DNA from: Candidatus Limnocylindria bacterium
Lineage (GTDB): Bacteria > Chloroflexota > Limnocylindria > QHBO01
DNA: 64,000 nt
Reading direction: 5' to 3'
NCBI GenBank assembly: GCA_044866355.1
Contig: JBIOTW010000033.1
Coordinates: 13,373 to 77,372, forward strand
Of this stretch, positions 1-64,000 are shown in pieces. The notes beneath the pieces were generated by a model. That model did no database searches. It saw only the letters and a list, made by a program, of their open reading frames with translations, and was not told the origin of the DNA. Each line of letters starts with the position of its first letter. Positions within the stretch are counted from its first letter, which is position 1. Both the position numbers and the translations under genes were made by a program.

Positions 1-285
1 GTCGCGTATGACTACCGTGGATCGCCTCCAGCCGAGACCGTCGTTCGAGGTCCAAGCCGCCGGACCGTCGGCGTCGGCGCCGGTCATCACCAGCCGGCCA
101 TCCACAGCGGTGATCGCATCGAGGTTCGTGGCCGGGAACTGAACCACGGACCATTCCAGTGTGCCAGTGTCTGTAGGGACGGATGAGCGGTCCAGCAGGT
201 TGGTGAGGCCGATTGCCACGATGCCTCCGGCAGCGACCAGGCCGACCGTTGCCAACGTGGCGGCCCAGGGACGTGTTGTATTCAT
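1..285 (-). CDS. Secreted BNR/Asp-box repeat protein, N-terminal part only (runs off window start)
   Basis: Reverse-strand ATG at 283-285; my translation gives MNTTRPWAATLATVGLVAAGGIVAIGLTNLL... with a signal/TM segment and an S-x-D-G-x-x-W motif (TSNDGLGW), as in the 4806-6008 protein. Start is 4 nt downstream of the ZIP gene stop. Confidence 0.45.
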   Translation of the reverse strand, partial: MNTTRPWAATLATVGLVAAGGIVAIGLTNLLDRSSVPTDTGTLEWSVVQFPATNLDAITAVDGRLVMTGADADGPAAWTSNDGLGWRRSTVVIRD

Positions 286-288
286 CGG

Positions 289-1020
289 TCAGGAAGCCTT
301 TGACAGGAAGAAGGCGACAGAAAACCCGAGGACTGTGGCCAGGCCGGCGGCTTCGCCGCCGTCGGCGTATGCCTCAGGAACCATCGTGTCGGCCAGCATG
401 GTGAGGATCGCGCCCGCAGCAAAGGCCTGGAGGAAGGGGACTGCCGCGGACGTGCCCATCCCATCCAGAATCGCGTACCCAAGCGCGGCGGCGAGCCCGG
501 ACGAGGCCGCCACGCCCACCCAGAGCAAGATGATGAAATGCTTCGAGCGGCGCTCCTTCTTCAGGTCGGCCGCAGCGGCCAGCGCCTCAGGGAAGTTGGA
601 CACGGCGACGGCGGCGAGAAACGGAAGTCCCACGCCGGTTCCTGCCAACAGAGTCGATCCCAGGACGACGGACTCCGGGATGCCGTCCAGCAGTGCGCCC
701 AGGACAATCGCCGAACCGGTCTCGGCCGGGCCTTCACGCATGCGTTTGCGACGGTGAGAGATTGCCTGGGCGTGGAGCAGCTCGTCCCCGACGAAGAAGA
801 CGATGGCTCCGGCCGCCAACCCGATCGCCACTGATCCCGTTCCTCCGATTTCGAAGGCCTCTTCCGTCAGGTCGAACGCGAGCGCGCTGAACAGGGCTCC
901 GGCCCCAAAGCCGATGCCAAGCGCGACCAGCTGCCGGGGAATGTTCAGCAGGGTCCCGGCGATCGCGCCGAACACGAGGAACGAGGCGGCGATAAGCCCC
1001 CAGAATCCCGCCTCGATCAT
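289..1020 (-). CDS. ZIP family divalent metal (zinc) transporter
   Basis: 243 aa, multi-TM, Gly/Ala-rich helices with a His-containing loop (HAQAISHRRKRMREGP) typical of ZupT/ZIP; real ATG at 1018-1020. Confidence 0.75.
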   Translation of the reverse strand: MIEAGFWGLIAASFLVFGAIAGTLLNIPRQLVALGIGFGAGALFSALAFDLTEEAFEIGGTGSVAIGLAAGAIVFFVGDELLHAQAISHRRKRMREGPAETGSAIVLGALLDGIPESVVLGSTLLAGTGVGLPFLAAVAVSNFPEALAAAADLKKERRSKHFIILLWVGVAASSGLAAALGYAILDGMGTSAAVPFLQAFAAGAILTMLADTMVPEAYADGGEAAGLATVLGFSVAFFLSKAS

Positions 1021-1049
1021 CTGACTATCGGCGGAACCGAGAACATCGG

Positions 1050-1784
1050 TCAGTCATCCCCGAACGGATTCGGCCGGGTGGGCTTGGGAGGCAGGCGGAA
1101 CACCTCCTCCTCGCTCGGCCCCTTGGGTAGTGGAAGCGGCCAGGCGTCGTCGTCCGGTGGTCGCGCTTTCTCGAGCAGGTCGCCCCAGCCAACCTCCGCT
1201 CCCCCCGAAAGGTCGCGCCGATAGACGGGGTATCGGTCGTCTCCCGCGACCCGGGCGAAGCCCGCGGACTCGTAGACCGATGCCGGCCCGCCGGGTGGGA
1301 GCCACGGGTCAGCGGCGCGCTCGGGATAAACCTCGACCGCGATGACGCCACGCCGGTCCAGCTCCCCGCAGACCGCCTCCGCCAGCGCCTGACCGATGTC
1401 GAGCCGATCGCGAGCGTCGGGCACGATCTGCAGGCAGGTGACGACCCACGGGGCGGGTGACTGCGGCAGCTCCGGATACCGATCGCGAATGAGCTGGGCG
1501 CGCGGGTAGGCGCTCAACGGACCGAACTGCGAGTAGCCCACCACCGTCCCGTCTTCATCGGTGGCCAGCATCCCGTATGACCCTGCCAGGCGGGCCCCGG
1601 CCAGGAGCGCGGCACGTTTCGCGTCGCGCCGGGAAGCGGATTCCTTGCCCTCAGGATCCGCGTCGCGGCTGCCCTCGAGCCGATCCCAGTAGTCGCAGGT
1701 CTGGCAGCGTGCGCCGGGGCGGGCAGGGGCCGGGATCGCGTCGATGCTCGCCTCGTCGACGAGGGCAAAGGTGAGCTCAGGCAT
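1050..1784 (-). CDS. Hypothetical protein, possible GNAT-type acetyltransferase
   Basis: 244 aa ORF with ATG at 1782-1784, overlapping the hutH stop by 8 nt; C-terminal GVIAVEVYPE...PGGPASVYESAGF is GNAT-like. Weak call. Confidence 0.35.
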   Translation of the reverse strand: MPELTFALVDEASIDAIPAPARPGARCQTCDYWDRLEGSRDADPEGKESASRRDAKRAALLAGARLAGSYGMLATDEDGTVVGYSQFGPLSAYPRAQLIRDRYPELPQSPAPWVVTCLQIVPDARDRLDIGQALAEAVCGELDRRGVIAVEVYPERAADPWLPPGGPASVYESAGFARVAGDDRYPVYRRDLSGGAEVGWGDLLEKARPPDDDAWPLPLPKGPSEEEVFRLPPKPTRPNPFGDD

Positions 1785-3294
1785 CGGTCAGGAGTCCGCC
1801 GCCGCCGATCAGCCGGGCCACCGCCGCGATGTCCGGACCCGGCGGGCGATCCTCGGTCAGGGGGTCGACGATGGCTCGGACTGCGGCGTGGGCTGCCGCT
1901 ACCCCCCGACCGGGACGCAGCGGAGCGCGCAGGTCGAGGCCGCGCGACGCACACAACGCTTCGATGCCCAGCACCGTCGCCACTCGGTCCACGGTCTCCC
2001 GGAGGAGGAGCCCGGACGTGACGCCCATGCTGACGTGGTCCTCCTGGTTGGCGCTGGTGGGGATGGTGTCGACGCTCGCCGGGTGGGCGATCGTCTTCAG
2101 CTCGTTGACCAGCGCGGCCGCCGAATACTGGGCGATCATCAGGCCGCTCTCCAGGCCCGGCTCGGATGCTAGGAAGGCCGGCAGGCTGGACAGCCGCGCG
2201 TCGACGAGGCGGGCCGTCCGCCGCTCCGAGATCGTTGCCAGGGCAGTGAGTGCCACTCGCGCCTGGTCCAGGGCCAGGGCCAGCGGCTCGCCGTGAAAGT
2301 TCCCGCCGCTGATGACGCGTCCGTCGGGGAACACCAGCGGGTTGTCGGTGGCGGCGTTCATCTCCACTGCCAGCACGTCCTCCAGCGGGTGCAGGGCATC
2401 GCCCACCGCGCCGTGCACCTGCGGCATGCAGCGCAACGAGTACGGGTCCTGGAGGCGATGGGGACTGGACCGATGGCTGGCCCCGATCTCGCTGTCGGCC
2501 AACAGCAGGCGCAACCGCTTGGCCGATGCGACCTGGCCGGGATGGGGTCGAGCGCCGATGAGCGCCTCATCGAACGCCGACGCGGTCCCCAGCATGGCCT
2601 CCAGGCTCATGGCGCCCACGACGTCCGCGCTGGCCACCAACCGCCATGCGTCCGCCACCGCCAGGGCGCCCAGGGCGGCCATCAGCTGCGTCCCGTTCAG
2701 GAGGGCCAGGCCCTCCTTGGCCTCCAGCTCCATCGGCTCCAGGCCAGCCGATGCCAGCGCTTCGGCGCCGGGCTGTCGCCGGCCGCCGACGTGCGCCTCG
2801 CCTTCGCCGATGACGACCAGGGCCAGGTGGGCGAGGGGCGCGAGGTCGCCCGAGGCACCGACGCTGCCCCGGGACGGAACGACCGGATGGACGCCGGCAT
2901 TCAACATGGCGACCAGCAGGTCCCCCAGCTCCGGGCGCACGCCGGACAGCCCAACGGCCAGGGCATTCACTCGCAGCACGAGCATGGCCCGCACGACTTC
3001 CTCGGGGAGCGGCTCGCCCACCCCGGCCGCGTGGCTGCGGACGAGGTTGCGCTGGAGGGTGGTGGTCTGCTCGGGCGAGATCCGGACGTCGGCCAGGTCC
3101 CCAAAGCCGGTCGTGACGCCGTAGACGGTCTCACCGGATGCCACGACCCGATCGATCACGGCACGCGAGGCGCCCATCCGCTCCCGGGCCGCGTCGTCCA
3201 GCTCCACCGGCCGCTTTTCGCGTGCCACGGCGACCACGTCCGCGACCGTCAGGTCGCGACCGGTCAGCCGGAGCGGAGCTTGCACGGGTCCCAT
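1777..3294 (-). CDS. hutH: Histidine ammonia-lyase family enzyme (HAL/PAL aromatic amino acid lyase)
   Basis: Contains GSVGASGDLAPLAHLAL (the ASG triad that forms the MIO cofactor) and TGFGDLADVRI. The track ORF (676 aa) is over-extended; an in-frame ATG at 3292-3294 gives ~506 aa, the normal HAL length. Confidence 0.85.
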   Translation of the reverse strand: MGPVQAPLRLTGRDLTVADVVAVAREKRPVELDDAARERMGASRAVIDRVVASGETVYGVTTGFGDLADVRISPEQTTTLQRNLVRSHAAGVGEPLPEEVVRAMLVLRVNALAVGLSGVRPELGDLLVAMLNAGVHPVVPSRGSVGASGDLAPLAHLALVVIGEGEAHVGGRRQPGAEALASAGLEPMELEAKEGLALLNGTQLMAALGALAVADAWRLVASADVVGAMSLEAMLGTASAFDEALIGARPHPGQVASAKRLRLLLADSEIGASHRSSPHRLQDPYSLRCMPQVHGAVGDALHPLEDVLAVEMNAATDNPLVFPDGRVISGGNFHGEPLALALDQARVALTALATISERRTARLVDARLSSLPAFLASEPGLESGLMIAQYSAAALVNELKTIAHPASVDTIPTSANQEDHVSMGVTSGLLLRETVDRVATVLGIEALCASRGLDLRAPLRPGRGVAAAHAAVRAIVDPLTEDRPPGPDIAAVARLIGGGGLLTDA

Positions 3295-3400
3295 ACTACG
3301 GACGTGCGGAGAATCCCGGACCCGACCAGGCGCCTGGTCGCCAACGCGGACGCAAGGGACTGGCTGGGCGGCGCCGTTCCGAGCCCCGCGGCCGCTTTCA

Positions 3401-4083
3401 TGCTCTCCCTCATCCTCATGCCCACTCTCTTCTGGCTCATCGCCCTGAAGCGGACCACCGGCAACCTCGTCCTCGAGGAATGGGTGATGACACAGGGCGT
3501 GCAGCCTTTGCAGGCCTGGGTGGGCGCGAACCTGCCGTTGGTCGACATCGCGCTGACCGCCGTCAGCGCACTGGGGTCCGGATGGTTCGTGGGGCTTGGC
3601 TTCGCGTTCTGTGGGCTGCTGGCCCTGGCCAAAGGGCGCCGTGACCTCGCGCTTCTGCTGGCCTTCGGGACACTCGCGTTCCCGATGGAATGGGCCCTCA
3701 AGTTCTTCGTGGCCATCACACCCATATCGGTCCCCCAGCTGGTGGCAGCCATGTTCAACGTCAACGAGATCGGGCTGGATGACATCGCCGTCTTTCCCGC
3801 CGGACACGCGTTGCGGGCCACGGTCTTCTATGGCCTGGTCGCCTTCTGCATCGCCCGCCTGTCATCGGACCGGCGGCAGGGCCTGATCGCCTATGCCGTG
3901 GCGCTGGTGCTGATCGTGGCCATCGGTCTGGTCCGGATCTACCTCAACCTCCACTACCCGCTCGACGTGCTGGGTGGCTGGATCGCGGGAGCGGCCCTCC
4001 TGTCGGTGCTGGTGTCCGTCCACATCCTCGGGGTCGATGAGCGCATGAACGCCGCCCTGCGGCAGCGTGTGGCGGCGGCCTAG
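3401..4083 (+). CDS. PAP2 superfamily phosphatase (undecaprenyl-pyrophosphate/phosphatidic acid phosphatase type)
   Basis: C-terminal 227 aa of track ORF 2293-4083: six TM helices and PAP2 motifs KRTTGN, FPAGHALRATVFYG, HYPLDVLGGW. ATG near 3401; the upstream ORF portion is antisense to hutH and discarded. Start coordinate +/-1 nt uncertain. Confidence 0.75.
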
Positions 4084-4092
4084 CCTGCCCGC

Positions 4093-4773
4093 GTGCTGGA
4101 GTTCATCGACCAGACGGTCATCCCCTTCTTCCTGGGGCTGTACGACGCCATCGGCTACCTGGGCGTGGCAGTGGGGGTGGGCCTGGAGACCTTCGTCCCG
4201 ATCCTGCCGTCGGAAGTCATCGTTCCCATGGCGGGCTGGAAGGTTGCGCAGTCTGGAGCCGATCCGGCCATCGTCGAGTGGCTGACCAACGGGCCGTGGA
4301 CCTTCGTCGGCGTCATGGTGGCGGCCACCATCGGAGCAGGCGCCGGATCCCTGGCCGGATATCTGATCGGTGCCTGGGGTGGCCGACCCCTGTTGGACCG
4401 ATACGGCCGATACGTCCACATCTACCCCGACGACCTGGATCGCGCCGATGCCTGGTTCGAGCGCTACGGCGGGTGGGCCGTCTTCCTGGCCCGTTTCGTC
4501 CCGCTCCTGCGAGCGCTGATCAACTACCCCGCCGGAGTGGCCCGGATGCCGATTGGCCGGTTCCTGCTGTTCTCGATCCTGGGCTCGATTCCGTGGAACC
4601 TGGGGCTGGTCGGGGCTGGATGGGTGCTGGGCGAGAACTACGAGGCCCTGTTCGAGGCCACCCGGCCGTTCGAGCTCCTGATCTACGTCATCGTTGTGAT
4701 TGGTGTAGTCGTGATCCTCATCCGCTGGGCCCGCGGCCGAGGCTCGCCCGCGCGGCTTGACGAAGAGCGCTAG
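4093..4773 (+). CDS. DedA/TVP38/SNARE-associated family membrane protein
   Basis: 226 aa, GTG start 9 nt after the PAP2 stop; DedA signature (ETFVPILPSEVIVPMAGW...GYLIG...RFVPLLRALINYPAGVARMP). Confidence 0.8.
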   Translation: MLEFIDQTVIPFFLGLYDAIGYLGVAVGVGLETFVPILPSEVIVPMAGWKVAQSGADPAIVEWLTNGPWTFVGVMVAATIGAGAGSLAGYLIGAWGGRPLLDRYGRYVHIYPDDLDRADAWFERYGGWAVFLARFVPLLRALINYPAGVARMPIGRFLLFSILGSIPWNLGLVGAGWVLGENYEALFEATRPFELLIYVIVVIGVVVILIRWARGRGSPARLDEER

Positions 4774-4805
4774 CGTTCGATTCCGATTCGCTCAGGGATC
4801 GCTCA

Positions 4806-6008
4806 GTGGCCAGGTCCGGGATCTCGGCGCCAGTCCTGTTCCTCTTTCTGGTGGTCGTCGCGGTCGTGGTCGCGGGAATCCTGGGGCGGGCAACAGGTCC
4901 AGCGAGCCCACCCGCATCGACCGCGCCGTCGGCCACAAGCCTCGGCGCTGAACCCTCGCCGGCGATCCCGCCAGCCGCACCAGATCTTTCGTGGCGTTCG
5001 GAACCGTTCCCTGGTGGAGGAGTCACCGCCGCCGCTTTCCACGATGCTGTTTGGGTCACCTTGGGACCCGGTGAGGCCTGGGCCTCGATGAATGGCCAAC
5101 CTTGGCAACCAGGAAGCATCGGCGAGATCGAGCCGCCGGAACAGCACGGAGAAGTCCTCTGGGCCTGGGACATCGCTCGACATGCCGACGCATGGATTGC
5201 GGTCGCGGTCTGGGACGGCCCCGCAGATTCTCAGCGGCCCGTCATCTATCAGTCCACCGACGGTCTGGCCTGGAGTTGGGTCCCGTCGTCGGAATGGTGG
5301 GGATTTGGTTCTTTGGCCATCGCCTCGAACGATTCGCTCCTCGTCGCCACGAATTCGAATTTCGGGATGGGGCAGGGATCCGTTTTCGTCTCCGACGACA
5401 TCGTCGACTGGGATGAGCACGTTGCGCCTGGCGGACCGGCCGCGATGGTCGACGTAACAGCGAGCCCGGAGAGGTTCGTCGCCGTTGGTGGACGACTTGC
5501 TGAGGACGGGGGCCTGTGCCCCGTGGCGTGGCAGTCCGGCGACGGAGTGGAATGGGAAGAGTCGGATCCTATTCCCGCTCCCCCGGGAAGGGGGGCAAAG
5601 GCGATCGGTCGGGCGCGTTCGGGCAGCTACGCCATCGTCGGGACGGAAACGCTTATCCCTGAGGGTTGTTCGTCGAATCCGTGCCTGCTTGAGAGAGTGC
5701 TCGCCTGGAGTTCTGCGGACGGGCAGCAGTGGGAACCTGCTGCTTTTCCGGATACGTCCTTCGGATTCGGCACCTTCTACCGCATGGCAATCGTGCCGGT
5801 TGCTGATGGCCTGGTTGCAGCAACGGTCGGCGGAGAGCACGCGAGTGCGTGGATCACTTCCGACGGCACTGCGTGGGAAGATCTGGGCGTGCCCTTCCCC
5901 GACGGTTCTACGATCGAGGCGATCGCCTCGAGCGGCGACGAGCTCCGCATTTTCCTGGCCTCCGACGTCGGGCGGACCGTCCTGATCGGGACTACGTCTC
6001 CGCCTTGA
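4806..6008 (+). CDS. Secreted/membrane-anchored BNR (Asp-box) repeat beta-propeller protein
   Basis: 400 aa, N-terminal TM/signal, Pro/Ala-rich linker, then at least four S-x-D-G-x-x-W boxes (STDGLAWSW, QSGDGVEWE, SSADGQQWE, TSDGTAWED). The 1181-aa antisense ORF over this region is treated as artefact. Confidence 0.6.
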   Translation: MARSGISAPVLFLFLVVVAVVVAGILGRATGPASPPASTAPSATSLGAEPSPAIPPAAPDLSWRSEPFPGGGVTAAAFHDAVWVTLGPGEAWASMNGQPWQPGSIGEIEPPEQHGEVLWAWDIARHADAWIAVAVWDGPADSQRPVIYQSTDGLAWSWVPSSEWWGFGSLAIASNDSLLVATNSNFGMGQGSVFVSDDIVDWDEHVAPGGPAAMVDVTASPERFVAVGGRLAEDGGLCPVAWQSGDGVEWEESDPIPAPPGRGAKAIGRARSGSYAIVGTETLIPEGCSSNPCLLERVLAWSSADGQQWEPAAFPDTSFGFGTFYRMAIVPVADGLVAATVGGEHASAWITSDGTAWEDLGVPFPDGSTIEAIASSGDELRIFLASDVGRTVLIGTTSPP

Positions 6009-6387
6009 CCACGCGGGGCCCGTCAAAGGGTTTGACCGGCTGGTGGGGGAGTGGCACGATCGAACCCAACTGAACGAATCCATCGCCTTCGGGGCGGGGT
6101 GAAACTCCCCACCGGCGGTCGGTCCGCTCAAACGGACCAGCCCGCGAACCCCATAAGTCCGGCGGCCGCGGAGAGGCTCCCGGAGCACCTTGCGGGGCCG
6201 ACCTGACCCCGGCGTCACGCCGGGCAGACAGGGCCGACGGTCACAGTCCGGACGGGAGAGGGCGAGCACGAGGCGTTCCTCCGACGACCCGCGGACCAAT
6301 CGGCGCTGCGCGCCAGATTGGCGTCCGCGCGAACCAGGAGGCGTCAGCGGCTCCCACGTCCCCGTCGGAGATGGCGCAGGGAGACCG
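6009..6387 (+). promoter_or_regulatory. Long structured 5' leader of the ABC transporter operon (candidate riboswitch/attenuator)
   Basis: 379-nt non-coding gap with perfect hairpins GGTCCGctcaaaCGGACC (6121-6138) and GGGGtgaaactCCCC (6096-6110), plus a perfect GTCAAAgggTTTGAC palindrome just after the upstream stop. I could not match it to TPP, SAM, cobalamin or ykkC consensus by eye. Confidence 0.3.
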
Positions 6388-7236
6388 ATGGAGCACCCAA
6401 GCCAGCCGCGCGCAGCACAGCCTGGTCCGGCGATCACGATCGAAGACCTGGCGGTCAGCTTTCCGGCCCCAACTGGAACCCTGACCGCGCTCGAGGATTT
6501 CAACGGCCGGGTCGGGCAGGGCGAGCTCGTGGCTGTGATCGGGCCCAACGGATGCGGCAAGAGCACCCTCCTGCGGGCGATCGCCGGCCTGGTGCCGCCC
6601 AGCGCCGGGCGCATCGGTCTGGGCCGAGATGGCGCGCCAGCCCGGGCCGGTGATGGTCGAATCGGTCTCATCTTCCAGCAGCCCCGCCTGCTCGGTTGGC
6701 GCTCCGCCCTCGAGAACGTGGCACTCCCCCTGGAGCTGGCAGACACACCCCGGGCCGAGCGTCGGGAGGCTGCCGAACGCGGGCTGAGCCAGGTTGGACT
6801 CGCCGACGTCGGCGACCTGCGACCGCGGGAGTTGTCGGGCGGCATGCAGCAGCGCGTCGCCCTCGCCCGCTCCCTGGTCACCGATCCGCCGGTCCTGCTC
6901 CTGGACGAGCCGTTCAGCGCGCTCGACGCCCTGAGTCGCGAGGCGTTCGACGCACAGCTCGAATCGCTGTGGCTCGCCCAGCGGCGGACCGTCGTGCTCG
7001 TCACCCACTCTGTAGGAGAGGCCATCCAGCTCGCCGATCGGGTCTGGGTCATGACCCCGCGTCCGGGGCGGGTCGCGGCGGACGTCCCGGTTCCGCTCTC
7101 CCGGCCGCGACGGACGGGCGTGGCCGCCGATCCGGGCCTGGCCGCGGTCGAGGTCCGGGTACGCGAGGCATTGGCCGCGGTCCACGCCCCCGAGCTCTCC
7201 GGCTGGGCCGAGCCCGGGCGGGAGGCCGCGGCATGA
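6388..7236 (+). CDS. ABC transporter ATP-binding protein (NitT/TauT nitrate/sulfonate/bicarbonate type)
   Basis: Walker A GPNGCGKST, signature LSGGMQQRVALARSL, Walker B LLLDEPFSALD. Internal ATG at 6388 chosen; the 66 upstream codons are Arg-rich junk. Stop overlaps permease start (ATGA). Confidence 0.85.
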   Translation: MEHPSQPRAAQPGPAITIEDLAVSFPAPTGTLTALEDFNGRVGQGELVAVIGPNGCGKSTLLRAIAGLVPPSAGRIGLGRDGAPARAGDGRIGLIFQQPRLLGWRSALENVALPLELADTPRAERREAAERGLSQVGLADVGDLRPRELSGGMQQRVALARSLVTDPPVLLLDEPFSALDALSREAFDAQLESLWLAQRRTVVLVTHSVGEAIQLADRVWVMTPRPGRVAADVPVPLSRPRRTGVAADPGLAAVEVRVREALAAVHAPELSGWAEPGREAAA

Positions 7237-7985
7237 CGGCCATCCTTCGGCGCCTGGGCCTGCTCGCCCTGAGCGTCCTCGCCTTTCTGGCGCTGTGGAA
7301 GGCCGCGGTCATCATCGGCGGCTATCCCGAGTACATCCTCCCCGCTCCGGACGTCGTCGTGGCCCGGGCTGGTGAGGCTATCCAGAACGGGACGCTCCAG
7401 CCCCACCTGGCCGCCACCCTGGAAGAGGCGGTCATTGGCTTCGCTGCCGGGGCCCTGGTCGCCATCGGGGTGGGCATCCTGCTGGCCAAGAGCCTTACCG
7501 CGGAGCGCGTCCTGTCGCCCTACCTCGTCGCCGCCCAGGCCATCCCGATCCTGGCCCTGGCGCCCCTCGTCGACATCTGGTTCGGCAGCGGTCTCACGGC
7601 CCGTGTCGTGATCTGCGCCCTGATCGTGTTCTTCCCAATCGCCATCGCGACCATCGTCGGCATCCGATCCACCGACCCCCTGCTGGTCGAGATGGCCCGC
7701 GCCAACGGCGCTCGGCCCGCCCAGATCACGCGCCTGCTCGAGCTGCCTTCGGCGCTGCCCGTGCTCTTCGGCGGGCTCCGCGTGGGCGTCACCCTGGCCG
7801 TGGTGGGGGCCGTGGTGGCCGAGTGGGCCGGCGCCAGCATCGGTCTGGGCGTCCTCATCAACATCGCCGACCAGGGCCTGTTCGACACTCCGCTCATGTT
7901 CGTGGCCCTCGGCAGCCTGGCCGTGCTGGGCCTGACCTTCTACGGCCTCGTGCTCGTCGCAGAGCGCATGCTCATCCCCCGATGA
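7233..7985 (+). CDS. ABC transporter permease (BPD-transport fold)
   Basis: 250 aa from ATG 7233; six TM segments with an EAA-like loop (EMARANGARPAQITRLLELP). Upstream part of track ORF 6696-7985 overlaps the ATPase and is discarded. Confidence 0.85.
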   Translation: MTAILRRLGLLALSVLAFLALWKAAVIIGGYPEYILPAPDVVVARAGEAIQNGTLQPHLAATLEEAVIGFAAGALVAIGVGILLAKSLTAERVLSPYLVAAQAIPILALAPLVDIWFGSGLTARVVICALIVFFPIAIATIVGIRSTDPLLVEMARANGARPAQITRLLELPSALPVLFGGLRVGVTLAVVGAVVAEWAGASIGLGVLINIADQGLFDTPLMFVALGSLAVLGLTFYGLVLVAERMLIPR

Positions 7986-8002
7986 AGACCGAAAGGAAAC
8001 CG

Positions 8003-9070
8003 ATGCGATCGCGCTCCATCCCCCTGGCAGTCGCGCTGAGCCTGGCCGTTGCGGCCTGCAACCGAACCGCGCCCCCGAGCCAGACCGCCAGTCCCGAGTC
8101 GACCCCATCCGCATCCCCGTCAGGCGAGCTCCGGCAGGTGCGCCTCCTGCTCGGCTTCCGCCCCGACGTCCAGTTCGCGCCGTTTTATCTGGCCCAGCAG
8201 GACGGCTATTTCGAGCGAGCAGCGCCAGCCTTCGGGCTGGACGTGACCATCGACCACGCTGGCGCGGGCGAGCTGATTCGGCTGGTGGCCACCGGCGAAG
8301 CCGAGTTCGGGGTCGCGGACGCCACCGACGTGATGATCGCGAGGACAAGCGGGATCTCGATCAAGTACGTGGCGACCCTGTACCAGTTCTTTCCGGTGGC
8401 CATCATCGGTCCGGTGGGGACGGTGCCGACCGATCCAGCGGACCTGGCCGGCCTTCGGATCGGGACCCCTGGCCGGTTCGGTTCCTCGTGGCACGCGCTG
8501 CTTACCCTGCTTGCGGCCGGGGGGCTGACGGCCGACGACGTGACGATCCGCGAGTACCCGCAGTTCAACCAGGTCGAGGGCCTGCTGAACGGCGACGTCG
8601 ATTTCATCACCGGCTTTCGCAACAACGAGCCGATCCGATTGGCCGCGGAAGGGATGGAGACCGACCTACTCACCATCGACGACATCGCTCCACTCCCAGG
8701 GCCCGGCATCGTCGTCAGCGACGAACTGTTGAAGTCCGACTACGATATGGTCTCCGCGTTTGCCGTCGCGGTAATGAGCGCTCAGCAGGCGATCGAGCAC
8801 GACCCCCAGCTTGGTGTTCGCGCTGCCGTCGCGGCTGTTCCCACCATCGCCGAGGACGAGGCGACCGCGCTTGCCGTACTCGAAGCCACTATCCCGATCT
8901 GGCGTGGCGCCGAGGCCGGCATCTTCGGGAACATCAACGAGTCGGTGTGGCAGAGCGGCTACGAGTCAATGCGGAATCTCGGGTTCATCGATGGTTCGGT
9001 TCCCATGGACGAGATGATCGAGTTCGTTGGGCAGGCAAGCCTGACGCTCAACCGCCGACGAGGAATATGA
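8003..9070 (+). CDS. ABC substrate-binding lipoprotein, NMT1/THI5-like (SsuA/TauA/ThiY fold)
   Basis: ATG 8003 preceded by AAAGGAAA Shine-Dalgarno; lipoprotein signal MRSRSIPLAVALSLAVAAC with lipobox; periplasmic binding-protein body. An alternative ATG at 7982 overlaps the permease stop. Confidence 0.8.
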   Translation: MRSRSIPLAVALSLAVAACNRTAPPSQTASPESTPSASPSGELRQVRLLLGFRPDVQFAPFYLAQQDGYFERAAPAFGLDVTIDHAGAGELIRLVATGEAEFGVADATDVMIARTSGISIKYVATLYQFFPVAIIGPVGTVPTDPADLAGLRIGTPGRFGSSWHALLTLLAAGGLTADDVTIREYPQFNQVEGLLNGDVDFITGFRNNEPIRLAAEGMETDLLTIDDIAPLPGPGIVVSDELLKSDYDMVSAFAVAVMSAQQAIEHDPQLGVRAAVAAVPTIAEDEATALAVLEATIPIWRGAEAGIFGNINESVWQSGYESMRNLGFIDGSVPMDEMIEFVGQASLTLNRRRGI

Positions 9071-9797
9071 GCCCGGCCACGATCAGGACGACCTCGATGA
9101 TGGCCACGAAAACGCGCTCCGGGAGCCGGTCCACGATGCGCTTGCCGATCACCGAGCCGGCGATCATGACCGGCGCCATCAGCAGCCCGATCCCGACGGT
9201 GGCGACGGTCAGGAGCGCCGCGGTCCCGTAGGCGACCAGCTTGGCGACATGCATGACCACCGTCGCGGCGGCCTCGGTGCCGATGTAGGAGCTCTTCACC
9301 AGCCCGGCGGCCAGGAAGAAGGGCGCCATGATCGGTCCGACCGAGCCGACCAGGGCCGAAACGAAGGCAAAGAACGCGCCGACCGCGGTGAACGCCCGAG
9401 GTCCAAGGACACCGCCGGGCTGAGGTCCGAGGTGGCGCCAGGCGACGGAGGCGAGGAGAAATGCGCCGATGAGCCGGGTCAACGCGTCCAACGGCGCAGC
9501 CGCGAACAGGAATCCGCCGATCAGCGCAGCCGGAACGCCACCCAGCGCGAACCAGCCCACGATGCGCCGGTCGACCGCGTCCCGGTTGATGACCACCCGT
9601 GACCCGTTGCCGATCAGCTGGGCGATGGTCAGGATCGGGATCGCGTCGCGCGGCCCGAAGAGCGCGACAAGGACCGGCAGCAGGATCGCTGCCCCGCCGA
9701 ACCCGGCGACCGCGGCCAGGGTGCTGGCCGCCAGCCCGGCTACCAGCAGCAGCGCCAGCTGGGGGAGCAGCTCGGTGAAGGAGCCGGCCCCCGGCAT
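9048..9797 (-). CDS. TauE/SafE (DUF81) family sulfite/anion exporter-like membrane protein
   Basis: 249 aa, ~8 TM helices, internally duplicated Gly-rich segments typical of TauE/SafE; ATG at 9795-9797. Confidence 0.7.
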   Translation of the reverse strand: MPGAGSFTELLPQLALLLVAGLAASTLAAVAGFGGAAILLPVLVALFGPRDAIPILTIAQLIGNGSRVVINRDAVDRRIVGWFALGGVPAALIGGFLFAAAPLDALTRLIGAFLLASVAWRHLGPQPGGVLGPRAFTAVGAFFAFVSALVGSVGPIMAPFFLAAGLVKSSYIGTEAAATVVMHVAKLVAYGTAALLTVATVGIGLLMAPVMIAGSVIGKRIVDRLPERVFVAIIEVVLIVAGLIFLVGG

Positions 9798-9800
9798 CGG

Positions 9801-10667
9801 TCAGTCGGTCAGAACTGGGGTGGGCGCCGCTCGTTCGGCCGCCGTCACGACCTGCTCCAGGAGCATCACGGTGGTGACCGGGCCAACCCCCCCAGGGACC
9901 GGGGTGATGGCCGCGACCAGGGGCTGGACACGATCGAAGTCGACGTCGCCCACGACGCCATCCGGAGTCACGTTGATGCCGCAGTCGACCACCACGACCG
10001 AGGCGTTGACGTGCTCGGGGCCGATGAGGGCGGGGACGCCCGCCGCCGCGACCAGGATCTCCGCCTCTCTCGTTGCACGCCTGAGGTCCTCAGTCTCGCG
10101 GTGGGCGACCTCCACGCTCGCACCCTCGGCCGCCAGCAGGACCGCCGTGGGACGCCCCACCACTCGGGAGCGGCCGACCACGACCGCATGGCGTCCGGCG
10201 AGGGGGATGTCGTAACGCCGCAGGACTTCCATGACGGCCACAGCCGTGGCGGGAACGAAGGTGGGCTCACCATTTGCCAGCCGTTCGGCGCTGATTGGGG
10301 AAGCCCCGTCCACGTCCTTGGCCGGGTCAACCAATGGGCCTACGGCGTCCGGATCGAGGTGAGCGGGGATGGGATAGATGACCACGATGCCGGCCACCGA
10401 CGGATCGTGGTTGAGCGCGCCCAGACCTTCGCCGACCACGTCCATGGTGGCGTCCTCGGCAAGCTGGACGTCCCGGGGTGCGATCCCGATGGCGCTGGCC
10501 GAGCGCGCCAGGCTCCGCGCGTAGGCGACCTCCGGGCCGGCGTCGGCAAATCGAACGATGGCCAGGCCCGGGCTCCCGGCCCGCGCGGTGAGCGTCTTGA
10601 TCCGATTTGAGAGGTCCCGCCGATGGAGATCGGCGATGGGGCGGCCGTCGAGTATCCGGCCGCTCAT
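9801..10667 (-). CDS. folD: Bifunctional 5,10-methylene-THF dehydrogenase / 5,10-methenyl-THF cyclohydrolase
   Basis: 288 aa; MSGRILDGRPIA start, Rossmann GRSRVVGRPTAVLL, and C-terminal VTPVPGGVGPVTTVMLLEQ motif of FolD. Confidence 0.9.
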   Translation of the reverse strand: MSGRILDGRPIADLHRRDLSNRIKTLTARAGSPGLAIVRFADAGPEVAYARSLARSASAIGIAPRDVQLAEDATMDVVGEGLGALNHDPSVAGIVVIYPIPAHLDPDAVGPLVDPAKDVDGASPISAERLANGEPTFVPATAVAVMEVLRRYDIPLAGRHAVVVGRSRVVGRPTAVLLAAEGASVEVAHRETEDLRRATREAEILVAAAGVPALIGPEHVNASVVVVDCGINVTPDGVVGDVDFDRVQPLVAAITPVPGGVGPVTTVMLLEQVVTAAERAAPTPVLTD

Positions 10668-11308
10668 GCAGGCATCCGCTGGCGAACGGCGGCCAGCGCG
10701 TCGGCTTCGCGTCTCGCCACGCGGGCTTCGAGCTCGGCCAGGCGCTTCGGGGCGTCAGTGCGGAGGGCGTGCCCTTCGGGCAGCGAGGGGAGGTTGATCG
10801 TGACGTTGAGCGAAGCTCCACGGACGGCGGTCCCGGCCAACAGAGCCGCCACGCCCGCGTCAGTGACGGCGTTGCGATTCCCGATGGGCGCGATGCCCGC
10901 CGCCAGGTCGAGCACCTCCGCTGCGAGCCGGGCGATGCGGAGTGGGACCTCGGTGGCGGCGACCGATGCCTCGCCGATGGCCGCCTTCCGGGTGGCCCGC
11001 TGCTCGTCGTCCTCGCGCGGCATGCGGCGAGCGGCGACCACGGTCAGATAGGCGGTGGCGTCGTCCTCGGCCGCAGTGAGCAGCGACGCGCGCAGCTCGC
11101 CGGCCGCGGTCCCGATCTGGCGGGCGACAGGGTCGACCTCCTCGTATTCGGGCCGTCCAAGGGTCAGCTCACACACCATCTCGACCAGGGCCGCTCCCAA
11201 CGCACCCGAAAGCGCGCTGGCGCTCCCGCCGCCGGGCACCGGGGCCCGCGACGCGAGGCGCGCGGTGAGGTCGCGAACCGTCAGCTCAGCGATGGACGGG
11301 CTGCTCAT
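10664..11308 (-). CDS. Formimino-THF cyclodeaminase / methenyl-THF cyclohydrolase-like protein (FTCD C-domain, FchA family)
   Basis: ~214 aa; N-terminal SIAELTVRDLTARLASRAPVPGGGSASALSGALGAALVEMV matches the cyclodeaminase domain signature; 4-nt overlap with folD start suggests co-transcription. Start placed at internal MSSPS ATG. Confidence 0.6.
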   Translation of the reverse strand: MSSPSIAELTVRDLTARLASRAPVPGGGSASALSGALGAALVEMVCELTLGRPEYEEVDPVARQIGTAAGELRASLLTAAEDDATAYLTVVAARRMPREDDEQRATRKAAIGEASVAATEVPLRIARLAAEVLDLAAGIAPIGNRNAVTDAGVAALLAGTAVRGASLNVTINLPSLPEGHALRTDAPKRLAELEARVARREADALAAVRQRMPA

Positions 11309-11404
11309 GGGCAGCCGATTGTACGGGCGCAAAGGAGAAGCCCGGCGGGCCCGCGGGAGAGGGACGCGGCGCCAGCCGGGCGGCGGGATGGGCTCCGGGA
11401 GCCG

Positions 11405-11689
11405 TCAGGCGGCTGGATCCAGCGCGTCCACGAACCAGCGGCGGCGTCGAGCGTCGAAGACCAGCTCCAACGACTCCCCGGATTCGACCTCCACCACCAG
11501 CATCAGGCGCGGGGAGCTGCCCGCCGGATAGGCGGCCCGTTCGTCGCGCACGGTGGCCAGGCGCAAGATCCGCAGCTCGCGATCGCCGAAGCGGACGCGC
11601 GTCGGCCGGAGCTGCCCCGTATCCCAGGCGACCGACGCCGCAACCGGGGTGATGGAGACGAGAGCCATGAGGTCGACAATACAGAACAT
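11405..11689 (-). CDS. Small hypothetical protein (94 aa) with a LexA box overlapping its start codon
   Basis: ATG at 11687-11689 (reverse) lies inside AGAACATCTGTTCT; no TM segment, no motif I recognise. Alternative start MALVS at 11668. Begins 13 nt downstream of the dinB stop. Confidence 0.4.
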   Translation of the reverse strand: MFCIVDLMALVSITPVAASVAWDTGQLRPTRVRFGDRELRILRLATVRDERAAYPAGSSPRLMLVVEVESGESLELVFDARRRRWFVDALDPAA

Positions 11690-11695
11690 CTGTTC
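11684..11695. promoter_or_regulatory. LexA/SOS box (GAAC-N4-GTTC type), site 1
   Basis: cAGAACatctGTTCTag, palindromic, Gram-positive/actinobacterial LexA operator class; between dinB and the 94-aa ORF. Confidence 0.6.
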
Positions 11696-11701
11696 TAGTT
11701 G

Positions 11702-12883
11702 TCAAGAGTCGGGACGGCGCTTGCTGAACCGCCGTTCTGGCGCCTCGCGGAGCAGACGGGCACGGGTGATGGCCCGGTCGCCGAACTTCTCACGGACCGC
11801 ATCGGTGGCCTCGGCCAGGCGCTGCACGCGCTGGCCGTCGTCGAACAGGGTCAGCTGCTGGGCGTCGACCAGCGAGATGGCGGTGATCCCGATCAGTCGA
11901 ACCGCCCGACCCGGCTCCAGGGTGCGATCGAGGAGCCGATGAACGACCTCGAGCATGACGTGCGCGTCCGTCGTCGGATGCGGGAGCGTCATCTGGCGGC
12001 TCAGCGTCTCGAAGCCCTCGTAGCGGAGCTTGAGCTGGACCCCGCCCGCCGCCACGGAATGGCGCCGCAGGCGGCTCGCCACCGACTCCGCCAGCCATAG
12101 AAGGGTTCCCTCCAGGCCACTCCGCTCGGTGACGTCCACGTTGAAGGTGTGCTCATGACCGATGGACTTGGGGGCGTGGCCCGACACCACCGGGGATCGA
12201 TCGATACCGCGAGCGCGCTGTCCCAATTCCCCACCGTGCCGGCCGAATCGGCGACGCAGGGTCGCCTCCGGGACCGCCGCCAGCTGGCCGATGGTCGTCA
12301 CCCCGTAGTCCGCCAGCGCCTGCCGCACGCGGGGGCCGATGCCCCACAGGCGCGAGACCGGCAACGGGGCCAGGAACGCGGCCTCCTCGCCCGGAGCCAC
12401 CACGACCAGCGCGTCGGGCTTGCGCAGGTCGGAGGCGACCTTGGCCACCAGCTTGTTGGTGGCGACGCCCACGCTGACCACCAGACCGATCTCTTCGCGG
12501 ATGCGTGACTTCAGCGCCCGGCCGATGGTTGGGCCGTCGCCGGCCGGCGCGCCGGTGACGTCGAGAAACGCCTCGTCCATGCTGATCGGCTCCACGAGTG
12601 GCGTGTACGAATCGAAGACCCGCATGACCTGCAGGCTCAGCTCGGCGTATCGCTCTAACCTGCCCGGCAGGAAGACACCTTGTGGGCAGAGGCGGGCGGC
12701 CGTGCGCAGCGGCATGGCCGAGTGGACTCCGAAACGCCGCGCTTCGTAGGACGCAGCGCTCACCACGCCGCGCGCGTCCGGACGCCCGCCCACGATCACC
12801 GGCAGACCGGCCAGCGACGGGTCGTCCAGCACCTCGACCGAGGCGTAGAACGCGTCGAGGTCGGCGTGAAGGATGGTCCGCAT
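11702..12883 (-). CDS. dinB: DNA polymerase IV (Y-family translesion polymerase)
   Basis: 393 aa; MRTILHADLDAFYASVEVLDDP, SMDEAFLDVTG, Y-family palm, thumb and little-finger regions. Confidence 0.9.
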   Translation of the reverse strand: MRTILHADLDAFYASVEVLDDPSLAGLPVIVGGRPDARGVVSAASYEARRFGVHSAMPLRTAARLCPQGVFLPGRLERYAELSLQVMRVFDSYTPLVEPISMDEAFLDVTGAPAGDGPTIGRALKSRIREEIGLVVSVGVATNKLVAKVASDLRKPDALVVVAPGEEAAFLAPLPVSRLWGIGPRVRQALADYGVTTIGQLAAVPEATLRRRFGRHGGELGQRARGIDRSPVVSGHAPKSIGHEHTFNVDVTERSGLEGTLLWLAESVASRLRRHSVAAGGVQLKLRYEGFETLSRQMTLPHPTTDAHVMLEVVHRLLDRTLEPGRAVRLIGITAISLVDAQQLTLFDDGQRVQRLAEATDAVREKFGDRAITRARLLREAPERRFSKRRPDS

Positions 12884-12894
12884 GGATCCCGCGC

Positions 12895-14055
12895 TCAGTC
12901 CGTCCCGGGATACCGGCTGTAGGCGCCAGGGCCGAGGATCGGCAGCAGCCTGTCAGCTTCCGCCTCCAGGGCGTCGCGGTCGGCCGCCTTCAAGCGCCCA
13001 AACGGGCGGAGCTCGATGCGGGCGGCGCCGCCTCGGTCGCGGCGGGGCAGCCACGTCCCGGCCACCATGCCGTCGACCAGGAACGTGGGCAGGACATCCG
13101 CGTTGCGGGTGATGACTGTCGCCTGGTGGGCCGGCGGCAGGACCCGGCTTCGATGGGCCGTGCCGTAGGCCAGCAGCAGGCTGTCCCAGCGGGCGAGGAG
13201 CCGGGGAGGCGCCGGGGTGTCCGCGTCCGGCCGCGGGGCGTCCGGCAGGTCCAGGAGCGTGCGCCCCGCCTCGTCGGTGAAACGGGTCAGGTCCTCGCTC
13301 CCGTCCCCCATTGCCCTGCGCCAGCGCGTCAGCCACTTGCCGCGCCCGACGTACGCAGCCAGGTCCTCGACGCTGGCCGGCCCGAACGCGGCGAGGTATC
13401 GCCGGGCCAGGCGGCTCGTCGCCGCGTCCGGGTCCACCTGCTCAGGATCCGGCTCGCCCAGCCAGTCGCTGGCCGGCGCATATCGCGCCCGACCGTAGGT
13501 CTCCCCGTCGTGCGGCACCTGGATGAGCGGCACGCCTCCGCTGAAGTGGCGCCACAGGCATCGGTAGGGCGGGATCTCCATCCGCCCGACCTTCTCGGCC
13601 AGGATCGACTCGATCTCGTGGATCTGGAGCGGGCGCTCCGTCATGGCCGCCAGCACCGCCGCGTACCCCTTCCGGATTCGGCGGCCGAGGGGAGACGAGA
13701 CCGGATCGCGCTTGTACAGGATCCGCCACTGATTCCAGCGGAACGGCAGAGTCAGGGTGGACATCGCCCAGAAGTCCGTCGCGCTCACGACGTGAACCGT
13801 CAGCCGCATGAGCGAGGCGCGGACCACGGTCCGTCGGGCCCGGGCTCGGGACAGATCGACTGGTGGCACCTTCGTGGCAAGGCGCGTTTGGAGCGCGAGC
13901 GGCGGCCAATCGGGGTGCTGCGCCTGGAGGGAGCCGATCCGTTCGACCAGCCGGGCCACCGGCGCGCGGGGCAGGGAGCGCAGCAGCCCCTGGCGCGCGA
14001 GCGTTGCCCGATTCAGCTGGCGCTGGGTGAGCGTTGGCTGGGCCATGGGTCCCAC
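12895..14055 (-). CDS. Winged-helix DUF1006 protein, YcaQ/AlkZ-family interstrand-crosslink DNA glycosylase candidate
   Basis: 386 aa. N-terminus TLARQGLLRSLPR...RIGSLQAQ resembles the YcaQ/AlkZ N-terminus (E. coli LHLAAQGLL...LLQID) and carries a Q-phi-Q motif (LQAQ). C-terminal VLPTFLVDGMVAGTW resembles YcaQ FVLPLLHRGQLVGRMD. Judged from memory of family sequences, not a search. Confidence 0.5.
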   Translation of the reverse strand: MGPMAQPTLTQRQLNRATLARQGLLRSLPRAPVARLVERIGSLQAQHPDWPPLALQTRLATKVPPVDLSRARARRTVVRASLMRLTVHVVSATDFWAMSTLTLPFRWNQWRILYKRDPVSSPLGRRIRKGYAAVLAAMTERPLQIHEIESILAEKVGRMEIPPYRCLWRHFSGGVPLIQVPHDGETYGRARYAPASDWLGEPDPEQVDPDAATSRLARRYLAAFGPASVEDLAAYVGRGKWLTRWRRAMGDGSEDLTRFTDEAGRTLLDLPDAPRPDADTPAPPRLLARWDSLLLAYGTAHRSRVLPPAHQATVITRNADVLPTFLVDGMVAGTWLPRRDRGGAARIELRPFGRLKAADRDALEAEADRLLPILGPGAYSRYPGTD

Positions 14056-14095
14056 CAGCCTAGCGGCGGCCGCGCCGCCGCCATCGGTCAGTTGG

Positions 14096-14758
14096 TCAGA
14101 GCTTGCGGATGACGCCGACCACCTTGCCCTGGATCTGGAGCTCGGTGGCGTAGATGGGCTCCATTTCGGAGTTGGCCGGCTGGAGGCGGATCCGCCCGTC
14201 CTCGCGGTAGAACCGCTTCAGGGTGACCCCGTTGTCCTCCAGCAGGGCGACCACGATGTCGCCGTCCCGGGCGGTGGCCTGGGGCTGGACGATCACGAAG
14301 TCGCCGTCGTCGATCAGCGCGTCGACCATGCTCTTGCCCCGCACCCGAAGAACGTAGGAGTCCTCGCGGGCCTGGATCGAGCGCGGGACGTCGATGGGCT
14401 CGGGGTCCTGGTAGGCCTCGATGGGCTGGCCGGCCGCGATCTCACCGACCAGTGGCAGCTGCACGGGGTCGCGCTCGACCGGCATTCGGAAGGGCGTCAC
14501 TGCCCCACGGGCTGGCCGTGCGGGCGGTGCGGCGCCGGTGGCCTTGGCGGTCAGGCGCAGGGCGCGGGACGAGCGGCTGCCGCGTTCCAGCTGTCCCGAG
14601 CGTTCGAGCGCAACCAGGTGGTGATGGACCGCGGACGTCGAGGCGAGGCCGACCGCGTCCGCGATCTCGCGGACCGAGGGCGGGTATCCGCGCTCGGCCA
14701 CGGTTCGGGCGATGTAGTCCACGATGCGCTGTCGGCGCTCGGCGTCGTGCCGCGTCAC
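14096..14758 (-). CDS. lexA: LexA repressor
   Basis: 220 aa; N-terminal winged HTH (GYPPSVREIADAVGLASTSAVHHHLVALE), Ala-Gly cleavage site (IAAGQPIEA), S24 peptidase Ser-Lys dyad (RVRGKSM ... TLKRF). Confidence 0.95.
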   Translation of the reverse strand: MTRHDAERRQRIVDYIARTVAERGYPPSVREIADAVGLASTSAVHHHLVALERSGQLERGSRSSRALRLTAKATGAAPPARPARGAVTPFRMPVERDPVQLPLVGEIAAGQPIEAYQDPEPIDVPRSIQAREDSYVLRVRGKSMVDALIDDGDFVIVQPQATARDGDIVVALLEDNGVTLKRFYREDGRIRLQPANSEMEPIYATELQIQGKVVGVIRKL

Positions 14759-14773
14759 GTCGCCAGAGTATCA

Positions 14774-14785
14774 GAACGCCTGTTC
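14774..14785. promoter_or_regulatory. LexA/SOS box, site 2 (lexA autoregulatory operator; shared with divergent DUF1232 gene)
   Basis: cAGAACgcctGTTCTaa located 16 nt upstream of the lexA ATG (14756-14758). Confidence 0.65.
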
Positions 14786-14849
14786 TAATGTCAACGTCTT
14801 GGTATCATCCCGGCCCACCTCGTCCCGTCTGACCGGAGATCGCAGCGAA

Positions 14850-15350
14850 GTGTTCCGTCCCGGCCGGTGGCGTTATCTGCGCGCCGCCAAAGTTCTGCTC
14901 CAGCTCCCCTCCTACGCCCGCCTGGTTTGGGGGCTGGCCCGCGACGCGCGCACCCCCGTCGCCCTCAAGGCCGTGCTCTTCGCAGCCCTGGTCTACGTCA
15001 TCGCTCCCATCGACCTGATTCCGGACGTCATTCCCATCCTCGGTGCGGCCGATGACCTGACCGTCCTGCTCCTTGTCCTGGACCTGTTCATCAGCAATGC
15101 GCCCGCGGCGGTCCGCGAGGAGCACCTGGCTCGGGCCAAGGCCGGGCAGGCAGTGCTCGACGAGGACCTGGCACGCCTCCGCACGCTGCTTGGCGCTCGG
15201 TACGACCGCATCCGGGACACCTTGCCTGAGCTCCTGGATCGATTCGGCGGCCTGCGGGATGCGGATGAGGTCAAGAAGCAGATCGCCGGGTGGCGTGCCG
15301 CACGAGGCAAGACTGACGCGCGCCCCGAGACGCCCGTGGAGGCGAAATGA
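14850..15350 (+). CDS. DUF1232 (YkvA-like) small membrane protein
   Basis: Track ORF 14724-15350; I place the start at GTG ~14850 (MFRPGRWRYL). Conserved KALLYFISPIDLIPDxIPxLGxxDD-type segment (LVYVIAPIDLIPDVIPILGAADDL). Divergent from lexA. Confidence 0.5.
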   Translation: MFRPGRWRYLRAAKVLLQLPSYARLVWGLARDARTPVALKAVLFAALVYVIAPIDLIPDVIPILGAADDLTVLLLVLDLFISNAPAAVREEHLARAKAGQAVLDEDLARLRTLLGARYDRIRDTLPELLDRFGGLRDADEVKKQIAGWRAARGKTDARPETPVEAK

Positions 15351-15793
15351 AGGTCATCCTCAAGCGCGACGTGAAGGGCCTGGGCCGCGAAGGCGATTTG
15401 AAGGACGTCAAGGACGGCTTCGCCCGCAACCACCTCATTCCCACCGGGGCGGCCGTCCTGGCCGACCTGGGAGCCGTTCGCAACTGGGAGCGTCACCGCG
15501 AGCAGCGCGACGAGCGCGACAGGTCCCTGCGCGCCGATGCCGAGGCCATCGCCGCCCGGCTGGGGGAGCTCACGATCCAGATCGGGGTCAAGGCCGGCGA
15601 GCGGGATCGCCTGTTCGGGTCGGTGACCACCCGGGACGTGGCGGATCGGCTCCGCCAGGAGGGGATCGACATCGATCGGCACGACGTCCACCTGCGGGAG
15701 CCGATCAAGACGGTGGGCGAGCACCTGGTCAGCGTCCACCTCATGCCCGGCCTCGAGGCCCAGCTTCGCGTCGAGGTCGTCGCCGAGCACTGA
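15347..15793 (+). CDS. rplI: 50S ribosomal protein L9
   Basis: 148 aa; MKVILKRDVKGLGREGDLKDVKDGFARNHLIP is canonical L9. Confidence 0.9.
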   Translation: MKVILKRDVKGLGREGDLKDVKDGFARNHLIPTGAAVLADLGAVRNWERHREQRDERDRSLRADAEAIAARLGELTIQIGVKAGERDRLFGSVTTRDVADRLRQEGIDIDRHDVHLREPIKTVGEHLVSVHLMPGLEAQLRVEVVAEH

Positions 15794-15823
15794 ATCGCGC
15801 CGCGCGACGGTCTAGCTGTCGCA

Positions 15824-15835
15824 GAACGGGTGTTC
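15824..15835. promoter_or_regulatory. LexA-like box, site 3, in the rplI-dnaB intergenic region
   Basis: cAGAACgggtGTTCGat, about 145 nt upstream of the dnaB GTG; same extended AGAAC-N4-GTTC core as sites 1 and 2. Confidence 0.4.
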
Positions 15836-15979
15836 GATTGGGGACATGTTCTCCACACCGCGCCGACAGCTTCGGGCGGCTTATCCGCAACGGGGTTTGG
15901 GGTTCGTTCATAAGCCGGCGGTAATCGTTGGCAAATCCATTTCCGTCGCGGGCGATGCCCCGTACGGTCGCCCACACCC

Positions 15980-17338
15980 GTGAGCATCGATCGCGTCGCC
16001 CCCCAGTCGGTCGAGGCCGAGCAGAGCGTCCTCGGCTCGATCCTCATCGACCCCGAGGCCATCCTCAAAGTCGCCGACTTCCTGCACTCAACCGATTTCT
16101 ATCGCCCCCAGCACGCGGACATCTACGAGGCGATGCTGGCGCTCCACAACCAGAGAGAGCCCATCGACCTGGTCACCCTGGGCGACGAGCTGACGCGTCG
16201 CGACCGCCTGGATGGGGTGGGTGGGCCGGCATACCTGGCGACCCTGATGAACGCGGTCCCCACCGCGGTCCACGTGGAGCACTACGGGAGGATCGTCGAG
16301 CAGAAGGCCGTCCTCCGGAACCTGATCGCGGCCGCGGGGCGCATCGCGGCGGTGGGCTACGAGGAGGCCAACGACACGGCGGCCGCCATCGACCGGGCCG
16401 AGGGCATCCTGTTCGAGATCAGCCAGCGCCGCACGGTTGCCGGCTTCGAGACGCTGGCGACCCTGCTCGGGCAGGCCTATGACCGGCTCGAGTACCTCCA
16501 CGAGCACCGCGGCCAGATCCTCGGCATTCCCACCGGGCTGGCCGGGCTCGACACGCTGCTCGGCGGATTCCAGCCCTCGGACCTCGTCATCCTCGCGGCG
16601 CGGCCCAGCGTCGGAAAGACCAGCCTGGCCCTCAACGTGGCGCTGCACGCCGCGATCCACGAGCAGAAACGGGTGGCCATCTTCTCCCTGGAGATGAGCC
16701 GCGAGCAGCTCGCCCTGCGGCTGCTGTCGTCCGAAACGGGGATCAACCCGCGGCCCCTGCAGACCGGATTCATGGAGGAGACCGACTGGTCGAAGATCGC
16801 GCGGGTCATGAACGACATGGCCAGCGCCCAGATGTGGATCGACGACTCGCCCACTCTGTCGGTCCTCGAGCTGCGGACCAAGGCTCGCCGGCTTGAGGTC
16901 GAGCAGCGTGGACTGGACCTGATCATCGTCGACTACCTCCAGCTCATGGAGGCGTCCACCTCCACTCGCGAGCCGAACCGCGTCCAGGAAGTCAGCGAGA
17001 TCAGCCGCGGGCTGAAGAACCTGGCTCGCGAGCTCAAGGTCCCGGTCCTGGCGTTGTCCCAGCTGTCGCGCAACGTCGAGCAACGAGGCGGGATGGGCGA
17101 GCCGCGCCTGTCGGACCTCCGCGAGTCCGGATCGCTCGAGCAGGATGCCGACGTCGTCATCTTCCTGTACCGCGCCGAACAGGAGACCATCGCCGAGGCG
17201 GACCTCGAGCTGGTGAAGGCCAAGGTCGCCAAGCACCGCAACGGACCGATCGGCGAAGTCCCGCTCCAGTTCCGACGGACGCAGACCCGCTTCTATTCGG
17301 TCAGCGCTCGGGAGGACGTGGAGGTCGCGACCTACTAG
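15980..17338 (+). CDS. dnaB: Replicative DNA helicase DnaB
   Basis: 452 aa, GTG start; N-terminal VEAEQSVLGSILIDPEAI, Walker A ARPSVGKTSLALN, no intein. Confidence 0.95.
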   Translation: MSIDRVAPQSVEAEQSVLGSILIDPEAILKVADFLHSTDFYRPQHADIYEAMLALHNQREPIDLVTLGDELTRRDRLDGVGGPAYLATLMNAVPTAVHVEHYGRIVEQKAVLRNLIAAAGRIAAVGYEEANDTAAAIDRAEGILFEISQRRTVAGFETLATLLGQAYDRLEYLHEHRGQILGIPTGLAGLDTLLGGFQPSDLVILAARPSVGKTSLALNVALHAAIHEQKRVAIFSLEMSREQLALRLLSSETGINPRPLQTGFMEETDWSKIARVMNDMASAQMWIDDSPTLSVLELRTKARRLEVEQRGLDLIIVDYLQLMEASTSTREPNRVQEVSEISRGLKNLARELKVPVLALSQLSRNVEQRGGMGEPRLSDLRESGSLEQDADVVIFLYRAEQETIAEADLELVKAKVAKHRNGPIGEVPLQFRRTQTRFYSVSAREDVEVATY

Positions 17339-17492
17339 CCAGAGCCGGTTTCACACCTTCCCTCCCTCTTGACAGCCGCGTATAGTCGGCCGCTGGAACG
17401 TCCGGAACACCAGCTCATCCCAGGTCGCGATCCACGGCCCGAGGAGCCGGAGAACCGAGGGCCGGGCGGCCACGACACGGAGGAGAGGACAG

Positions 17493-17792
17493 GTGTTCAC
17501 CGACAAGACCATCACGTGCCGCGACTGCGGGATGGACTTCGTCTTCTCGGCCGGGGAGCAGCAGTTCTACCAGGAGAAGGGGCTGACCCACGAGCCCCAG
17601 CGGTGTGCCAGCTGCCGCGCGGTGGCGAAGCAGAACCGCGCCCTGGGAATCGGCACCGGTGGCGGAGCCCGCGAGATGCACGCCGCGGTATGTGCTGAGT
17701 GCGGGGGCCAGGCCCTGGTGCCGTTCCTTCCCCGCAACGACCGTCCGGTCTACTGCAGCAGCTGCTTCGACAAGGTTCGCGCCCGCTCCTGA
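17493..17792 (+). CDS. Small zinc-ribbon protein with two CxxC pairs
   Basis: 99 aa; GTG start 8 nt after GGAGGAGAGG; TCRDCGMDFVFSAGEQQFYQEKGLTHEPQRCASCR and CAECGG...YCSSC. Confidence 0.55.
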   Translation: MFTDKTITCRDCGMDFVFSAGEQQFYQEKGLTHEPQRCASCRAVAKQNRALGIGTGGGAREMHAAVCAECGGQALVPFLPRNDRPVYCSSCFDKVRARS

Positions 17793-17853
17793 GCCCGGCC
17801 CACTCCTGACCCGGGCCTGACCTGGCACTCGCCCGCCTATACTGCGGGCCCAC

Positions 17854-19032
17854 ATGGAGCCCGGCACGCTGCTTCGCCCACCGACCGAGGTCGGCGGCCG
17901 TCTGCGCCGGGCATACGGCTTCGAGGAGGTCTCCCTCGTGCCGGGGGCCACGACGGTCGAGCCGGCCGAGGTCGACACCGCAGTCGAGATCGGGCCACTC
18001 CGCATGGAGATCCCGTTCCTGGCCGCCGCCATGGACGCGGTCAGCGACCCCGACATGGCCGTGCGCATGCATCGGCTGGGCGGGCTGGCCGTGGTCAACC
18101 TCGATGGCCTGTACACCCGCTATGCCGATGCCGGCCCGATCATCGAGCAGGTCGTCGAGGCCCCGAATGCGGTCGAAGCCGGGCGGGTGCTGGCCGAGGC
18201 CTATGCGGAGCCGATCCGCACCGACCTGATCGGCGCCCTGATCACCCGCATCAAGTCCGCGGGGGCCGCTGCGGCGGTGGCCACCACCCCGGCCTCCGCC
18301 TGGGACCACGCGGCGGTGGCGGCCGAGGCCGGGGCCGACCTGTTCGTGGTCCAGTCCCAGGTCTCGAGCGCCCGACACATCTCGACCTCGGGTCGAGTCC
18401 TCTCCCTGTCGGACCTCACCGGCGCGCTTCGTCTTCCGGTGTTGGTGGGCAACACGGTGAGCGGCGACGCCGCCTACCAGCTCATGGAGCAGGGCGCGGC
18501 CGGGATCCTGGTCGGAGTGGGGCCGGGTGCGGCGTGCACCACGCGGGAGGTGCTCGGGATCGGTGTGCCGCAGGTGTCGGCCACGCTGGAGGTGGCCGCG
18601 GCCCGGGATCGGTTCCTGGCCGAGACCGGACGGTACGTCCCGATCATCACCGACGGGGGGATGAAGACCGGCGGCGACATCGCCAAGGCCATCGCATCGG
18701 GAGCCGATGCCGTCATGCTGGGGACGCCACTGGCGGGCGCACTGGAAGCCCCGGGTCGAGGTTTCAACTGGGGCATGGCGGCGCCATCGCCGACCCTCCC
18801 ACGTGGGACGCGGATCCACCTCGGGGAGCGTCTGCCTCTGGAGCAGATCCTGTTCGGGCCGGCGAGGACCACCCACGGCACACAGAACCTGGTGGGCGCG
18901 CTGCGCCAGAGCATGGGCGCGTTGGGCGCCCGCACGATTCGGGACATGCACCAGGTGGAGATGGTCGTGGCCCCGGCCATCGCCACCGAAGGCAAGTCCT
19001 GGCAGATGGCCGTGGACGACCCGCTGCGTTGA
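17854..19032 (+). CDS. IMP dehydrogenase/GMP reductase family protein lacking the CBS pair (GuaB3-like)
   Basis: 392 aa TIM-barrel IMPDH-family protein; active-site loop GVGPGAACTTREVLGIGVPQ resembles IMPDH GIGPGSICTTR; no CBS insertion. Confidence 0.7.
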   Translation: MEPGTLLRPPTEVGGRLRRAYGFEEVSLVPGATTVEPAEVDTAVEIGPLRMEIPFLAAAMDAVSDPDMAVRMHRLGGLAVVNLDGLYTRYADAGPIIEQVVEAPNAVEAGRVLAEAYAEPIRTDLIGALITRIKSAGAAAAVATTPASAWDHAAVAAEAGADLFVVQSQVSSARHISTSGRVLSLSDLTGALRLPVLVGNTVSGDAAYQLMEQGAAGILVGVGPGAACTTREVLGIGVPQVSATLEVAAARDRFLAETGRYVPIITDGGMKTGGDIAKAIASGADAVMLGTPLAGALEAPGRGFNWGMAAPSPTLPRGTRIHLGERLPLEQILFGPARTTHGTQNLVGALRQSMGALGARTIRDMHQVEMVVAPAIATEGKSWQMAVDDPLR

Positions 19033-19478
19033 TCCGGTTCTCGCGTCGCGTATCGCTGGCGGCGCCTCCGGAGGCCGTGTGGCCCTGGATCGCCGACCCG
19101 ACACGCTTCGCCGAGTGGCGCAAGGGCGCTGGGGTGACGAGCGCCGCCCCGGTCGACGACGGGCAGATGGGGGTGGGCCGCCGATTTCGGATGGACGTCA
19201 CGGCCCAGGGACGCTCCGCCACGCTGGAGTGCACCGTGACCGCGTACGAGCCGAACCGGCGCTTCGCGTTCGCATCCAAGGATGCCTCCGGCTTCGCCGG
19301 CTCGGCGGACACACGCATCGAGCCGGAGGCAGCGGGCACGCGGCTGGACTTCGCGTTCGAGCTCCAGCTCCCCGGCGGCTGGCGCCTGATGCAACCGGTG
19401 ATCAGCCGCGCCCTCGAACAGGCGGCGGACACCGATTTCGCGACCCTGCAGGCCAAATTGGGGCCCAGCCATGGGTGA
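19029..19478 (+). CDS. SRPBCC (START/Bet v1/polyketide-cyclase-like) family protein
   Basis: ~149 aa from TTG overlapping the upstream stop; [22 protein letters not shown] is a typical SRPBCC N-terminus. Confidence 0.45.
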
Positions 19479-21180
19479 CGCCGAGCAGCGGGGCAGGACG
19501 GTCCATGGCGAGGCGGCCAACGCCGGTCACCGGGTCCTGGCGCCCGATGACGTGGAGGTCGAGGCCTACCTCGAGCAGGCGCTGCAGGCGGGGGCGCCGG
19601 CGCCCGCCACACAGCCCCCCAGCGAGCTCGGGGAACCGCCCGCCGAGCCGCAGACCATCGTGGTGCTCGATTTCGGCGGCCAGTATGCCCAGCTCATCGC
19701 GCGCCGCGTGCGCGAGCTGAACGTCTACTCCGTCCTGCTCCCCCACGACACCCCGTGGGAGGAGATCGCCGCCCGACGTCCGGTGGGGATCATCCTGTCG
19801 GGCGGGCCGGCATCGGTCTATGACGACGGCGCGCCGCAGGCGGATCCGCGTATCTGGGAGGGCCGCGTCCCGGTCCTGGGCATCTGCTACGGGATGCAGC
19901 TGATGGCCCATCAGCTCGGCGGTCGGGTCGCCCCCGCCGATCGCCGCGAGTACGGTCCGGCGACGATCCAAGCCGCGCCTGACGAGCCGCTGCTCGCCGG
20001 CCTGCCGGGGGCCGCGCCGGTCTGGATGAGCCACGGGGACTCGATCCTGGAGCCGCCACCCGGCTTCCGCACGCTTGCTTCGAGCGAATCCACGCCCCAT
20101 GCCGCAATGGCCAACGAGCGCGGCCTGATGGGCCTCCAGTTCCACCCCGAGGTCGCCCATACACCCCAGGGCCGCGAGATTCTCGCCAACTTCGCGCTGC
20201 GCATCGCGGGTGCGCGTGGCGACTGGACCCCGGCCGGGTTCATCGGTGCCACGGTGGCCACCATTCGGGCCGAGGTGGGGGACGGTCAGGTCATCTGCGC
20301 GCTGTCCGGCGGCGTGGACAGCGCGGTGGCGGCGACCCTCGTCCATCGGGCTGTTTCGGACCAGCTGACCTGTATCTATGTCGACACCGGGCTCATGCGC
20401 AAGCGTGAGTCGGAGCTGCTGCGAGCCACGTTCGAGCAGAACCTCGGCATGCAGCTGCGGATGGTCGACGCCCGCGACCGCTTCCTGCACCGCCTGGCGG
20501 GGGTCACCGACCCGGAGGACAAGCGGCGGATCATCGGGGACGAGTTCATCCGGGTCTTCGAGGAGGAAGCCGTCCGCCTCGGACCCATCGACTTCCTGGT
20601 CCAGGGGACGCTGTACCCCGACGTCATCGAGTCCAAGACGGCCGAGTCCAAGGCGGCCGCCAAGATCAAGACCCACCACAACGTGGGAGGTCTCCCCGCC
20701 GACCTCCGGTTTCGGCTGATCGAGCCGCTCCGCCACCTGTTCAAGGACGAGGTCCGGCGGGTGGGGACCGAGCTCGGCCTGCCGGCGGCCATGATCCAGC
20801 GTCAACCCTTCCCCGGCCCGGGCCTCGCCATCCGGGTCATCGGCGAGGTCACGCCCTCCCGCCTGGAGACCCTGCGCGACGCGGACTGGATCGTCCTGGA
20901 CGAGATCAAGGCCGCGGGCCTGTACGACCAGCTGTGGCAGAGCTTCGCCATCCTGACCCCCATCGACACCGTGGGCGTCATGGGCGACGGTCGCACCTAC
21001 GCCAACGTGGTCGCCGTCCGGGCCGTGACCTCCGACGACGGGATGACCGCCGACTGGGCCCGCCTGCCCTACGACCTGCTGGCCCGCATCAGCGCCCGGA
21101 TCGTGAACGAGGTGCCCGGCGTGAACCGGGTCGTCTACGACGTGAGCAGCAAGCCGCCGGCCACCATCGAGTGGGAGTAG
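19471..21180 (+). CDS. guaA: GMP synthase (glutamine-hydrolysing)
   Basis: GATase-1 domain ([28 protein letters not shown], catalytic GICYGMQL), ATP-PPase SGGVDSAV, C-terminal dimerisation domain. The ATG at 19471 leaves a ~60-aa low-complexity N-terminal extension; the true start may be later. Confidence 0.9.
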
Positions 21181-21206
21181 CCCCTCCCCGTAGGATGCGC
21201 TGACCG

Positions 21207-24149
21207 ATGTCCTCGTGGTTCGACAAGCTGCTCGAAGAGATGCAGCGGCGGCAGATGGAGCAGGATCGTGCCCGCCAGGGACGACCGCTGCGCCCCGATG
21301 AGCCGGTGGGCCCGCCGGAGGAGCAGATCCCCGACGACGAGGGTGGCTCCCGACCCCCACCCTTCAGACGGCGCCGCCGCCGGCGCGGCGGGCCCAATCC
21401 ACCCGGCAACTGGATCCGGCCGGTGCTGTTCCTGGCCGGCGCGTTCGTGCTGCTCCAGCTCCTGGGTGGCCTGATCGAGCTGTTCACCGATCTGGCGTGG
21501 TACGACGCCCTGGGGCGCCGCGACGTCCTGCTGACCCGCTTCGTCGCCCACCTGGGCTGGTTCATGGCCGGGTTCGCGCTGTTCACGATTCCGGCCCTGG
21601 TCAGCCTGTGGGCGGCGGCGCGCCTCGGGCCCCAGGTGCCGGTGCGCCGGGTGGGCCCGGTCGAGCTGCCGGATCTCTCCCGCCCGGTCGGGTTCGTGCT
21701 GGGGGCGCTCGCGGTCCTGGGCGGGCTGGTCAGCGGCCTGGCGTGGGGTGGCAGCTGGCAGACAATCCTCCTGTTCTTCAACGGAGGCGATTTCGGGACC
21801 AGCGACGCGGCCTTCGGCCGCGACATCGGCTTCTACGTCTTCGACCTGCCCTTCTGGCGCTTCGCCCAGGGCTGGGTGGTCACCGCGCTGGCCGCCATCA
21901 TCGGTCTGACGGTGGGTGCCTATGCCGTATCCGCCACCAGATGGACGTTCCAGCTGACGGCGCCGGTTCGCGTCCACCTCAGCCTGCTGGGCGCGGCGCT
22001 CCTGCTGGCGATCGCCGGCGGGTACCAGCTGGACATCGCGGACCTGACGTACTCAACGCGCGGCATCGGGGGGACCGTCCAGGCGGCGATGTACACGGAC
22101 ATCAACGCGCAGGCCCCGGCCTACCTGATCCTGAGCGGGGTGGCCGTCGTGTCGGCCGGGCTGCTGCTGGCCAACATCTGGTTCCGCACCCTGTGGCTCA
22201 TCGGCCTGGCGGCAGGCGCCTGGTTCGTGCTGTCGCTGCTCGTGGGCGGCGTCTATCCGGGCATCGTCCAGCGCTTCACGGTGGAGCCCAACGAGCTGGA
22301 TCGCGAGCGCGTCTACCTCGAGCGCCACCTGGCCGCGACCCGGGCCGCGTACGACCTGGAATCCATCGAGCTGCGCGCGTTCACCGGGGAGCAGCGCCCC
22401 ACCCGGGCCCTGTTCGACCAGAACCCGGAGACCCTCAACAACCTGCGCCTGTGGGACTACCGTCCCCTGTTGGTGACCTTCGGCCAGCAGCAGATCCTGC
22501 GCCAGTACTACAACTTCCTGGACGTCGACATCGACCGATACGTCATCGATGACCAGCAGCGCCAGCTGATGCTGTCCGGCCGCGAGATCGAGATCGACCG
22601 ATTGGCGGATGCGGCCCGCACCTGGACCAATGAGCGGTTGGTGTTCACCCACGGATACGGCCTGACGGCGGTGGCATCCAATGCCATCACCCCGGAGGGC
22701 CAGCCCGACTACCTCATCAGCGGGATCAACCGGGAGCCGGACCTGCCAGTGGGCGAGCCGCGGCTCTACTTCGGCGAGGCGACCGACGACTACGTGGTGG
22801 TCCGGACCCGCACCGCGGAGTTCGACTTCCCGCTGGGTGACGAGGGGGGCGAGACGACCTCGTGGGCCGGCCAGACCGGGGTGCGGGTCGACAACGTCCT
22901 GTCTCGCCTCCTGTTCGCCATTCGATTCGGCGACCTGAACCTGCTCATCAGCGACCAGCTCACGGACGACTCGGTCGTCCTTTTCCGGCGGGCCATCTGG
23001 CAGCGGGTCCCGGAGCTCGCCCCGTTCCTGCACTACGACGCCGATCCGTACCTGGTCAGCGCCGACGACCGGCTGGCGTGGATCTGGGACGCGTACACGA
23101 CCTCGGACCGCTACCCGAACGCGCAGCCGCTGCCGCCGGAGACCGCGTTCGGTGGTGCGAACTACGTCCGCAATGCGGTCAAGGTGGTGATCGACGCCTA
23201 CACCGGCGAGATGCGCTTCTTCGTGGCCGATGCGGACGATCCGATCGTTGCCGCGTGGGGCCGGATCTTCCCCGGCCTGTTCGAGCCACTGGCGGACATG
23301 CCCGAGGCGCTGGTCCCTCACCTGCGCTACCCGGAGGACCTGTTCACCGCCCAGAACACGGCGTACCTGCTCTACCACATCGCGCCGACCGCCGCCGGGG
23401 CCGGGACCTTCTACAACCAGGAGGACCGCTGGTCGTTCCCGACCCAGCAGATCGATGTCGCTGGTGAGGGTCGGGAGGTGGAGCCCTACTACGTGATCAT
23501 GAAGGTCCCCGGCGAGGACGCCGGTGAGTTCGTCCTCATCCAGCCCCTGGTGGCCGCCAGCCGGCCGAACATGATCTCCTGGGTCGCAGCGCGCATGGAC
23601 CCCGGGGTCTACGGCGAGCGGATCGAGTTCCGGTTCCCGGTCGACACCACCACCCAGGGACCGGCCCAGATCCAGGCCCGGATCAACCAGGACTCGCGCA
23701 TCAGCGCCCAGTTCACGCTCTGGAGCCAGGCCGGGTCGGAGGTCGTGCGGGGCGACCTGCTGGTGCTGCCGATGGGGGACTCGGTCCTGTACGTCGAGCC
23801 GATCTACCTGCGTTCCACGCAGTCCAGCTTCCCCGAGTTCAAGCGCGTGATCCTGACCGATCAGACCCGGATCGCCTTCGCCGAGACGATCGACGAGGCG
23901 CTGCGCCAGCTGCTGGGGGAGTCCGAGATCCCGGAGCCGGGCGGCGACGGTGACGGGGGTGGGGGTGGCGTGCTGCCCGATGACGTGGCACAGCTCATCG
24001 CCCTGGCCCAGGAGCTGTACGACGACGCGCAAGCTGCGCTGGAGCGGGGAGACCTGGGCGCCTACCAGGACGCGGTGGACGAGTTGGGACGGGTCCTGGA
24101 CCGCATCGCCGAGCTGACCGGATCGCCACCGCCGTCACCCGCCCCCTGA
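21207..24149 (+). CDS. UPF0182-family large membrane protein
   Basis: 980 aa; N-terminal 7-TM block beginning LFTDLAWYDALGRRDVLLTRF followed by a large extracytoplasmic domain, the architecture and length of actinobacterial UPF0182 proteins. Confidence 0.65.
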   Translation: MSSWFDKLLEEMQRRQMEQDRARQGRPLRPDEPVGPPEEQIPDDEGGSRPPPFRRRRRRRGGPNPPGNWIRPVLFLAGAFVLLQLLGGLIELFTDLAWYDALGRRDVLLTRFVAHLGWFMAGFALFTIPALVSLWAAARLGPQVPVRRVGPVELPDLSRPVGFVLGALAVLGGLVSGLAWGGSWQTILLFFNGGDFGTSDAAFGRDIGFYVFDLPFWRFAQGWVVTALAAIIGLTVGAYAVSATRWTFQLTAPVRVHLSLLGAALLLAIAGGYQLDIADLTYSTRGIGGTVQAAMYTDINAQAPAYLILSGVAVVSAGLLLANIWFRTLWLIGLAAGAWFVLSLLVGGVYPGIVQRFTVEPNELDRERVYLERHLAATRAAYDLESIELRAFTGEQRPTRALFDQNPETLNNLRLWDYRPLLVTFGQQQILRQYYNFLDVDIDRYVIDDQQRQLMLSGREIEIDRLADAARTWTNERLVFTHGYGLTAVASNAITPEGQPDYLISGINREPDLPVGEPRLYFGEATDDYVVVRTRTAEFDFPLGDEGGETTSWAGQTGVRVDNVLSRLLFAIRFGDLNLLISDQLTDDSVVLFRRAIWQRVPELAPFLHYDADPYLVSADDRLAWIWDAYTTSDRYPNAQPLPPETAFGGANYVRNAVKVVIDAYTGEMRFFVADADDPIVAAWGRIFPGLFEPLADMPEALVPHLRYPEDLFTAQNTAYLLYHIAPTAAGAGTFYNQEDRWSFPTQQIDVAGEGREVEPYYVIMKVPGEDAGEFVLIQPLVAASRPNMISWVAARMDPGVYGERIEFRFPVDTTTQGPAQIQARINQDSRISAQFTLWSQAGSEVVRGDLLVLPMGDSVLYVEPIYLRSTQSSFPEFKRVILTDQTRIAFAETIDEALRQLLGESEIPEPGGDGDGGGGGVLPDDVAQLIALAQELYDDAQAALERGDLGAYQDAVDELGRVLDRIAELTGSPPPSPAP

Positions 24150-24157
24150 GTTCGGCC

Positions 24158-24991
24158 TTGGTGCGCGACTGGCTGGGCGAAGGGCTGGCCGCCGCCCGGA
24201 TCGCCGCCGACCGACCCGAGCTGTGGATCCCCGGTGCGATCGTGTCGTTCGCCTCCGCGGGCTGGGTCGTGTTCCTGGCGGTCGTCGCCTCGCCGGCCGA
24301 CGAGAACGACGTCCTGTTTCTCGGGATCCGGCTGGCGGCCAGCCCGTGGTGGCCGTGGAACCTGGTCGCCCTGGTGGCGGCGGTGCTGTCCGGAATGGGG
24401 ACGATGCTGCTGGCCGTCGCGTTTGGTGAGGTGGCGCTCCAGATGGGCCTTTCGGAGGATCGGCGCGAGATCCCGACCATCCCGCGCGCCATGGCTGCCC
24501 TCGCACTGCCCGGGGGCGCGGTCCTGATCGTCGCCGCAGCCCTGGTCTGGGCTTCGGTGCCGGCCTTCACCGATGCGCTGATCCATTCCGATCAGGCCGC
24601 CCCATACCTGGTCCGGCTGGCCGTTTCCGCGTTCCCGGCGCTGCTCGCCCTCGTCGTGGCGGCCGTCGTGGCCCAGGCCGTTGGGGCCGTGGCGTTGCGA
24701 CGGCCGTGGAACGCCGCGCTGTCGACGCTCCGACGCCGAGGCGGGCGCCTGGTCGCCCAGGCAGCGGTGACCATGGCCCTGTTCGTCGCTGCTCAGTCGG
24801 TGACCGTGATGGTCCTCGCGGCGCTGTGGCGGCCCCTGTCCGGACGCCTGGCGTCGGGCGGTGTGGCGGAGCCGGCGACCCCTATCCTCCTGCTAGGCTT
24901 CGTGTGGATCTGGCTCGTGCTGGTGATCCTGGCCGGCGTCATCCAGGCCTGGATCGCCGCCTGGTGGAACCGGGAGCTGGAGCGCGAATAG
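24158..24991 (+). CDS. Hypothetical polytopic membrane protein
   Basis: 277 aa, ~6 hydrophobic helices, no motif I recognise; starts 9 nt after the UPF0182 stop. Confidence 0.4.
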   Translation: MVRDWLGEGLAAARIAADRPELWIPGAIVSFASAGWVVFLAVVASPADENDVLFLGIRLAASPWWPWNLVALVAAVLSGMGTMLLAVAFGEVALQMGLSEDRREIPTIPRAMAALALPGGAVLIVAAALVWASVPAFTDALIHSDQAAPYLVRLAVSAFPALLALVVAAVVAQAVGAVALRRPWNAALSTLRRRGGRLVAQAAVTMALFVAAQSVTVMVLAALWRPLSGRLASGGVAEPATPILLLGFVWIWLVLVILAGVIQAWIAAWWNRELERE

Positions 24992-25009
24992 AACGTTGAG
25001 CACACCGCG

Positions 25010-25498
25010 ATGACACCCCATCTGCCGCCTGAGCTCCAGGCCGAGCTCGCCCTGCGCCTGGCCCTGAGCCTGGGCCTGGGTGCTGTCATTGGATTCGAGC
25101 GGGAGTACCACCGCCGGGCGGCCGGCTTTCGAACGCACAGCCTGGTCGCCCTGGGTGCGGCGCTGTTCACCGTGGTGGGCGCCTACGGATTCGAGGAGGG
25201 GGACCCCACCCGAATTGCGGCCCAGATCGTGACCGGCATCGGTTTTATCGGGGCAGGAACCATCCTCCAGTACCGCGGGAGCGTGCGCGGCCTCACCACG
25301 GCGGCTTCGCTGTGGGCCGTGGCCGCGGTGGGGATGGCGGCCGGCGCCGGCCTGTACGTCCTGGCGCTTGTCGGCTCGCTCCTCGTCCTCGTGGCCCTGT
25401 GGCTCATGGATCGGCTGGCGGAACGGGCCCGCGAAGCCGGGCTCCTGCCTCCGGAAGACGACAAGATGCCTGCGCCGCGACCCAAAGACGATCGGTGA
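25010..25498 (+). CDS. MgtC/SapB family membrane protein
   Basis: 162 aa; LALSLGLGAVIGFEREYHRRAAGFRTHSLVALGAALFTVVG is the MgtC signature. Confidence 0.8.
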   Translation: MTPHLPPELQAELALRLALSLGLGAVIGFEREYHRRAAGFRTHSLVALGAALFTVVGAYGFEEGDPTRIAAQIVTGIGFIGAGTILQYRGSVRGLTTAASLWAVAAVGMAAGAGLYVLALVGSLLVLVALWLMDRLAERAREAGLLPPEDDKMPAPRPKDDR

Positions 25499-26283
25499 CC
25501 GACGCTTCCGTGTGCCGGCGCTGCGGCACGGCCAACCGTCCCGGCATCTCCTTCTGCGCGAACTGCGGCCAGCGGCTGGTCGCCGCCGAGGACGCCACCA
25601 TGAGTCGGCCCGGCTCCGTCGCCGAATCGGCGCCCTGCCCGCGCTGCGGTGCGATCAATCGAGCCGGCTCTGCGTTCTGCTCGGAGTGCGGATTCAACAT
25701 TCGGCTGGCGGTGACCCCCGCGGCGGGTTCTTTCGCCAGCCCGGCCGACGCGGCGCTCCACGAGGGCAGACCGGCGCCACTCCCCGAGGCAGCGGCGCCA
25801 AGCACGGACCGACCGGTGCGCGCTTGGCTGGGGCCCATGGTCATGACCATCGCCGCGGTCGGGCTGGGGACGGCCTGGTTCCTGCCCTTCTCCCAGGTCG
25901 AGGGCTCGCTGGCCGATCAGGCCCTCGGCCCCTCGGGCTACGGCCTGGCCTTCTGGACGGCCTATCCCGCCGATGCGGGACTGCTCCAGTCCACCTATTT
26001 CGGCGTGGCCGCTCCGCTGCCGATCCTGGTGGGGATGCTCCTGGTGCTGGCCGGGGTGGGCATCCTGCGCGGGTCGCCGGGCCGGCCGCAGCGGATCGGC
26101 CTGTGGATCGTCCTGGTGTGGTGCGCGGTGCTCGCCATCCTGTTCGTGGTGGTCGAGATCGGATCGGGCCTCGGGGACGACCTCATCGACCTCCTGCGCG
26201 GGCTGTCGCCGGCGGGGCTGATCGGGTTCCTGTCGGGGATCATCGGCGCCATCGGGTCCGTGACCCGCTTGGCCGGAGGCTGA
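25495..26283 (+). CDS. Double zinc-ribbon membrane protein
   Basis: GTG overlapping the mgtC stop; two CxxC-x10-13-CxxC ribbons (CRRCGTANRPGISFCANCG; CPRCGAINRAGSAFCSECG) then ~5 TM helices. Confidence 0.5.
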   Translation: MTDASVCRRCGTANRPGISFCANCGQRLVAAEDATMSRPGSVAESAPCPRCGAINRAGSAFCSECGFNIRLAVTPAAGSFASPADAALHEGRPAPLPEAAAPSTDRPVRAWLGPMVMTIAAVGLGTAWFLPFSQVEGSLADQALGPSGYGLAFWTAYPADAGLLQSTYFGVAAPLPILVGMLLVLAGVGILRGSPGRPQRIGLWIVLVWCAVLAILFVVVEIGSGLGDDLIDLLRGLSPAGLIGFLSGIIGAIGSVTRLAGG

Positions 26284-26294
26284 AGGGGGTCTGG

Positions 26295-28010
26295 CTAGCC
26301 CGCCTGCTCGGCAGGCCGGAGCGGGGATTCGAGACCGGGAGCTTCTCCGGCCGTCTCCGGAGGGCTTGGCACAGGACGTCTGCGTCGCGCGTCCGAGTCG
26401 GCGGCGGCCGCCTCGGCAGGCGGGGCTGGGTGTGCAGAGGAGGCTGCGCCGGCGTTGAGCAGGGCGGCGGCTCGCGGGTCGATCACCTCCAACCCGCCGT
26501 GCGCATACGCATGGAGGCGCTGAACCTCCTCCTGGCCGTCGGACGGGACCTCGTCGCCGAAGACCGCCGAGAAGACCTCGACCACGGTCGGATCGAACTG
26601 GGTGGAAGCGTGGCGCCGCAGCTCGGCCAGGGCCTGGGCATGGGAGAGCGCGGCCTTGTAGGGACGCTCGTGAACCATGGCGTGGTAGGCGTCCGCCACG
26701 GCCACGATCCGCGCCCCGAGCGGGATCTCCTCCCCGCGCAGGCCGTGGGGATATCCCGTCCCGTCGTAGCGCTCGTGGTGGTGGAGGACGATGGGGACGG
26801 CGTCTCGCATGCTGGTCGCCTGCTCGAGGATGACCTGACCGATGCGGGGGTGCTCGCCGACCACCTGCCACTCGAGCTCGGTCAGCGAGGAAGGCTTGTC
26901 CAGGATGGCGTCGGGGAGAGCCAGCTTGCCCAGGTCGTGGAGCAGGGCCGCGATCCGGATTCGCTCCATCTCGATCCGTGACAGGCCCATGTGGAGCGCC
27001 ACCCCGATCGACAGGGCGGCGATCATGTCGGACGGCCGTCCCCGATGATTCGGCTGAGGAGCCAGGACCGATGCCAGCGCCTGCGCGGCGCTGGCGCCGG
27101 CCCAGCGCCCGATGGCCGCCGCCGCATCGCGCCGCTCTGAGGTGATCGCGGCGCGTGGGATCTGCGTGTCGTCGGTGACGTCGCCGGCGAGATAGCTCCG
27201 GTTGCGGCCCTCGGACTTGGCGACGTACATCGCGGCGTCCGCCGCATCGACGATGCGGTCGACAAGCAGGTCGGAGCCGTGGCCACCGGCCACGCCGATG
27301 CTGATCGTCGCATCCACCAGGATGCCCACCCCCACGTTGAGAGGACGCCGCATGACCATCTCTCGCAGCTCCTCGACCAGGACGAGCGCGTCGGCGGGCG
27401 CGGTCTCGGGGAGGATCAGCATGAACTCCTCCCCGCCATACCGACCGAAGATGTCGCTGGCCCGGATGCTGCGTGTGATGAGCCCGGCCAGCTGGCGCAG
27501 GACCGCGTCGCCCACTCGGTGGCCGTAGGTGTCGTTGATCGCCTTGAATCGGTCAATGTCCATGAATGCCACTGACAGCGGCTTCGAATGACGTGTCGCG
27601 CGCTCGACCTCGGCGGTCAGCTGCAGGATCAGCGATTCGCGGTTCGGGACGCCGGTCAGCCGGTCGCGCGTGGCCTGCGCCTCGGCCAGGGCAAAGCTGC
27701 CGGCGGCGCGGTTGAATGCCCGCGCCAGGCGACGCTCGTCGGGCACGCCCGACTCCTTGAGCTGCACCGGCTGCCCCTCATCGACGGTTCTTTCCAGGTC
27801 CCGTGCCAGGCGCCGGAGACGGAGCCCGAAGTAGGCCCAGGTCGCCAGGGCCATGGCCGTGGCGCCCACGCCGATGGCCAGCCCCACCAGCCCGATCGTG
27901 AATCCCCTGGTCTCGGGCGGCTGGTGCACCAGCATCGCTCCCAGGAGTGTCAGGCAAACGGCGGCCAGCGCGGGGTACAGGAAGCCGATGAGCCTCAGAA
28001 GCCCGAGCAA
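26295..28010 (-). CDS. Membrane-anchored GGDEF diguanylate cyclase fused to HD-GYP c-di-GMP phosphodiesterase
   Basis: 571 aa; 2 N-terminal TM helices; GGDEF domain (RYGGEEFMLILPE, product-inhibition site RxxD present); HD-GYP domain (HDLGKLALP ... HHHERYDGTGYP). Confidence 0.85.
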   Translation of the reverse strand: MLGLLRLIGFLYPALAAVCLTLLGAMLVHQPPETRGFTIGLVGLAIGVGATAMALATWAYFGLRLRRLARDLERTVDEGQPVQLKESGVPDERRLARAFNRAAGSFALAEAQATRDRLTGVPNRESLILQLTAEVERATRHSKPLSVAFMDIDRFKAINDTYGHRVGDAVLRQLAGLITRSIRASDIFGRYGGEEFMLILPETAPADALVLVEELREMVMRRPLNVGVGILVDATISIGVAGGHGSDLLVDRIVDAADAAMYVAKSEGRNRSYLAGDVTDDTQIPRAAITSERRDAAAAIGRWAGASAAQALASVLAPQPNHRGRPSDMIAALSIGVALHMGLSRIEMERIRIAALLHDLGKLALPDAILDKPSSLTELEWQVVGEHPRIGQVILEQATSMRDAVPIVLHHHERYDGTGYPHGLRGEEIPLGARIVAVADAYHAMVHERPYKAALSHAQALAELRRHASTQFDPTVVEVFSAVFGDEVPSDGQEEVQRLHAYAHGGLEVIDPRAAALLNAGAASSAHPAPPAEAAAADSDARRRRPVPSPPETAGEAPGLESPLRPAEQAG

Positions 28011-28280
28011 GCGATCCTCCGGATGGTGGGGACGAGCGCAGCATCGGGCCAGCCCGCCGAAAGGGCCATGGCCTGATCGTCAGGTGCGAACTTGCGAGCC
28101 GTGACCGATTGCTTCCGCGGGGGCCGTTGTGGGGTCCGGTGGAGTACTCACCCCGGACCAATGGCGGGGGCCAGAGGTCGTCTGGGGTCGCCGAACGGTC
28201 ATCTGCTAGGATGACGCGCGCGTTTGGCGTGCCATGGAGGCGCGCTCGCCCCGCGTCCCCCCACAGAGAGGCATCGGCGA

Positions 28281-28868
28281 ATGGAAGGTCTGCCGGATCC
28301 CGGCCAGATCTGGAGCGACTTCACCAGCAATCCCGTCGTCCAGCTGGCAGCCACCCTCATCGTCATCTATGTCGTGCTGCTGTGGCTGGGTACCGCCTAC
28401 TGGGCCTTCCGCGACATGCAGGCCCGGACCGAGAATCCGATCCTGCCTTACTTCGCCTCGGCCCTGATCATCTTCTTCACTCCGCTCGTATTCCTGTTCG
28501 CGTGGCTGATGTACATCATCATTCGGCCCCGCGAGACCATGGCGGAGGTCTATGAGCGCTCGCTGGCGGAGGAGTCGTTGCTGGCGGAGATGGAGAAGCA
28601 TCGCAGCTGCCCCACCTGCCGGGCGCGGGTCGACGAGGACTGGATCGTATGCCCCAACTGTCGGACCCGCCTGCACCGGATCTGCCCGGCCTGCCAGCGC
28701 CTGACCGAGCCCGCCTGGTCGATCTGCGCCTTCTGCGGCACCGAGCTCCCGAGCCGGGCCCGCCCGGCCCCCGCCCCGGCGCGCATCGCGGCCACCGCCG
28801 CGAGCGAGCGCGCCCCCGAGTACGGGCCTGAGACGGGCGCCGTCCCGCAGCCGGCAACCAACCGCTGA
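28281..28868 (+). CDS. Membrane protein with C-terminal double zinc ribbon
   Basis: ATG 28281 (MEGLPDPGQIW); two TM helices then CPTCRARVDEDWIVCPNC and CPACQRLTEPAWSICAFCG. Paralogous in architecture to 25495-26283, with reversed domain order. Confidence 0.5.
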   Translation: MEGLPDPGQIWSDFTSNPVVQLAATLIVIYVVLLWLGTAYWAFRDMQARTENPILPYFASALIIFFTPLVFLFAWLMYIIIRPRETMAEVYERSLAEESLLAEMEKHRSCPTCRARVDEDWIVCPNCRTRLHRICPACQRLTEPAWSICAFCGTELPSRARPAPAPARIAATAASERAPEYGPETGAVPQPATNR

Positions 28869-28974
28869 CCGAACCGGCCGACCAGGGGGGCAACGGTCCT
28901 CAGCCGGCACCAGATCCCCTCCTCGCGGATCCTCCCAGGCCGTCCCCGCCACAGTCGCTCCTCCCGGAGCCGCT

Positions 28975-29030
28975 GCCCCCCGCGCCGCTGCCCGCCGCGC
29001 CGCTGCCCCCCGCGCCGCTCCCCCCTGCCT
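28975..29030. repeat. Tandem ~18-nt GC-rich repeat (ccgcgccgctgcccccc x3), encodes PAPLPP repeats in the CPBP reading frame
   Basis: Direct repetition visible in sequence: cgcgccgctgcccgccgcgccgctgccccccgcgccgctcccccc. Confidence 0.6.
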
Positions 29031-29068
29031 GGCCAGCATGGGTCATCGCCGGTCTGGGCCTCATCGTC

Positions 29069-29935
29069 GTGCTGGCCGGGGCGGCGTGGCTCTTCTACGC
29101 GACGGCCCTTTCGGGATCCGCGGAGGGCTGGCTCCTGCCCGCGGGGCTGACCGCGGCCGGCGCGGCCGGACTGCTGGGAGGACTGGGCTGGCTCGGCTGG
29201 CGCGGGATTCTCGCCCGACGCCACCTCCCGCTTCAGCGGTACCGAGGACCGAGCGTCATCCTCCTGTTCTTTGGCGCCATCGCGCTGTCCAACCTGCTGT
29301 CCCTGGTCCCGCTCCTGGCCGCCGCCGCCTCGGGGCAGGACATCACCAGTCCGGGTCCGGTGGCGACCACCGCGCTCCTGCTCCTCAGCCCCCTCGCGTT
29401 CCTGGTCGTGGTTGGCCTGTTCGTGCTACGGCCGCGAGCGCTGGCCGGCGCGCGACTGGGGGACGGACCGCTGACCGGCCGGAACGTGGCCCGGGGCCTG
29501 GCCCTGGGCGCCGCTGCCTGGGTGCTGGCCGCTCTCCTGACCGCCGTTCTCAGCTGGCTGTGGACCCAGGCGACAGGAGAGGAGCCGGCCGAGAGTCAGC
29601 TGGTGGCGACCCTGGCGTCCACGCTGCCGCCCCTGGTCGCCATCGCCCTGATCGGGATCCTGACGCCGGTGGCCGAGGAGCTCTTCTTCCGGTGGGTCGC
29701 CGTCAATGCCTGGGAGCGGGAGCATGGGACGCGCCCGGCCGTCCTGGGCTCGGCGGTGATGTTCGCGATCGCGCACGTCTCGGGTGGGACGCTGTTGGTC
29801 CTGCCTCCCATCTTCGTGCTGGGCCTGCTCCTGGCGGTGGCCTACGTCGCCACGCGGAGCCTGCCTCTCGTGATCGCCACCCACGTCACGTTCAATTGCC
29901 TGTCGGTGGCTGTCCTCTTTGTGGCGGGAGTCTGA
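29069..29935 (+). CDS. CPBP family intramembrane glutamic endopeptidase (CAAX protease/Abi)
   Basis: 288 aa from GTG; motif 1 VAEELFFRW, motif 2 FAIAHV, motif 3 HVTFNCL. The reading frame is open upstream back to 28832 with no ATG/GTG/TTG. Confidence 0.75.
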   Translation: MLAGAAWLFYATALSGSAEGWLLPAGLTAAGAAGLLGGLGWLGWRGILARRHLPLQRYRGPSVILLFFGAIALSNLLSLVPLLAAAASGQDITSPGPVATTALLLLSPLAFLVVVGLFVLRPRALAGARLGDGPLTGRNVARGLALGAAAWVLAALLTAVLSWLWTQATGEEPAESQLVATLASTLPPLVAIALIGILTPVAEELFFRWVAVNAWEREHGTRPAVLGSAVMFAIAHVSGGTLLVLPPIFVLGLLLAVAYVATRSLPLVIATHVTFNCLSVAVLFVAGV

Positions 29936-29995
29936 GGACCCGATGGAAATCGGCCGATAAGTCCCGAGACGGGGCCATCGGCGAAGGTCTGGGGC

Positions 29996-30598
29996 ATGAC
30001 GACCGGCCCTGCGGACGATGAGCTGCTGGCTCTCGTGCTGGGCGGGGCGCATGCACTAGCCACGGCTCGCAGCCTGCTCGACCGCCACGGGCTTGACCGG
30101 CTGCCGCACATGCTCGCCGCCGAGCTGTCGTCGGAGCCGGGCTTGGGCCCGCGCCGCGCGGCGTCCGTGGCCGCCGCGTTCGAGCTTGGTCGGCGGGCCG
30201 CCGCGCGCTGGCCGGCGCGTGGCTGGCAGGTGCGCACCCCGGCGGACGTGGCCGAGCGCCTGCTCCCCGAGATGGGTCATCTCGATCGCGAGGAGCTGCT
30301 GGTCTGCCTGCTGAACACGCGCAACGTCGTGCTGGGTCGGGCCACCGTCTACGTCGGGAACCTGGCCGGGTCCCCGGTCCGGATCGGCGAGGTGTACCGG
30401 GAGGCCATCCGCCGCCAGGCAGCGGCCGTGATCGTCGCCCACAACCATCCGTCGGGGGACCCGTCGCCCTCCGGAGACGACCTGCGGATCACGGCCGACC
30501 TCGCGGATGCGGGCCGGCTGCTGGACATCGAGCTGCTCGACCACCTGGTCATTGGGCACGACCGCTGGGTCAGCCTGCGGGCTGCCGGCGCGCTGTGA
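29996..30598 (+). CDS. radC: RadC-family JAB/MPN domain protein
   Basis: 200 aa; JAMM motif VAHNHPSGDPSPSGDDLRIT; N-terminal HhH-like segment. Confidence 0.8.
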   Translation: MTTGPADDELLALVLGGAHALATARSLLDRHGLDRLPHMLAAELSSEPGLGPRRAASVAAAFELGRRAAARWPARGWQVRTPADVAERLLPEMGHLDREELLVCLLNTRNVVLGRATVYVGNLAGSPVRIGEVYREAIRRQAAAVIVAHNHPSGDPSPSGDDLRITADLADAGRLLDIELLDHLVIGHDRWVSLRAAGAL

Positions 30599-30619
30599 CG
30601 CGCGCCGCCATCGGTCAGC

Positions 30620-31882
30620 TCAGGGGACGACCACGTGGTACAGGCCGCCGCCCGCGAAGTCGACGAGGTACATCTCACCCGCCTCGTCCTCGCCGAATGA
30701 GCTGATCTGCAATCCGCTCTCGAGGACGAGCTTGGGGGTGACGGTTCCCTCGTCCACCTGGAGGGTGAACACGAGCCCGCTGCACCAGTCGCCAAAGACG
30801 TAGATCCCGTTCAACGCCGGCTGGTCCTGACCGCGGTAGACGTAGCCGCCGATCACCGAGCAGCCCTGGTCATGCCCGTACTCGGCGATGGGCTGGACGT
30901 AGCCGGCCACCGTGCAGCTGGTGGCCAGGCAGTGGCGCCCCTCCATGACCGACCAGCCATAGTTCAGCCCACCCCCGGCATCCGCGGGCTGGCGGTCGAT
31001 CTCCTCCCAGCTCTCGCCCCCCACGTCGCCGATGTACAGGTCCCACCACTCTCGATCGAAGCTGATGCGCCATGGGTTTCGCATGCCGATGGCCCAGATC
31101 TCGGGGGCCCCGCCGCCGGCCGCGAACGGGTTTCCAGGGGGGATGGCATACGGGCGGCCCGCCGCGGGTGGCGCATCCACGTCGATGCGCAGGATCTTGC
31201 CCAGCAGGCTGTTGAGGTTCTGAGCGTTGCCGAACTGGTCGTTCTGCCCTCCGCCGTCACCCAGCCCGATGTACAGGTTGCCGTCGGGTCCGAAGGCCAG
31301 CCCTCCGCCGTTGTGATTGGGCGCGGGATCGGGGATGGCGATCAGGGTGCGCTCGCTGGCAGGATCCGCGGCGTTCGAGGAGCTCGAGACGTGGAACTCG
31401 GCAATGACGTTCGCCCCATCCGGCTGCCGCGTGTAGTTGACGAAGAAGCGGCCCGTCGTTCCGTACAGGGGGTGGAAGGCGAGCCCCAGCAGGCCCTGTT
31501 CCAGGCCACTGGTCACGACCCGGCTGTTGATGTCGAGGAAGGGCTGCGCCTCGACCGACCCGTCCGCGTTCACGATCCGAATCCGGCCGCCGCGCTCCAC
31601 CACGAACAGGCGGTCCGACCCATCCCCGGCGTGCGTGACGGCGGTTGGATCGACGAACCCTCCCGCGATCCGTTCGAGGGCGAGCGCATCGGGCCCGCTG
31701 GGGAGGGGTGGGAGGGTGGCTTCGGGTGGCGAATCGACGGGTGGGCTGGCCGATGCGCCGCCCGACGCGGCCGAAGGCGAGGCGGTCGGCGAAGGGCTGA
31801 CGCACCCCGCCATCGTCAGGGCCACCCCGACGACCAGGGCCAGCCGAACTGCGGGCGAACGGCCCAGGCGCGGATGAGTCAT
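30620..31882 (-). CDS. PQQ-dependent sugar dehydrogenase (soluble glucose/sorbosone dehydrogenase family) lipoprotein
   Basis: 420 aa; lipoprotein signal LVVGVALTMAGC; beta-propeller with GSDH-family motifs (HNGGGLAFGPDGNLYIGLGDGG, NYGWSVMEG). Confidence 0.7.
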   Translation of the reverse strand: MTHPRLGRSPAVRLALVVGVALTMAGCVSPSPTASPSAASGGASASPPVDSPPEATLPPLPSGPDALALERIAGGFVDPTAVTHAGDGSDRLFVVERGGRIRIVNADGSVEAQPFLDINSRVVTSGLEQGLLGLAFHPLYGTTGRFFVNYTRQPDGANVIAEFHVSSSSNAADPASERTLIAIPDPAPNHNGGGLAFGPDGNLYIGLGDGGGQNDQFGNAQNLNSLLGKILRIDVDAPPAAGRPYAIPPGNPFAAGGGAPEIWAIGMRNPWRISFDREWWDLYIGDVGGESWEEIDRQPADAGGGLNYGWSVMEGRHCLATSCTVAGYVQPIAEYGHDQGCSVIGGYVYRGQDQPALNGIYVFGDWCSGLVFTLQVDEGTVTPKLVLESGLQISSFGEDEAGEMYLVDFAGGGLYHVVVP

Positions 31883-31929
31883 CGGTCGAACAGCCTACCC
31901 GCTCGGATGGGGTAGGGTTCGATCGCCTC

Positions 31930-34023
31930 ATGACGACCACCCGCTCCAGCCTCCGCCGCCTGGCTCCCGCGGCCGAGCCAGGACCTGAGGCCGTCGGCAC
32001 CGCCCGAACCATCGTCATCGAGCGGGTCGCGCCGGAGCTGGATAGCGGCCGTTACCCCGCCAAGCGCGTGGTCGGTGACTGGTTCACGGTCAGCGCCGAT
32101 GTCATCGCTGACGGGCATCCTGTTCTGGGCGGCGCACTCCTGATCCGGGCTGATGACGAGACGGAGTGGCGCGAAGTCCCGCTGGTACCCGGCCGCCACG
32201 ATCGCTGGAGCGCGCGCATTCGGCTCACGCGAAACATCTGGCATTGGTACACGCTCGAGGCCTGGCGCGATGACGTCGCCAGCTGGAGTGACCGCCTTGT
32301 GCGCAAGGCGAGGGCTCGCATTGGGATCGAGACCGAGCTGGCCGAAGCCCAGCGACTGCTGCTGCGGACGGCCAGGCGAGCGGCCGCGGCCGGAGCCGCG
32401 GCCGACGCCAGCATCCTCCGTCAGGCGCGGTCCCGCCTGGCCGCCGCTCCGGACGCTCGCGCCGCGGCCCGGATCGCCCGCGAGCGAACTCTGCTGGCGG
32501 CCGGCGGCCGCCACCCAGACCGGTCGACGGCCACCCGATACGACCGGGAGCTGGCGCTTGTGGTCGATCGCCCGGCTGCCGTAACCGGCGCGTGGTACGA
32601 GCTATTCCCGCGTTCCCAAGGCCGCGCGTCAGGCCAGGCCACCACCCTGGTAGACGCCGAGTGGCGGCTTCCCGAGCTGGCTCAGCTCGGCTTCGACGTC
32701 GTCTACCTGCCACCCATCCATCCCATCGGGACCACCAACCGCAAGGGCAGGAACAACGCGGTCCAGGCGCAGCCCGGCGATGTCGGCAGCCCGTGGGCAG
32801 TTGGCTCCGCCGACGGCGGGCACGAAGCGGTTGCGCCGGAGCTGGGTGGGCTGAAGGCATTCCTCCACTTCCGGCGCGCGGCGGAGCGCCAGGGCCTGGA
32901 GGTCGCCCTGGACCTGGCCGTTCAGGCATCCCCCGATCACCCGTGGGTTCGCGAGCACCCGGAGTGGTTTCGTCGCGCGCCGGACGGGACCATCCGCCAT
33001 GCGGAGAACCCGCCCAAGCTCTACCAGGACATCTTCCCGTTCGACTTTCACACCCCCGACCCGGATGCCCGCGCCGCGCTGTGGGACGCCTGGCGCCGGA
33101 TCATCCTGATCTGGGTCGAGCGCGGGGTGCGGATGTTCCGGGTCGACAATCCGCACACCAAGCCGGTGGCCTTCTGGGCGTGGCTCATCCGTTCGGTGCA
33201 GTCGCAGCATCCGGACGTCATCTTCCTGTCCGAGGCGTTCACGTCCCATAAGCCCATGCGCCTGCTATCGAAGGCCGGCTTCACCCAGTCGTACACCTAT
33301 TTCACCTATCGGCCAGATCGCAACGGGCTGCGCGACTATCTGACCGAGCTGACGCTGTCCGAGATGCGCCAGTACTTCCGCGGCAACTTTTTCACCAACA
33401 CCCCCGACATCAACCCTCACTACCTGGCCCGCGGCAGAGCCGTCTTCGTGAGCCGTTTCGTCCTGGCCGCGACCATGTCGGGTGTGTACGGGATCTACTC
33501 CGGGTTCGAGCTGCTCGAACACCGGCGGGTCAGGCGCACCGATGAATACAAGGACAGCGAGAAATACGAGATCAAGGTCCGGGACTGGGACGCGCCGGGC
33601 AACCTGAAGCCGCTCATCGCGGCCATCAACCGACTGCGCCACGAGTGGCCCGCCCTGCAGCGGACCGAGACCCTGCGCTTCGAGAACATGAGCGGCGAGC
33701 GCACGATCTTCTATCGAAAAGCACTCCCGGTGGGTCGGATCGACCTGCTGAGCGAGGAGCCCAAGCGCTGGCGGCAACCGATCTGGGTGGCCGTCAACGT
33801 CACGCCCACCCGGTCCGAGGAGGCCATTCTGCGCCCCAACCTGAAGGCGGTGGGGATCGACCCCAAACGGCCGTATCGATACACCGAGCTGCTGACCGGG
33901 GTCAGCCGGCTGCGTCGGGGACGCGAGATCAGCGCGGTCCTGGGCCCGGCCCGCCCGTTCGTGATCTTCACCCTGACGCAGGACAAAGCCGGGCGTGTCC
34001 CCAGGGCCGCGCGGGCTGGCTGA
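31930..34023 (+). CDS. glgE: Alpha-1,4-glucan:maltose-1-phosphate maltosyltransferase
   Basis: 697 aa GH13_3 protein; signature AWYELFPRS, catalytic region RVDNPHTKP, length and domain order of GlgE. Confidence 0.85.
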   Translation: MTTTRSSLRRLAPAAEPGPEAVGTARTIVIERVAPELDSGRYPAKRVVGDWFTVSADVIADGHPVLGGALLIRADDETEWREVPLVPGRHDRWSARIRLTRNIWHWYTLEAWRDDVASWSDRLVRKARARIGIETELAEAQRLLLRTARRAAAAGAAADASILRQARSRLAAAPDARAAARIARERTLLAAGGRHPDRSTATRYDRELALVVDRPAAVTGAWYELFPRSQGRASGQATTLVDAEWRLPELAQLGFDVVYLPPIHPIGTTNRKGRNNAVQAQPGDVGSPWAVGSADGGHEAVAPELGGLKAFLHFRRAAERQGLEVALDLAVQASPDHPWVREHPEWFRRAPDGTIRHAENPPKLYQDIFPFDFHTPDPDARAALWDAWRRIILIWVERGVRMFRVDNPHTKPVAFWAWLIRSVQSQHPDVIFLSEAFTSHKPMRLLSKAGFTQSYTYFTYRPDRNGLRDYLTELTLSEMRQYFRGNFFTNTPDINPHYLARGRAVFVSRFVLAATMSGVYGIYSGFELLEHRRVRRTDEYKDSEKYEIKVRDWDAPGNLKPLIAAINRLRHEWPALQRTETLRFENMSGERTIFYRKALPVGRIDLLSEEPKRWRQPIWVAVNVTPTRSEEAILRPNLKAVGIDPKRPYRYTELLTGVSRLRRGREISAVLGPARPFVIFTLTQDKAGRVPRAARAG

Positions 34024-34026
34024 CCC

Positions 34027-35082
34027 GTGGGCATCTTCGATGGCGTCCTGGGAATCTTCAGCCACGACCTGGGGATCGACCTGGGCACCGCGAACACGTT
34101 GGTCACGGTCCGGCATCGGGGCATCGTCATCAGCGAGCCGTCGGTGGTGGCCATGGAAACGCGTTCGAAGCGGGTGCTCGCCATCGGGGCCGAGGCCAAG
34201 CGCATGGTCGGGCGCACCCCGGCCAACATCGTCGCCATCCGCCCGCTTCGGGACGGCGTCATCAGCGACTTCGACGTGACCGAGCAGATGATCCGGTACT
34301 TCATCGAGAAGGTGCACGATCGCTACTTCCGGATCCCGCGGCCCCGTGTCCTGGTGGGGATTCCGTCGGGCGTCACCGAGGTGGAGAAGCGCGCCGTCCG
34401 GGACGCGACCCTGAACGCGCACGCGCGCTGGGCACGCTTGATCGAGGAACCGATGGCCGCCGCCATCGGCGCCGGCCTGCCCGTCAGCGAGCCATCCGGC
34501 TCGCTCATCGTCGACATCGGTGGCGGGACCACCGAGGTGGCGGTCATCTCCCTGGGCGGGATCGTGGTGAGCCGATCCATCCGCATCGGCGGCGACGAGA
34601 TGGACCAGGACATCGTCAACTTCGCTCGGCGCGAGTACAACCTGCTGATGGGGGAGCGAACCGCGGAGGAGATCAAGATCGCGGCCGGCTCGGCCTATCC
34701 CGACACGAACCCACGAACCGTCACCTTCCGCGGGCGCGACCTGCTGACCGGCCTGCCCCGCAGCATCGAGGTGGGGAGCGACCAGATCCGCGAGGCCCTC
34801 GAGCCGTCCGTGGCGGCCATCATCCAGGCCATCAAGGACACCATCGAGGAGACGCCGCCCGAGCTGGTTGCCGACATCATGGACCAGGGCATCGTGCTGG
34901 CCGGCGGGGGCGCGCTCCTGGCCGGGCTGGATCGTCGCGTGGCGGAGTCGACCCAGATGCCGGTCCACGTCGCGGACGATCCGCTGACATGCGTGGTCCG
35001 CGGCACGGGTCGCGTCCTCGAGGAGCTCGACACGTTGGAACGGGTGCTGGTCAGCGAGCAGTACACCCGAGCCCCTCGATAG
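34027..35082 (+). CDS. mreB: Rod shape-determining protein MreB
   Basis: 351 aa actin-fold protein; DLGIDLGTANTLV, GGGTTEVAVISLGG; GTG start 3 nt after the glgE stop. Confidence 0.95.
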   Translation: MGIFDGVLGIFSHDLGIDLGTANTLVTVRHRGIVISEPSVVAMETRSKRVLAIGAEAKRMVGRTPANIVAIRPLRDGVISDFDVTEQMIRYFIEKVHDRYFRIPRPRVLVGIPSGVTEVEKRAVRDATLNAHARWARLIEEPMAAAIGAGLPVSEPSGSLIVDIGGGTTEVAVISLGGIVVSRSIRIGGDEMDQDIVNFARREYNLLMGERTAEEIKIAAGSAYPDTNPRTVTFRGRDLLTGLPRSIEVGSDQIREALEPSVAAIIQAIKDTIEETPPELVADIMDQGIVLAGGGALLAGLDRRVAESTQMPVHVADDPLTCVVRGTGRVLEELDTLERVLVSEQYTRAPR

Positions 35083-35091
35083 GGTCGACCG

Positions 35092-35982
35092 GTGCGCCGC
35101 GTGCCCGGCCTGCCTGGGCTGTCCCGGCTGTCAGGCTCCAGTCCGTATCGGCGCAGCCGGGGAAGGCAGTGGTGGGCGGTGCTCGCGGTGGTATCGCTGG
35201 CCCTGATCGTCGTGTCGGGGACCGAGGCGGTGCGATCGATTCAGCGCGCAACGACCCAACTCTTGAGCCCCGTCCACGGAACGCTGACCGGGATCGGCTC
35301 CGCCGCGGCCGACCTGGTGGAGACGATCGCAGAGATCGATCGGCTGCGGACCGAGAATGACGAGCTGCGCAGCGCCCTCGCCGGCGCGGAGCAGCGCATC
35401 GCCGAGCTCCAGGAAGCCGCGCGAGACAACGCACGCCTACGCGCCCTCCTGGGCCTGCCGCCGGTGCTCGGGTGGGAGCTCCTTCCGGCCCGGGTGACGA
35501 GCGCGGGCACCAGCGTGCTCAGCTGGGAGGTGGGCGTCAACGTGGGTCGAAACGACGGCGTCCGGGTGGGGATGGCGGTGGTGGGCGACGCGGAGGGGGG
35601 CGGCGGGCTGGCCGGAGTCGTCGTCGAGGCCAGCCCGGACAGTGCGGTGGTCCGGCTCGTCGTCGACCCCCGCGCCCGGGTGGTGGCTCGGGACCAGCGG
35701 ACCGAGGCCCTGGGCCTGGTGCAGGGGCAGCCGGGTGGCCAGCTGATCATGACCCAGGTCACGCTCACCGACGAGGTTGCGGTGGGCGACACGATCGTGA
35801 CCGCGGGCCTGGAGCTGGCGGGCGTCGCCGCCAGTCCGTACCCCCGCGGCCTGCTGCTGGGAACGGTCACCGCGCTCGAGGCCGACGCGAACGGCCTGAC
35901 CCAGACCGCGTTCGTCCGCCCGGCCATTGATCCGCGGACCGTGGAATGGCTGATGGTCGTCCTCTCCACCACGATCGACTGA
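35092..35982 (+). CDS. mreC: Rod shape-determining protein MreC
   Basis: 296 aa; N-terminal TM, coiled-coil (IDRLRTENDELRSALAGAEQRIAELQEA), C-terminal beta domains (GDTIVTAGLE). Confidence 0.8.
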   Translation: MRRVPGLPGLSRLSGSSPYRRSRGRQWWAVLAVVSLALIVVSGTEAVRSIQRATTQLLSPVHGTLTGIGSAAADLVETIAEIDRLRTENDELRSALAGAEQRIAELQEAARDNARLRALLGLPPVLGWELLPARVTSAGTSVLSWEVGVNVGRNDGVRVGMAVVGDAEGGGGLAGVVVEASPDSAVVRLVVDPRARVVARDQRTEALGLVQGQPGGQLIMTQVTLTDEVAVGDTIVTAGLELAGVAASPYPRGLLLGTVTALEADANGLTQTAFVRPAIDPRTVEWLMVVLSTTID

Positions 35983-36159
35983 GCCCGGCCGGGTTCGGCG
36001 TCGGGCCTGAGCCGCCCCCGAGCCGGGCCCACGCCGGGGCGTTGCCGGCGCGCACATGGGCCCAAGGTCCCGCGCTCCACGAACCATCGCCCCATGGGTT
36101 CGACCGCCGGCCGCCCGTAGGGTCGGAGCTGGACTTATCAGCTCTCGCGGGAGACCTCG

Positions 36160-38451
36160 TTGCTCGACCTTACGATGCCGAATCCGGCACGGCTCGCCCT
36201 TTCCTTCGGTCTGGCCCTGGCCATGGCCGTTTCGGCTGCCCTGGTGCCCCATTCGGTGCGGGCGGGAGCCGTTGGTCAGAAGGTGGTCGTCATCGTGGGC
36301 CCGGTCGGCGGCGGCTCGATCCAGGACAACTACCTCAACCGCGGTGAGCAGATCGCCCAGACCGCGGAGAACCTGGGCGCGACAGCGGTCCGCGTGTTCT
36401 CCCCGAACGCCACCTGGACGAACGTGATGGCCGCCGTCAACGGCGCCAACATCATCGTCTACATCGGCCACGGCAGCGGCTTTCCGAACCCATACGGGCC
36501 GAACCTGCTGGCGGACCGGACCAACGGCTGGGGCCTGAACCGGATCGCCGGGGCCGACGCGGCCGACCCCACCGGTCACGGCCATAACCTCTCGACCCAG
36601 ATGGTCTACTGCGGCGAGGCCGCCCTCGAGGGCAAGCCGCTGACGTCCTACAACTCGGCGTACTGCTCGGGTGGGCCTATCAGGCCCGCGCCGGGCTTCG
36701 CGATGGTGTACTCCAACGCGTGTTACGCGCCCGGGGCCGGCGAGACGGAGGAAACGACACCCAGCAGCGAGGCGACCGCCCTGGCTCGGGTGGGGTACTT
36801 CTCGCGGCCGATCCTGGCCCTGGGGGGCACCTACTTCGCCAGCGACGTCGGCTCCACGTCGGTGGTGCGGGAGATCCTCGAAAACCCGAACCGGAGCTTC
36901 GGCGAGATCTTCGCCATGGCCAACGGCTACTCGGCGACCGCTCTGCGGATGTTTCCGCACCCGCAGGTCGCCGGCAAGGAAGCCTGGATCCAGAAGACCC
37001 AGGGCCCCGGCGGCCTGTGGAGCTACTGGTATGCCTTCGCGGGCAATCCCAACCAGATGCCCCAGGCCGGGCCTCCGAACACGAACTTCAGCGCTTCGCC
37101 GACGGCCGGCCTCGAGCAGCTGACCGTGTCATTCACCAACAAGACCGCCACCTATGGCCCGACCACCTACGCGTGGGACTTCGATTCCAACGGATCGGTC
37201 GACTCGACTCAGGAGCACCCGCAGTGGGTGTACCCGACGGCCGGCACCTACACGGTGACGATGTCGGCCACGAGCAGCCTGGGTACCGATACGGAGACGA
37301 AGGCGAGCCACATCACGGTTCGGGCGCCCGTGCCGGGCAGGTATGTCCCGCTGGCTCCCGCGCGTCTTCTTGACTCCCGATTCGGCAACGGACTCTCCGG
37401 ACCGTTCACCGGCTTCGCCCCGCGCACGTTCCAGATCGCCGGCCGCGGCGGGGTCCCTTCCAACGCCGTGGCGGTAACCGGCAACCTGACCGTGACTAAC
37501 CAGGCCGGCGCCGGCTACGTCTACGTCGGCCCCGACCCGGTCCAGGTTCCGACCAGCTCGACCCTGAACTTCCCCGCCGGCGACACTCGGGCCAACGGAG
37601 TGACCGTGGCCCTGGGACAGACCGGGAGCCTGTCCGCGACACTCGGCCCGTCGGGCGGCAGCGCCGACCTGATCTTCGACGTGACCGGCTACTTCGTGCC
37701 CACCGGCGGGGCCACCTACTTCGCCGTGGCGCCGGCTCGCCTGCTTGACACACGCGCCGGCAACGGCCTGAGCGGGCCGTTCACCGCCCACACCCCGCGG
37801 ACCTTCCAGGTCAGCGGCCGGGGCGGGGTGCCGGCCAACGCGGTGGCGGTCACCGGCAACCTGACGGTCACCGGCCAGAGCGGCGCCGGATTCGTGTACC
37901 TGGGTCCCGACCCGGTGGCCAACCCGTCGAGCTCGACCCTGAACTTCCCGGCCGCCGACACCCGGGCCAACGGGGTCACTGTCGCGCTGGGCGCGGGTGG
38001 AACGCTGTCGGCGACATTCGGCTATTCCGGCGCGACTGAGCTGATCTTCGACGTGACCGGCTACTTCGTGAACGACGGGTCGGGGGCGACCTTCGTGCCC
38101 CTGTCGCCGTTCCGCCTGCTCGACACGCGGTTCGGCAACGGGCTGAGCGGGCCGTTCAGCGCCCAGAGCCCGCGGACGTTCCAGGTCCACGGCCGAGGCG
38201 GGGTCCCGGCCAGCGCCGTCGCGGTTACCGGCAACCTGACCGTCACGGGCCAGACGGCCTCTGGCTACGCGTATCTCGGGCCGGATCCCCTGGCCAATCC
38301 GCCAAGCTCGACCCTGAATTTCCCGTGGGGCGACACGCGGGCCAACGGCCTGACGGTGGCCCTCGGCGCGGGTGGGGTCCTGAGCGGGACGTACGGCTAC
38401 GCGGGGAGCACGGCCCTCATCTTCGACGTGACCGGGTATTTCAGGCCCTGA
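36160..38451 (+). CDS. Secreted multidomain protein: clan-CD (caspase/gingipain-fold) cysteine peptidase-like domain, PKD domain, then three tandem ~120-aa repeats
   Basis: 763 aa; signal peptide; His-Gly (IIVYIGHGSG) and Ala-Cys (YSNACYAPG) dyad in caspase-hemoglobinase-fold order; PKD motif AWDFDSNGSVDS; three repeats each starting (Y/F)VPL(A/S)PARLLDTR. Confidence 0.55.
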   Translation: MLDLTMPNPARLALSFGLALAMAVSAALVPHSVRAGAVGQKVVVIVGPVGGGSIQDNYLNRGEQIAQTAENLGATAVRVFSPNATWTNVMAAVNGANIIVYIGHGSGFPNPYGPNLLADRTNGWGLNRIAGADAADPTGHGHNLSTQMVYCGEAALEGKPLTSYNSAYCSGGPIRPAPGFAMVYSNACYAPGAGETEETTPSSEATALARVGYFSRPILALGGTYFASDVGSTSVVREILENPNRSFGEIFAMANGYSATALRMFPHPQVAGKEAWIQKTQGPGGLWSYWYAFAGNPNQMPQAGPPNTNFSASPTAGLEQLTVSFTNKTATYGPTTYAWDFDSNGSVDSTQEHPQWVYPTAGTYTVTMSATSSLGTDTETKASHITVRAPVPGRYVPLAPARLLDSRFGNGLSGPFTGFAPRTFQIAGRGGVPSNAVAVTGNLTVTNQAGAGYVYVGPDPVQVPTSSTLNFPAGDTRANGVTVALGQTGSLSATLGPSGGSADLIFDVTGYFVPTGGATYFAVAPARLLDTRAGNGLSGPFTAHTPRTFQVSGRGGVPANAVAVTGNLTVTGQSGAGFVYLGPDPVANPSSSTLNFPAADTRANGVTVALGAGGTLSATFGYSGATELIFDVTGYFVNDGSGATFVPLSPFRLLDTRFGNGLSGPFSAQSPRTFQVHGRGGVPASAVAVTGNLTVTGQTASGYAYLGPDPLANPPSSTLNFPWGDTRANGLTVALGAGGVLSGTYGYAGSTALIFDVTGYFRP
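37343..38448 (+). repeat. Three tandem ~366-nt coding repeats (~120-aa modules) at the 3' end of 36160-38451
   Basis: Near-identical strings recur (ttcgacgtgaccggctacttcgtg at ~37679 and ~38051; gtcaccggcaacctgaccgtcac at ~37480, ~37855, ~38227). Confidence 0.7.
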
Positions 38452-38649
38452 CGACCACGCCCTGACCGCGCGATGACCACGCCCTGACCGAAGGGGAATC
38501 TCGCTCCGGGCCGGTTGAACCCTGGCAGCCGATCGGCCCGGGAGGTTCGTACCATGGGCTTGCGGCCCTCACGTCGGTACGGTGCAGACCGCTGGAGTCC
38601 GGTGCGGTCGCCCCGGCTACCCGGCAGCTGACGAGGTCAATCGCCCGAC

Positions 38650-41517
38650 GTGCGTCGATTCCCCGCACCGAATTCAGTTGCGTTCACGGTCCTGCTGGCC
38701 GTGGCCACGGCGCTCGGCGCACCCCCGCCGGTCAGCGCCGTGGACCCTCCCGCCGGAGGCGTCCCCTGGCCGGTCCCCCCGACAGTGGCAGACGGACCCG
38801 TCACGCTGCCCAACGGGAAGGTGCTCCCCGTCGCGCCCCAGGGGCTCGGCCAACAGCAGTCGGTGCAGGCCGAGATGGAGGCACAGCACGCCCAGGAGGT
38901 CTTTGACTTCTTGCCGGGCGTGACGCCCGCACCGATGGCAGCGGCCGCCCCCGCATCGCTCGCCCGCGTATCGACCACCGGGAATCCGGCTAGCGCATCG
39001 CTGCTGGGACTGGCCGGCCCCAATGCCGCTCCCCGCGCCATCCCCAACCAGGGCCCCGCCGCCATCTACGCCGCCAGCCTGCCGAACGGGCTGCGCAAGG
39101 AGGTCCTCGGCTTCCTGCCGTACTGGATGCTCTCCGCCGATGAGCTGCAGTGGATGCGGTACGACCTGGTCACGACCATCGCCTACTTTGGCGTCGCCGC
39201 TCAGTCCGATGGCACCCTGGCCACCTACTCGACCGGGTGGTCCGGCTGGAACAGCTCCGCCATGACGGGCGTCATCAACGCCGCTCATGCGCGCGGGGTC
39301 CGGGTCGTCCTCACCGTGACCATGATGGCCTGGGATGGGGGAGCCCAGCAGGCTGCCCTGCTAGGCAGCGGATCGGCCCGGGCGCAGCTCGTCAACGCGA
39401 TCGTGGCCGCCGTTCGCGACCGAAACGCCGACGGCGTCAACCTCGACTTCGAGCCGGTTGGGGTGCCCCAACGCGACCAGTTCACTTCATTCGTGCGCCA
39501 GGTCAAGGCGGCTCTCGTGGCGGCCGGTATCGGCTCCTACCTGACCGTGTGCACCATGGCCGGGGCCGGCACCTGGGCCACCGGCTACGACCTGGCCGGG
39601 CTGGTTGCCGCGGGCGCCGCCGACCAGCTGTTCGTGATGGGCTACGACTACAGTTGGTCGGGCTCGGCTCGAGCCGGCGGCGTGGCGCCCATGGACTCGC
39701 CCTACATGCTCGACGTGAACGAGTCGGTCGCGGACTACCTCGACATCGTGCCCGGTTCCAAGGTCATCTGGGGAGTGCCGTACTACGGTCGGACCTGGCT
39801 GACCCAGTCGGATGCGCTGAATGCGTCGACCGTCCCCGGGGCGTCGGGCTCGTCGCGGGCCTACTACTACGTCGGGAACGTGGTGCTTTCCAACCGCTAT
39901 GGGCGGCTCTGGGACGCGGTCGGACAGGTGCCCTGGTTCCGCTATTACGACAGCACCGCCGCGTCCTGGGTCCAGGGCTACTACGACGATGCGGTGTCGC
40001 TCGCCGCGAAGTGGGACATGGTCAACCAGCAGGATCTGGCTGGCACCGGCATGTGGACGCTCCTTATGGATGGAGGCAGCTCGGACCTGTGGAACGTTCT
40101 CGCCAGCAAGTTCCTGACCCCGCTGCCCTTGCCCGTGTCCGAGACCTACGACCCGCCGCGGACCCTCTATTTCGCGGCGGGCACCTACGTTGGCCGCCAG
40201 TTCAACGCCACCGGCGCCATCACCGCCAGTCTCCCGTACACGCTGGCCAACCCCTCGAACGCGCCGACCAGCCAGCGCAGCACGATCCCCAACCAGCCCG
40301 GGAGCTGGTACCACATCACGGCCGGCGTGTGGGCCGGCTACTGGATTCAGGAGTCGGCCGGGACCGTCCTGGGCCCTCCACCAACGCCACCGCCCACGAC
40401 CTTCGTGCCGCTTTCCCCGGCCCGGGTCCTGGACACCAGGATCGGGACCGGGCTGGGTGGGCCGTTCAGCCCGCATAGCCCGCGCACGTTCCAGGTTGGC
40501 GGCGTCAGCGGAGTGCCTGCCACAGCGACCGCGGTCACGGGCACGCTGACGGTTACGAACACGACCCAGCCCGGGTCGGTGTACCTCGGCCCCAACTCGC
40601 TCACGCACCCATCAAGCTCGACCCTGAACCTGCCCGCGGGCGATACCCGGGCCAGCGGTGTCACCGTGGCCCTCAGCCCGAGCGGGGCCCTGAGCGCGAC
40701 GTTCAGCGCGGCAGGGGGCACTACTGACGTGGTGTTTGACGTGACTGGCTACTTTGTGCCCGATTCGAGCGGGACAACCTTCGTGCCTCTGGCTCCCGCC
40801 CGACTGCTCGATACTCGGAACGGCACCGGCCTGGCCGGGCCATTCAGTCCCCACGCCCCGCGCACGATTGCGGTCGCCGGCTCTGGTGGGGTGCCCGCCA
40901 CCGCGACCGCCGTCACCGGCACCCTGACCGTCACCAACGCGAACGCGCCCGGCTATGTGTACATCGGGCCCGACCCGGTTGCGCAGCCGACCAGTTCGAC
41001 TCTGAATCTGCCGGCCGGCGACACCCGCGCCACCGGGGTGACGGTGGCACTGGGCAGTGGCGGGACCCTGAGCCTGACCTTTGGCGCGGCTGCTGGCCGC
41101 GCGGATCTGGTGTTCGACGTGACCGGCTACTTCGTCCCCGGTGGAAGCGGCGCACGCTTCGTGCCACTCAACCCGGCCCGCCTCCTGGACACCCGGATCG
41201 GGAACGGATTGGCCGGCCCGTTCGGCCCCGGCACCCCGCGCACATTCGCGGCCGCCGGCCGCGGCGGGGTGCCGACCACCGCGACGGGGGTCACCGGCAC
41301 GCTGACCATCACCAACTCGACCGCGGGAGGCTGGGCCTACCTCGGTCCCGCGCCCCTCGCGACCCCGTCGAGCTCCACCCTGAATGTCCCGGCCGGCGAC
41401 ACGCGGGCCACCGGGGTGACGGTCGCCCTCGGCACGGGCGGGACCCTGAGCGCGACCACCGGCTACGCGGGCAGCGCCGACTTGGTGTTCGACGTGACCG
41501 GCTATTTCGTGCCCTGA
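38650..41517 (+). CDS. Secreted glycoside hydrolase family 18 (chitinase/peptidoglycan hydrolase-like) protein with three C-terminal ~120-aa repeats of the same family
   Basis: 955 aa; GTG start, signal peptide; GH18 catalytic motif DGVNLDFEP; ~100-aa linker domain; three repeats matching those of the upstream protein. Confidence 0.7.
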   Translation: MRRFPAPNSVAFTVLLAVATALGAPPPVSAVDPPAGGVPWPVPPTVADGPVTLPNGKVLPVAPQGLGQQQSVQAEMEAQHAQEVFDFLPGVTPAPMAAAAPASLARVSTTGNPASASLLGLAGPNAAPRAIPNQGPAAIYAASLPNGLRKEVLGFLPYWMLSADELQWMRYDLVTTIAYFGVAAQSDGTLATYSTGWSGWNSSAMTGVINAAHARGVRVVLTVTMMAWDGGAQQAALLGSGSARAQLVNAIVAAVRDRNADGVNLDFEPVGVPQRDQFTSFVRQVKAALVAAGIGSYLTVCTMAGAGTWATGYDLAGLVAAGAADQLFVMGYDYSWSGSARAGGVAPMDSPYMLDVNESVADYLDIVPGSKVIWGVPYYGRTWLTQSDALNASTVPGASGSSRAYYYVGNVVLSNRYGRLWDAVGQVPWFRYYDSTAASWVQGYYDDAVSLAAKWDMVNQQDLAGTGMWTLLMDGGSSDLWNVLASKFLTPLPLPVSETYDPPRTLYFAAGTYVGRQFNATGAITASLPYTLANPSNAPTSQRSTIPNQPGSWYHITAGVWAGYWIQESAGTVLGPPPTPPPTTFVPLSPARVLDTRIGTGLGGPFSPHSPRTFQVGGVSGVPATATAVTGTLTVTNTTQPGSVYLGPNSLTHPSSSTLNLPAGDTRASGVTVALSPSGALSATFSAAGGTTDVVFDVTGYFVPDSSGTTFVPLAPARLLDTRNGTGLAGPFSPHAPRTIAVAGSGGVPATATAVTGTLTVTNANAPGYVYIGPDPVAQPTSSTLNLPAGDTRATGVTVALGSGGTLSLTFGAAAGRADLVFDVTGYFVPGGSGARFVPLNPARLLDTRIGNGLAGPFGPGTPRTFAAAGRGGVPTTATGVTGTLTITNSTAGGWAYLGPAPLATPSSSTLNVPAGDTRATGVTVALGTGGTLSATTGYAGSADLVFDVTGYFVP
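40404..41514 (+). repeat. Three tandem ~370-nt coding repeats at the 3' end of 38650-41517, same family as 37343-38448
   Basis: ttcgacgtgaccggctacttcgtc at ~41113 and ~41491 and tttgacgtgactggctactttgtg at ~40738 recur with the upstream gene's repeat ends. Confidence 0.7.
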
Positions 41518-41533
41518 TCCGGGCCGGCCGGGA

Positions 41534-42454
41534 TCAAATCTGCTCTGATCGGGACTGGCGCGCCGCCAGCACCCGCTCCCACACGGTCCGCATCCCGGCG
41601 CGATAGCGCTCCACGCTGAACCGTTCCGCGCCCGCCGCCACCGCGGCGGGGTCGTAGTCCGGAACGCGCGCCAGCGCCCCCGCGTAGTCGCCGTCACGGA
41701 CGAGCGTGCCCGTGACGCCATCGGTCACGATGTCGGCCAGCCCGCCGACCGCGCTGGCCACGACCCACCGCCCGGAGGCGATCGCCTCCGCCGCCACTAG
41801 CCCATACGGCTCCTCGCGCGACGGAACGAGCACCACGTCATGGCTGGCCATCAAAGCGGGCACCTGGGTGGGATCGACCTCGTCGATGCCCGGCCCAACG
41901 AGCGTGTCGGCCAGTTGGCGCGCCACGTCCACGCCCTTGTCCGCAACGTCGCCCCCCAGATACAGGACCCGCCGTTGCGCCGGTCTGGGCGTAGGGCCGA
42001 AGCGGGCGAGGTCGATGCCGGGTGGGATGATTTCGGCCCGCCCACCGAGCCGGGCGACCTGCTCCGCCGTCTCACCGGAATTCGCCAGCACCGCGTCCGC
42101 GGACGCGATCACGCGGCGCGCCAGCCAGCGGTGTAGGGCCGAACGGTGAGCCGCATCCCGGACATCGGTGCCGTGGGCGTACACGACCAACGGCAACCCG
42201 CGCAACCGAGCCCCGATCAGGGCTGCAGGGCCGGTCGCCAGCACGAAGTGCGCCTCCACGCCATCGAATCGGCCGCGCCTGGCCATCGCCTCCCAGACGA
42301 GCCGGGCGAAACGCGCCCAGCGCGGACCGTCATATCGGTGCGGGGCAACCACGGTCGCCTGCAGGCCCGGATCGGCGAGCCGATCCCGGACGAAGGCCCC
42401 GGCCGCTGGTCGATCGGCAGTCGGGTACCGGGCGGTCACGACCAGCAGGCGCAT
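41534..42454 (-). CDS. Glycosyltransferase family 4 (GT-B, group 1)
   Basis: Internal ATG at 42452-42454 ([11 protein letters not shown]) gives ~306 aa; EX7E-like C-terminal region ([15 protein letters not shown]). Upstream part of the track ORF is Arg/Pro junk. Confidence 0.65.
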
Positions 42455-42489
42455 GGAGCTCGACGGTAGCACGCGTAGAATCGCGGGCA

Positions 42490-43224
42490 ATGTCGACCAT
42501 CGCCGCTCCCCGTCGGGCGGATGGGCGCCTGCCCAACCAGCTTCGTCCGGTGAAGATCGTGCCGGACTACCTGAAGTTCGCGGAAGGTTCGGCCCTGATC
42601 CGGGTGGGCGAGACGCGCGTGCTGTGCGCGGCGACCCTCGAGGACCGCGTGCCGCCATTCCTGCGCGGCAAGGGAACCGGCTGGGTGACTGCCGAGTACA
42701 GCATGCTGCCCCGGGCCGGCACCGAGCGCACCCCACGCGAGGCGAGCACCGGCAAGATCGGGGGGCGTACGCACGAGATCCAGCGCCTCATCGGCCGCTC
42801 CCTGCGCCAGGTGGTCGACCTGTCACGCCTGGGGGAGCGCAGCGTGACCCTCGACTGCGACGTCATCCAGGCCGATGGCGGGACCCGGACGGCCTCGATC
42901 ACCGGCGCCTACGTGGCCCTGGCGCGAGCCCTGAATCGGTATGGCATGGGTCACCTGCTGACCGGCCAGGTGGCGGCGGTGAGCGTCGGAATGGCGGGCG
43001 GGACGCTCCTCCTGGACCTCGACTACGCCGAGGACTCGTCGGCCGGGGTGGACTTCAACGTCGTCATGCTCGACAACGGGCGCTTCGTCGAGGTGCAGGG
43101 CACAGCCGAGCAGACTCCGTTCAGCGCCGAGCAGATGACCGAGATGGTGACCCTCGCCGCGGCGGGGATCCGCCAGCTGTACGAGCTGCAACGCGAGGCC
43201 ATCGCCGCCCCAGCCACCGAGTGA
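42490..43224 (+). CDS. rph: Ribonuclease PH
   Basis: 244 aa; [54 protein letters not shown]. Confidence 0.9.
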
Positions 43225-43856
43225 GTCGGCTGCTGGTCGCCACCAATAACCCGGGAAAGCTGGCCGAGTATCGGCGCCTGCTGGCGCCCCTGGACGCGGA
43301 CGTGGTGAGCCCCGGCCAGATCGGCCTGGTGATGGACGTGCTCGAACCGTACGCGACCTACGCGGAGAACGCCGCCGCCAAGGCGACGGCCTTCTGCCTG
43401 GCGTCGGGCGAGATCACGCTGGCCGACGACTCCGGCATTGAGGCGGCGGCCCTCGACTGGGGGCCCGGCGTCCACTCGGCCCGGTCCGCGCCACCAGGCG
43501 GTCCCCCCGGTCCGGATCTGCTGCTCACCCGACTGGCCACTGCCACGGACCGTCGGGCGCGGATGGTGTGCTGGATCGCCCTGGCCGTGCCGGACCCGAG
43601 CCGCCGCACCGCTCCGCGAGTCGAGCTGTTCGAGGGCGTCATGGAGGGCCGGATCGCCACCCAGCGCCGGGGTGAGGGCGGCTTCGGGTATGACCCCATC
43701 TTCGAGCTCCCGGACGGGCGGACCACGGCCGAGATCCCCGAGGCCAGGAAGGATGCCCAGTCCCATCGCGGTCGGGCGGTGGCGTCCGCGTTGCCGCGCC
43801 TGCGGGAGGTCCTCTCGGCCCGCGCTAGAATGCCGGCGACAGCGGAGGACGCATGA
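43221..43856 (+). CDS. rdgB: Non-canonical purine NTP pyrophosphatase (RdgB/HAM1)
   Basis: GTG overlapping the rph stop; [31 protein letters not shown]. Confidence 0.85.
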
Positions 43857-44455
43857 ACGAAGGCTCGTCCGTGCGCATCCACCCAACGGCCGACGTGTCC
43901 GCCGACGCGGTCATCGGCCCCGGCACCAGCATCTGGAACCAGACCCAGGTCCGCGAGCGTGCCCGGATCGGGTCGGACTGCGTGCTCGGCAAGAACGTGT
44001 ACGTCGACCTGGACGTGGTCGTGGGGGATCGGGTCAAGATCCAGAACAACGCCTCGCTGTTCCACGGTGTGACCGTCGAGGACGGCGTGTTCATCGGTCC
44101 CCACGTATGCCTCACGAATGACCGATTGCCCCGCGCGGTGAACCCGGACGGATCAGCCAAGACCGATGCCGACTGGGACGTGGGCCCCATTCGAGTCCGC
44201 ACCGGGGCCGCGCTCGGCGCGGCCAGCGTGGTCCTGCCGGGGGTCACCATCGGGCGCTGGGCGCTGGTCGGAGCGGGCAGCGTGGTGACCCGCGACGTTG
44301 CGGACTACGCGATGGTGCTCGGCAACCCGGCCCGTCGGATCGGGAGCGCCTGCCCCTGTGGAGAGCCCCTGCGCGACGGGCCGGACGGGACGCCGTTCAG
44401 CGGTCCGTGCCCCAGCTGCGGGCGCCAGTTCCCCCCGGTGGAGGATGCCGCGTGA
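43853..44455 (+). CDS. Left-handed beta-helix (hexapeptide) sugar N-acetyltransferase, WbpD/WlbB-like, with C-terminal Cys4 zinc ribbon
   Basis: 200 aa; hexapeptide repeats (IGPGTSIWNQTQV, IGSDCVLGKNVYV, IGRWALVGAGSVV); C-terminal CPCGEP...CPSCG. Confidence 0.7.
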   Translation: MNEGSSVRIHPTADVSADAVIGPGTSIWNQTQVRERARIGSDCVLGKNVYVDLDVVVGDRVKIQNNASLFHGVTVEDGVFIGPHVCLTNDRLPRAVNPDGSAKTDADWDVGPIRVRTGAALGAASVVLPGVTIGRWALVGAGSVVTRDVADYAMVLGNPARRIGSACPCGEPLRDGPDGTPFSGPCPSCGRQFPPVEDAA

Positions 44456-45552
44456 AGGTCGTCTCGGTGGTGGGTGCCCGACCCCAGTTCATCAAGGCGG
44501 CGCCGGTCAGCCGCGTCCTGCGGGAAGACCATCACGAGGTCCTGGTTCACACCGGCCAGCATTACGACGACGCGATGAGCGCGGTGTTCTTCCGCGATCT
44601 CGACATGGCGCCACCGGACCGCGATCTGGAGGTCGGCAGCGGGACCCATGGCCATCAGACCGCCGAGATGCTGCGCCGCCTGGAGCCGCTCCTGACCGAG
44701 GAGGCGCCGGACGTGGTCCTGGTCTACGGGGACACGAACTCCACCCTGGCCGGCGCCCTGGTCGCCGCCAAGATGGTGGATCCCGCGGGGCGCCGGCCGT
44801 GGCTCGCCCACGTGGAGGCCGGCCTGCGCTCGTTCAACCCGGCCATGCCCGAGGAGCGCAACCGGATCGTGGCGGATCATCTGTCCGACCTGGCCCTGGC
44901 GCCCACTCCTGCGGCCATGGCCAATCTCGCGCGCGAGGGCCTGGCTGAACGCGCGGAGATGGTCGGCGACGTCATGGTGGACGCCTTTGTGGCCGCGTCC
45001 GGGCGCGCCGACGACCATTTGCCGGCCGAGGCCGAGCCCGGGCCGTACCTGCTCCTCACCCTCCACCGCCCATCCAACGTGGATGATCCCGCGCGCCTCG
45101 ACGCATGGCTGACCGCGGTGGCCGGGGAGGCGGGTCGCGTCCTGTTCCCGATCCATCCGCGCACGCGGGGCGTCCTCGAGCGGGCGGGGATCGAGGCACC
45201 GTCGGGCGTCACCCTCCTCGAGCCGCAGGGCTACCTGGCGATGGTCGCCCTGGAGCGCGCCGCACGGGTCATCGCCACCGACTCGGGCGGGGTTCAGAAG
45301 GAGGCGTACCTCGCCAGCGTTCCCTGCGTCACCCTGCGCGCCGAGACTGAGTGGGTGGAAACCCTCGAGACCGGCTGGAACCGGCTGTGCCCCGAGCCCA
45401 GCGACGCTCCAGCCGCCATCCGCGCCGCCGAGGCGTTCGACCGCACGGCACCGAGGCCGGCACTCTTCGGCGACGGGCAGGCCGCGGGTCGGATCGTCGC
45501 CGCGCTGGAGCGCCTGACCTTAAGCCGCGCCTCCGCCCTGGTGGCGTCGTGA
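44452..45552 (+). CDS. UDP-N-acetylglucosamine (or diacetamido-uronate) 2-epimerase, WecB/WbpI-like
   Basis: GTG overlapping the upstream stop; KVVSVVGARPQFIKAAPV, HTGQHYD, GDTNSTLAGALVAAK, DSGGVQKEA. Confidence 0.85.
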   Translation: MKVVSVVGARPQFIKAAPVSRVLREDHHEVLVHTGQHYDDAMSAVFFRDLDMAPPDRDLEVGSGTHGHQTAEMLRRLEPLLTEEAPDVVLVYGDTNSTLAGALVAAKMVDPAGRRPWLAHVEAGLRSFNPAMPEERNRIVADHLSDLALAPTPAAMANLAREGLAERAEMVGDVMVDAFVAASGRADDHLPAEAEPGPYLLLTLHRPSNVDDPARLDAWLTAVAGEAGRVLFPIHPRTRGVLERAGIEAPSGVTLLEPQGYLAMVALERAARVIATDSGGVQKEAYLASVPCVTLRAETEWVETLETGWNRLCPEPSDAPAAIRAAEAFDRTAPRPALFGDGQAAGRIVAALERLTLSRASALVAS

Positions 45553-46655
45553 TCCCCATCGCCCGCCCGCTGCTCGGCCCCGAGGAGCAGGCGCTGGTCG
45601 CCGAGACCCTGGCTTCCGGCGCCCTGGCCCAGGGGCCGCGCGTTCGGGAGCTCGAGGAGCGGTTCGCGGAATTCGTGGGCGTGCCGCACGCGGTGGCCAC
45701 CTCGTCGGGGACGACCGCCCTGCACCTGGCGCTCCTGGCCGCGGGGGTCGGACCCGGGTTGGAGGTCGTCACCGTTCCGTTCACCTTTATCGCCAGCGCC
45801 AGCAGCGTCGTGTACACCGGCGCCCGCCCGGTCTTCGTCGACATCGATGCCCGCTCGTTCACGATGGACCCGGCGCAGGTCGAGGCCGCCATCACGCCTC
45901 GCACCCGGGCGATCATGCCGGTCAGCCTGTATGGGCAGCCCGCCGACCTGCCGGCGATCGAGGACATCGCCCAACGCCACGGGCTGGCCCTCATCGAGGA
46001 TGCGGCACAGAGCCACGGCGCCGCCCTCGACGGACGCCGCTCGGGGAGCTGGGGGCAGGGCGTCTTCAGCTTCTACCCGACCAAGAACATGACCGCCGCC
46101 GAAGGCGGCATGATCACGACCTCTGATCCAAGCCTCGCCGAATGGTCCCGTCTCCGCCGGGAGCACGGAATGAAGGTCCGCTACCGCCATGACGTGCTGG
46201 GGTACAACTTCCGGATGACCGACATCCACGCCGCCATCGGCCTGGCCCAGCTCGACAAGCTGCCCGCCTTCAACGCCCGCCGGATGGCGATCGCCGGCCG
46301 CTACGCCCAGTCGCTGCGGGGTGTCGTGACGCCGTGGCAGCGTCCAGACGCGACTCATGTCTTCCACCAGTACACGTTGCGGGTGGTGCAGCGCGATGCC
46401 TTCGTCGAGCGCTTGCGCCAGCGTGGGGTGGGGACCGGCGTCTACTACCCGATCCCGGTCCACCGCCAGCAGCCGTTCATCGACCTGGGCTACGGCGATC
46501 AGTCGTTCCCGGTCAGCGAGCAGCTGACCGAGGAGGTCGTCTCCATCCCGGTCCACCCCGGGCTCAGCGACGAGGACGTGGACACGGTCATCGAGGCGGT
46601 GAACGCGACCACATCCGAGCTGGGTTCGCACCCGGAGAGTCGGGTGGCGGCGTGA
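45549..46655 (+). CDS. DegT/DnrJ/EryC1/StrS PLP-dependent sugar aminotransferase, WbpE-like
   Basis: GTG overlapping the upstream stop; SSGTTALHLAL, FSFYPTKNMTAAEGG (PLP lysine). Confidence 0.85.
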   Translation: MIPIARPLLGPEEQALVAETLASGALAQGPRVRELEERFAEFVGVPHAVATSSGTTALHLALLAAGVGPGLEVVTVPFTFIASASSVVYTGARPVFVDIDARSFTMDPAQVEAAITPRTRAIMPVSLYGQPADLPAIEDIAQRHGLALIEDAAQSHGAALDGRRSGSWGQGVFSFYPTKNMTAAEGGMITTSDPSLAEWSRLRREHGMKVRYRHDVLGYNFRMTDIHAAIGLAQLDKLPAFNARRMAIAGRYAQSLRGVVTPWQRPDATHVFHQYTLRVVQRDAFVERLRQRGVGTGVYYPIPVHRQQPFIDLGYGDQSFPVSEQLTEEVVSIPVHPGLSDEDVDTVIEAVNATTSELGSHPESRVAA

Positions 46656-47650
46656 CCGCCGAGCCGCTGCGGGCGGCGGTCATCGGTCTGGGCATGATGG
46701 GCGCGAATCACGCCCGCGTCCTCAACGAGCTGCCCAACGTTGACCTGGTGGCCGTCGCAGACCTCGATCCGGCCGCGGTCCTGCGGGCGACCTCGGGACG
46801 CACGGCACAGGGTTACACGTCGGCCGCGGACATGCTGGCCGCCGAGAAGCCGGACCTCGTGGTGGTGGCGGTCCCCACCTCCCTGCACCTGCCGACCACG
46901 CTCATGGCCCTCGAGGCGGGGGCGCACGTCCTGGTCGAGAAGCCCATCGCGGCCGAGCGAGACCAGGCCGAGCAGATGATCGCCGCGGCCGAGTCGGCGG
47001 GTCGCATCCTGACCGTGGGCCACATCGAGCGCTTCAACCCCGCCATCCGCGAGCTCAGCCGGCGGCTGGACGCCGGCGAGATCGGCCGCGTGTTCCAGGT
47101 CCGTGCATCCCGCCTGGGCCCATTTCCGGCGCGCGTCCGCGACGTGGGGGTCGTGGTCGATCTCGCGCCGCACGACCTGGACGTCATGCGCTACCTCCTC
47201 CGCTCGGAGCCGATCCGGCTGTACGCCGAGACGGAGCAGCGGATCCACACCGACCACGAGGACCTTTTTACTGGGCTCATCAAGTTCGCCTCGGGGGCCG
47301 TCGGCCTGCTGGAGATCAACTGGCTGACTCCCACCAAGGTCCGCACCCTGAGCGTGACCGGCGAGCACGGCATGTACACCGCCGACTACATCACCCAGGA
47401 CCTCGTGTACCACGCCAATCCGGAGTCGGGCTCGGTGGCCGAGGGCGAGATCATCTGGCGCCACATCAAGCGTCAGGAGCCGCTGGTGGTCGAGCTGACC
47501 GAGTTCGCGGCCTCCATCCGGGATGGGGGCGCGCCGCCCGTCGACCCGCGTGACGCCCTGACCGCCCTGCTCCTGGCGCGCGCCATGGTGGATGCCGCGG
47601 AACGCGGCGTGATGCTCGGGCGGGACGAGCTCGCCCAGATGCTGCGTTGA
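46652..47650 (+). CDS. Gfo/Idh/MocA-family NAD-dependent sugar oxidoreductase, WbpB-like
   Basis: GTG overlapping the upstream stop; Rossmann AAVIGLGMMGANHARVL, EKP motif LVEKPIA. Confidence 0.8.
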   Translation: MTAEPLRAAVIGLGMMGANHARVLNELPNVDLVAVADLDPAAVLRATSGRTAQGYTSAADMLAAEKPDLVVVAVPTSLHLPTTLMALEAGAHVLVEKPIAAERDQAEQMIAAAESAGRILTVGHIERFNPAIRELSRRLDAGEIGRVFQVRASRLGPFPARVRDVGVVVDLAPHDLDVMRYLLRSEPIRLYAETEQRIHTDHEDLFTGLIKFASGAVGLLEINWLTPTKVRTLSVTGEHGMYTADYITQDLVYHANPESGSVAEGEIIWRHIKRQEPLVVELTEFAASIRDGGAPPVDPRDALTALLLARAMVDAAERGVMLGRDELAQMLR

Positions 47651-48921
47651 AGATCGCCGTCGTTGGGCTGGGGCACATCGGTCTCCCACTGGCGGTCCAG
47701 TACGCCAGCCGTGGCCACCAGGTGATCGGCTGCGACGTCGACGCCCGGGTGGTGGAGGCCATCAACCGCGGGGAGTCGCCCCACGCCGACGAGCCGGTGC
47801 TGGCCGAGCGTGTCCCCCAGCTCGTGCGGGACGGCCTGCTGAGCGCTACGACCGACGACGAGGCCGGCGTCCGCCAGGCCGAGGTGGTGGTCGTCATCGT
47901 CCCGGTGGTCGTGGACGACGCGCGCGAGGTGGACTACTCGCACATCGACGCCGCCACTCGCGAGGTGGCGCGAGGGCTCCAGCCGGGAACCCTGGTCATC
48001 TACGAGACGACGCTTCCGATCGGGACGACACGGGACCGCCTGGGACCGATGCTGGAGGCCGGGTCCGGCCTCCAGCTGGACCGCGACTTCGCTCTGGCCT
48101 TCTCGCCGGAGCGGGTCCTCGTCGGCCGGGTCCTGCTGGACCTTCAGCGCTACCCGAAGATCGTGGGCGCTACCAGCCCTGAGGGCACGCGGCGGGCGGT
48201 GGATTTCTACACCGCGGTCCTGGAGCCAGGAACCGAGGTCCGGGCCATGGCCAGCGCCGAGGCCGCGGAGATGACGAAGCTGGCCGAGACGACGTACCGC
48301 GACGTGAACATCGCTCTCGCCAACGAGTTTGCGCAGGTCGCGGCGCGGCGCGGGATCGACGTGACGGAGGTCATCGCGGCGGCCAATTCCCAGCCGTACA
48401 GCCATATCCACCAGCCGGGGGTGGGAGTCGGCGGCCACTGCATCCCGGTTTACCCGCACCTGCTGTTCAGTGCCGAGCCCGGCCTGCAGCTTCCGCCCCT
48501 GTCCCGGGCGGTCAACGACGGGATGGCGGCCTACGCCGTGGGCCAGCTGGCGGAGGCCCTGGGCTCGCTCCAGGGGGAGTCGGTGCTGATCCTGGGAATC
48601 GGCTATCGGGGCGACGTCCAGGAGGACTTCTTCAGCAGCGCCTTCCTGCTCCGCGAAGCGCTGCAGGCCGGCGGCGCCCGCACATACGCGCACGACCCGT
48701 ACTTCGACGCCGACCACCTCCGCCATCGTGGGTTCGAGCCCTACGACCTGGCCGCTCCGCAACCCGTGCGCGCCGCGATCCTCCAGGCAGCCCACACGGC
48801 CTACCGCGACCTGGACCTCGCCTCGATCCCCGGACTGGAGGTGGTGCTGGACGGCCGAAACGCCCTGGACCGGGAGCGCGTTGAATCGGCCGGCCTCCGC
48901 TACCTGGGAGTCGGGCGCTGA
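47647..48921 (+). CDS. UDP-glucose/GDP-mannose dehydrogenase-family nucleotide-sugar 6-dehydrogenase, WbpA/WecC-like
   Basis: 424 aa; MKIAVVGLGHIGLPLAV, catalytic Cys region GVGVGGHCIPVYP. Confidence 0.85.
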   Translation: MKIAVVGLGHIGLPLAVQYASRGHQVIGCDVDARVVEAINRGESPHADEPVLAERVPQLVRDGLLSATTDDEAGVRQAEVVVVIVPVVVDDAREVDYSHIDAATREVARGLQPGTLVIYETTLPIGTTRDRLGPMLEAGSGLQLDRDFALAFSPERVLVGRVLLDLQRYPKIVGATSPEGTRRAVDFYTAVLEPGTEVRAMASAEAAEMTKLAETTYRDVNIALANEFAQVAARRGIDVTEVIAAANSQPYSHIHQPGVGVGGHCIPVYPHLLFSAEPGLQLPPLSRAVNDGMAAYAVGQLAEALGSLQGESVLILGIGYRGDVQEDFFSSAFLLREALQAGGARTYAHDPYFDADHLRHRGFEPYDLAAPQPVRAAILQAAHTAYRDLDLASIPGLEVVLDGRNALDRERVESAGLRYLGVGR

Positions 48922-48980
48922 CGACGGACGAGCCCGAGCCGCCTCCACGCGTCGGCCTGGCCGCCGGCCGCGGCGTCTGG

Positions 48981-49706
48981 GTGGTCCTGCCCACGTTCAA
49001 CGAGCGCGAGAACCTGCCTCAGGTCAGCGAAGCGATCTTGGCGGCCCTCCCCGAGGCTCGGCTCCTGGTCGTCGATGACCGCTCTCCCGACGGGACCGGG
49101 GATCTGGCCGACACACTGGCGGCCGCCAATCCGCGGATCGAGGTCCTCCATCGGCCGGCCAAGCAGGGCCTGGGGGCGGCCTATCGGGACGGATTCCGGC
49201 ACGTGCTCGACAAGCCCGGGACCGCCGCCATCATCCAGATGGACGCCGATCTCAGCCACGATCCAGCTGATCTGCCACGTCTGCTCGCGCCGCTCATGCG
49301 GGACGCGGACCTCGTCCTCGGCACCCGCTGGATGCCCGGGGGCGGGACCCGCGGCTGGCCGTGGCATCGGCGCCTGATCAGCCGCGGCGGAACGCTCTTT
49401 GCGCGAACGGTGCTTCTGCTTCCGTATCGCGACCTGACCGGCGGCTTCAAGGCCTGGCGCCGCGACCTGCTGGACGCGATCCGCCTCCGCGAGGCCGATG
49501 CCCATGGCTATGGGTTCCAGGTCGAAACGACCTGGTGGGCGCACCGCCGGCGAGCCGCGATCCGGGAGGTCCCGATCATCTTCCGTGAGCGGGTGGCGGG
49601 GACCTCGAAAATGACCGGCTCCATCGTCCGCGAGGCGATCATCCTCGTGCTCCGCCTCCGGTGGCAGGCCGTGGTACGGAGGCTCAGCCGGCCGCGTGGC
49701 GACTGA
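48981..49706 (+). CDS. GT2 polyprenyl-phosphate glycosyltransferase (Dpm1/Ppm1-like)
   Basis: GTG start; VVLPTFNERENL, DDRSPDGT, MDADLSHDP (DxD). Confidence 0.8.
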   Translation: MVLPTFNERENLPQVSEAILAALPEARLLVVDDRSPDGTGDLADTLAAANPRIEVLHRPAKQGLGAAYRDGFRHVLDKPGTAAIIQMDADLSHDPADLPRLLAPLMRDADLVLGTRWMPGGGTRGWPWHRRLISRGGTLFARTVLLLPYRDLTGGFKAWRRDLLDAIRLREADAHGYGFQVETTWWAHRRRAAIREVPIIFRERVAGTSKMTGSIVREAIILVLRLRWQAVVRRLSRPRGD

Positions 49707-49785
49707 TGAGCGCTTCGGGTAGCATGCGCGCTCGCCCGGCCCGTCCACCCGACGATCGTCCCTGCCTCGCGCTGACAGGAGCCGC

Positions 49786-51519
49786 ATGACCTACCGCAGC
49801 CGCCCCGCCCCCCGCCGCCGTCATCGGGCGCGCTGGCAGGACGAGCTTCGGACTCAGCGCCTGCTCGTCGCCGGGTTCGCGGCGGCGATTGCCATCGCCC
49901 TCGGCCTGTTCGGGATGACCGCGTGGATCGGTTACTACGACAGCCACCTGCGCCAGATGGCGATCGTCGAGGGCACAACCGTCACGCGCGAGGCGCTGGA
50001 CCTGCGCCAGGCGATCATCGGGGCCGAGCTGCAGGCCACCGGGCTGGACCTGAACGGCCAGCTCGGCGGGGCGCGCGACGCGGTTCTCCAGCAGCAACTG
50101 TCGGTGATCGTGGATCAGTTCAACAACCTCACCACCACCGCCATCGGCTCCACCGTGGACGGCCTGTTCCAGGCGACGCGGGCCGCCGACCTGGGGATCA
50201 GCGTCAGTGATGCCGAGATCGACGCCGAGATCGCGACCCGCCAGACCTTGCCGGCGCGCGTCCAGCTCTCGCTCATCTCGGTGGATGCCCTGCCCGAAGA
50301 CGCACCGATCGGCACCGAGCCGACCGAGGACGACTTCGCCCGAGCCGCGACCGAAGCCGATGACATCCGCGCCGAGCTCGACGCCGGCGGCGACGTCGCC
50401 GCCATCGCCGCCGAGCGATCCGACGATGCGGGATCGGCGCAGTTGGATGGTCTGGTCGGATGGGTGGAGGAGGCCGACGCCCAGTACGGCTACCTGTTCC
50501 CGCTGGCGGAGGGCGCCGAGGCCGGCGACCTGATCGGGCCATCCCGCACCGAGAACGGATTCGTCATCCTCCGCGTGGACGGCCGCACCGACGAGGGCCC
50601 CTTCACCAGCCTCCTCGACCTGCTCGCGTCGGCGCGGGTCACCGAAACGGACTATCGGTCGTACGTCGCCGACGAGCTCCAGCGCCGCGCGTTTCGTGCC
50701 TACTTCGAGCAGGAAGTCGTGGGCTCCCCGGCTCCCCAGCGCGAGATCGCGCAGATCATGATCCTGAACGACCAGGGCGCGCCGGTCCCCAAGCAGCGCC
50801 TTCGCCACCTGCTGGCCCAGCCGCTGCCCGGGGCGGAGGACCAGTCCGTGGCGACCGAGGCCGAGTGGGCGGCCGCGCTGGCCCGGGCGGAGGCCTGGCA
50901 TGCCGAAGTCCAGGAGCCGAACGCCGACTGGTTCGCGATAGCCATGCAGAGCGACGACCCGGGCTCGCGCACCAACGGCGGCGACCTGGGCTGGTATGAC
51001 CCGGCCACCGGCCAGTTCGTGCCGGAGTTCGAGGCCGCCGTGGCCCGGCTCGCGGTGGGGGAGATCAGCGAACCGATCCGCAGCCAGTTTGGCTACCACG
51101 TGATCCAGGTCACCGACCAGCGCACGACGGCCCTGGATTTCGCGCAGAACCTGATCGACGAGCTCCAGGCCGACCCGGATACGTTCGGTGCGGCGGCCCT
51201 GGCCAACAGCGAGGACTCCGCCACCCGGGCGGAGGAGGGATATGCCGGATGGGTGGCCCACTACGAGGAGACCGCGGGTCGGGAGGCGGCCATCTTCGCG
51301 CTGGAGGAGATCGGCGACATCAGCACCACCCCGGTGGTGGAGGGCAATCAGATCTGGATCTTCAAGCTCCTCAACTCGGTCGAGGCGCGCGCCATCGACA
51401 ACACGCGGCTGAGCACGATCCGGTCGACCGGCTACACCCGCTGGTACGACGAGCTGAAGGCGGGTGGACAGATCTGGATCGATCCGCAGCTCCAACTGGA
51501 GGCCGCCTCGGCGGCGTGA
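49786..51519 (+). CDS. Membrane-anchored peptidyl-prolyl cis-trans isomerase, parvulin (PpiC) type, SurA/PrsA-like
   Basis: 577 aa; N-terminal TM; long chaperone-like region; PpiC domain GGDLGWYDPATGQFVPEFEAAVARLAVGEISEPIRSQFGYHVIQV. Confidence 0.7.
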   Translation: MTYRSRPAPRRRHRARWQDELRTQRLLVAGFAAAIAIALGLFGMTAWIGYYDSHLRQMAIVEGTTVTREALDLRQAIIGAELQATGLDLNGQLGGARDAVLQQQLSVIVDQFNNLTTTAIGSTVDGLFQATRAADLGISVSDAEIDAEIATRQTLPARVQLSLISVDALPEDAPIGTEPTEDDFARAATEADDIRAELDAGGDVAAIAAERSDDAGSAQLDGLVGWVEEADAQYGYLFPLAEGAEAGDLIGPSRTENGFVILRVDGRTDEGPFTSLLDLLASARVTETDYRSYVADELQRRAFRAYFEQEVVGSPAPQREIAQIMILNDQGAPVPKQRLRHLLAQPLPGAEDQSVATEAEWAAALARAEAWHAEVQEPNADWFAIAMQSDDPGSRTNGGDLGWYDPATGQFVPEFEAAVARLAVGEISEPIRSQFGYHVIQVTDQRTTALDFAQNLIDELQADPDTFGAAALANSEDSATRAEEGYAGWVAHYEETAGREAAIFALEEIGDISTTPVVEGNQIWIFKLLNSVEARAIDNTRLSTIRSTGYTRWYDELKAGGQIWIDPQLQLEAASAA

Positions 51520-51530
51520 GCGAGGCCAGG

Positions 51531-52652
51531 ATGACCGATGCCTGGCGCGGACTCGACGGGCTCCTGGCTGCCGCCGGGCTGGATGCGGCCGACGGCGTGC
51601 AGGCCGTCTCGGCCGATCGGCTGGTGGCGGTTGCGTTTGACCCGAGCCTGCCGCTCCTGATTTTGGCCACGGCTGCCTCAGCGGGGGATGCCGCCCCCGC
51701 GCTGCCTGGTCGCCATGCTCGATCCGGCCCGCACGCGGTCCTGGCCGCCCTCTACCCGCACGGCCATCCGATCCGTCCCCTGCCCGGCGGTGAGCCCACC
51801 ACCATCGATGCGGTGGACGACGCGATGCTGCGCGCCGGCGACTGGTTCGTCCCGCCGCTGCCCCCCGACGACAACCTCGCCTCCCCGCATGGCATGGCCG
51901 CCATCAGTGCGCGGTTGCGGGCGCCGGACGGCTGCCCGTGGGATCGGCGCCAGGACCACCGCAGCCTGCGGACCTATCTTCTCGAGGAAGCCTACGAGAC
52001 GGTGGACGCCATCGAGCGTGGCAACCCGGCGGACCTCGCCGAGGAGCTCGGCGACCTGTTCCTGCAGGTCGTCCTCCACGCCCAACTGGCAGCCGAGGAA
52101 GGCCATTTCGATCTGACCGATGTGTACCGGACCCTGGGAGCCAAGATCGTCCGGCGCCATCCGCACGTCTTCGGGGGCCTGGCCGTGAGCGGCGTCGAGC
52201 AGGTGCTCCGGAACTGGGAGACGATCAAGTCCGCCGAACGCGAGGAGGCGGGTCGGCCGCCCGCCTCGTTCGAGGGCGTGGCCCGCGCGTTGCCGGCACT
52301 GCCGGCCAGCCGGGAGATCCAGGAGCGGGCCTCGGCCCTGGGCTGGGACTGGCCGGCGATCGAGGGCGTGTGGGACAAGGTCGGCGAGGAGCTGGACGAG
52401 CTTCGGGCCGCGGCTGCGGACTCGCCGATGCCAGAGGCACGCCTGCACGAGCTCGGCGACGTCCTGTTCGCCCTCGTCAACCTGGGCCGCTGGCTGGGAG
52501 TCGATCCCGAGGAGGCGCTGCGGTCCGCCAACCGACGCTGGGTCGAGCGCTGGGCGGCTGTCGAAGCGCTGGCGGCCGAGCGTGGGCTGGTCCTCGCCGA
52601 CCTGGATGCCGAGGGCAAGGACCGGCTGTGGAACGAGGTCAAGGCCAGGTGA
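51531..52652 (+). CDS. mazG: Nucleoside triphosphate pyrophosphohydrolase MazG (tandem MazG domains)
   Basis: ATG at 51531 in the context tgaccgATG; EExxE motifs LLEEAYETVDAIE and DELGDVLFALVNLGR. The upstream part of the track ORF overlaps the PPIase. Confidence 0.8.
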   Translation: MTDAWRGLDGLLAAAGLDAADGVQAVSADRLVAVAFDPSLPLLILATAASAGDAAPALPGRHARSGPHAVLAALYPHGHPIRPLPGGEPTTIDAVDDAMLRAGDWFVPPLPPDDNLASPHGMAAISARLRAPDGCPWDRRQDHRSLRTYLLEEAYETVDAIERGNPADLAEELGDLFLQVVLHAQLAAEEGHFDLTDVYRTLGAKIVRRHPHVFGGLAVSGVEQVLRNWETIKSAEREEAGRPPASFEGVARALPALPASREIQERASALGWDWPAIEGVWDKVGEELDELRAAAADSPMPEARLHELGDVLFALVNLGRWLGVDPEEALRSANRRWVERWAAVEALAAERGLVLADLDAEGKDRLWNEVKAR

Positions 52653-53854
52653 GCGAGACTCGCGTCGCGCTGGTGGCCCACGCGTCGCTCCCCGACGACA
52701 CGCGGGTGCGACGCCAGGCCGAGGCCCTGCGCGACGCGGGCTATGGCGTGGACCTGTTCGGGCTGCGCGATCCTGGGCAGCCGGAGGTCGAGGAGTGGCG
52801 CGGGCTGCGCATCGTGCGGCTGCCGGTCCGGCGTTCGTTCACCGGCTTCGCGGGGCACCTGGCCGAGTACCTGGCCTTCGCGAGCCTGGCCGCCGTCCGG
52901 CTGGCCGCCGAGCATCGGCAGCGGCGGTACCGGCTGGTGCAGGTAGCGACCCTACCCGACTTTCTCGCCTTCGCCGCGCTGCCCGTTCGGCTGACCGGCG
53001 TTCCGCTGCTCCTCGACCTGCACGAGGACATGCCGGCATTCTTCCGAGACCGGTTCGACAGCCCGGTCCTGCTGCCCCTGGTGGGTATCGTGAACCTGAC
53101 GGCGCGGGCGAGCGCTGCCATCGCGGACGCGATCATCACCGTCCATGAGCCGCTTCGCGAGCTGGCAATCGGACGCGGCGTTCCGGCGCACCGCATCTCG
53201 GTCGTCATGGACAGCGCTGACGAGCGCCTCTTCGACCCTGCCCGCCATCCGCGTCGGCCGTTCATGGAGGACGGCCGGCTGCGGCTCATCCACCACAGCA
53301 ACCTGCAGCGGATCTACGGCCTCGACCTGGCGGTGGAAGCCGTGTCGCTGCTCCCCGCGGATCTGCACGCGCACCTCGACGTCTACGGCGACGGTCCGTT
53401 TCGCGGCCAGGTCGAGGCCGCCATCGCCCGCCACGACGTCGCCGACCGCGTCACGCTCCACGGCCGGGTTGCGCAGGACGCGCTGCCCGAGCTCCTGGCT
53501 TCGGCCGACATCGGTCTGGTCCCCACCCGGCCCGAACCGTACATGGCCTACTCGCTGTCGACCAAGCTGATCGAATACGTGGCCATGGGGGTTCCGGTCA
53601 TCGCCAGCGAGCTGCGGACCTTCCGGTCGCACTTCGACGCGGCGGCCGTCCGCTACGTTCCCGGCGGGGATCCGCGCGCGCTGGCGACGGCGATCGAGGC
53701 GCTTGCCGCCGACCCGGCCGGTGCCGAGGCGCTGGCCATCGAGGCCCGACGCCAGGCCGAGCCGTATGCCTGGGCCGTCCAGTCCGCCCACTACCTGGCC
53801 CTTGTCGACGGTCTCCTGGAGCGCGGTAGACTCGTCGCATCCGGCGGGGTGTAG
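52649..53854 (+). CDS. Glycosyltransferase family 4
   Basis: GTG overlapping the mazG stop; GT-B C-terminal domain with STKLIEYVAMGVPVIAS; annotated 3' end overlaps the tRNA 5' end by 10 nt. Confidence 0.75.
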   Translation: MSETRVALVAHASLPDDTRVRRQAEALRDAGYGVDLFGLRDPGQPEVEEWRGLRIVRLPVRRSFTGFAGHLAEYLAFASLAAVRLAAEHRQRRYRLVQVATLPDFLAFAALPVRLTGVPLLLDLHEDMPAFFRDRFDSPVLLPLVGIVNLTARASAAIADAIITVHEPLRELAIGRGVPAHRISVVMDSADERLFDPARHPRRPFMEDGRLRLIHHSNLQRIYGLDLAVEAVSLLPADLHAHLDVYGDGPFRGQVEAAIARHDVADRVTLHGRVAQDALPELLASADIGLVPTRPEPYMAYSLSTKLIEYVAMGVPVIASELRTFRSHFDAAAVRYVPGGDPRALATAIEALAADPAGAEALAIEARRQAEPYAWAVQSAHYLALVDGLLERGRLVASGGV

Positions 53855-53921
53855 CGCAGCCCGGTAGCGCACCTGCTTTGGGAGCAGGAGGTCGGCGGTT
53901 CGAATCCGCCCGCCCCGACCA
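53845..53921 (+). tRNA. tRNA-Pro (anticodon UGG)
   Basis: Hand-folded cloverleaf: acceptor CGGGGUG/CGCCCCG, D-arm GCGC/GCGC, anticodon stem CCUGC/GCAGG with loop UUUGGGA, T-arm GGCGG-UUCGAAU-CCGCC, discriminator A, encoded CCA; 77 nt. Confidence 0.85.
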
Positions 53922-53959
53922 TCCATTCGGTTCACCCAGCGGAGGATGACCGCGCACCG

Positions 53960-54646
53960 ATGACCACGGCCCATCCGAGCCATCCGCCGGCGCATGAGCT
54001 GGTGGTTCCCGAGGCGCCGATGGGAACCGGCTATCGGGTCGCCAAACGCGCCTTCGACGTCATCGGCTCCATCGTCGGCCTGGTTCTGGCGTCCCCCATC
54101 CTGCTTGGCGTGGGAGTCGCGGTCCGGCTCGACTCGCCCGGACCGATCCTCTTCCGCCAGGTCCGGCTGGGACTCGGTGGCCGGCCGTTCACGCTGTTGA
54201 AGTTTCGGACCATGCACCTCAGCGCGGACGAGCGCCGGCACCAGGAGCACATCCGCGAGCTGCTGCCCCCCGGTGGGACCGCCGACGAGGCCATCTGGAC
54301 GCCCATCGCGGCTGACCCTCGGGTCACGGGCATCGGCGCCTTCCTGCGGAAGTCACACCTCGACGAGCTGCCGCAGCTGGTCAACGTCCTGCGCGGCGAG
54401 ATGAGCCTGGTCGGTCCACGGCCCCCGATCCCCTACGAGGTTGAGCTATACGAGCCGTGGCACCTGCCTCGGCTGTCGGTGGCGCCGGGCCTGACGGGGC
54501 TGTGGCAGTCCCGCGGCTGGGGCCAGCTGAGCTTCGCGGAGGGCGTCAAGCTCGACCTCGAGTACGTCGAGCGCCGTTCGTTTGGGCTCGACCTGCGGAT
54601 CATCCTCCGGACGGCGTGGCAATACCTGTTGGGTCGCCAGTTCTAG
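53960..54646 (+). CDS. Bacterial sugar transferase (polyprenyl-phosphate phosphoglycosyl transferase, WbaP/WecA-like small type)
   Basis: 228 aa; KRAFDVIGSIVGLVLASPIL, RPFTLLKFRTM, PGLTGLWQ. Confidence 0.85.
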   Translation: MTTAHPSHPPAHELVVPEAPMGTGYRVAKRAFDVIGSIVGLVLASPILLGVGVAVRLDSPGPILFRQVRLGLGGRPFTLLKFRTMHLSADERRHQEHIRELLPPGGTADEAIWTPIAADPRVTGIGAFLRKSHLDELPQLVNVLRGEMSLVGPRPPIPYEVELYEPWHLPRLSVAPGLTGLWQSRGWGQLSFAEGVKLDLEYVERRSFGLDLRIILRTAWQYLLGRQF

Positions 54647-56171
54647 CCTTCGCCGCCTCGGCCCGGTCTGCCGGTTCGGCCGGTTCGGGCGCCTCCGCCG
54701 GCTTGGCCAGCGATCCAATCCCCAGCAGGAACCAGAACAGGAACGCGACCGTGTTCCCTTCCAGCAGCATGGTGGTGAAGGCCGCCACGCAGACGACCGC
54801 AGCCGCGGACACGATGCCGGCCGGGACACTGAATCGGCTTCCGCTCGCATGGCGCAGCGCGCGGATCGGGGCGAACAGTGCGGTGCCGATCATGGCCAGC
54901 AGGGCGGCGATCCCCAGCCCACCTCCCTCGACGGCCAGGTGCAGCCAGAAGTTGTCGACCGTGCGCTGCTCGCGAAGCAGGTCGTCCGTGCCGTACCGCT
55001 CGTGGATCGGGGATCCGAAGATGGACGCCGACGCGCCCCCATATCGGCCCGGCCCCACGCCGAGGAACCGATGCTCATCGATGATCGGCACCGCGTTGAT
55101 GACGAACAGGGTTCGCAGGTCGCGCCGATCCTTTACCGCCTGGATGCGATTGACCGTGGTGGCGTACGGATCGAAGCCCTGTGTCGCGCCGGTGAGGATG
55201 CCCTTCGGCATGACCACCGCCGTGGCGTACGCCAGCCCCAAGACCACGACCCACACTGCCAGCGCCCGCCGGTCGATGACGAGTGCCACCAGCCCGAAGC
55301 CAGCGGCCAGGCCAATCCAGGACCCGCGCGAGTAGGTCAGCAGCAGGGCCAGAGCCAGCGCGAAGGCCGTCCCCACCGTGATGCGCCATCCCCGTGAGCG
55401 CCAGTTCATGCGCACCAGCGAGAACATCGTGAACGGAACGGCCATGCCGATCAGGGTTCCCAGGATGTTGGGATCGTTCACCAGTGATCCGACGCGCAGC
55501 CCCTCCCCGGACATGCCCTCGACCGGCGTCACACCCAGGAGATCCGGCGTCAGGACGGCCTGGCCGATCGCCAGCACGGAGCCGAGGCCCACGAGGCCCA
55601 CGATCACCCACATCGTCTGGCGTGAGTCGGCGTGGGTGTAGCCCACCATCCTGGGCAGGTAGAAAAGGATCGTCGCGTCGAGGGTGAACAGAAGTCCCGC
55701 GACGGTGACGACCGGCGAAACCCCGTTTGCACCCGCAGAGATCAGGCTGATCAGCAGGAACACGCCCAGGGCCAACGTGAACGGATGGCGCAGCGCCGCG
55801 AGCAGCGTCCCGCGACGGGCTGCCACCACGGCGAGGGCGATCGTCAGCGCGACGAGCAGCGCCTCAGAAAAGAACCGGGCCACCGGCTGCAGGGCCTCGG
55901 GCAGGAGGCGCTGACCGGCGTACAGGTCGACGAGCGCCGGTGACAGGACAACCACCACCAGGACCGCCCGCGGCCACCGCAGCGAGGCCAATCCGAGCAG
56001 CAGGAGCAGACCGATGCCGGCCAGCAGGAAGGCCACGGCTGAGACCTGGGCCGCCACCAGGGCCAGAATGCCGAGGCCGATCGCGAGCCCGCCAACCAGC
56101 GGTCCGGACGGCGTCAGTACCCGGTTGGCGGCGGCAACCCCTCCACTCATCGGATCAACGCGGCGGACCAT
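54600..56171 (-). CDS. O-antigen ligase/polymerase-like (Wzy_C) polytopic membrane protein
   Basis: ~10-12 TM helices with the periplasmic-loop motif LTYSRGSWIGLAAG. Start placed at ATG 56169-56171 (alternative 56150). Confidence 0.6.
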   Translation of the reverse strand: MVRRVDPMSGGVAAANRVLTPSGPLVGGLAIGLGILALVAAQVSAVAFLLAGIGLLLLLGLASLRWPRAVLVVVVLSPALVDLYAGQRLLPEALQPVARFFSEALLVALTIALAVVAARRGTLLAALRHPFTLALGVFLLISLISAGANGVSPVVTVAGLLFTLDATILFYLPRMVGYTHADSRQTMWVIVGLVGLGSVLAIGQAVLTPDLLGVTPVEGMSGEGLRVGSLVNDPNILGTLIGMAVPFTMFSLVRMNWRSRGWRITVGTAFALALALLLTYSRGSWIGLAAGFGLVALVIDRRALAVWVVVLGLAYATAVVMPKGILTGATQGFDPYATTVNRIQAVKDRRDLRTLFVINAVPIIDEHRFLGVGPGRYGGASASIFGSPIHERYGTDDLLREQRTVDNFWLHLAVEGGGLGIAALLAMIGTALFAPIRALRHASGSRFSVPAGIVSAAAVVCVAAFTTMLLEGNTVAFLFWFLLGIGSLAKPAEAPEPAEPADRAEAAKARTGDPTGIATPSGG

Positions 56172-57627
56172 CGGCCGCTGATCCAAGATACCAGCCGACC
56201 AGCGCCGCTTCGCCGCCGAAGATGCGCGCCATCTCCTGGCGGACGGCGTCTCGCTGGGGGATAAGCAGGTAGTAGGTCTGCGGGTCAACCGGCAGGTCGA
56301 CGTATCCCGGCCAGCCCAACACCACCCGATCGACGTCCCCGGATGCGATCAGCGGCCCAAGGCTGGCCAGGTTGCCCGCCTGGGCCCGCGGGAAATCGGT
56401 CGTCACCGTCTGGGAAACGGCGTCCAGCAGCCCGGGAAGCGAGATCAGCAGGTTCGTGTTGGCGAACTTCTGGCGCAGGGCGAGCAGGAACTCCTGCTGG
56501 CGGGCCGCGCGCAGGAAGTCGTTCTGCTCCTCGACCGTCCCGTCGGCCAGGGTCAGCGTGCCGAGCCGAATCCGGGCATAGGCCAAGGCGTGTGCTCCGT
56601 CGTAGTGGTGGCACCCCTCTTCGAGAACGATTCCCTGCCCCTCCCAGGTTGGGCCGCCGTACTGGGGATCGGCCAGGACGCCGGGCAGGCAGAGGTCCAC
56701 GCCGCCAATCGCATCCACCAACGCGGCGAACCCCAGCAGGTCGACCCAGGCCACGTTGTGGATCTCGACGCCGAGATACAGGCCCACCGCCTGCCGCAAC
56801 ATATGCAGCCCGCAGTCCTCGCCCTCGGCCAATGACGGGCACCAGGTGGCCGGCTCCGCCTTCGCATCCGAGGCCAGCTGGTTGATCCGGCGTGGGAAGA
56901 TGCCGTCGGGGTACACGCTGCGGTCGGGGAGCGGGACGTACCCCGTATCGCGCGGGATGCTGACCATGGCCGCGGTCCGGGACACCGGATCGAGGCTGAC
57001 CACCATAATCGTGTCGGTCAGCTCGTCCGTCCGCCCGGGCCCGGCGTCGGACCCGATGAGCAGGATGTTGACCCGCTCGGTTCCCTCCCAGCGGTACTCG
57101 GGTGCGACCGGGTCCGCGTGCCCGAATACCGGCGGCGCCGTTTGGTCCGGCGGGGTGAAGATGCGGCCCAGGGCCACGTCGGCAGAGATCACTGCCACGC
57201 CGACCCACAGGTGCGTGGCAATGGTCACGACCATAAGCAGGCTCACCACCGTGACCGTCACCGCTGATCGCCGGGCGGTGGTCGCGACGGCATGTGCCTC
57301 CAGCGTGCGAGCGCGGTTTGCCGCCCCGGCCTGAGCAATGGCGATCACGCGCCAGACCATGAGCCCCAGGTTCAGGGCGAAGAGCGCCAGCAGCGCCCCC
57401 GGGAGGAGCAGCGTGCGCAGCAGCGTGTCGGTCCCCGCGGCAAGCCCTCCGAGCACCATGCCGATGAGGACCAGCACCGGGGCGGCGAACAGCAGGCCCA
57501 GCCGCGGCTGGCCGGCGTAGACCTGTCCCAGGCCAGGCACGATGAACGACAGCGCCGCGGCAAGCGCGGCGCTGGACCGCCGAATCCCCCGGCGGGCCGG
57601 GGGCGGGTGAGTCATCGGAGACACCAT
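56155..57627 (-). CDS. LytR-CpsA-Psr (LCP) family cell-wall glycopolymer ligase
   Basis: LCP core NILLIGSDAGPGRTDELTDTIMVVSLDPVSRTAAMVSIPRDT; N-terminal two-TM module with PGLGQVYAGQ; ATG 57625-57627. Confidence 0.8.
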   Translation of the reverse strand: MVSPMTHPPPARRGIRRSSAALAAALSFIVPGLGQVYAGQPRLGLLFAAPVLVLIGMVLGGLAAGTDTLLRTLLLPGALLALFALNLGLMVWRVIAIAQAGAANRARTLEAHAVATTARRSAVTVTVVSLLMVVTIATHLWVGVAVISADVALGRIFTPPDQTAPPVFGHADPVAPEYRWEGTERVNILLIGSDAGPGRTDELTDTIMVVSLDPVSRTAAMVSIPRDTGYVPLPDRSVYPDGIFPRRINQLASDAKAEPATWCPSLAEGEDCGLHMLRQAVGLYLGVEIHNVAWVDLLGFAALVDAIGGVDLCLPGVLADPQYGGPTWEGQGIVLEEGCHHYDGAHALAYARIRLGTLTLADGTVEEQNDFLRAARQQEFLLALRQKFANTNLLISLPGLLDAVSQTVTTDFPRAQAGNLASLGPLIASGDVDRVVLGWPGYVDLPVDPQTYYLLIPQRDAVRQEMARIFGGEAALVGWYLGSAADGPPR

Positions 57628-57786
57628 GAACCGGGGTCTGGGGGGAGCGGGAGGCCGAGTATAGCAAGGGACGCTCGGGCGCCCAGAAGTGTTGCCAGAG
57701 CGCACCGATTGGGGGGTACGGACGGGTTAGTACCTTTGCGCCCGTCGTCGGGCCGCTCCCATACTGTGGGAGGACCGAGACGGAGC

Positions 57787-59058
57787 GTGACGACCGAACT
57801 CATCTTCCTCATCGTGAGCGCCGCCGTGGCCGGGCTGATCGTGATCGCCGGCCTGTTCGCGTTGCTGTCTGGTCGGTCCACAACGTCCGAATCGGGCCTC
57901 GAGCCGGTGGGACCCGGCGCCACGACCGATGTCCCGCCTCGCGACAAGTACCTGTCAACCGCTGAGCCCGCTTCCCCGGCGCTGTCCTGGCTGGGCGCGG
58001 ACCGGTTCCGATCCACGGTTCGCGCCATCTGGTGGGCGACGATCGCCGGCGTCCTCATCAGCGTCGGCCTGACCGATGTGTTCGCGGAGTCCCAGTTCGA
58101 GATCTTCGCCCTGGGCGGGTTGGCGGTGATCGGCGTCGTGGTGTTCCACGAGCTTGTTCCGGAGCAGTGGCGGTCGACCGCGACCTCGGCTGCCGAAGTC
58201 GCCAGCGCCATCGGTCTGCTGGGTGCGCTGGTGATCCTTACCGGTCGAAGCGCGTCCCCGTTCGCTCCGCTCCTCGTCCTGCCGGTCCTGGGCGTCGCCC
58301 TCGGCGGCCGGCCGACCGCTGGCCTGGCCGCAGCTCTGGCCGCCAGCCTGGGCTTCGTGGTCGTGGTGGCGACGGACCCGAGTCGACCCTTCGCGGCGGC
58401 TGACCTGCTGCCCGCGGCGGTGGTATTGGGCGTGGTCTGGCTGGGGACCGTGTCGGCGGTCGTGTTCGCGTCCCAGCAGCGCCGACTCCAGGCTGAAACC
58501 CTCGCCCTGTCGGTCACCGATCCGCTGACCGGGCTCTTCAATCGGGCCCAGATCTACGTGGCTCTCGACCAGGAGGTGCGTCGCAGTCGGCGTTCACTGC
58601 GACCCTTCTGCCTGTTGATGGTCGACATGGACGGTCTGAAGGCGATCAACGACACGCTCGGCCACGAGCGCGGGGACGCGGCGATCCGCGGCATCGCGGC
58701 GGTGATCCGACGCTCGATCCGCACCGTGGACTCGGCGTACCGGTACGCGGGCGACGAGTTCGTGGTCCTGCTGCCCGAGACCGATTTTTCCGGCGCGTTC
58801 GTGGTCGCCGAGAAGATCCGCCAGGGCGCCGCCGACCTGAGCGCGACCCTGGCGCGCGAGGAGGCGCCCACCACGGTCAGCATCGGTCTCGTTTCCCACC
58901 CCGAGGATGGCTCCACCGATGAGGAGCTCATGCTCGCCGTGGATCGCTCCATGTACGCGGCCAAGGCCGGAGGCAAGAACCGCATCAGCGGCTATCCCCG
59001 GCCCCCCAGGGCCGCAACCCCGGCCGAGGCCGTCAGCCAGGTGTCTGCCCTGGGCTAG
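57787..59058 (+). CDS. Membrane-bound GGDEF-domain diguanylate cyclase (AGDEF variant)
   Basis: GTG 57787 with GGAGGA ~12 nt upstream; ~6 TM helices; GGDEF domain with RYAGDEFVVLLPE, product-inhibition site RxxD present. Confidence 0.75.
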   Translation: MTTELIFLIVSAAVAGLIVIAGLFALLSGRSTTSESGLEPVGPGATTDVPPRDKYLSTAEPASPALSWLGADRFRSTVRAIWWATIAGVLISVGLTDVFAESQFEIFALGGLAVIGVVVFHELVPEQWRSTATSAAEVASAIGLLGALVILTGRSASPFAPLLVLPVLGVALGGRPTAGLAAALAASLGFVVVVATDPSRPFAAADLLPAAVVLGVVWLGTVSAVVFASQQRRLQAETLALSVTDPLTGLFNRAQIYVALDQEVRRSRRSLRPFCLLMVDMDGLKAINDTLGHERGDAAIRGIAAVIRRSIRTVDSAYRYAGDEFVVLLPETDFSGAFVVAEKIRQGAADLSATLAREEAPTTVSIGLVSHPEDGSTDEELMLAVDRSMYAAKAGGKNRISGYPRPPRAATPAEAVSQVSALG

Positions 59059-59130
59059 TTGAGCCCTTCGGTATACTCGCGGGCCGCTGGGTGGACTGAG
59101 CCGCCATCCGGCGATGGCCAGGGAGGGGCC

Positions 59131-60492
59131 GTGGACCAAGCTGCTGGAAGACGTCCGAATGCGCGCGCGCCGCTGGCGGCTTTCTTCTCGTTCGTCCTAC
59201 CGGGATTGGGTCAGGCCTACAACCGCCAGTTTCGCCTCGCCCTGCTGCTCGGCCTGCCCGCGGCCGTGCTTGGCTGGTTGGTGGCAGCCGCCGTCGGGCG
59301 CGGCGGGGAGGCGGTGGCAGCGCTTCTCGACGTCCGGGTCCTGGTCGCGATCATCCTCCTCAATCTCGGACTGCTCGGCTGGCGGGCGGTCGCCATCTAC
59401 CAGGCGCATGCGGCCCGTGAGGCGCCCGCCCTGCGGCGCTGGACGACGTGGGCGACCGCGGCCCTCCTGCTCGCGACCGTCGGCATGCACCTGGTGCCGG
59501 CCTGGTACGCAACCGCGACCATCGACACCCTGAACACAGTCTCGCTGGGCGGCGGGGGAGGGGGAGGACTCCTGGACGCGAGCGAGGTCCGGGAGCCACG
59601 CCGCAGCGGTACCGTCCCGCCGTCGGCGTACCCCGAGCCGGAGCCGGTACCAGCCGGCCTCTCAGGTCGCTTCACGGTGCTGCTGGTGGGCGTCGACGTT
59701 GGCCCCGGCCGCCGGACCTACAACACCGACACGATGATCGTGGCCACCCTGGATCCCCAATCGGGTGCATCGCTGATCTCCATTCCGCGCGACACGTTTG
59801 CGACTCCGATGGGGGACGGGCGCGTCTACAACGCCAAGCTGAATTCGCTGTGGGCCTACGCGCGCCTCGATCCCACCACCTACCCGCTTGGCGGGCCCGA
59901 GACGCTCAAGGCGGCCGTTGGCGCGCTGCTCGGGACGGAGATCGACTACATCGCCGCCGTTGACTTCCTGGGCTTCACGAGCGCGGTGGATGCCGTCGGG
60001 GGAGTGGACGTCACGGTCGAGCGAGCGGTCCACGATTACGCGTACCCGGACGAGTTCAACAACGTCGTCGGCTTCCACATCGAGCCGGGCACCCATCACA
60101 TGGACGGCTACACGGCTCTGGCCTTCGCCCGTTCGCGCCTGGGGGCGGGAGACAACGACTTCACCCGGGCCGACCGCCAGCAGCGGGTAATCGAGGCCCT
60201 GGGTACGCAGATGCGACGCGGAGGATGGCTCCTGAACCTGCCTTCGCTGTTGAACGCCGTCGGCGACGCGGTGGCCACCGATATTCCCGTCGAGCTCCTG
60301 CCCCACGTGGCTCGTGCTCTGCTCGACGCGGACCTGTCGCACATCCAACGCCTGGTCATCGAGCGCCCGCTGGTCTATTCCGACACGCTGACTGATGGCA
60401 CGTACGTCCTCATTCCCGACCTGGAGGCCATACGGGCGGCCGTCCACGACCTGCTGTCCGTTCACCGGGCGCACGTCCCAACCCCCGACTGA
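59131..60492 (+). CDS. LCP family protein, paralog of 56155-57627
   Basis: GTG 59131 with GGGAGGGG upstream; N-terminal FVLPGLGQAYNRQ two-TM module; LCP core FTVLLVGVDVGPGRRTYNTDTMIVATLDPQSGASLISIPRDT. Confidence 0.8.
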   Translation: MDQAAGRRPNARAPLAAFFSFVLPGLGQAYNRQFRLALLLGLPAAVLGWLVAAAVGRGGEAVAALLDVRVLVAIILLNLGLLGWRAVAIYQAHAAREAPALRRWTTWATAALLLATVGMHLVPAWYATATIDTLNTVSLGGGGGGGLLDASEVREPRRSGTVPPSAYPEPEPVPAGLSGRFTVLLVGVDVGPGRRTYNTDTMIVATLDPQSGASLISIPRDTFATPMGDGRVYNAKLNSLWAYARLDPTTYPLGGPETLKAAVGALLGTEIDYIAAVDFLGFTSAVDAVGGVDVTVERAVHDYAYPDEFNNVVGFHIEPGTHHMDGYTALAFARSRLGAGDNDFTRADRQQRVIEALGTQMRRGGWLLNLPSLLNAVGDAVATDIPVELLPHVARALLDADLSHIQRLVIERPLVYSDTLTDGTYVLIPDLEAIRAAVHDLLSVHRAHVPTPD

Positions 60493-60552
60493 CCCAGGCT
60501 CCCACCAGACCGATCCAGGTTGTCACGCGACGGCGGGTAGACTCTGAGACCG

Positions 60553-61728
60553 ATGCCAGGATTCTCGACGCGCGCGATCAGGGCTGCCGGCCGCATGCCG
60601 GACCTGGCGCAGACGCCGGTCACGGTACCGATCTATCAGACCAGCACCTTCGGCGTGGGATCGGCCGCCGAGCTGGAGGAGATCCTCGAGTTCCGCCAGC
60701 CCGGGTACTCGTACACGCGCTACTCGAACCCGACGCACGCCGTCCTCGAGGCCGCACTGGCCGATCTCGAGGGCGGGGAAGCCGCGCTGGCCACGGCATC
60801 CGGCATGGCTGCCATACACGGAGCGATGCTCTCACTGGTCCGGGCCGGCGACGAGGTCCTCGCCCCCGCGTCGATGTACGGCGGCACGCTGGGCATGCTG
60901 GCTTCCGTGCTGCCGCGATACGACATCTCGTACCGCATGGTGCGCTCCGGCGACACGAAAGCGGTGATTGCGGCCATGGGACCGCGGACCCGGCTGGTGT
61001 GGCTCGAGACGATCGCGAACCCCACCACCGAGATGCCGGACATCGCCGCCGTCGTGGAGGCGGCGCGCGAGCGCGGGATCCCGGTCGTGGTCGACAACAC
61101 GTTCGCCTCCCCCTACCTGTGCAATCCTCTCCTGCTCGGCGCCGACCTCGTCATTCACTCCCTGACGAAGTACATCGGTGGGCACGCCGACCTCATCGGA
61201 GGCGTCGTGGTCGGCAGCGCCGAGCGGGTCGCCGCGGCTCGCGAGATCGTGGTCAACACCGGCGGAAGCGCCAACCCGTTCGAGGCCTTCCTGGCGCTTC
61301 GCGGCCTGCGCACCCTGGTCGTTCGCATGGAGCGCCATTCGGACAACGGGTTGGCGGTGGCGCGTGGGTTGGAAGGCCAGCCGGGGATCGCCCGGGTCCT
61401 GTATCCCGGCCTGCCGTCACATCCCCAGCACGAGCTGGCACAGCGCCGCCTGCGGGACGGTCGAGCCGGCGGGATGATGGCCATCGAGCTGTCCGGCGGC
61501 CGGGCCGCCGCGGAGCGCTTCCTTGATCGGGTCCAGGTCGCCATCCACGCCACCAGCCTGGCCGGGGTGGAGAGCCTGGTAAGCCACCCCGCCTCGTCGT
61601 CGCACCGTCAGTATGGTGAGGCCGAGCTGGCGGCCGCCGGCCTTTCGGCGGGAATGCTCCGTGTGTCGATCGGCCTCGAGGATGCCGACGACCTGCTCGC
61701 CGACCTGGCCTCCGCGGCGGCCGGCTGA
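60553..61728 (+). CDS. PLP-dependent Cys/Met metabolism enzyme (cystathionine gamma-synthase/lyase or methionine gamma-lyase family)
   Basis: 391 aa; YSRYSNPT, PLP-lysine motif IHSLTKYIGGH. Confidence 0.85.
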   Translation: MPGFSTRAIRAAGRMPDLAQTPVTVPIYQTSTFGVGSAAELEEILEFRQPGYSYTRYSNPTHAVLEAALADLEGGEAALATASGMAAIHGAMLSLVRAGDEVLAPASMYGGTLGMLASVLPRYDISYRMVRSGDTKAVIAAMGPRTRLVWLETIANPTTEMPDIAAVVEAARERGIPVVVDNTFASPYLCNPLLLGADLVIHSLTKYIGGHADLIGGVVVGSAERVAAAREIVVNTGGSANPFEAFLALRGLRTLVVRMERHSDNGLAVARGLEGQPGIARVLYPGLPSHPQHELAQRRLRDGRAGGMMAIELSGGRAAAERFLDRVQVAIHATSLAGVESLVSHPASSSHRQYGEAELAAAGLSAGMLRVSIGLEDADDLLADLASAAAG

Positions 61729-61737
61729 GCCGGAGCC

Positions 61738-62769
61738 ATGCCGCGCCTCATCGACGTCTGGCGGGCGATCGACCCCGAGGCTCGCCTGGTGGCCGGCGAT
61801 CGGTCGAGGAGCACCATCATCCTGCGCGGCGTGTCGCGGACACGGGCCGCGCCGCCCCACCTCCCGCCACCAGCCGCGGCCCACCTGCTGATCGTGGACG
61901 GCGCGATGCTCGTCGCCCTGTCCCCTGACCGGTTGATGGCGGAGATCGCGGCCTCGGGGAGCGAGCCGGCGGCACTGCTCGTGGCCGATCCACCGTCGGG
62001 CCGCGGCGCGGAGTGGCCAGACTCCGACGTGCCGATCCTGACCAGCCGCCGGTCGGCGGCCAGCCTGGCCGCGGCGGCCAGCGCCTATCTCGCCGACGAG
62101 GCAGCTCACCTCGAGCGGCTCAGGGCGGAGCTCCGCCTGGCCGGCGCGGAGTCCGCGCTCGCGGACCCCACGCCGTCGGCCGCGTCCGGCGTGGTGGCGC
62201 ACCGCATCCGCCGGGGTGTGGCGGTCGTGGCCGATGGGGAGCTGGTCGCCCTCCATGCGCGACCCGCCGGGCGCGCCCTGGCCGCCCGATTCGCGGCGGC
62301 CTTCTCGCGCCTGTTCGGCACGCCGAGCGCGCGGGCCATGGCCACTCGCCGCCTCCGGGACGGCCTGTGGATCCACGAGCACCGCATCCGCCCAGGCGCC
62401 GCGGTGTGGCTGTTCGACGACCTGCCGATGGCCCGCGTGGACGAGGCCGCGGCCGAGGCCCTGAGCGTCACCCTGCGGGCGCTCCTGCAACGGCCGCCCC
62501 GGCTCGCGCGCGCGCAGACTGCGGGCCGCCCGCCCACGCCTTCGCGGGCTGCCCGAGCGACCACCGCCCTCGACCAGGCGCCGCTGACCGCGACCCTGCT
62601 GGCGGTGGCACGCGCCAACGGCCGGGTGGCGCCTGCCGCCCGCAGCCTGGGCGTGCATCGGAATACGGTGCTGTATCGGCTCCGCATCGCCCGGGACCAA
62701 CAGGGGATCGACCCGCGTCGACCCGAGGACGCGCTTCGCCTGCTCCGCGAGGCTGACCGCTCGGCCTGA
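61738..62769 (+). CDS. PucR/CdaR-like transcriptional regulator with C-terminal HTH
   Basis: 343 aa; C-terminal LLAVARANGRVAPAARSLGVHRNTVLYRLRIARDQQGID resembles the PucR-type HTH_30. Confidence 0.55.
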   Translation: MPRLIDVWRAIDPEARLVAGDRSRSTIILRGVSRTRAAPPHLPPPAAAHLLIVDGAMLVALSPDRLMAEIAASGSEPAALLVADPPSGRGAEWPDSDVPILTSRRSAASLAAAASAYLADEAAHLERLRAELRLAGAESALADPTPSAASGVVAHRIRRGVAVVADGELVALHARPAGRALAARFAAAFSRLFGTPSARAMATRRLRDGLWIHEHRIRPGAAVWLFDDLPMARVDEAAAEALSVTLRALLQRPPRLARAQTAGRPPTPSRAARATTALDQAPLTATLLAVARANGRVAPAARSLGVHRNTVLYRLRIARDQQGIDPRRPEDALRLLREADRSA

Positions 62770-62771
62770 CC

Positions 62772-62792
62772 GTTTGTGCAGAATGCACAAAC
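62772..62792. promoter_or_regulatory. Perfect 9-bp-arm palindrome GTTTGTGCAgaaTGCACAAAC upstream of glnA (candidate operator)
   Basis: Read directly from sequence; lies 3 nt after the regulator stop and ~95 nt upstream of the glnA ATG. Confidence 0.4.
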
Positions 62793-62886
62793 CATTGCCA
62801 CACGTGGCGAGCTCGGGGGGACGCTCTGGGCGCCGCCAGGAGCCTAGGCTCGGCTCCTCATCGGTCTGTCACCACGAGGAGACCCC

Positions 62887-64000
62887 ATGGCCAAGAAGGA
62901 ACTCACCGCTGCCCTGAAGCTTGCCGAGGAAAAGAACCTGCGGTTCGTGAGCCTCCACTTCACGGACATCACCGGTCACATCAAGTCGGTGCAGGTCCCC
63001 CTGCATCAACTGGAGGAGTCGTCCGAGCACGGGACCTGGTTCGATGGGTCGAGCATCGAAGGGTTCGCCCGCATCGCCGAGTCGGACATGTTCCTGGTGC
63101 CCGATCTGTCGACGTTCTCACCCATCCCCTGGGAACCGGGCTTCGACGACGCCGGGCGACCGACCGAGACCGGGGCCGCGCGGGTCATCTGCGACGTGTT
63201 CACCCCCAACGGCGAGCCGTTCCCCGGCGACCCGCGGCATGTCCTGCGTCGCCAGATGGATCGGGCGGCCAAGCTGGGCTACACCTTCAACACCGGCCCG
63301 GAGCTCGAGTTCTTCCTCCTCCGCCTCCGCGACGGCGGCCCGGTCGAGCCGTTGCCACACGATGCGGCCGGGTACTTCGACCTTTCCACGGACCTGGCCA
63401 CCGAGGTCCGCAAGGAGATGACCAACGACCTCGAGGAGATCGGGATCGAGGTCGAGACCGCGCACCATGAGGTCGCGACCGGCCAGCACGAGATCGATTT
63501 CAAGTACGCCAACGCGCTGCGGACGGCTGACAACGCGGTGACCTTCCGCGCCACGCTCAAGGCGGTTGCCGCACGGCATGGGCTGCACGCCACCTTCATG
63601 CCCAAGCCGATCTTCGGCATCAACGGATCCGGCATGCACACCCACCAATCATTGTGGGACGACAAGCGCGCCCGCAACGCCTTCGCCGATGAAAAGGATC
63701 CCTACGGTCTGTCGACCGTCGCCCGGAGCTACATCGCGGGCATCCTCGAGCACGCGCGGGGCATGATCGCGGTCCTGGCTCCGTTGGTGAACAGCTACAA
63801 GCGCCTGGTTCCCGGGTACGAGGCGCCGGTGTACATCAGCTGGGCCCGGATCAATCGCTCGGCCCTGGTCCGCATTCCGCAGATCAGCCGCGGACGGCTG
63901 GAGTCGACGCGGATCGAGGTCCGCTGCCCCGACCCGTCGTCGAACCCGTACCTCGCGTTCGCCGCCATGCTGGCCGCCGGCCTGGATGGGGTCGAGCGCA
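62887..64000 (+). CDS. glnA: Glutamine synthetase type I, 5' portion (continues beyond window)
   Basis: Own translation from ATG 62887: MAKKELTAALKLAEEKNLRFVSLHFTDITGHIKSVQVP...; later FMPKPIFGINGSGMHTHQSLWD and NSYKRLVPGYEAPVYISWA are GSI signatures. Not in the ORF track because it is open-ended. Confidence 0.9.
   Translation, partial: MAKKELTAALKLAEEKNLRFVSLHFTDITGHIKSVQVPLHQLEESSEHGTWFDGSSIEGFARIAESDMFLVPDLSTFSPIPWEPGFDDAGRPTETGAARVICDVFTPNGEPFPGDPRHVLRRQMDRAAKLGYTFNTGPELEFFLLRLRDGGPVEPLPHDAAGYFDLSTDLATEVRKEMTNDLEEIGIEVETAHHEVATGQHEIDFKYANALRTADNAVTFRATLKAVAARHGLHATFMPKPIFGINGSGMHTHQSLWDDKRARNAFADEKDPYGLSTVARSYIAGILEHARGMIAVLAPLVNSYKRLVPGYEAPVYISWARINRSALVRIPQISRGRLESTRIEVRCPDPSSNPYLAFAAMLAAGLDGVER

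Follow-up and report, generated by a model that had tools for sequence, protein, structure and literature searches.

The zinc-ribbon and CPBP genes

The window analyzed here, a 64-kb stretch of DNA with a GC content of 70%, carries on its + strand a locus defined by a strictly conserved gene pair, in which a gene for a membrane-anchored double zinc-ribbon protein is followed by a gene for a putative CPBP protease. The pair adjoins radC and mreBC. According to its open reading frame and translation, the zinc-ribbon gene (28281..28868) starts with the ATG at 28281, ends with the TGA at 28866-28868 and encodes a protein of 195 aa. Two N-terminal hydrophobic helices are followed in this protein by the double zinc ribbon, a variable tail and a conserved C-terminal end. 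The zinc ribbon was identified by a Pfam match to DZR (E 2.7e-09), and the hydropathy profile places the hydrophobic segments at residues 14-44 and 53-83, in agreement with the two TM helices proposed earlier from the letters of the DNA. In total, 463 zinc-ribbon homologues were found, and the 120 listed have 169-207 aa and are 64-90% identical; among the matches listed, the tail carries the motif G-A-L-R-R-A-T-N-[TSP]. A Shine-Dalgarno-like sequence 5′ of the zinc-ribbon ATG, reaching -6 kcal/mol or lower, is present in 76% of the loci.

The proposed full CDS of the CPBP (Rce1-like) intramembrane protease (28865..29935, + strand) comprises 356 aa and ends with the stop codon at 29933-29935. 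Its product matches PF02517 (Rce1-like) with an E-value of 1.1e-17 and 64.5 bits at a cut-off of 22.4, and with this both domains assigned by the sequence-only reading are supported by Pfam. The CPBP models of NCBIfam are matched below their equivalog cut-offs only. Three motifs could be located on the + strand, namely E-E-x-x-x-R (EELFFR, 29675..29692), F-x-x-x-H (FAIAH, 29762..29776) and H-x-x-x-N (HVTFN, 29882..29896), of which E271, E272 and R276, F300 and H304, as well as H340 and N344 are invariant in an alignment of 73 sequences. The CPBP core is under purifying selection. The product has the helical membrane fold of the Rce1 type, and its best structural match is SpdC. SpdC is a reported non-proteolytic CPBP member, and proteolysis by the protein of the window is putative. 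Among the named kin, the glutamic intramembrane proteases SpdC/LyrA of S. aureus (6u0o), Rce1 of M. maripaludis (4cad) and MroQ, none resembles it in two respects: the CPBP protein of the window has an extra N-terminal Pro-rich tail, and its obligate partner is a double zinc-ribbon protein anchored in the membrane.

The zinc-ribbon frame is +1 relative to the CPBP frame, which is accordingly -1 relative to the zinc-ribbon frame, and the zinc-ribbon stop lies in a different frame from the CPBP gene, as had been stated before. On its upstream side, the CPBP frame is closed by a TGA within the zinc-ribbon gene (28829..28831, + strand); among relatives, this stop is found anywhere between -4 and -115 nt as counted from the zinc-ribbon stop. 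The following 79 codons (28832-29068) contain neither ATG, GTG or TTG nor a stop codon, and the first canonical start is the GTG at 29069; this earlier observation and the peptide quoted for the open stretch are both correct. Public gene calls take this GTG (29069..29071, + strand) as the start of a 288-aa product, on the NCBI as well as on the Logan contig. We judge it to be an internal Val codon (residue 69).

The start-less stretch as such, seen in one genome, is not beyond chance in DNA with 70% GC. The probability of finding no start in 79 codons is 0.018 under local codon usage, 12% of the composition-preserving shuffles of the 237 nt contain neither start nor stop, and start-less stretches of at least this length occur in 6 of about 58 GC3-positive ORFs in the window. 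Its meaning comes from comparative data only.

An assembly error at the junction or in the linker is unlikely, because the linker in the Logan assembly of SRR30692729 (L002) is identical to the window and GCA_044867505.1 (L001) differs over the linker region by 12 substitutions and no indel. It is extremely improbable that an assembly indel or a recent pseudogene conceals a true fusion or accounts for the missing start. One indel would indeed join the two frames, and GC-rich repeats are error-prone, but three assemblies agree on the frame, and the two-frame layout recurs in more than 45 clade loci from unrelated samples, taken from metagenomes and MAGs that are independent of each other. The purifying selection on the CPBP core likewise argues against a pseudogene, and the only fused ORFs that were seen are themselves indel artefacts, in which the zinc-ribbon tail and the CTGA are retained in another frame.

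Coding signal upstream of the annotated start

The stretch between the zinc-ribbon stop and the annotated GTG comprises a Pro-rich, fast-evolving N-terminal linker that is predicted to be disordered (residues 1-55, 28865..29029, + strand), followed by the start of the first TM helix of the CPBP protein (residues 56-83, 29030..29113, + strand, WPAWVIAGLGLIVVLAGAAWLFYATAL...), which was delimited by the AlphaFold2 helix, a conserved motif and codon variability. In the AlphaFold2 model, the linker has block mean pLDDT values of 56-80 and no secondary structure, whereas the blocks covering residues 51-80 reach 96, 98 and 93. The linker contains a tandem repeat, for which a period of 18 nt and the position 28975-29030 had been given. 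Its presence was confirmed with Tandem Repeats Finder, but period and position had to be corrected to 15 nt and 28969..29025 (+ strand, 3.8 copies of the unit GCCGCTGCCCCCCGC, peptide PLPPA, giving (A/E)PLPP units). The repeat is unstable, as had been suspected, with 1 to 5 copies in the closest relatives (L116, L117, L118), always in frame.

By the pattern of substitutions, indels and motifs, the stretch upstream of the annotated start was shown to code for protein in the CPBP frame. For the four closest pairs of sequences, synonymous and non-synonymous changes amount to 21:7 in the CPBP frame (p 9e-07), compared to 5:25 and 3:27 in the other frames, and the synonymous sites of the CPBP frame begin 8 nt past the CTG at 28865; variation from 28830 to 28865 tracks the zinc-ribbon frame only. 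Linker lengths of 89, 92, 98, 101, 104, 116, 119, 131 and 164 nt were observed, all of them equal modulo 3 and including 3-nt steps. Due to the fast evolution of the linker, its codon periodicity is weak in the clade-wide average and clear in the closest pairs alone, so that the clade-wide average was dropped as proof of coding. In the near-identical strain L001, 12 of the 22 differences from the window fall within 28929-29077, around the linker. Furthermore, the motif PPAWPAWV is kept in orthologues with identities down to 54%. At 29016-29065, wholly upstream of the annotated start, the variability by position class is 0.07, 0.41 and 0.17, with the peak at the third position of the CPBP frame. 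The earlier proposal of a plausible linker running into the first TM helix can thus be put more firmly, namely as a translated Pro-rich segment that continues into helix 1.

These data bear directly on the reading in which the public annotation is right, translation starts with the GTG at 29069, and high GC content accounts for both the open frame 5′ of it and the conservation seen there. The GTG is the first canonical start and start-less open frames are common in this window, but it corresponds to residue 69 in the middle of helix 56-83, and initiation there would cut helix 1. The 13 residues before it sit in this helix with block mean pLDDT values of 93-98, and the 50 nt before it show the strong purifying selection in the CPBP frame described above. 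In many orthologues, the equivalent codon is no start, and the predicted starts are scattered, with calls beginning anywhere and products of 276 to 327 aa. We regard this start, which had been named as a fallback, as contradicted by the upstream coding signal and very improbable. The public gene model is accordingly too short for the CPBP gene of the window and for dozens of orthologues, with half of helix 1 removed, and gene finders limited to ATG, GTG and TTG will repeat the short call across the lineage.

The CTGA junction in related loci

The zinc-ribbon TGA is overlapped by a CTG in the CPBP frame, forming a CTGA junction (28865..28868, + strand); this CTG is the proposed CPBP start (CUG in the mRNA). 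The junction was compared in about 110 related loci, of which 107 were used for CTGA counts and 92 for the comparison of frame and start. The order zinc-ribbon gene before CPBP gene is found in 92 of the 107 loci, and in most of the others the contig ends just past the zinc-ribbon gene. By sequence comparison, the two-frame layout is kept throughout a clade of Chloroflexota from soil. Of the 107 loci, 103 carry CTGA. A canonical start before helix 1 is missing in 29 loci, and in 28 of them the CTG of the CTGA is in frame with the CPBP gene. Apart from the CTG that overlaps the TGA, no near-cognate codon is shared by all of the 30 clade members examined; further in-frame CTGs lie within the repeat.

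Among the 92 loci, the presence of a canonical start is associated with the frame of the CPBP gene (Fisher p 4e-08, uncorrected for phylogeny). All 18 frame 0 loci have a TTG or GTG at +9 to +18, and 20 of the 22 frame +1 loci have a canonical start within -90 to +45, mostly at +10 to +16. In the frame -1 loci, where the CTG is in frame, helix 1 is preceded by no canonical start in 28 of 52. The -1 frame accounts for at least six independent lineages without a start, versus one elsewhere, and sister sequences have GTG (L074, L103) versus GCG (L070, L097). L084 and L091 have no canonical start despite a CPBP gene in the +1 frame.

The canonical GTG or TTG starts of relatives are located 8-20 nt past the zinc-ribbon stop; no Shine-Dalgarno match was found at these CPBP starts (mean -1.1 kcal/mol). 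The N-termini encoded there read GTG-GCC-GAC-CCT (V-A-D-P) or GTG-GTC-GAT-CCC (V-V-D-P), and the clade reads CTG-ACC-GAC-CCG (L-T-D-P), which aligns with the starts of the relatives in the pattern NTG-x-Asp-Pro. Translation of the linker from near the CTG is supported by the substitution counts and linker lengths given above. The last zinc-ribbon codon ends in C in 106 of 107 loci. This conserved C before the TGA was dropped as proof of a CTG start, since loci whose CTG lies outside the CPBP frame keep it to the same extent, and its conservation therefore cannot be attributed to a role in a start codon. The heptamer CTGACCG recurs directly 5′ of three ATGs; it was rejected as a signal because its enrichment arises mainly through Leu-Thr codon usage.

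Another non-canonical codon within the linker could serve as the start and would give a shorter tail with an intact helix 1. Candidates are the CTGs of the repeat, at codons 37, 42 and 47 from the CTG at 28865 (about 28973, 28988 and 29003), or another near-cognate codon. In the window, in-frame CTGs lie 9, 14 and 19 codons 5′ of the first Trp, and late-linker GTG, TTG or ATG codons occur in L008, L011, L016, L040, L041 and L010. Four codons 5′ of the first Trp, 20 of 30 clade members have CTG, TTG or GTG, but the window has CTC there and 8 others have GTC, CTT or CAG; with a non-NTG codon in 10 of 30, this Leu position was rejected as a universal start. An untranslated spacer would not be expected to show the synonymous-biased substitutions and in-frame 3-nt indels found in the first 10-60 nt past the junction, and it is the beginning of the linker that aligns with the true N-termini of relatives. 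A start inside the linker is for these reasons rather unlikely.

Frameshift and fusion readings and the proposed CUG start

The sequence-only reading had raised the possibility of a frameshifted fusion of zinc ribbon, linker and CPBP protease. Such a protein would be topologically possible, and a programmed -1 ribosomal frameshift where the zinc-ribbon gene ends could produce it: a fraction of the ribosomes would slip back one base at the last sense codon, with UGA waiting in the A site. A fusion of about 551 aa (about 58 kDa) with the junction ...PATNR + LTEPADQGGNGPQPAPDPLLADPPR (Leu first) would then be made in addition to the free zinc-ribbon protein. Known programmed frameshifts at stop codons or in their vicinity include those of prfB (+1 at CUU-UGA) and the -1 sites of dnaX and IS elements. 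Like these, the locus has two overlapping frames with UGA at the junction, and in many relatives the Pro codon CCC precedes the stop. In all start-less clade members, the CPBP frame is the -1 frame and open across the stop. Most relatives end with AAC-CCC-TGA, where tRNA-Pro could re-pair on C-CCC, and in L010, L016 and L048 the CPBP frame opens just two codons before the CTG, exactly at the C-CCC site. The +1 frame of L084 and L091 (CCC-TGA-C) would be readable by a +1 slip of the same tRNA-Pro.

However, -1 re-pairing is impossible on the AAC-CGC-TGA of the window, L116, L004, L036 and L037, as well as on the ACC-TGA of L029 and L033 and the AGC-TGA of L030 and L035, and the CPBP genes of these loci are intact and under purifying selection. 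In contrast to the known prfB, dnaX and IS-element sites, the window lacks a slippery site, a stimulatory structure and a suitably spaced internal Shine-Dalgarno sequence, and its CPBP protein has free-standing homologues with their own starts. No slippery X-XXY-YYZ heptamer occurs within 28832-28868, and a stable downstream hairpin or pseudoknot is absent. The junction RNA (28835-28960) is less structured than expected, with an MFE of -40.1 compared to a shuffle mean of -47.4 (z +2.07), and 198 of 200 shuffles fold better. Neither the length nor the sequence of the linker is constant, Rfam gave no match, and substitutions in the overlap are synonymous in the zinc-ribbon frame only. In relatives with canonical starts, the two proteins are made separately.

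No genuine fused protein could be found in libraries of 5.8 billion and 1.84 billion sequences. The 120 listed of the 463 zinc-ribbon homologues include no CPBP fusion, and an exhaustive HMMER search of 1.84 billion representatives revealed ten long matches, all of which have DZR only in Pfam. With the conceptual 551-aa fusion as query, P0391 and P0403 were retrieved. These two, along with L027, P0245/L119, P0327, P0281 and P0268, were rejected as fusions due to Arg/Pro/Gly-rich out-of-frame stretches; in L027, a normal zinc-ribbon tail together with the CTGA can still be read in a different frame. The long fused candidates whose DNA was read contain several frameshifts each and come from error-prone long-read assemblies. 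The few long fused ORFs are thus indel artefacts of such assemblies, and the comparison with orthologs proposed earlier as a check speaks against a frameshifted fusion: no genuine fused form was found among them, the two-gene layout is kept and the linker frame of the CPBP gene is conserved.

A programmed -1 frameshift is therefore doubtful; it may at most concern relatives ending in CCC-UGA, whereas the window has CGC-UGA. Equally doubtful is a variant in which the junction is a conserved recoding site, with either termination at UGA or a one-base slip on the Pro codon, and the CGC, ACC and AGC lineages have switched to CUG re-initiation. If it were true, the slip would be -1 in most lineages and +1 in L084 and L091, and a membrane-anchored fusion of zinc ribbon and CPBP would be made at a low and constant ratio. 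By recoding or by CUG re-initiation, the locus would represent a conserved two-protein membrane proteolysis module of Limnocylindria with its stoichiometry set at the stop codon.

The explanation that we favor, with a probability somewhat above even, is that of two separate, translationally coupled genes, in which the CPBP protein has about 356 aa and starts most probably with the CUG at 28865-28867 overlapping the UGA, about 200 bases 5′ of the annotated start. Among the fallbacks of the sequence-only reading, a CTG start is thus the one best supported. No promoter-like or terminator-like site could be found between the two genes in a promoter and terminator scan. The CTG at 28865 overlaps the upstream TGA on the same strand in the geometry of a -4 pair. 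Pairs with -4 overlaps (ATGA, GTGA, TTGA) are coupled by termination-reinitiation (Huber et al., 2019, PMC6728339; PMC12548453), and NTGA is the commonest coupling geometry (PMC12548453). The CUGA would be a -4 NTGA overlap of the ordinary kind, except that N is the rare C. On ending the zinc-ribbon protein at the UGA, a ribosome would re-initiate at the overlapping CUG with initiator tRNA, for which a Shine-Dalgarno sequence would not be needed. In the product, about 55 disordered, Pro-rich residues would lie in the cytoplasm ahead of an intact helix 1, with the expected N-terminus (M)TEPADQGGNGPQPAPDPLLADPPR, either Met-initiated or Met-processed to TEPADQ....

The pair shares with known -4 NTGA pairs the same strand, the four-base overlap of start and UGA, the lack of a downstream Shine-Dalgarno sequence and the conserved gene order. 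It differs in its triplet, a non-canonical CTG that is unchanged across the clade, and in that we infer the coupling here. In E. coli, CUG initiation amounts to about 1-2% of AUG, and the annotations of some genomes include CUG starts (bioRxiv 10.1101/063800). In the organisms where it has been measured, CUG performs poorly as a start codon. As with other rare start codons (CUG, AUU, AUC, AUA; genetic code table 11; Hecht et al.), a near-cognate NUG read by initiator tRNA would be expected to give low expression; the known cases are mostly single genes in model organisms, whereas the present one comes from comparison within an uncultured lineage and overlaps a stop codon. The weak CUG would hold the amount of protease well below that of its zinc-ribbon partner, and this low stoichiometry may be the benefit. 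No clade member was found in which the CTGA is swapped to GTGA or ATGA, though the change would be mostly synonymous for the zinc-ribbon protein. Due to this, we infer CUG as the codon used under an added assumption, namely selection for low expression.

The locus thus provides a clade-wide, comparatively supported candidate for CUG in the start position of a -4 stop/start overlap, by which the current understanding is not overturned and known mechanisms are extended. CUGA overlaps would be a possible way of keeping a downstream protein scarce. Canonical ATGA, GTGA or TTGA overlaps occur at least 11 times in the window. It also contains a second CTGA candidate at a GT2 gene, in which the sole NTG before the beta-1 strand is the CTG at 48918. 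Since both candidates lie within the same 64-kb window, CUGA overlaps may have been overlooked as a class of coupled junctions in uncultured bacteria of high GC content.

The coding region between the zinc-ribbon gene and the CPBP protease gene

The zinc-ribbon gene extends on the forward strand from ATG 28281 to TGA 28866-28868 and encodes a double zinc ribbon (Pfam E-value 2.7e-09) with two membrane segments by hydropathy, in agreement with the two transmembrane helices named in the sequence-only reading. The frame of the downstream gene for the Rce1-like CPBP protease (CPBP domain, Pfam E-value 1.1e-17) lies one base behind, is closed upstream by TGA 28829-28831 and ends at 29935 on the same strand. 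As also described in that reading, it is open for 79 codons without stop, ATG, GTG or TTG until GTG 29069, the start in public gene calls (288 aa). Neither start nor stop was found in 12% of shuffles of this stretch, and start-less leaders of equal length precede 6 of about 58 likely genes of the window; the start-less stretch by itself is unremarkable in DNA of 70% GC.

The stretch upstream of GTG 29069 is coding in the CPBP frame. The predicted N-termini of CPBP orthologues are scattered (276-327 aa), and the longer proteins all carry PPAWPAWV(I/L)AGLGL, which in the window is located before GTG 29069. In a nucleotide alignment of 23 sequences, variability is maximal at third positions of the zinc-ribbon frame up to its stop, and from about 150 nt past this stop the peak is found at third positions of the CPBP frame. 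At 29016-29065, all upstream of the GTG, it amounts to 0.41 at CPBP-frame third positions versus 0.07 and 0.17. An AlphaFold2 model of the 356-aa CPBP protein translated from CTG 28865 (pLDDT 90.8, pTM 0.83) shows residues 1-55 unstructured and the first transmembrane helix at residues 56-83 (block mean pLDDT 96, 98 and 93 for residues 51-80). GTG 29069 corresponds to residue 69 in the middle of this helix, and initiation there is very improbable. The gene model was corrected, as the public start lies too far downstream.

The proline-rich linker (28865-29029) evolves fast across the clade of close relatives sharing the two-frame layout and has little codon periodicity in the 23-sequence alignment. 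For the four closest sequence pairs, synonymous and non-synonymous changes are 21:7 in the CPBP frame and 5:25 and 3:27 in the other two frames (21:7 against an expected synonymous fraction of 0.30, binomial p 9e-07), with synonymous sites from 8-11 nt past the CTG onward. The linker lengths in the clade (89, 92, 98, 101, 104, 116, 119, 131 and 164 nt) are all equal modulo 3 and include 3-nt steps, which are unexplained by repeat slippage. Judged from these patterns, the linker is evidently translated, beginning near the junction. The tandem repeat noticed earlier is present at 28969-29025, but its period is 15 nt (PLPPA, 3.8 copies) rather than 18 nt. Its unstable appearance was borne out, as the (A/E/Q)PLPP unit occurs in 1-5 copies among the closest relatives, always with the frame kept.

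Assembly check and apparent fusion proteins

A Logan assembly of the locus (L002) is identical to the window across the linker, and an NCBI MAG contig (L001, GCA_044867505.1, JBIOVD010000196.1) differs there by substitutions only. For the window, an assembly error or pseudogenisation was ruled out, since more than 45 clade loci have the common layout. The window and L001 show 22 differences over 10.6 kb, 12 of which are at 28929-29077 in the linker and just beyond, and several exchange P and A among repeat units. This local hotspot is perhaps caused by repeat-mediated conversion.

The proposed frameshifted fusion of zinc ribbon, linker and CPBP was not upheld, as all apparent fused ORFs are artefacts. 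In the contig CAVSAH010000003.1 (L027), an open frame of 595 codons, which gives about 570 aa when read from its first ATG, results from an indel after the zinc ribbon, and the zinc-ribbon tail (ERARLSEAPNT, then stop) and the CTGA junction are intact in another frame. In an exhaustive HMMER search, no CPBP domain was found by Pfam in ten long matches to the zinc-ribbon protein, whose sequences consist of Arg, Pro and Gly runs read out of frame. For one of these, ERZ25039577 contig_101378 (L119), the DNA has the CPBP divided among all three frames. When a conceptual fusion of 551 aa served as the query, just two long proteins were obtained (P0391 and P0403), and both were rejected as being of the same kind. 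Public protein sets contain chimeric ORFs from indels in long-read MAG contigs (L027, L119, P0391, P0403 and P0327) that resemble domain fusions and are artefacts.

A probable CUG start within the stop overlap

Loci were gathered from species-representative genomes via CPBP alignment (32) and from metagenomes via zinc-ribbon alignment (80), and the three closest relatives were added. The zinc-ribbon stop could be read in 107 loci, and in 92 of them the CPBP gene lies directly downstream of the zinc-ribbon gene; in most of the others the contig stops shortly beyond the zinc-ribbon gene. In relatives outside the clade, CPBP occurs in any of the three frames and has a canonical TTG or GTG 8-20 nt downstream, counted from the first base of the stop of the zinc-ribbon gene. 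A Shine-Dalgarno match is lacking at these starts (mean -1.1 kcal/mol), whereas 76% of the zinc-ribbon starts reach -6 kcal/mol or lower. By this pattern they carry the signature of coupling to the upstream gene.

The presence of a canonical start is associated with the CPBP frame relative to the zinc-ribbon stop (92 loci, Fisher p 4e-08, uncorrected for phylogeny). In frame 0, all 18 loci have one near the stop, and in frame +1, 20 of 22 have one between -90 and +45. In frame -1, where the CTG of CTGA is in frame, 28 of 52 loci including the window are start-less before the first helix. A neighbour-joining tree gives one start-less origin for the clade and further independent start-less lineages (L030/L035, L029/L033, L070, L097 and L108), all in frame -1. 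L074 and L103 read gccgGTGg and their sisters L070 and L097 gccgGCGg; the canonical start was lost where an in-frame CTG stands six codons upstream. The CTG of CTGA is the sole near-cognate codon common to all clade members (30 of 30). A start at one of the CTG codons inside the linker is rather unlikely. Translation from the CTG gives L-T-D/E-P, which aligns with the true N-termini V-A-D-P-R-P, V-V-D-P-R-P and V-D-P-R-R-P of relatives. Among coupled gene pairs, NTGA overlaps are the most frequent arrangement (PMC12548453; see also PMC6728339), and CUG, which initiates in E. coli at about 1-2% of AUG, is the annotated start in some genomes (bioRxiv 10.1101/063800).

On the basis of the coupling signature, the frame and start counts, the aligned N-termini and this literature, CUG 28865 is proposed as the CPBP start, and a CUG start within the stop/start overlap is probable clade-wide. 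The CTG start mentioned as a fallback in the sequence-only reading is thus the best-supported explanation, namely at 28865, in frame in all start-less clade members. Termination at UGA 28866-28868 would be followed by re-initiation at this CUG, and because CUG is weak, less protease than zinc-ribbon partner would be made. Non-canonical starts and coupled -4 overlaps are known, and the CPBP junction would be a further member of these kinds.

Some points do not favour the CUG. The C before the zinc-ribbon stop is kept in 106 of 107 loci with any last amino acid, and equally where the CTG does not lie in the CPBP frame, so the conservation of this C is uninformative on a start role. The last zinc-ribbon codon (window 28863-28865) is CCC in 64, ACC in 25, AGC in 6, CGC in 5, TCC in 3, GGC in 2 and GTC in 1 of these loci; locally, CCG is the more frequent Pro codon (41 vs 25). 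No clade member has switched to GTGA or ATGA. Furthermore, L084 (Ga0075435_100003255) and L091 (Ga0075424_100007322), the only start-less loci outside frame -1, do not fit the model: CPBP is in frame +1 and lacks a canonical start past the stop, and with the zinc-ribbon gene ending in CCC-TGA-C, either slippage by +1 or initiation at ATC would be needed.

Such a +1 slip could read both loci, and a -1 frameshift, with tRNA-Pro slipping onto C-CCC and UGA in the A site, would suit the AAC-CCC-TGA end of most clade members as well as L010, L016 and L048, in which the opening of the CPBP frame, just two codons ahead of the CTG, coincides with the slip site. However, CGC precedes the stop in the window and its nearest relatives, and ACC or AGC in other start-less lineages, and none of these can re-pair. 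The window contains no heptameric slippery site, no downstream structure is present (198 of 200 shuffles fold better than the RNA of the junction), an Rfam search of the junction gave no match, and substitutions in the overlap track the zinc-ribbon frame alone. Frameshifting is thus improbable, and the CUG start is preferred.

Gene pair and further junctions in the window

The zinc-ribbon protein is highly conserved: it has 463 matches, of which the 120 listed are 169-207 aa long with 64-90% identity. Its tail is variable, and the final motif is conserved (G-A-L-R-R-A-T-N-[TSP]). The strict gene order, tight junction and likely coupling suggest that both membrane proteins act together; as a speculation, the conserved C-terminal end might be a recognition element or CPBP substrate. 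Downstream of the more distant homologues P0245, P0327, P0281 and L119 (50-56% identical), a CPBP-like membrane protein and radC are likewise present, and the pair may reach outside Limnocylindria. A second, longer double-zinc-ribbon gene of the window (25495-26283, 262 aa) shares a GTGA overlap with the MgtC-like gene before it (25010-25498), just upstream of a divergent GGDEF-HD gene (26295-28010, reverse strand).

At least 11 canonical -4 overlaps (ATGA, GTGA, TTGA) could be detected in the 64-kb window (stops at 7234, 7983, 15348, 10666 on the reverse strand, 25496, 44453, 45550, 46653, 51517, 52650 and 47648), some of them in a chain across the operon at 44-54 kb; overlapping junctions are thus used extensively in this genome. 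A second candidate CUG start is at the CTGA (48918-48921) by which the UDP-glucose dehydrogenase gene (47647-48921) overlaps a GT2/dolichol-phosphate-mannose-synthase-like gene (48918-49706). The first canonical start of the latter, GTG 48981, has no in-frame ATG, GTG or TTG upstream and lies two residues into the beta-1 strand; this strand, VWVVLPTFNERENL, aligns with PfDPMS (5mlz_A) at residue 25. A CUG start at 48918 is possible from this arrangement.

Many starts without Shine-Dalgarno sequence have a TAnnnT hexamer 6-11 nt upstream (TATACT, TAGGAT, TAGACT, TAGGGT, TAGGCT, GATACT), as at 17854, 21207, 60553, 35092, 31882 (reverse) and 14758 (reverse), which suggests leaderless mRNAs. Ahead of the zinc-ribbon gene, TAGGAT is likewise present (28207-28212). 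The heptamer CTGACCG occurs at 69 sites in the window versus 18.7 expected, mostly as in-frame Leu-Thr codons; it stands immediately before an ATG start three times (1784 and 9797 on the reverse strand, 21207 on the forward strand) and spans a stop as C-TGA-CCG several times.

Follow-up and report, generated by a model that had tools for sequence, protein, structure and literature searches.

Directly downstream of mreB and mreC, two adjacent genes of a Candidatus Limnocylindria bacterium encode secreted proteins with unrelated catalytic domains, here termed A and B, each of which ends in three copies of the same repeat of about 120 residues, and the question raised by this locus is what such a shared triplet does for its carriers. 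Limnocylindria are an abundant class of soil and freshwater. A preliminary description had listed the two open reading frames beside mreBC, the three terminal repeats of each protein, a PKD domain in A, and a GH18 hydrolase in B, and all of these are present in the 64-kb stretch of DNA that was analyzed (the window; Table 1). A six-frame HMM scan of the window recovers exactly six repeat copies of 119-120 residues (domain E 1e-60 to 1e-65) and no others.

Table 1. Features of the A-B locus and its genomic context (positions within the 64-kb window).
Feature	Position	Strand	Basis
mreB and mreC (context, directly 5' of A)	34027..35982 (mreB 34027-35082, mreC 35092-35982)	+	ORF list
Gene A, secreted: signal peptide, putative Cys-peptidase-like domain, PKD, three repeats (763 aa)	36160..38451	+	ORF list
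Signal peptide of A (aa 1-35, ...ALVPHSVRA/GA cleavage)	36160..36264	+	plausible, read from sequence by eye
A N-terminal domain, putative clan-CD-like cysteine peptidase	36265..37059	+	weak Peptidase_C25 match and invariant His/Cys
PKD domain of A (aa 309-387)	37084..37320	+	PF18911 E 3e-8; PF00801 E 2.4e-7
Repeat A1 (aa 395-514)	37342..37701	+	HMM score 207
Repeat A2 (aa 520-638)	37717..38073	+	HMM scan; modeled alone
Repeat A3 (aa 645-763), end of protein A	38092..38448	+	HMM scan
Gene B, secreted GH18 glycosidase, YdhD/YaaH/SleL subgroup, then second unnamed module and three repeats (955 aa)	38650..41517	+	ORF list, Pfam, PDB
Signal peptide of B (aa 1-30, ...APPPVSA/VD cleavage)	38650..38739	+	plausible, read from sequence by eye
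GH18 catalytic domain of B (aa 216-474)	39295..40071	+	PF00704 E 5e-30
Second unannotated ~74-aa module of B (DPPRTLYF...GVWAGYWIQESAGTVL)	40150..40371	+	no Pfam match
Repeat B1 (aa 585-704)	40402..40761	+	HMM scan
Repeat B2 (aa 711-830)	40780..41139	+	HMM scan
Repeat B3 (aa 837-955), end of protein B	41158..41514	+	HMM scan
Sugar-nucleotide/glycopolymer genes (context, 3' of B)	43853..49706	+	Pfam

Pairwise, the six repeats share 62-77% amino acid identity, with 57 invariant columns. They had also been described as highly similar even at the DNA level, which overstates their resemblance: DNA identity is only 69-76%, and conserved residues use identical codons in 57% of cases, compared with 47% expected from codon bias. 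These values indicate that the copies are old and that their DNA similarity mostly reflects protein constraint and GC3 bias. Recent duplication or gene conversion was rejected as the source of this similarity, since synonymous sites are near saturation.

Protein A is 100% identical to the public protein P0390, whose start is the ATG at 36175, and its orthologues carry the database name 'PKD domain-containing protein [Ca. Limnocylindria]'; a profile search with A recovers PKD domains in the PDB. The earlier designation of A as "caspase-fold peptidase-like" goes too far. In its favor, His104 (36469-36471, motif IVYIGHGSG) and Cys188 (36721-36723, motif VYSNACYAPG) form a GHG...NAC pair that is invariant, within IVYIGHG and VYSNAC, across 22 orthologues whose identity falls as low as 26%, and there is a Peptidase_C25 match below the Pfam threshold (E 0.015, 15 bits versus a cutoff of 23); against it, the N-terminal domain has no PDB match by sequence or profile. 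A putative peptidase is what stands.

The GH18 assignment of B is secure (105.7 bits for PF00704 versus a cutoff of 29.6). Its motif DGVNLDFE (39430-39453) keeps the catalytic Glu and the flanking Asp of the DxxDxDxE signature, with the middle Asp replaced by Asn. The nearest solved structure is YdhD (3cz8, E 4.8e-24), and other close matches are the GH18 structure 4wiw and SleL/YaaH (4s3j/4s3k); judged by sequence, the domain is of the peptidoglycan-acting YdhD/YaaH/SleL type. Between GH18 domain and triplet lies the second unnamed module, trailed by a Pro-rich linker. In P0130, a syntenic GH18 orthologue, a fourfold tandem array of this ~74-aa module forms the C-terminus and takes the place of the triplet. 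SH3_3 was considered as another triplet substitute in GH18 orthologues and rejected, as it sits between GH18 and the triplet and both co-occur.

The repeat itself had been placed outside known families, and wider searches bear this out: Pfam-A, NCBIfam, and PHROGs hold no real match. With hmmscan at E values up to 10, whole proteins and single repeats give nothing beyond spurious Crystallin, HEV_ORF1, Tail_tube, and ecotin fragments, all short, sub-threshold, and located on the FVPLxPxRLLDTR strand. Among Pfam and NCBIfam profiles, SLH, CW_binding_1/2, LysM, SH3_3, LGFP, PG_binding, fn3, PKD, and Big give no significant match to the repeat, and a six-repeat profile searched against all PDB sequences yields only marginal compositional matches to nanobodies (best E 6e-5). 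No confident match to a wall-binding or Ig-like family thus emerges, and carriers are overwhelmingly signal-peptide proteins: by a crude heuristic, 173 of 222 have signal-peptide-like N-termini, most of the negatives being truncated gene calls. The family is very large: its sequence clusters number in the tens of thousands, and weaker hits (E between 1e-30 and 1e-3) amount to about 22,000. Since neither Pfam nor NCBIfam nor the PDB contains it, it represents a sizeable annotation blind spot; public records call its carriers "hypothetical," "PKD repeat protein," or, wrongly, "ecotin" or "crystallin." It extends to cultured Actinomycetota (Streptomyces, Arthrobacter, Curtobacterium, and Paenarthrobacter), and a set of polar motifs (RxxDTR, N76, and D113-x-x-G-Y) is kept across the two phyla at about 30-38% overall identity.

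Modeled alone, repeat A2 is predicted with high confidence as a nine-strand beta-sandwich (pLDDT 97.5, pTM 0.89). The predicted fold is a jelly roll that is closest to a trimeric adhesin tip, sharing fold and topology with the C-terminal tip of the Bd2133 MAT fiber of Bdellovibrio bacteriovorus (8OK3, 8OND). Identity in the structural alignment is only 13-14%, and the six-repeat profile does not find Bd2133 among all PDB sequences, so that the two are without detectable sequence homology. They also differ in that the Bd2133 tip takes one domain from each of three fiber chains, whereas a single chain supplies all three copies here, and in that Bd2133 belongs to a diderm predator, whereas the repeat hosts are Chloroflexota and Actinomycetota. 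The next structural tier contains CBM6/22/35/36, the CBM-like domain of the peptidoglycan O-acetylesterase Ape1, and jelly rolls of the C1q/BclA type and of capsids. The CBMs and the Ape1 domain match clearly less well than Bd2133; they are single-domain, show no rule of three, and do not normally accompany proteases, oxidoreductases, or toxins.

Such a rule is evident for the repeat. Among 260 high-scoring proteins, 232 have three copies, nine have six, and one has nine, with four or five copies in six proteins, some of which are truncated gene calls; three of three Actinomycetota proteins examined have three copies. Relatives of the GH18 protein have one copy (17 proteins) or three (16), and only one has two. 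When B1-B3 are modeled jointly, all five models reach pTM 0.92 and pLDDT 96.1, with the linkers absorbed into strands, although AF2 is able to over-pack homologous repeats. From this pTM and from copy numbers of 1, 3, 6, and 9 we infer a closed three-fold geometry, and the triplet is predicted to be the functional unit, a rigid single-chain pseudo-trimer. Under this model, single-copy forms such as P0123, with its C-terminal repeat, would need to homotrimerize. The copies within a triplet are not equivalent and have been moved as a unit: when the nearest neighbor of a repeat is sought outside its carrier protein, the two agree in ordinal position in 66% of cases, and still in 52% where the remaining portions of the proteins are unrelated (chance 33%, p 8e-27). 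A clean duplication of the triplet is seen in two six-repeat proteins, and in three proteins the triplet blocks lie 350-520 residues apart; several other six-repeat arrays show uniform 6-residue linkers and lack a 1-4/2-5/3-6 signal, a pattern that would equally fit a continuous array. P0254 and P0324, which appeared to be stand-alone triplet proteins, are probably fragments, as they are located on contigs of about 1.3 kb.

A predicted body this rigid and compact could serve as a structural scaffold without any external ligand, that is, as a pedestal, as an oligomerization or lattice unit in an S-layer-like coat, or as a spacer that projects catalytic domains. Capsids, C1q/BclA proteins, and Ena fibers are classic assemblies of trimeric jelly rolls, and arrays of six and nine repeats would fit such a use. 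The strong conservation of RxxDTR, N76, and D113-x-x-G-Y is, however, of a kind seen more often in binding sites or ion-bearing axes than in passive spacers, and a terminal place on dozens of unrelated enzymes recalls anchoring modules. We consider a pure scaffold improbable, and a scaffolding role would in any case be compatible with anchoring.

That two unrelated catalytic domains share the module turns out to be part of a wider pattern, in which the triplet behaves as a shuffled accessory module. Its partners include GH18, Amidase_2, SpoIID, S8, M14, M11, PQQ/GSDH, Cu-oxidase, metallophosphatase, Kelch, and CAP domains, and on these many unrelated secreted proteins, wall hydrolases and proteases among them, it is placed terminally, mostly at the C-terminus and sometimes at the N-terminus behind a leader. 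About 90% of triplets finish exactly at the C-terminus of the protein. This placement and the highly diverse secreted cargo recall the C-terminal domains of the T9SS, and the triplet might on these grounds be read as an export or sorting signal for a dedicated machinery, comparable also to sortase or PEP-CTERM-type signals. Such a role is very improbable: the carriers already have Sec-type leaders; at about 360 residues in three copies, the triplet far exceeds the size of known sorting domains; some triplets (P0252, P0253, P0270, P0282, and the L083 RHS protein) are internal or follow right behind a normal N-terminal signal peptide; and comparison of gene neighborhoods reveals no conserved partner beside the A-B genes that could represent secretion or attachment machinery.

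The closest parallels in proposed role are instead found in SLH and CWB2 modules, in both of which three tandem, non-interchangeable motifs are needed; SLH motifs adopt a pseudo-trimeric fold, and the same has been proposed for CWB2 (PMC4973711). Like the triplet described here, SLH triplets (PF00395) consist of three tandem copies at a protein terminus and are borne by a wide variety of secreted enzymes and surface proteins; their hosts are monoderm/Terrabacteria lineages, and they confer non-covalent wall retention (PMC4973711). CWB2 (PF04122) offers a parallel in its position-specific tandem threes and in its cargo spectrum, with Clostridioides difficile having 29 such proteins that include peptidoglycan hydrolases and proteases (PMC4973711). 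There are also differences: SLH motifs are helical, about 55 residues long, bind a pyruvylated secondary wall polymer, and have no sequence or fold similarity to the ~120-residue repeat, and CWB2 binds the anionic polymer PSII and has no sequence similarity to it.

We favor, with a probability of roughly one half, the view that the triplet targets or retains secreted enzymes at the cell envelope, to which it would tether them in the way of SLH and CWB2 triplets. Three tandem jelly-roll copies joined by linkers of 5-6 residues would assemble as a single rigid body, probably a closed single-chain pseudo-trimer resembling the homotrimeric Bd2133 fiber tip. This body, itself presumably non-catalytic and moved by evolution as a unit among secreted proteins, would after Sec export attach, without covalent linkage, to an envelope glycopolymer of repetitive structure, either peptidoglycan or a secondary polymer linked to it; avidity would come from as many as three equivalent sites. 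The cargo retained at the cell surface would be the putative Cys-peptidase and the YaaH/SleL-type GH18 protein beside mreBC and, elsewhere, amidases, SpoIID, subtilisins, oxidoreductases, phosphatases, and RHS toxins.

Architecture, gene neighborhood, and analogy suggest a wall polymer as the candidate ligand. The gene order mreB-mreC-A-B is kept in relatives, and the fixation of the A-B pair beside mreBC across the class suggests a housekeeping role in the envelope. Downstream of B, the glycopolymer genes comprise a hexapeptide acetyltransferase, a UDP-GlcNAc 2-epimerase, a DegT aminotransferase, a Gfo/Idh/MocA oxidoreductase, a UDP-sugar 6-dehydrogenase, and a GT2 (Pfam), and in L080 and L081 the pair is likewise trailed by these genes. 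The mreC-A and A-B gaps were also searched for a regulatory RNA or terminator, which was rejected: neither gap has an Rfam match at E<=1, and consensus promoter and terminator sites are no commoner than in shuffled controls. A lineage-specific secondary polymer is less credible as the ligand, given that the module is conserved in two phyla whose wall polymers differ.

An independent pointer to the wall could have come from phages, and none was obtained, since no phage endolysin or receptor-binding protein with the module was found. IMG/VR (pattern search and tblastn) and 50,697 phage records (tblastn) contain no relatives, and a BFVD fold search gives only weak matches, the few named ones of which include phage tail-fiber, tail-collar-fiber, and C1q-like proteins; a link to endolysin wall-binding domains or receptor-binding proteins was rejected accordingly.

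The analogy with Bd2133 cuts against anchoring, as the closest solved structure is an adhesin for other cells and not a wall anchor. Instead of anchoring its cargo to the producer's own wall, the triplet could be a lectin or adhesin that recognizes something outside the cell (polysaccharides of the environment, necromass, or other microbes' surfaces) and directs its cargo to substrate or prey in the manner of a CBM. For the PQQ dehydrogenase, oxidase, and phosphatase cargo, surface retention and binding of an external substrate or particle fit equally. Taken as a whole, we regard external targeting as unlikely, though it deserves more weight than the scaffold and sorting-signal readings: cargo that has no polysaccharide substrate (PQQ/GSDH dehydrogenases, Cu-oxidase, phosphatases, and CAP proteins) is hard to explain in this way, as is the fixed position beside mreBC, and classical CBMs lack the threefold organization.

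If envelope anchoring is correct, the triplet would define the surface proteome of Limnocylindria and would be a third independent instance of a pseudo-trimeric anchor made from three tandem repeats, which would suggest convergence on three-fold avidity for wall polymers of repetitive structure. A more specific version is possible, and we advance it only tentatively: a rule-of-three envelope anchor structurally unrelated to SLH and CWB2, built as a single-chain jelly-roll pseudo-trimer with evolutionary ties to trimeric adhesin tips, that would be the main means of surface display in Limnocylindria and be used also by Actinomycetota, including for RHS toxins, with RxxDTR/N/DxxGY forming either three equivalent glycan sites or an ion-bearing three-fold axis. 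Limnocylindria are uncultured (PMC10608941); cultured Streptomyces, Arthrobacter, and Curtobacterium also carry the module, which makes the anchor hypothesis directly testable, and the module could then serve as a tag for surface display or targeting.

The RHS carriers offer a further positional parallel. In Gram-positive RHS/WapA toxins, an N-terminal slot holds a putative wall-anchoring domain, which in Streptococcus suis consists of LysM, DNRLRE, and a further domain and not of the ~120-residue repeat (PMC12704120). In Paenarthrobacter, the triplet follows the signal peptide, precedes the RHS repeats, and thereby occupies this same slot, a correspondence of position only.

Directly downstream of mreB and mreC, two large open reading frames lie back to back and encode the secreted proteins A and B. 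The ORF list and Pfam agree with the preliminary description on this arrangement, on a PKD domain in A (residues 309-387) and on a GH18 domain in B (residues 216-474, E 5e-30). Both N-termini run from a basic through a hydrophobic stretch into an AxA-type leader. The catalytic domain of B, with the motif DGVNLDFE, is nearest to B. subtilis YdhD, with SleL/YaaH also related, and judged by its sequence it groups with peptidoglycan-acting GH18 enzymes, not with classical chitinases. The N-terminal domain of A gave a sub-threshold Peptidase_C25 match in Pfam (E 0.015) and no confirming match in Pfam or, by sequence and profile, in the PDB. Its IVYIGHG and VYSNAC motifs are nevertheless invariant across 22 orthologues. 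Clan CD peptidases carry a His-Gly/Ala-Cys signature; the GHG and NAC motifs of A fit it, which suggests that the domain is a cysteine peptidase of clan-CD type, scarcely picked up by current profiles. This domain may represent an undescribed peptidase family.

The final ~370 residues of A and of B are covered by no Pfam domain, and NCBIfam contributes none. Three repeat copies end each protein, as first described, giving six units of 119-120 residues joined by Gly/Ser/Thr-rich linkers of 5-6 residues, with the third repeat forming the exact end of both proteins. The units share 62-77% protein identity and 57 invariant columns, and an HMM scan of all 64 kb in six frames recovered these six only (domain E 1e-60 to 1e-65). 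An initial impression that the copies are highly similar at the DNA level was overstated: pairwise DNA identity is 69-76%, and codon sharing at conserved residues is 57% against 47% expected from codon bias. The copies are ancient.

Coordinates of the genes, residues and modules discussed, in the window unless a locus is named; repeats A1-B3 are anchored on the FVPLxPxRLLDTR and FDVTGYF strands
Feature	Position	Strand	Remark
mreB	34027-35082	+	directly upstream of mreC, then A-B
mreC	35092-35982	+	between mreB and gene A
Gene A	36160-38451	+	763 aa
A His104	36469-36471	+	GHG motif, after hydrophobic strands
A Cys188	36721-36723	+	NAC motif, after hydrophobic strands
Repeat A1	37342-37701	+	
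Repeat A2	37717-38073	+	
Repeat A3	38092-38448	+	
Gene B	38650-41517	+	955 aa
Second unnamed module	40150-40371	+	B aa 501-574, one copy, between GH18 and triplet
Repeat B1	40402-40761	+	
Repeat B2	40780-41139	+	
Repeat B3	41158-41514	+	
Glycopolymer genes	43853-49706, 53960-56288		WbpA/B/E/D/I-like set, GT2, Bac_transf, Wzy_C
RHS-core toxin-type gene with triplet	L083 7794-12293		Paenarthrobacter ureafaciens plasmid pB, conjugative
PKD protein gene with triplet	L084 4680-7262		Streptomyces sp. NBC_00354 plasmid; adjoins 'immunity 49 family' gene

The repeat also proved to lie outside the named families, as initially supposed. Pfam, queried with each copy alone up to E 10, returned only Crystallin and ecotin fragments, which are noise, as were all matches in PHROGs and those of a six-repeat profile against every PDB sequence (a nanobody at E 6e-5); the motif strings had no relevant match in the literature. 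On sequence comparison, the repeat is not a member of any tested wall-binding, Ig-like or CBM family. By model, it is a jelly roll like the tip of Bd2133, its closest solved structure, with which no sequence homology was found.

When 1.84 billion cluster representatives were scanned exhaustively with HMMER, 25,575 related proteins emerged at E<=1e-3, 15,869 at <=1e-10 and 3,746 at <=1e-30. Public records call them 'spore germination protein YaaH', 'PKD repeat protein' or 'hypothetical protein' and, wrongly, 'serine protease inhibitor ecotin'. The ecotin name of P0029, P0419 and P0463 (NF002987, E 6.7e-4) and the Pfam Crystallin/Tail_tube assignments (PF00525, E 2.6e-5) are false positives from short matches inside the repeat, on the strand FVPLxPxRLLDTRxG (e.g., window 38092-38140). 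Nearly every close relative comes from a Chloroflexota MAG that bears the label Candidatus Limnocylindria or Limnocylindrales, and single genomes can have many repeat loci (one bin gives at least 8, a few of them neighbours on one contig). Genomes of this uncultured class are ~2.4 Mb with ~69% GC (PMC10608941), in line with ~70% in the window. The whole triplet also occurs in cultured Actinomycetota, with 30-38% identity and coverage that is mostly 86-99% (tblastn, plasmid records: Streptomyces 19, Curtobacterium 4, Arthrobacter/Paenarthrobacter 4, Aeromicrobium 1). The family is a large annotation blind spot, and hypotheses about it can be tested in these cultured hosts. Residues kept across both phyla (R8, D11-T12-R13, G17, G34, P39, P70, S73, N76, G80, D113 and G116-Y117) include a polar set, which hints at a ligand site or at a three-fold core of polar character.

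Several lines of evidence point to the triplet as the unit. Among 260 proteins from two sets ranked by repeat score, 232 carry exactly three full copies, nine carry six, one carries nine and six carry 4-5, some of the last on truncated gene calls; the scarcity of 4-5 copies is informative because such proteins would outscore those with three. Three copies were likewise found in all three actinobacterial proteins examined, and GH18 relatives have one (n=17), three (n=16) or two (n=1). The B1-B3 model (371 aa, 110-sequence alignment) reached pLDDT 96.1 and pTM 0.92; each of the five models scores 95-96, and the linkers merge into lengthened strands. The triplet is therefore predicted to be rigid, as flexibly linked domains would not yield such a pTM. 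For the repeats of 250 triplet proteins, the closest repeat in any other protein held the same ordinal position 66% of the time, and 52% of the time where the non-repeat regions are unrelated (chance 33%, p ~8e-27), which marks the triplet, at sequence level, as inherited unit-wise. Ten proteins have six or nine repeats: in two of them a triplet has plainly been duplicated (1-4, 2-5, 3-6), the middle linker being longer, and three have triplet blocks 350-520 residues apart; the rest have uniform 6-residue linkers and are uninformative on this point. No single PDB chain matches the triple arrangement. A closed three-fold geometry is inferred from the pTM, from copy numbers that follow 1/3/6/9 and from the nearest structural relative being a homotrimer. 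As a rival reading, a purely structural or lattice-forming unit seems improbable to us.

The triplet lies at the extreme C-terminus in ~90% of proteins. Among Actinomycetota, it closes a 1,320-aa Streptomyces protein and comes behind a PKD domain in a 498-aa one. Its highly varied partners include A-type PKD/peptidase-like proteins, GH18, Amidase_2, SpoIID, Peptidase_S8, M14 and M11, PQQ and GSDH propellers, multicopper oxidase, FAD oxidoreductase, metallophosphatase/purple acid phosphatase, Kelch/glyoxal-oxidase-like and CAP domains, with fn3, PKD, CarboxypepD_reg, Big_1 and TIG as spacers. Such a terminal position could suit a C-terminal sorting signal, but this is very improbable, since a minority of triplets are internal or directly follow the signal peptide and the proteins have ordinary Sec leaders: a crude heuristic found one in 173 of the 222 with an N-terminal non-repeat region, the remainder being mostly gene calls that are clearly cut short, or leaders without K/R. 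A Paenarthrobacter RHS-core protein of 1,499 aa has the order signal peptide, triplet, RHS repeats. The triplet there occupies the slot of the 'potential cell wall anchoring domain' described for Gram-positive RHS/WapA toxins (PMC12704120). Its presence on this protein and beside an immunity gene hints at a polymorphic-toxin link in Actinomycetota.

In SLH and CWB2, three tandem, non-interchangeable motifs act as one unit, SLH as a pseudo-trimer, and are carried by S-layer proteins as well as by peptidoglycan hydrolases and proteases (PMC4973711). The triplet shares this design logic in both copy number and cargo, and by analogy would bind the wall. With its striking rule of three, the repeat forms a new domain family and would bring a new fold to an established architectural role, that of an envelope anchor. 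A binding or targeting module that works as a triplet is the likely core of this reading. We assign a probability of about 50% to the reading in full, which is the best supported: a non-catalytic, single-chain pseudo-trimeric module would keep enzymes exported by Sec attached to a repetitive glycopolymer of the envelope. The ligand is its weak step: because the triplet is conserved across two phyla, peptidoglycan itself or a widespread feature is favoured over a lineage-specific polymer. The module is absent from endolysins and receptor-binding proteins in the phage collections searched, which takes away one potential independent indication that the wall is the target. An adhesin or CBM directed at external glycans or other cells is, in our estimate, rather unlikely.

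Two other Limnocylindria contigs keep the order mreB-mreC-A-like-GH18, followed by an opposite-strand GT4 and by rph, ham1, acetyltransferase, 2-epimerase and DegT. This conserved mreBC adjacency suggests that A and B are putative elongation-associated wall-remodelling enzymes. In the window, mreB-mreC is followed directly by A and B, not by mreD/pbp2/rodA (34027-41517). On one of these contigs, the syntenic GH18 orthologue P0130 (L080 10481-14146) lacks the triplet; it has fn3, SH3_3, FlgD_ig and Big_5, and ends in four tandem copies of a second unnamed module (aa ~890-1221); accessory modules have therefore been swapped at a fixed locus. This module (~74-85 aa, motif DPPRTLxF...GYQF...GxWAGYWxxES) has no Pfam match; possibly it derives by divergence from an SH3-like binding domain.

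Downstream, as in relatives, A-B adjoins a complete Wbp-like set (by Pfam, UDP-sugar 6-dehydrogenase, Gfo/Idh/MocA oxidoreductase, DegT aminotransferase, hexapeptide acetyltransferase and UDP-GlcNAc 2-epimerase), and its accompanying GT2, GT4, Bac_transf and Wzy_C genes identify a surface-glycopolymer cluster. The enzyme set would synthesize UDP-2,3-diacetamido-mannuronic acid; the product of the cluster is probably an acidic diacetamido-uronic-acid surface glycopolymer. The intergenic gaps hold no Rfam element, and promoter- or terminator-like sites are no commoner there than in shuffled controls. Right after the gene A stop, the short sequence GA(C/T)GACCACGCCCTGACCG is directly repeated, both copies lying within ~40 bases (38453-38490) and having no Rfam match. 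The window also encodes a UPF0182 membrane protein (21207-24149, +), a GGDEF plus HD-GYP-type signalling protein (26295-28010, -), a GlgE-like maltosyltransferase just 5' of mreB (31930-34023, +) and a single tRNA (53845-53918, +).

Follow-up and report, generated by a model that had tools for sequence, protein, structure and literature searches.

Gene layout of the locus

The window, i.e. the whole 64 kb stretch of DNA analysed here, contained five adjacent sugar genes on the forward strand, directly preceded by rph and rdgB:

42490..43224, + strand: rph (RNase PH), housekeeping; Pfam RNase_PH in an identical public contig
43221..43856, + strand: rdgB/Ham1 XTP/dITP diphosphatase; Pfam Ham1p_like, NCBIfam PRK14822 (152 bits, below the curated cut-off of 234)
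43853..44455, + strand: hexapeptide acetyltransferase, 200 aa, ATG start
44452..45552, + strand: 2-epimerase, 366 aa, GTG start
45549..46655, + strand: DegT aminotransferase, 368 aa, GTG start
46652..47650, + strand: Gfo/Idh/MocA oxidoreductase, 332 aa, GTG start
47647..48921, + strand: nucleotide-sugar 6-dehydrogenase, 424 aa, TTG start

The five sugar genes were confirmed by Pfam (E-values 1e-25 to 3e-128) and by the GC3 of their called frames (0.88–0.92), and the public assembly carries identical gene calls. All four internal junctions were 4-base stop/start overlaps. The initial annotation had described each of them as GTGA or ATGA, but three were GTGA and that between oxidoreductase and 6-dehydrogenase was TTGA. 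The GxGxxG motif of the 6-dehydrogenase was retained solely with the TTG start; in a related locus (L085) the same junction was GTGA. The chain of overlaps was longer than originally described, since rph/rdgB (GTGA) and rdgB/acetyltransferase (ATGA) extended it to seven genes with six consecutive overlaps. Its first gene, rph, was found at the corresponding place in two other Limnocylindria genomes. In the rest of the window, 4-base overlaps occurred at only 3 of 31 same-strand junctions. A GGAGGA motif was located 5 nt upstream of the acetyltransferase ATG, and no promoter or terminator signals rose above chance. The five sugar genes and rph–rdgB are probably co-translated as a single unit.

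The closest homologues (72–92% identity) were from metagenome-assembled genomes of Candidatus Limnocylindria (Chloroflexota). The host belongs to this uncultured soil and freshwater group, and the earlier description of an actinobacterial-type envelope locus was wrong. The block, including its overlaps, was kept in the two other Limnocylindria genomes (approximately 2 Mb) at 65–85% protein identity and is a conserved core-genome feature of the group. Uniform base composition shows that the block is not an island.

Assignment of the five enzymes

The five families needed for UDP-ManNAc3NAcA (UDP-2,3-diacetamido-2,3-dideoxy-mannuronic acid) were all present and contiguous, as the initial annotation had claimed, and catalytic motifs were intact in four of the enzymes. 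Its gene-by-gene match to WbpD-WbpI-WbpE-WbpB-WbpA was borne out in part: the epimerase was WbpI-type, the acetyltransferase WlbB-like and the aminotransferase WbpE-like, with WbpB and WbpA matched only at superfamily level. The acetyltransferase, aminotransferase and epimerase shared 42–43%, 40–41% and 42–47% identity, respectively, with WbpD, WbpE and WbpI orthologues-by-synteny.

The predicted 2-epimerase was clearly a non-hydrolysing, WbpI-type enzyme, scoring 331 bits against the Thermus thermophilus UDP-GlcNAc3NAcA 2-epimerase (8SXY) and 119 bits against Escherichia coli WecB. Its Arg10, Gln12, Lys15, Ala16, Tyr92, Asp94, Glu300 and Trp301 corresponded to Arg12, Gln14, Lys17, Ala18, Tyr96, Asp98, Glu306 and Trp307 of the Thermus enzyme, and the UDP-GlcNAc allosteric pocket had kept most of its residues. 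Roles in specificity have been described for the Ala, Tyr and Trp residues (PMC10622841). In the alignment, the Gln/Ala/Tyr/Trp signature separated 32 WbpI-type from 5 WecB-type enzymes, in which these four discriminating positions are occupied by Glu, Met/Leu, His/Gln and Arg; the window epimerase had the full signature. This epimerase, the most diagnostic enzyme of the set, bears the published UDP-GlcNAc3NAcA 2-epimerase signature.

The acetyltransferase was a left-handed beta-helix N-acetyltransferase of the WbpD/WlbB type (Pfam Hexapep, 1e-24). Its best solved relative was WlbB of Bordetella petrii (3MQG, 2.4e-36), followed in the PDB by other 3-amino-sugar N-acetyltransferases, e.g. QdtC. 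The aminotransferase was a DegT-family PLP enzyme (Pfam DegT_DnrJ_EryC1, 3e-128) with a PTKN lysine motif; its counterparts in Wbp-like clusters from Chloroflexota and Acidimicrobiales were 44–60% identical. It scored 253 bits against WbpE (3NU7) and about the same against perosamine synthase, QdtB and ArnB. Its regiospecificity is unreadable from sequence; we infer a role in C3 amination.

The oxidoreductase, a predicted sugar 3-dehydrogenase, falls into a third Gfo/Idh/MocA class, apart from both the WbpB and the WlbA class. EKP and D..H motifs were present. Its best NCBIfam match was NF040723, an archaeal UDP-GlcNAc 3-dehydrogenase family (277 bits, below the cut-off of 450). In the PDB, it scored 96 bits against Chromobacterium violaceum WlbA, 94 against GnnA and 79 against Bordetella pertussis WlbA; WbpB (3OA2/3O9Z) was absent from its 60 best matches, and a true WbpB orthologue used as query had no match in the window at E≤1e-3. 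WlbA was 24% identical (73 bits) and not orthologous. In a neighbour-joining tree, the WbpB and WlbA classes were recovered with bootstrap values of 100 and 98, and the window enzyme clustered with those of loci L078 and L072 and archaeal enzymes.

The 6-dehydrogenase (TIGR03026, 313 bits) was 32–35% identical to WbpA orthologues and about as close to WecC, leaving a superfamily-level match of the proposed WbpA orthology. Together with an Acidimicrobiales homologue it formed its own clade (bootstrap 100), outside the WecC (90) and WbpA-by-synteny (97) clades. It is a predicted UDP-HexNAc 6-dehydrogenase-like enzyme of a large 'Cys-x3-Tyr' subfamily, standing in the place of WbpA. Thr122, Glu155, Lys211 and Cys265 were retained. 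Of the six canonical active-site residues, the other two were changed (Asn to Thr215, Asp to Tyr269), which makes the exact chemistry of the enzyme uncertain. In three phyla, genes of this subfamily recurred beside acetyltransferase, class-3 3-dehydrogenase and DegT genes. Two of the five enzymes, the 3- and the 6-dehydrogenase, are thus of other lineages than their Pseudomonas counterparts. The initial annotation had named a WecC-type dehydrogenase and an oxidoreductase and aminotransferase from 4-keto-6-deoxy pathways as outcomes against its proposal; instead, the dehydrogenase lay outside the WecC clade and the oxidoreductase grouped with sugar 3-dehydrogenases.

Predicted pathway, product and destination

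The likely product of the predicted enzyme set is UDP-ManNAc3NAcA. The Gfo/Idh/MocA enzyme would oxidize C3, the DegT enzyme would transaminate it, and the beta-helix enzyme would N-acetylate the amine (UDP-GlcNAc3N(A) to UDP-GlcNAc3NAc(A)). The 6-dehydrogenase would convert C6 to the acid, either first (as with WbpA) or after 3-acetamidation, and the WbpI-type epimerase would complete the pathway (UDP-GlcNAc3NAcA to UDP-ManNAc3NAcA). The epimerase signature implies a 3-acetamido group on the substrate, the fit to a C6 carboxylate being less decisive. Epimerization would therefore come last, and the 6-dehydrogenase substrate would be gluco-configured.

The same product could be reached in another order, in which the class-3 oxidoreductase acts on UDP-GlcNAc at C3, amination and acetylation yield UDP-GlcNAc3NAc, and a late 6-dehydrogenase turns this into UDP-GlcNAc3NAcA for the epimerase. 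We consider this possible, though the less probable course. Among curated families, the one nearest to the oxidoreductase is NF040723 ('UDP-N-acetylglucosamine 3-dehydrogenase'), whose archaeal prototype, MMP0352, serves as a UDP-GlcNAc dehydrogenase in vitro. GnnA (PDB 7BVJ), which we take to be a UDP-GlcNAc 3-dehydrogenase, scores as high as WlbA. Five clusters with a 3-dehydrogenase of the window's subgroup also have a 6-dehydrogenase, in no case a WbpA-clade one, and the window's own 6-dehydrogenase has a remodelled active site. However, the NF040723 score is well under the cut-off, and locus L073 couples a class-3 3-dehydrogenase with a WbpA-clade 6-dehydrogenase. Archaeal homologues reportedly complement P. 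aeruginosa wbp mutants, which also counts against a late C6 oxidation. All reconstituted systems start with C6 oxidation (PMC10622841).

Candidate genes for using UDP-ManNAc3NAcA were found on both sides of the block:

41534..42490, − strand: GT4 glycosyltransferase, divergent, upstream of rph; Pfam Glyco_transf_4 and Glycos_transf_1, weak TuaC match, position conserved
48981..49706, + strand: small GT2 glycosyltransferase, 59 nt downstream of the 6-dehydrogenase; Pfam Glycos_transf_2, 7e-30
52628..53854, + strand: GT4 glycosyltransferase; Pfam Glyco_trans_1_4 and Glyco_trans_4_4, position conserved; the public call begins at 52649, overlapping the mazG stop
53960..54646, + strand: small monotopic polyprenyl-phosphate phosphoglycosyl transferase, candidate initiating enzyme; Pfam Bac_transf, 2e-59; TIGR03025, 261 bits (below the cut-off of 295.55)
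54600..56288, − strand: Wzy_C-domain membrane protein, polymerase-/ligase-like; Pfam Wzy_C, 3e-15, position conserved
56155..57627, − strand: LCP (LytR-CpsA-Psr) glycopolymer transferase; Pfam 1e-23, TIGR00350 above cut-off
59206..60492, + strand: second LCP glycopolymer transferase; Pfam 8e-34, TIGR00350, 108 bits

LCP genes, as the initial annotation had reported, were thus present, two in number. The phosphoglycosyl transferase, GT4, GT2, Wzy_C and both LCP genes lay within 12 kb in conserved order. The sugar may enter a lipid-linked, Wzy-type, teichuronic-acid-like glycan, a fate suggested by the neighbouring genes only. The small phosphoglycosyl transferase, GT4, GT2 and Wzy_C protein would be the candidate machinery, and an LCP enzyme would join the glycan to peptidoglycan. 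In the phylum literature, the Chloroflexota host is taken as monoderm, and LCP proteins are general among walled Chloroflexi. Because the housekeeping genes ppiC and mazG separate the sugar genes from the assembly genes, only proximity links the former to the LCP genes. The predicted wall-linked polymer follows here from gene proximity alone and is not new for monoderms, having precedents in Streptomyces griseus and Geobacillus.

The sugar could also be made as proposed and delivered to an S-layer or surface glycoprotein, a glycolipid or a secreted polysaccharide, a destination we hold possible but secondary to an LCP-attached wall polymer. Archaeal archaellins and S-layers bear the same sugars, and Thermus, with the most similar cluster, has glycolipids instead of LPS. 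The adjacent GT2, kept in position in loci L085 and L086, resembles polyprenyl-phosphate sugar synthases, which supply extracytoplasmic glycosylation (weak NCBIfam matches of PpgS, AglJ and ArnC type, approximately 55 bits, far below cut-offs). The 64 kb yielded neither a flippase nor an ABC exporter, and the window contained no chain-length regulator; the absent flippase, like the intervening housekeeping genes, favours another destination. In contrast, the phosphoglycosyl transferase, GT4, Wzy_C and LCP arrangement beside the operon is conserved in three genomes, and the Streptomyces and Geobacillus precedents are wall polymers.

It is improbable that the 6-dehydrogenase stands outside the pathway or does not perform the full four-electron oxidation, so that the output would be a neutral sugar, either UDP-ManNAc3NAc or UDP-GlcNAc3NAc, or some other derivative. 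The Asn-to-Thr and Asp-to-Tyr replacements would fit such an output, NCBIfam and PDB searches returned no characterized or solved member of the subfamily, and one member (L091) lacks a neighbouring Gfo/Idh/MocA gene. However, the enzyme retains its catalytic Cys, Lys, Glu and Thr, the large subfamily is strongly conserved as well as repeatedly placed beside such sugar genes, and the gene has a 4-base overlap with its neighbour in all three Limnocylindria genomes. The Ala16/Tyr92 pair of the epimerase is credited in the Thermus study with accommodating the C6 carboxylate (PMC10622841).

A WecB/WecC-type UDP-ManNAcA pathway beside an unrelated amino-sugar pathway is very unlikely: UDP-ManNAc dehydrogenases top the NCBIfam and PDB rankings for the 6-dehydrogenase and the epimerase exceeds the TIGR00236 'wecB' cut-off, but the epimerase has Trp where all WecB-type enzymes have an Arg binding the 3-OH (PMC10622841; alignment), the 6-dehydrogenase is excluded from the WecC clade, no 4,6-dehydratase was found among the window genes scanned, and the five genes are translationally linked. 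The best explanation overall is, in all probability, that the five enzymes produce UDP-ManNAc3NAcA.

Comparison with known systems

The initial annotation had called the acidic sugar rare. The genetic signature of its pathway is not: WbpI-type epimerases had at least 599 confirmed matches in species-representative genomes of many phyla and archaea, many flanked by further Wbp-like genes. The pathway is already known and widespread.

In Thermus thermophilus HB27, too, the same five activities are encoded side by side by five genes (WP_011172736-39 and WP_148187554; epimerase structures 8SXV-8SYH). The Thermus epimerase matches that of the window in all active-site and specificity residues. The Thermus order, inferred from consecutive protein accessions, is I-D-E-B-A, against D-I-E-B-A in the window, with D and I swapped; two further Chloroflexota contigs (L078 and L092) share the I-D-E-B-A order. 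The Thermus 3-dehydrogenase is of the WbpB class (3O9Z) and the 6-dehydrogenase there shares 49% identity with WbpA, whereas the window has class-3 and Tyr-type enzymes.

P. aeruginosa O5 (WbpA/B/E/D/I) and Bordetella (WlbA-D), which make UDP-ManNAc3NAcA for LPS, share the predicted substrate, product and reaction types. In contrast to the window with its nearby LCP genes, their genes are scattered in a diderm O-antigen locus and the product is added to LPS. Clusters of the Methanococcus maripaludis type (MMP0350-0353/0357; loci L036 and L052) resemble the window in the third-class 3-dehydrogenase, the aminotransferase (46–47% identity) and the WbpI-type epimerase with the Trp signature. They differ in an archaeal 6-dehydrogenase of the 3G79 clade that keeps the Asn/Asp pair, and their sugars are transferred to N-glycans of archaellins and S-layer proteins.

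The teichuronic acid of S. griseus (utr genes) and the secondary wall polymer of Geobacillus stearothermophilus are monoderm examples of ManNAc3NAcA in anionic wall-associated polymers. By description, the S. griseus set is Wbp-like, comprising a dehydrogenase, an oxidase/aminotransferase pair, an N-acetyltransferase and a 2-epimerase. Both organisms belong to other phyla than the host, and the S. griseus glycan is borne on wall teichoic acid. Bacillus subtilis tua shares with the window a Bac_transf initiator, GT4 and GT2 enzymes, a Wzy_C-type protein, a uronic-acid-forming dehydrogenase and LCP attachment, but the matches to TuaC (61 bits) and TuaH (28 bits) are weak and the uronic acid is not the same.

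Gene order, overlaps and host of the five-gene block

All five enzyme types of the pathway (6-dehydrogenase, 3-dehydrogenase, aminotransferase, N-acetyltransferase and 2-epimerase) were present and contiguous according to Pfam and NCBIfam, with Pfam E-values of 1e-25 to 3e-128. The Pfam assignments were as follows:

43853-44455, + strand, hexapeptide acetyltransferase
44452-45552, + strand, 2-epimerase
45549-46655, + strand, DegT aminotransferase
46652-47650, + strand, Gfo/Idh/MocA oxidoreductase
47647-48921, + strand, nucleotide-sugar 6-dehydrogenase

GC3 was 0.88–0.92 in the called frames of the five genes, and the public contig GCA_044867505.1 carried the same, identical gene calls. Direct reading of the sequence revealed a 4-base stop/start overlap at each of the four internal junctions. 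The initial annotation had described consecutive genes with GTGA or ATGA at every junction. The order and the 4-base overlaps stood, but not the wording of every junction: three were GTGA and the fourth was TTGA, since the start codon of the 6-dehydrogenase is TTG, the sole start that keeps the N-terminal GxGxxG motif. In one Limnocylindria relative, the oxidoreductase/6-dehydrogenase junction reads GTGA. The chain of overlaps started two genes earlier, with GTGA between rph and rdgB and ATGA between rdgB and the acetyltransferase gene, giving seven genes with six consecutive overlaps; elsewhere in the window, 3 of 31 same-strand junctions overlapped in this manner. We infer translational coupling of the chained genes. 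A consensus scan of 41–58 kb for promoters and terminators yielded chance-level matches only.

Through this chain, the housekeeping genes rph and rdgB (42490-43856), which serve nucleotide-pool hygiene, are joined to envelope sugar genes, an unusual combination. They also adjoin the sugar genes in two other Limnocylindria genomes, of which one (L085) keeps the overlap between rdgB and the acetyltransferase gene and the other (L086) has a 31-nt gap in its place. On contig_6347 of L086 (ERZ25039603; 6718-8961), the epimerase and aminotransferase were called as a single 747-aa protein. Here the epimerase part lacks its C-terminal helix and continues instead, through unrelated in-frame sequence, into the aminotransferase. 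The ORF is either a true fusion or the result of a frameshift or an error of assembly.

The locus had been described as actinobacterial-type, a label that had to be abandoned. The nearest homologues of the 6-dehydrogenase (72–92% identity) carry the source names Candidatus Limnocylindria or Chloroflexota, and Candidatus Limnocylindria is a class within the Chloroflexota. A survey of the Limnocylindria gives a mean genome size of 2.39 Mb and a mean GC content of 68.9% for its members, all of them uncultured; the 70% GC of the window fits this mean. An actinobacterial origin was ruled out by homologue taxonomy, GC content and genome size. The wider gene order (GH18, GT4 on the - strand, rph, rdgB, the five genes, GT2, ppiC, mazG, GT4, phosphoglycosyl transferase, then Wzy_C and LCP, both on the - strand) was shared with two other Limnocylindria genomes at 65–85% protein identity. 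Because composition is flat (GC 0.70–0.72) and the gene order recurs in these two relatives, the block is a core-genome feature of the Limnocylindria; flat GC and the conserved synteny with housekeeping genes ruled out a horizontally acquired island.

Epimerase, acetyltransferase and aminotransferase

The best solved relative of the epimerase was the Thermus thermophilus UDP-2,3-diacetamido-2,3-dideoxy-glucuronic acid 2-epimerase (8SXY, 331 bits), compared with 242 bits for the UDP-GlcNAc 2-epimerase of M. jannaschii and 119 bits for Escherichia coli WecB. The Thermus enzyme is adapted to its substrate by Trp307 in place of the 3-OH-binding Arg, Ala18 in place of Leu/Met and Tyr96 in place of His/Gln (PMC10622841). 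The window epimerase carries Trp301, Ala16 and Tyr92, together with Gln12 and all catalytic residues. In an alignment of 37 sequences, the combination Gln/(small residue)/Tyr/Trp was found in 32 WbpI-type epimerases, in contrast to Glu/Met-Leu/His-Gln/Arg in five WecB-type epimerases including E. coli WecB, where the positions were covered. This signature is the strongest single evidence for a 2,3-diacetamido uronic acid product. It shows that 2-epimerisation should come after the 3-acetamido group has been introduced and agrees, less decisively, with a carboxylate being formed before epimerisation.

When species-representative genomes were scanned for homologues of the Thermus epimerase, at least 599 WbpI-type matches were confirmed, the best 80 of which cover many bacterial phyla and methanogens. 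Thermus, Pseudomonas aeruginosa and Bordetella were not among the matches listed, and no Thermus genome was among the best 80 loci. The epimerase of 'Bacteroidetes bacterium KatS3mg041' (L004, AP024675.1) was 88% identical to that of T. thermophilus HB27, far above the others among the matches listed, which suggests a recent transfer or a GTDB Thermus representative without the cluster.

For the acetyltransferase, the best solved relative was WlbB (3MQG, 2.4e-36, full-length alignment), followed by other 3-amino-sugar N-acetyltransferases, and identity to WbpD orthologues-by-synteny was 42–43%. The scores of the aminotransferase, a typical member of the DegT family, do not tell its regiospecificity: it matched WbpE with 253 bits and C4 and dTDP-sugar aminotransferases with 253–283 bits, and perosamine synthase, QdtB and ArnB reached 253–268 bits. 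It was 40–60% identical to the aminotransferases in Wbp-like clusters and 31–36% identical to the second DegT genes there.

The two dehydrogenases

Class references for the 3-dehydrogenase were calibrated against PDB entries. The WbpB class was represented by the Acidovorax enzyme (L017), which matched WbpB of P. aeruginosa (3OA2) with 559 bits and its Thermus counterpart with 311 bits; the Photorhabdus enzyme (L077) represented the WlbA class and scored 555 bits against the enzyme of C. violaceum (3Q2I) and 486 bits against that of B. pertussis. Orthologues-by-synteny from these two loci stood in for the P. aeruginosa, Bordetella and Thermus clusters. Trees were calculated by neighbour-joining with BLOSUM62 distances and 100 bootstraps; some PDB sequences comprise aligned parts only, and the deep branching of the trees should be read with caution. 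The WbpB class (bootstrap 100), the WlbA class (98) and a third group (87) were resolved from one another. In the third group, the window enzyme was joined by archaeal enzymes, by several proteins that fuse dehydrogenase and acetyltransferase, and by relatives of its own in Anaerolineales (50% identity) and Acidimicrobiales (38%). The WbpB-class seed had no match in the window at E<=1e-3, and the WlbA-class seed matched the window enzyme with 24% identity and 73 bits. The top NCBIfam match was the archaeal UDP-GlcNAc 3-dehydrogenase model NF040723 at 277.5 bits, under its cut-off of 450; identity to archaeal members of the broad clade was 27–29%. Because the enzyme falls into the third clade, the WbpB seed is unmatched and NF040723 is reached only below its cut-off, the C3-oxidation step is predicted to be served by an analogue, not an orthologue, of WbpB or WlbA.

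Fusions of a 3-dehydrogenase of this third class (class-3) with a WbpD-like acetyltransferase were observed as single ORFs of 535–576 aa next to WbpI-type epimerases, in metagenome-assembled genomes of Deltaproteobacteria, Omnitrophota and Acidobacteria (L014, 7119-8792; L021, 7271-9001; L033, 2-1702; L080, 3588-5195).

For the 6-dehydrogenase, database ranking in NCBIfam and PDB puts UDP-ManNAc dehydrogenases first. In the tree, the WecC clade (E. coli WecC, Cap5O and P. horikoshii 4R16; bootstrap 90) excluded the window enzyme, which was also outside the clade of WbpA enzymes defined by synteny (bootstrap 97); an archaeal clade was present too. The window enzyme paired apart with an Acidimicrobiales homologue (bootstrap 100), which likewise lies in a block of acetyltransferase, aminotransferase, 3-dehydrogenase and 6-dehydrogenase genes. 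Its identity was 32–35% to the WbpA orthologues-by-synteny and 30–36% when set against members of the WecC group, the WbpA group and the archaeal group represented in PDB. In the initial annotation, the block had been matched gene by gene to WbpD-WbpI-WbpE-WbpB-WbpA. This was borne out for the epimerase, by its score to 8SXY and its signature, and for the acetyltransferase, by its WlbB match and its identity to WbpD; it failed for the 3-dehydrogenase, a third-clade enzyme, and for the 6-dehydrogenase, which is not in the WbpA clade. The placement of the 6-dehydrogenase with WecC, named there as contrary evidence, was not found. A gammaproteobacterial locus (L075, 14-3496) encodes a WecB-type epimerase and a WecC-clade dehydrogenase; a dehydrogenase of the WbpA clade comes immediately after them, together with the remainder of a Wbp set. 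This locus is a natural internal control for the distinctness of the two dehydrogenase clades.

UDP-glucose dehydrogenases have six conserved active-site residues (Thr131, Glu161, Lys220, Asn224, Cys276 and Asp280 in the human enzyme), of which Asn224 and a water held by Asp280 are proposed to stabilise the oxyanion (PMC3129169). The window enzyme keeps the catalytic Thr122, Glu155, Lys211 and Cys265 and has Thr215 for Asn and Tyr269 for Asp. The Asp was kept in all 21 other aligned sequences and the Asn in all 20 that cover the position; in the alignment, the window lineage reads GGHCIPVYP against GGxC...D in all others, and KLAET against K...N. The enzyme belongs to a large subfamily, marked by the motif GGHCIPVYP, in which Asp at Cys+4 is changed to Tyr (Cys-x3-Tyr) and Asn at Lys+4 to Thr, Gly, Met, Cys or Ser, and the two changes covary, an observation that also covers sequences P0121-P0270 and P0271-P0389. 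The window enzyme is no isolated case: when 1.84 billion representative proteins were searched, Cys-x3-Tyr with a non-Asn partner occurred in about 110 of the 150 best clusters at 50% identity; where Asp was present in these 150 clusters, it was paired with Asn.

A profile search detected the Cys-x3-Tyr subfamily in cultured Bacillaceae (Priestia, Ureibacillus, Virgibacillus, Metabacillus), Chloroflexota and Acidobacteria; PDB and NCBIfam searches returned neither a solved structure nor a dedicated NCBIfam model for it. Six gene neighbourhoods were inspected outside the close Limnocylindria relatives. In five of them the gene lay beside a DegT aminotransferase gene, and in four of these five a class-3 oxidoreductase and an acetyltransferase-like gene also adjoined. 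One Chloroflexota contig (L092) carried a full block in the order epimerase, acetyltransferase, aminotransferase, 3-dehydrogenase, 6-dehydrogenase, followed by glycosyltransferases and a Polysacc_synt flippase. This repeated association with aminotransferase, class-3 oxidoreductase and acetyltransferase-like genes suggests that the subfamily occupies the WbpA slot in these clusters. Spore-coat protein X genes (PF07552) adjoined the Tyr-type dehydrogenase gene in L089 (GCA_054777795.1, labelled Barrientosiimonas marina) and L090 (GCA_039521925.1, labelled Agaribacter marinus). As spore-coat genes do not fit an actinobacterium or a gammaproteobacterium, both records may carry a wrong label or include contaminating Bacillaceae DNA.

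Predicted product, its fate and known systems

In the best-supported reading, the operon would convert UDP-GlcNAc to UDP-ManNAc3NAcA with epimerisation last. C6 oxidation would come either first, as in the classical order, or after 3-acetamidation, and 2-epimerisation would close the pathway. The later position of C6 oxidation may apply here: an archaeal class-3 enzyme is annotated for, and was used in vitro on, UDP-GlcNAc; the 3-dehydrogenase subgroup of the window enzyme is without WbpA-clade 6-dehydrogenase partners; and the active site of the 6-dehydrogenase is remodelled. However, C6 oxidation comes first in every reconstituted system (PMC10622841), and one locus couples a class-3 3-dehydrogenase with a WbpA-clade 6-dehydrogenase. 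A UDP-ManNAcA pathway of the WecB/WecC type was rejected, given Trp301 instead of Arg in the epimerase and a 6-dehydrogenase outside the WecC clade, as was a 4-keto-6-deoxy pathway, for which no dehydratase was found among the window genes scanned.

A more far-reaching idea, which we regard as rather unlikely, is that Chloroflexota, Actinomycetota and Bacillota share a distinct Terrabacteria pathway to diacetamido-uronic acids, combining a class-3 3-dehydrogenase with a Cys-x3-Tyr 6-dehydrogenase and possibly having a new chemistry or step order. The covarying changes of Asn to Thr/Gly/Met and of Asp to Tyr in the 6-dehydrogenase would belong to this pathway. Amination at C3 may then occur first, on UDP-GlcNAc, with the 2,3-diacetamido sugar being oxidised at C6 at a later stage, and the streamlined Limnocylindria genomes may thereby obtain a constitutive core wall polymer of the teichuronic acid kind, co-expressed with rph-rdgB.

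A Bac_transf gene (a small phosphoglycosyl transferase), two GT4, one GT2, a Wzy_C and two LCP genes lay within 41.5–60.5 kb in an order kept in the relatives, with ppiC and mazG between the sugar operon and the assembly genes. No flippase (Wzx/MOP) or ABC exporter was detected among the genes scanned in the 64-kb window. This assembly set nevertheless resembles teichuronic acid machinery, and its proximity suggests that the sugar may go into a teichuronic-acid-like, Wzy-dependent, LCP-attached wall polymer.

Two diguanylate cyclase genes were present, at 26295-28010 (-) and 57709-59058 (+), one with a GGDEF and an HD-GYP-type HD domain and one with GGDEF. The gene at 57709-59058 sits between both LCP genes, and L085 too has a GGDEF gene after an LCP gene; c-di-GMP may control production of the surface polymer. 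The interval 36175-41517, directly upstream of the glycosyltransferase/rph block, holds two large genes on the + strand, one for a 758-aa protein with a PKD domain and one for a chitinase-like GH18 protein of 955 aa, and GH18 genes occupy the same position in the relatives. A GlgE-like maltosyltransferase gene is followed by mreB and mreC at gaps of 3–9 nt (31930-35982); this indicates a rod-shaped, peptidoglycan-walled cell. At 1777-4083, two long opposite-strand ORFs overlap by about 750 bases, and the start of the + strand ORF is probably called too far upstream:

1777-3294, - strand, aromatic amino acid lyase (Pfam 7e-197)
2542-4083, + strand, PAP2-domain ORF (domain in the C-terminal part only)

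The window operon is best described as a known pathway in a poorly known phylum, with two steps assigned, from sequence comparison, to non-orthologous enzymes. No major concept is altered: this sugar and the logic of its pathway are already known, as is its use in the walls of monoderms. If correct, the assignment is the first concrete prediction on the envelope chemistry of Candidatus Limnocylindria, an uncultured class with small genomes (~2.4 Mb) that is widespread in soils and fresh waters: an anionic surface polymer with ManNAc3NAcA, encoded in the conserved genome core. It also shows that different lineages build the textbook Wbp pathway from non-orthologous parts, with three 3-dehydrogenase classes and at least four 6-dehydrogenase lineages, and best-hit annotation ('WecC', 'UDP-GlcNAc 3-dehydrogenase', 'wecB') therefore misnames its genes. 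The 6-dehydrogenase subfamily with the remodelled site could easily be characterised, since it is common in cultured Bacillaceae.

Among the described clusters, that of T. thermophilus HB27 is nearest to the window block, and P. aeruginosa and Bordetella follow the same pathway logic. Methanogens, whose N-glycans contain these sugars, have the 3-dehydrogenase class in common with the window. LCP proteins are general in walled Chloroflexi. Wall polymers with ManNAc3NAcA have been described in Geobacillus and in Streptomyces griseus, where the polymer is made by Wbp-like genes.
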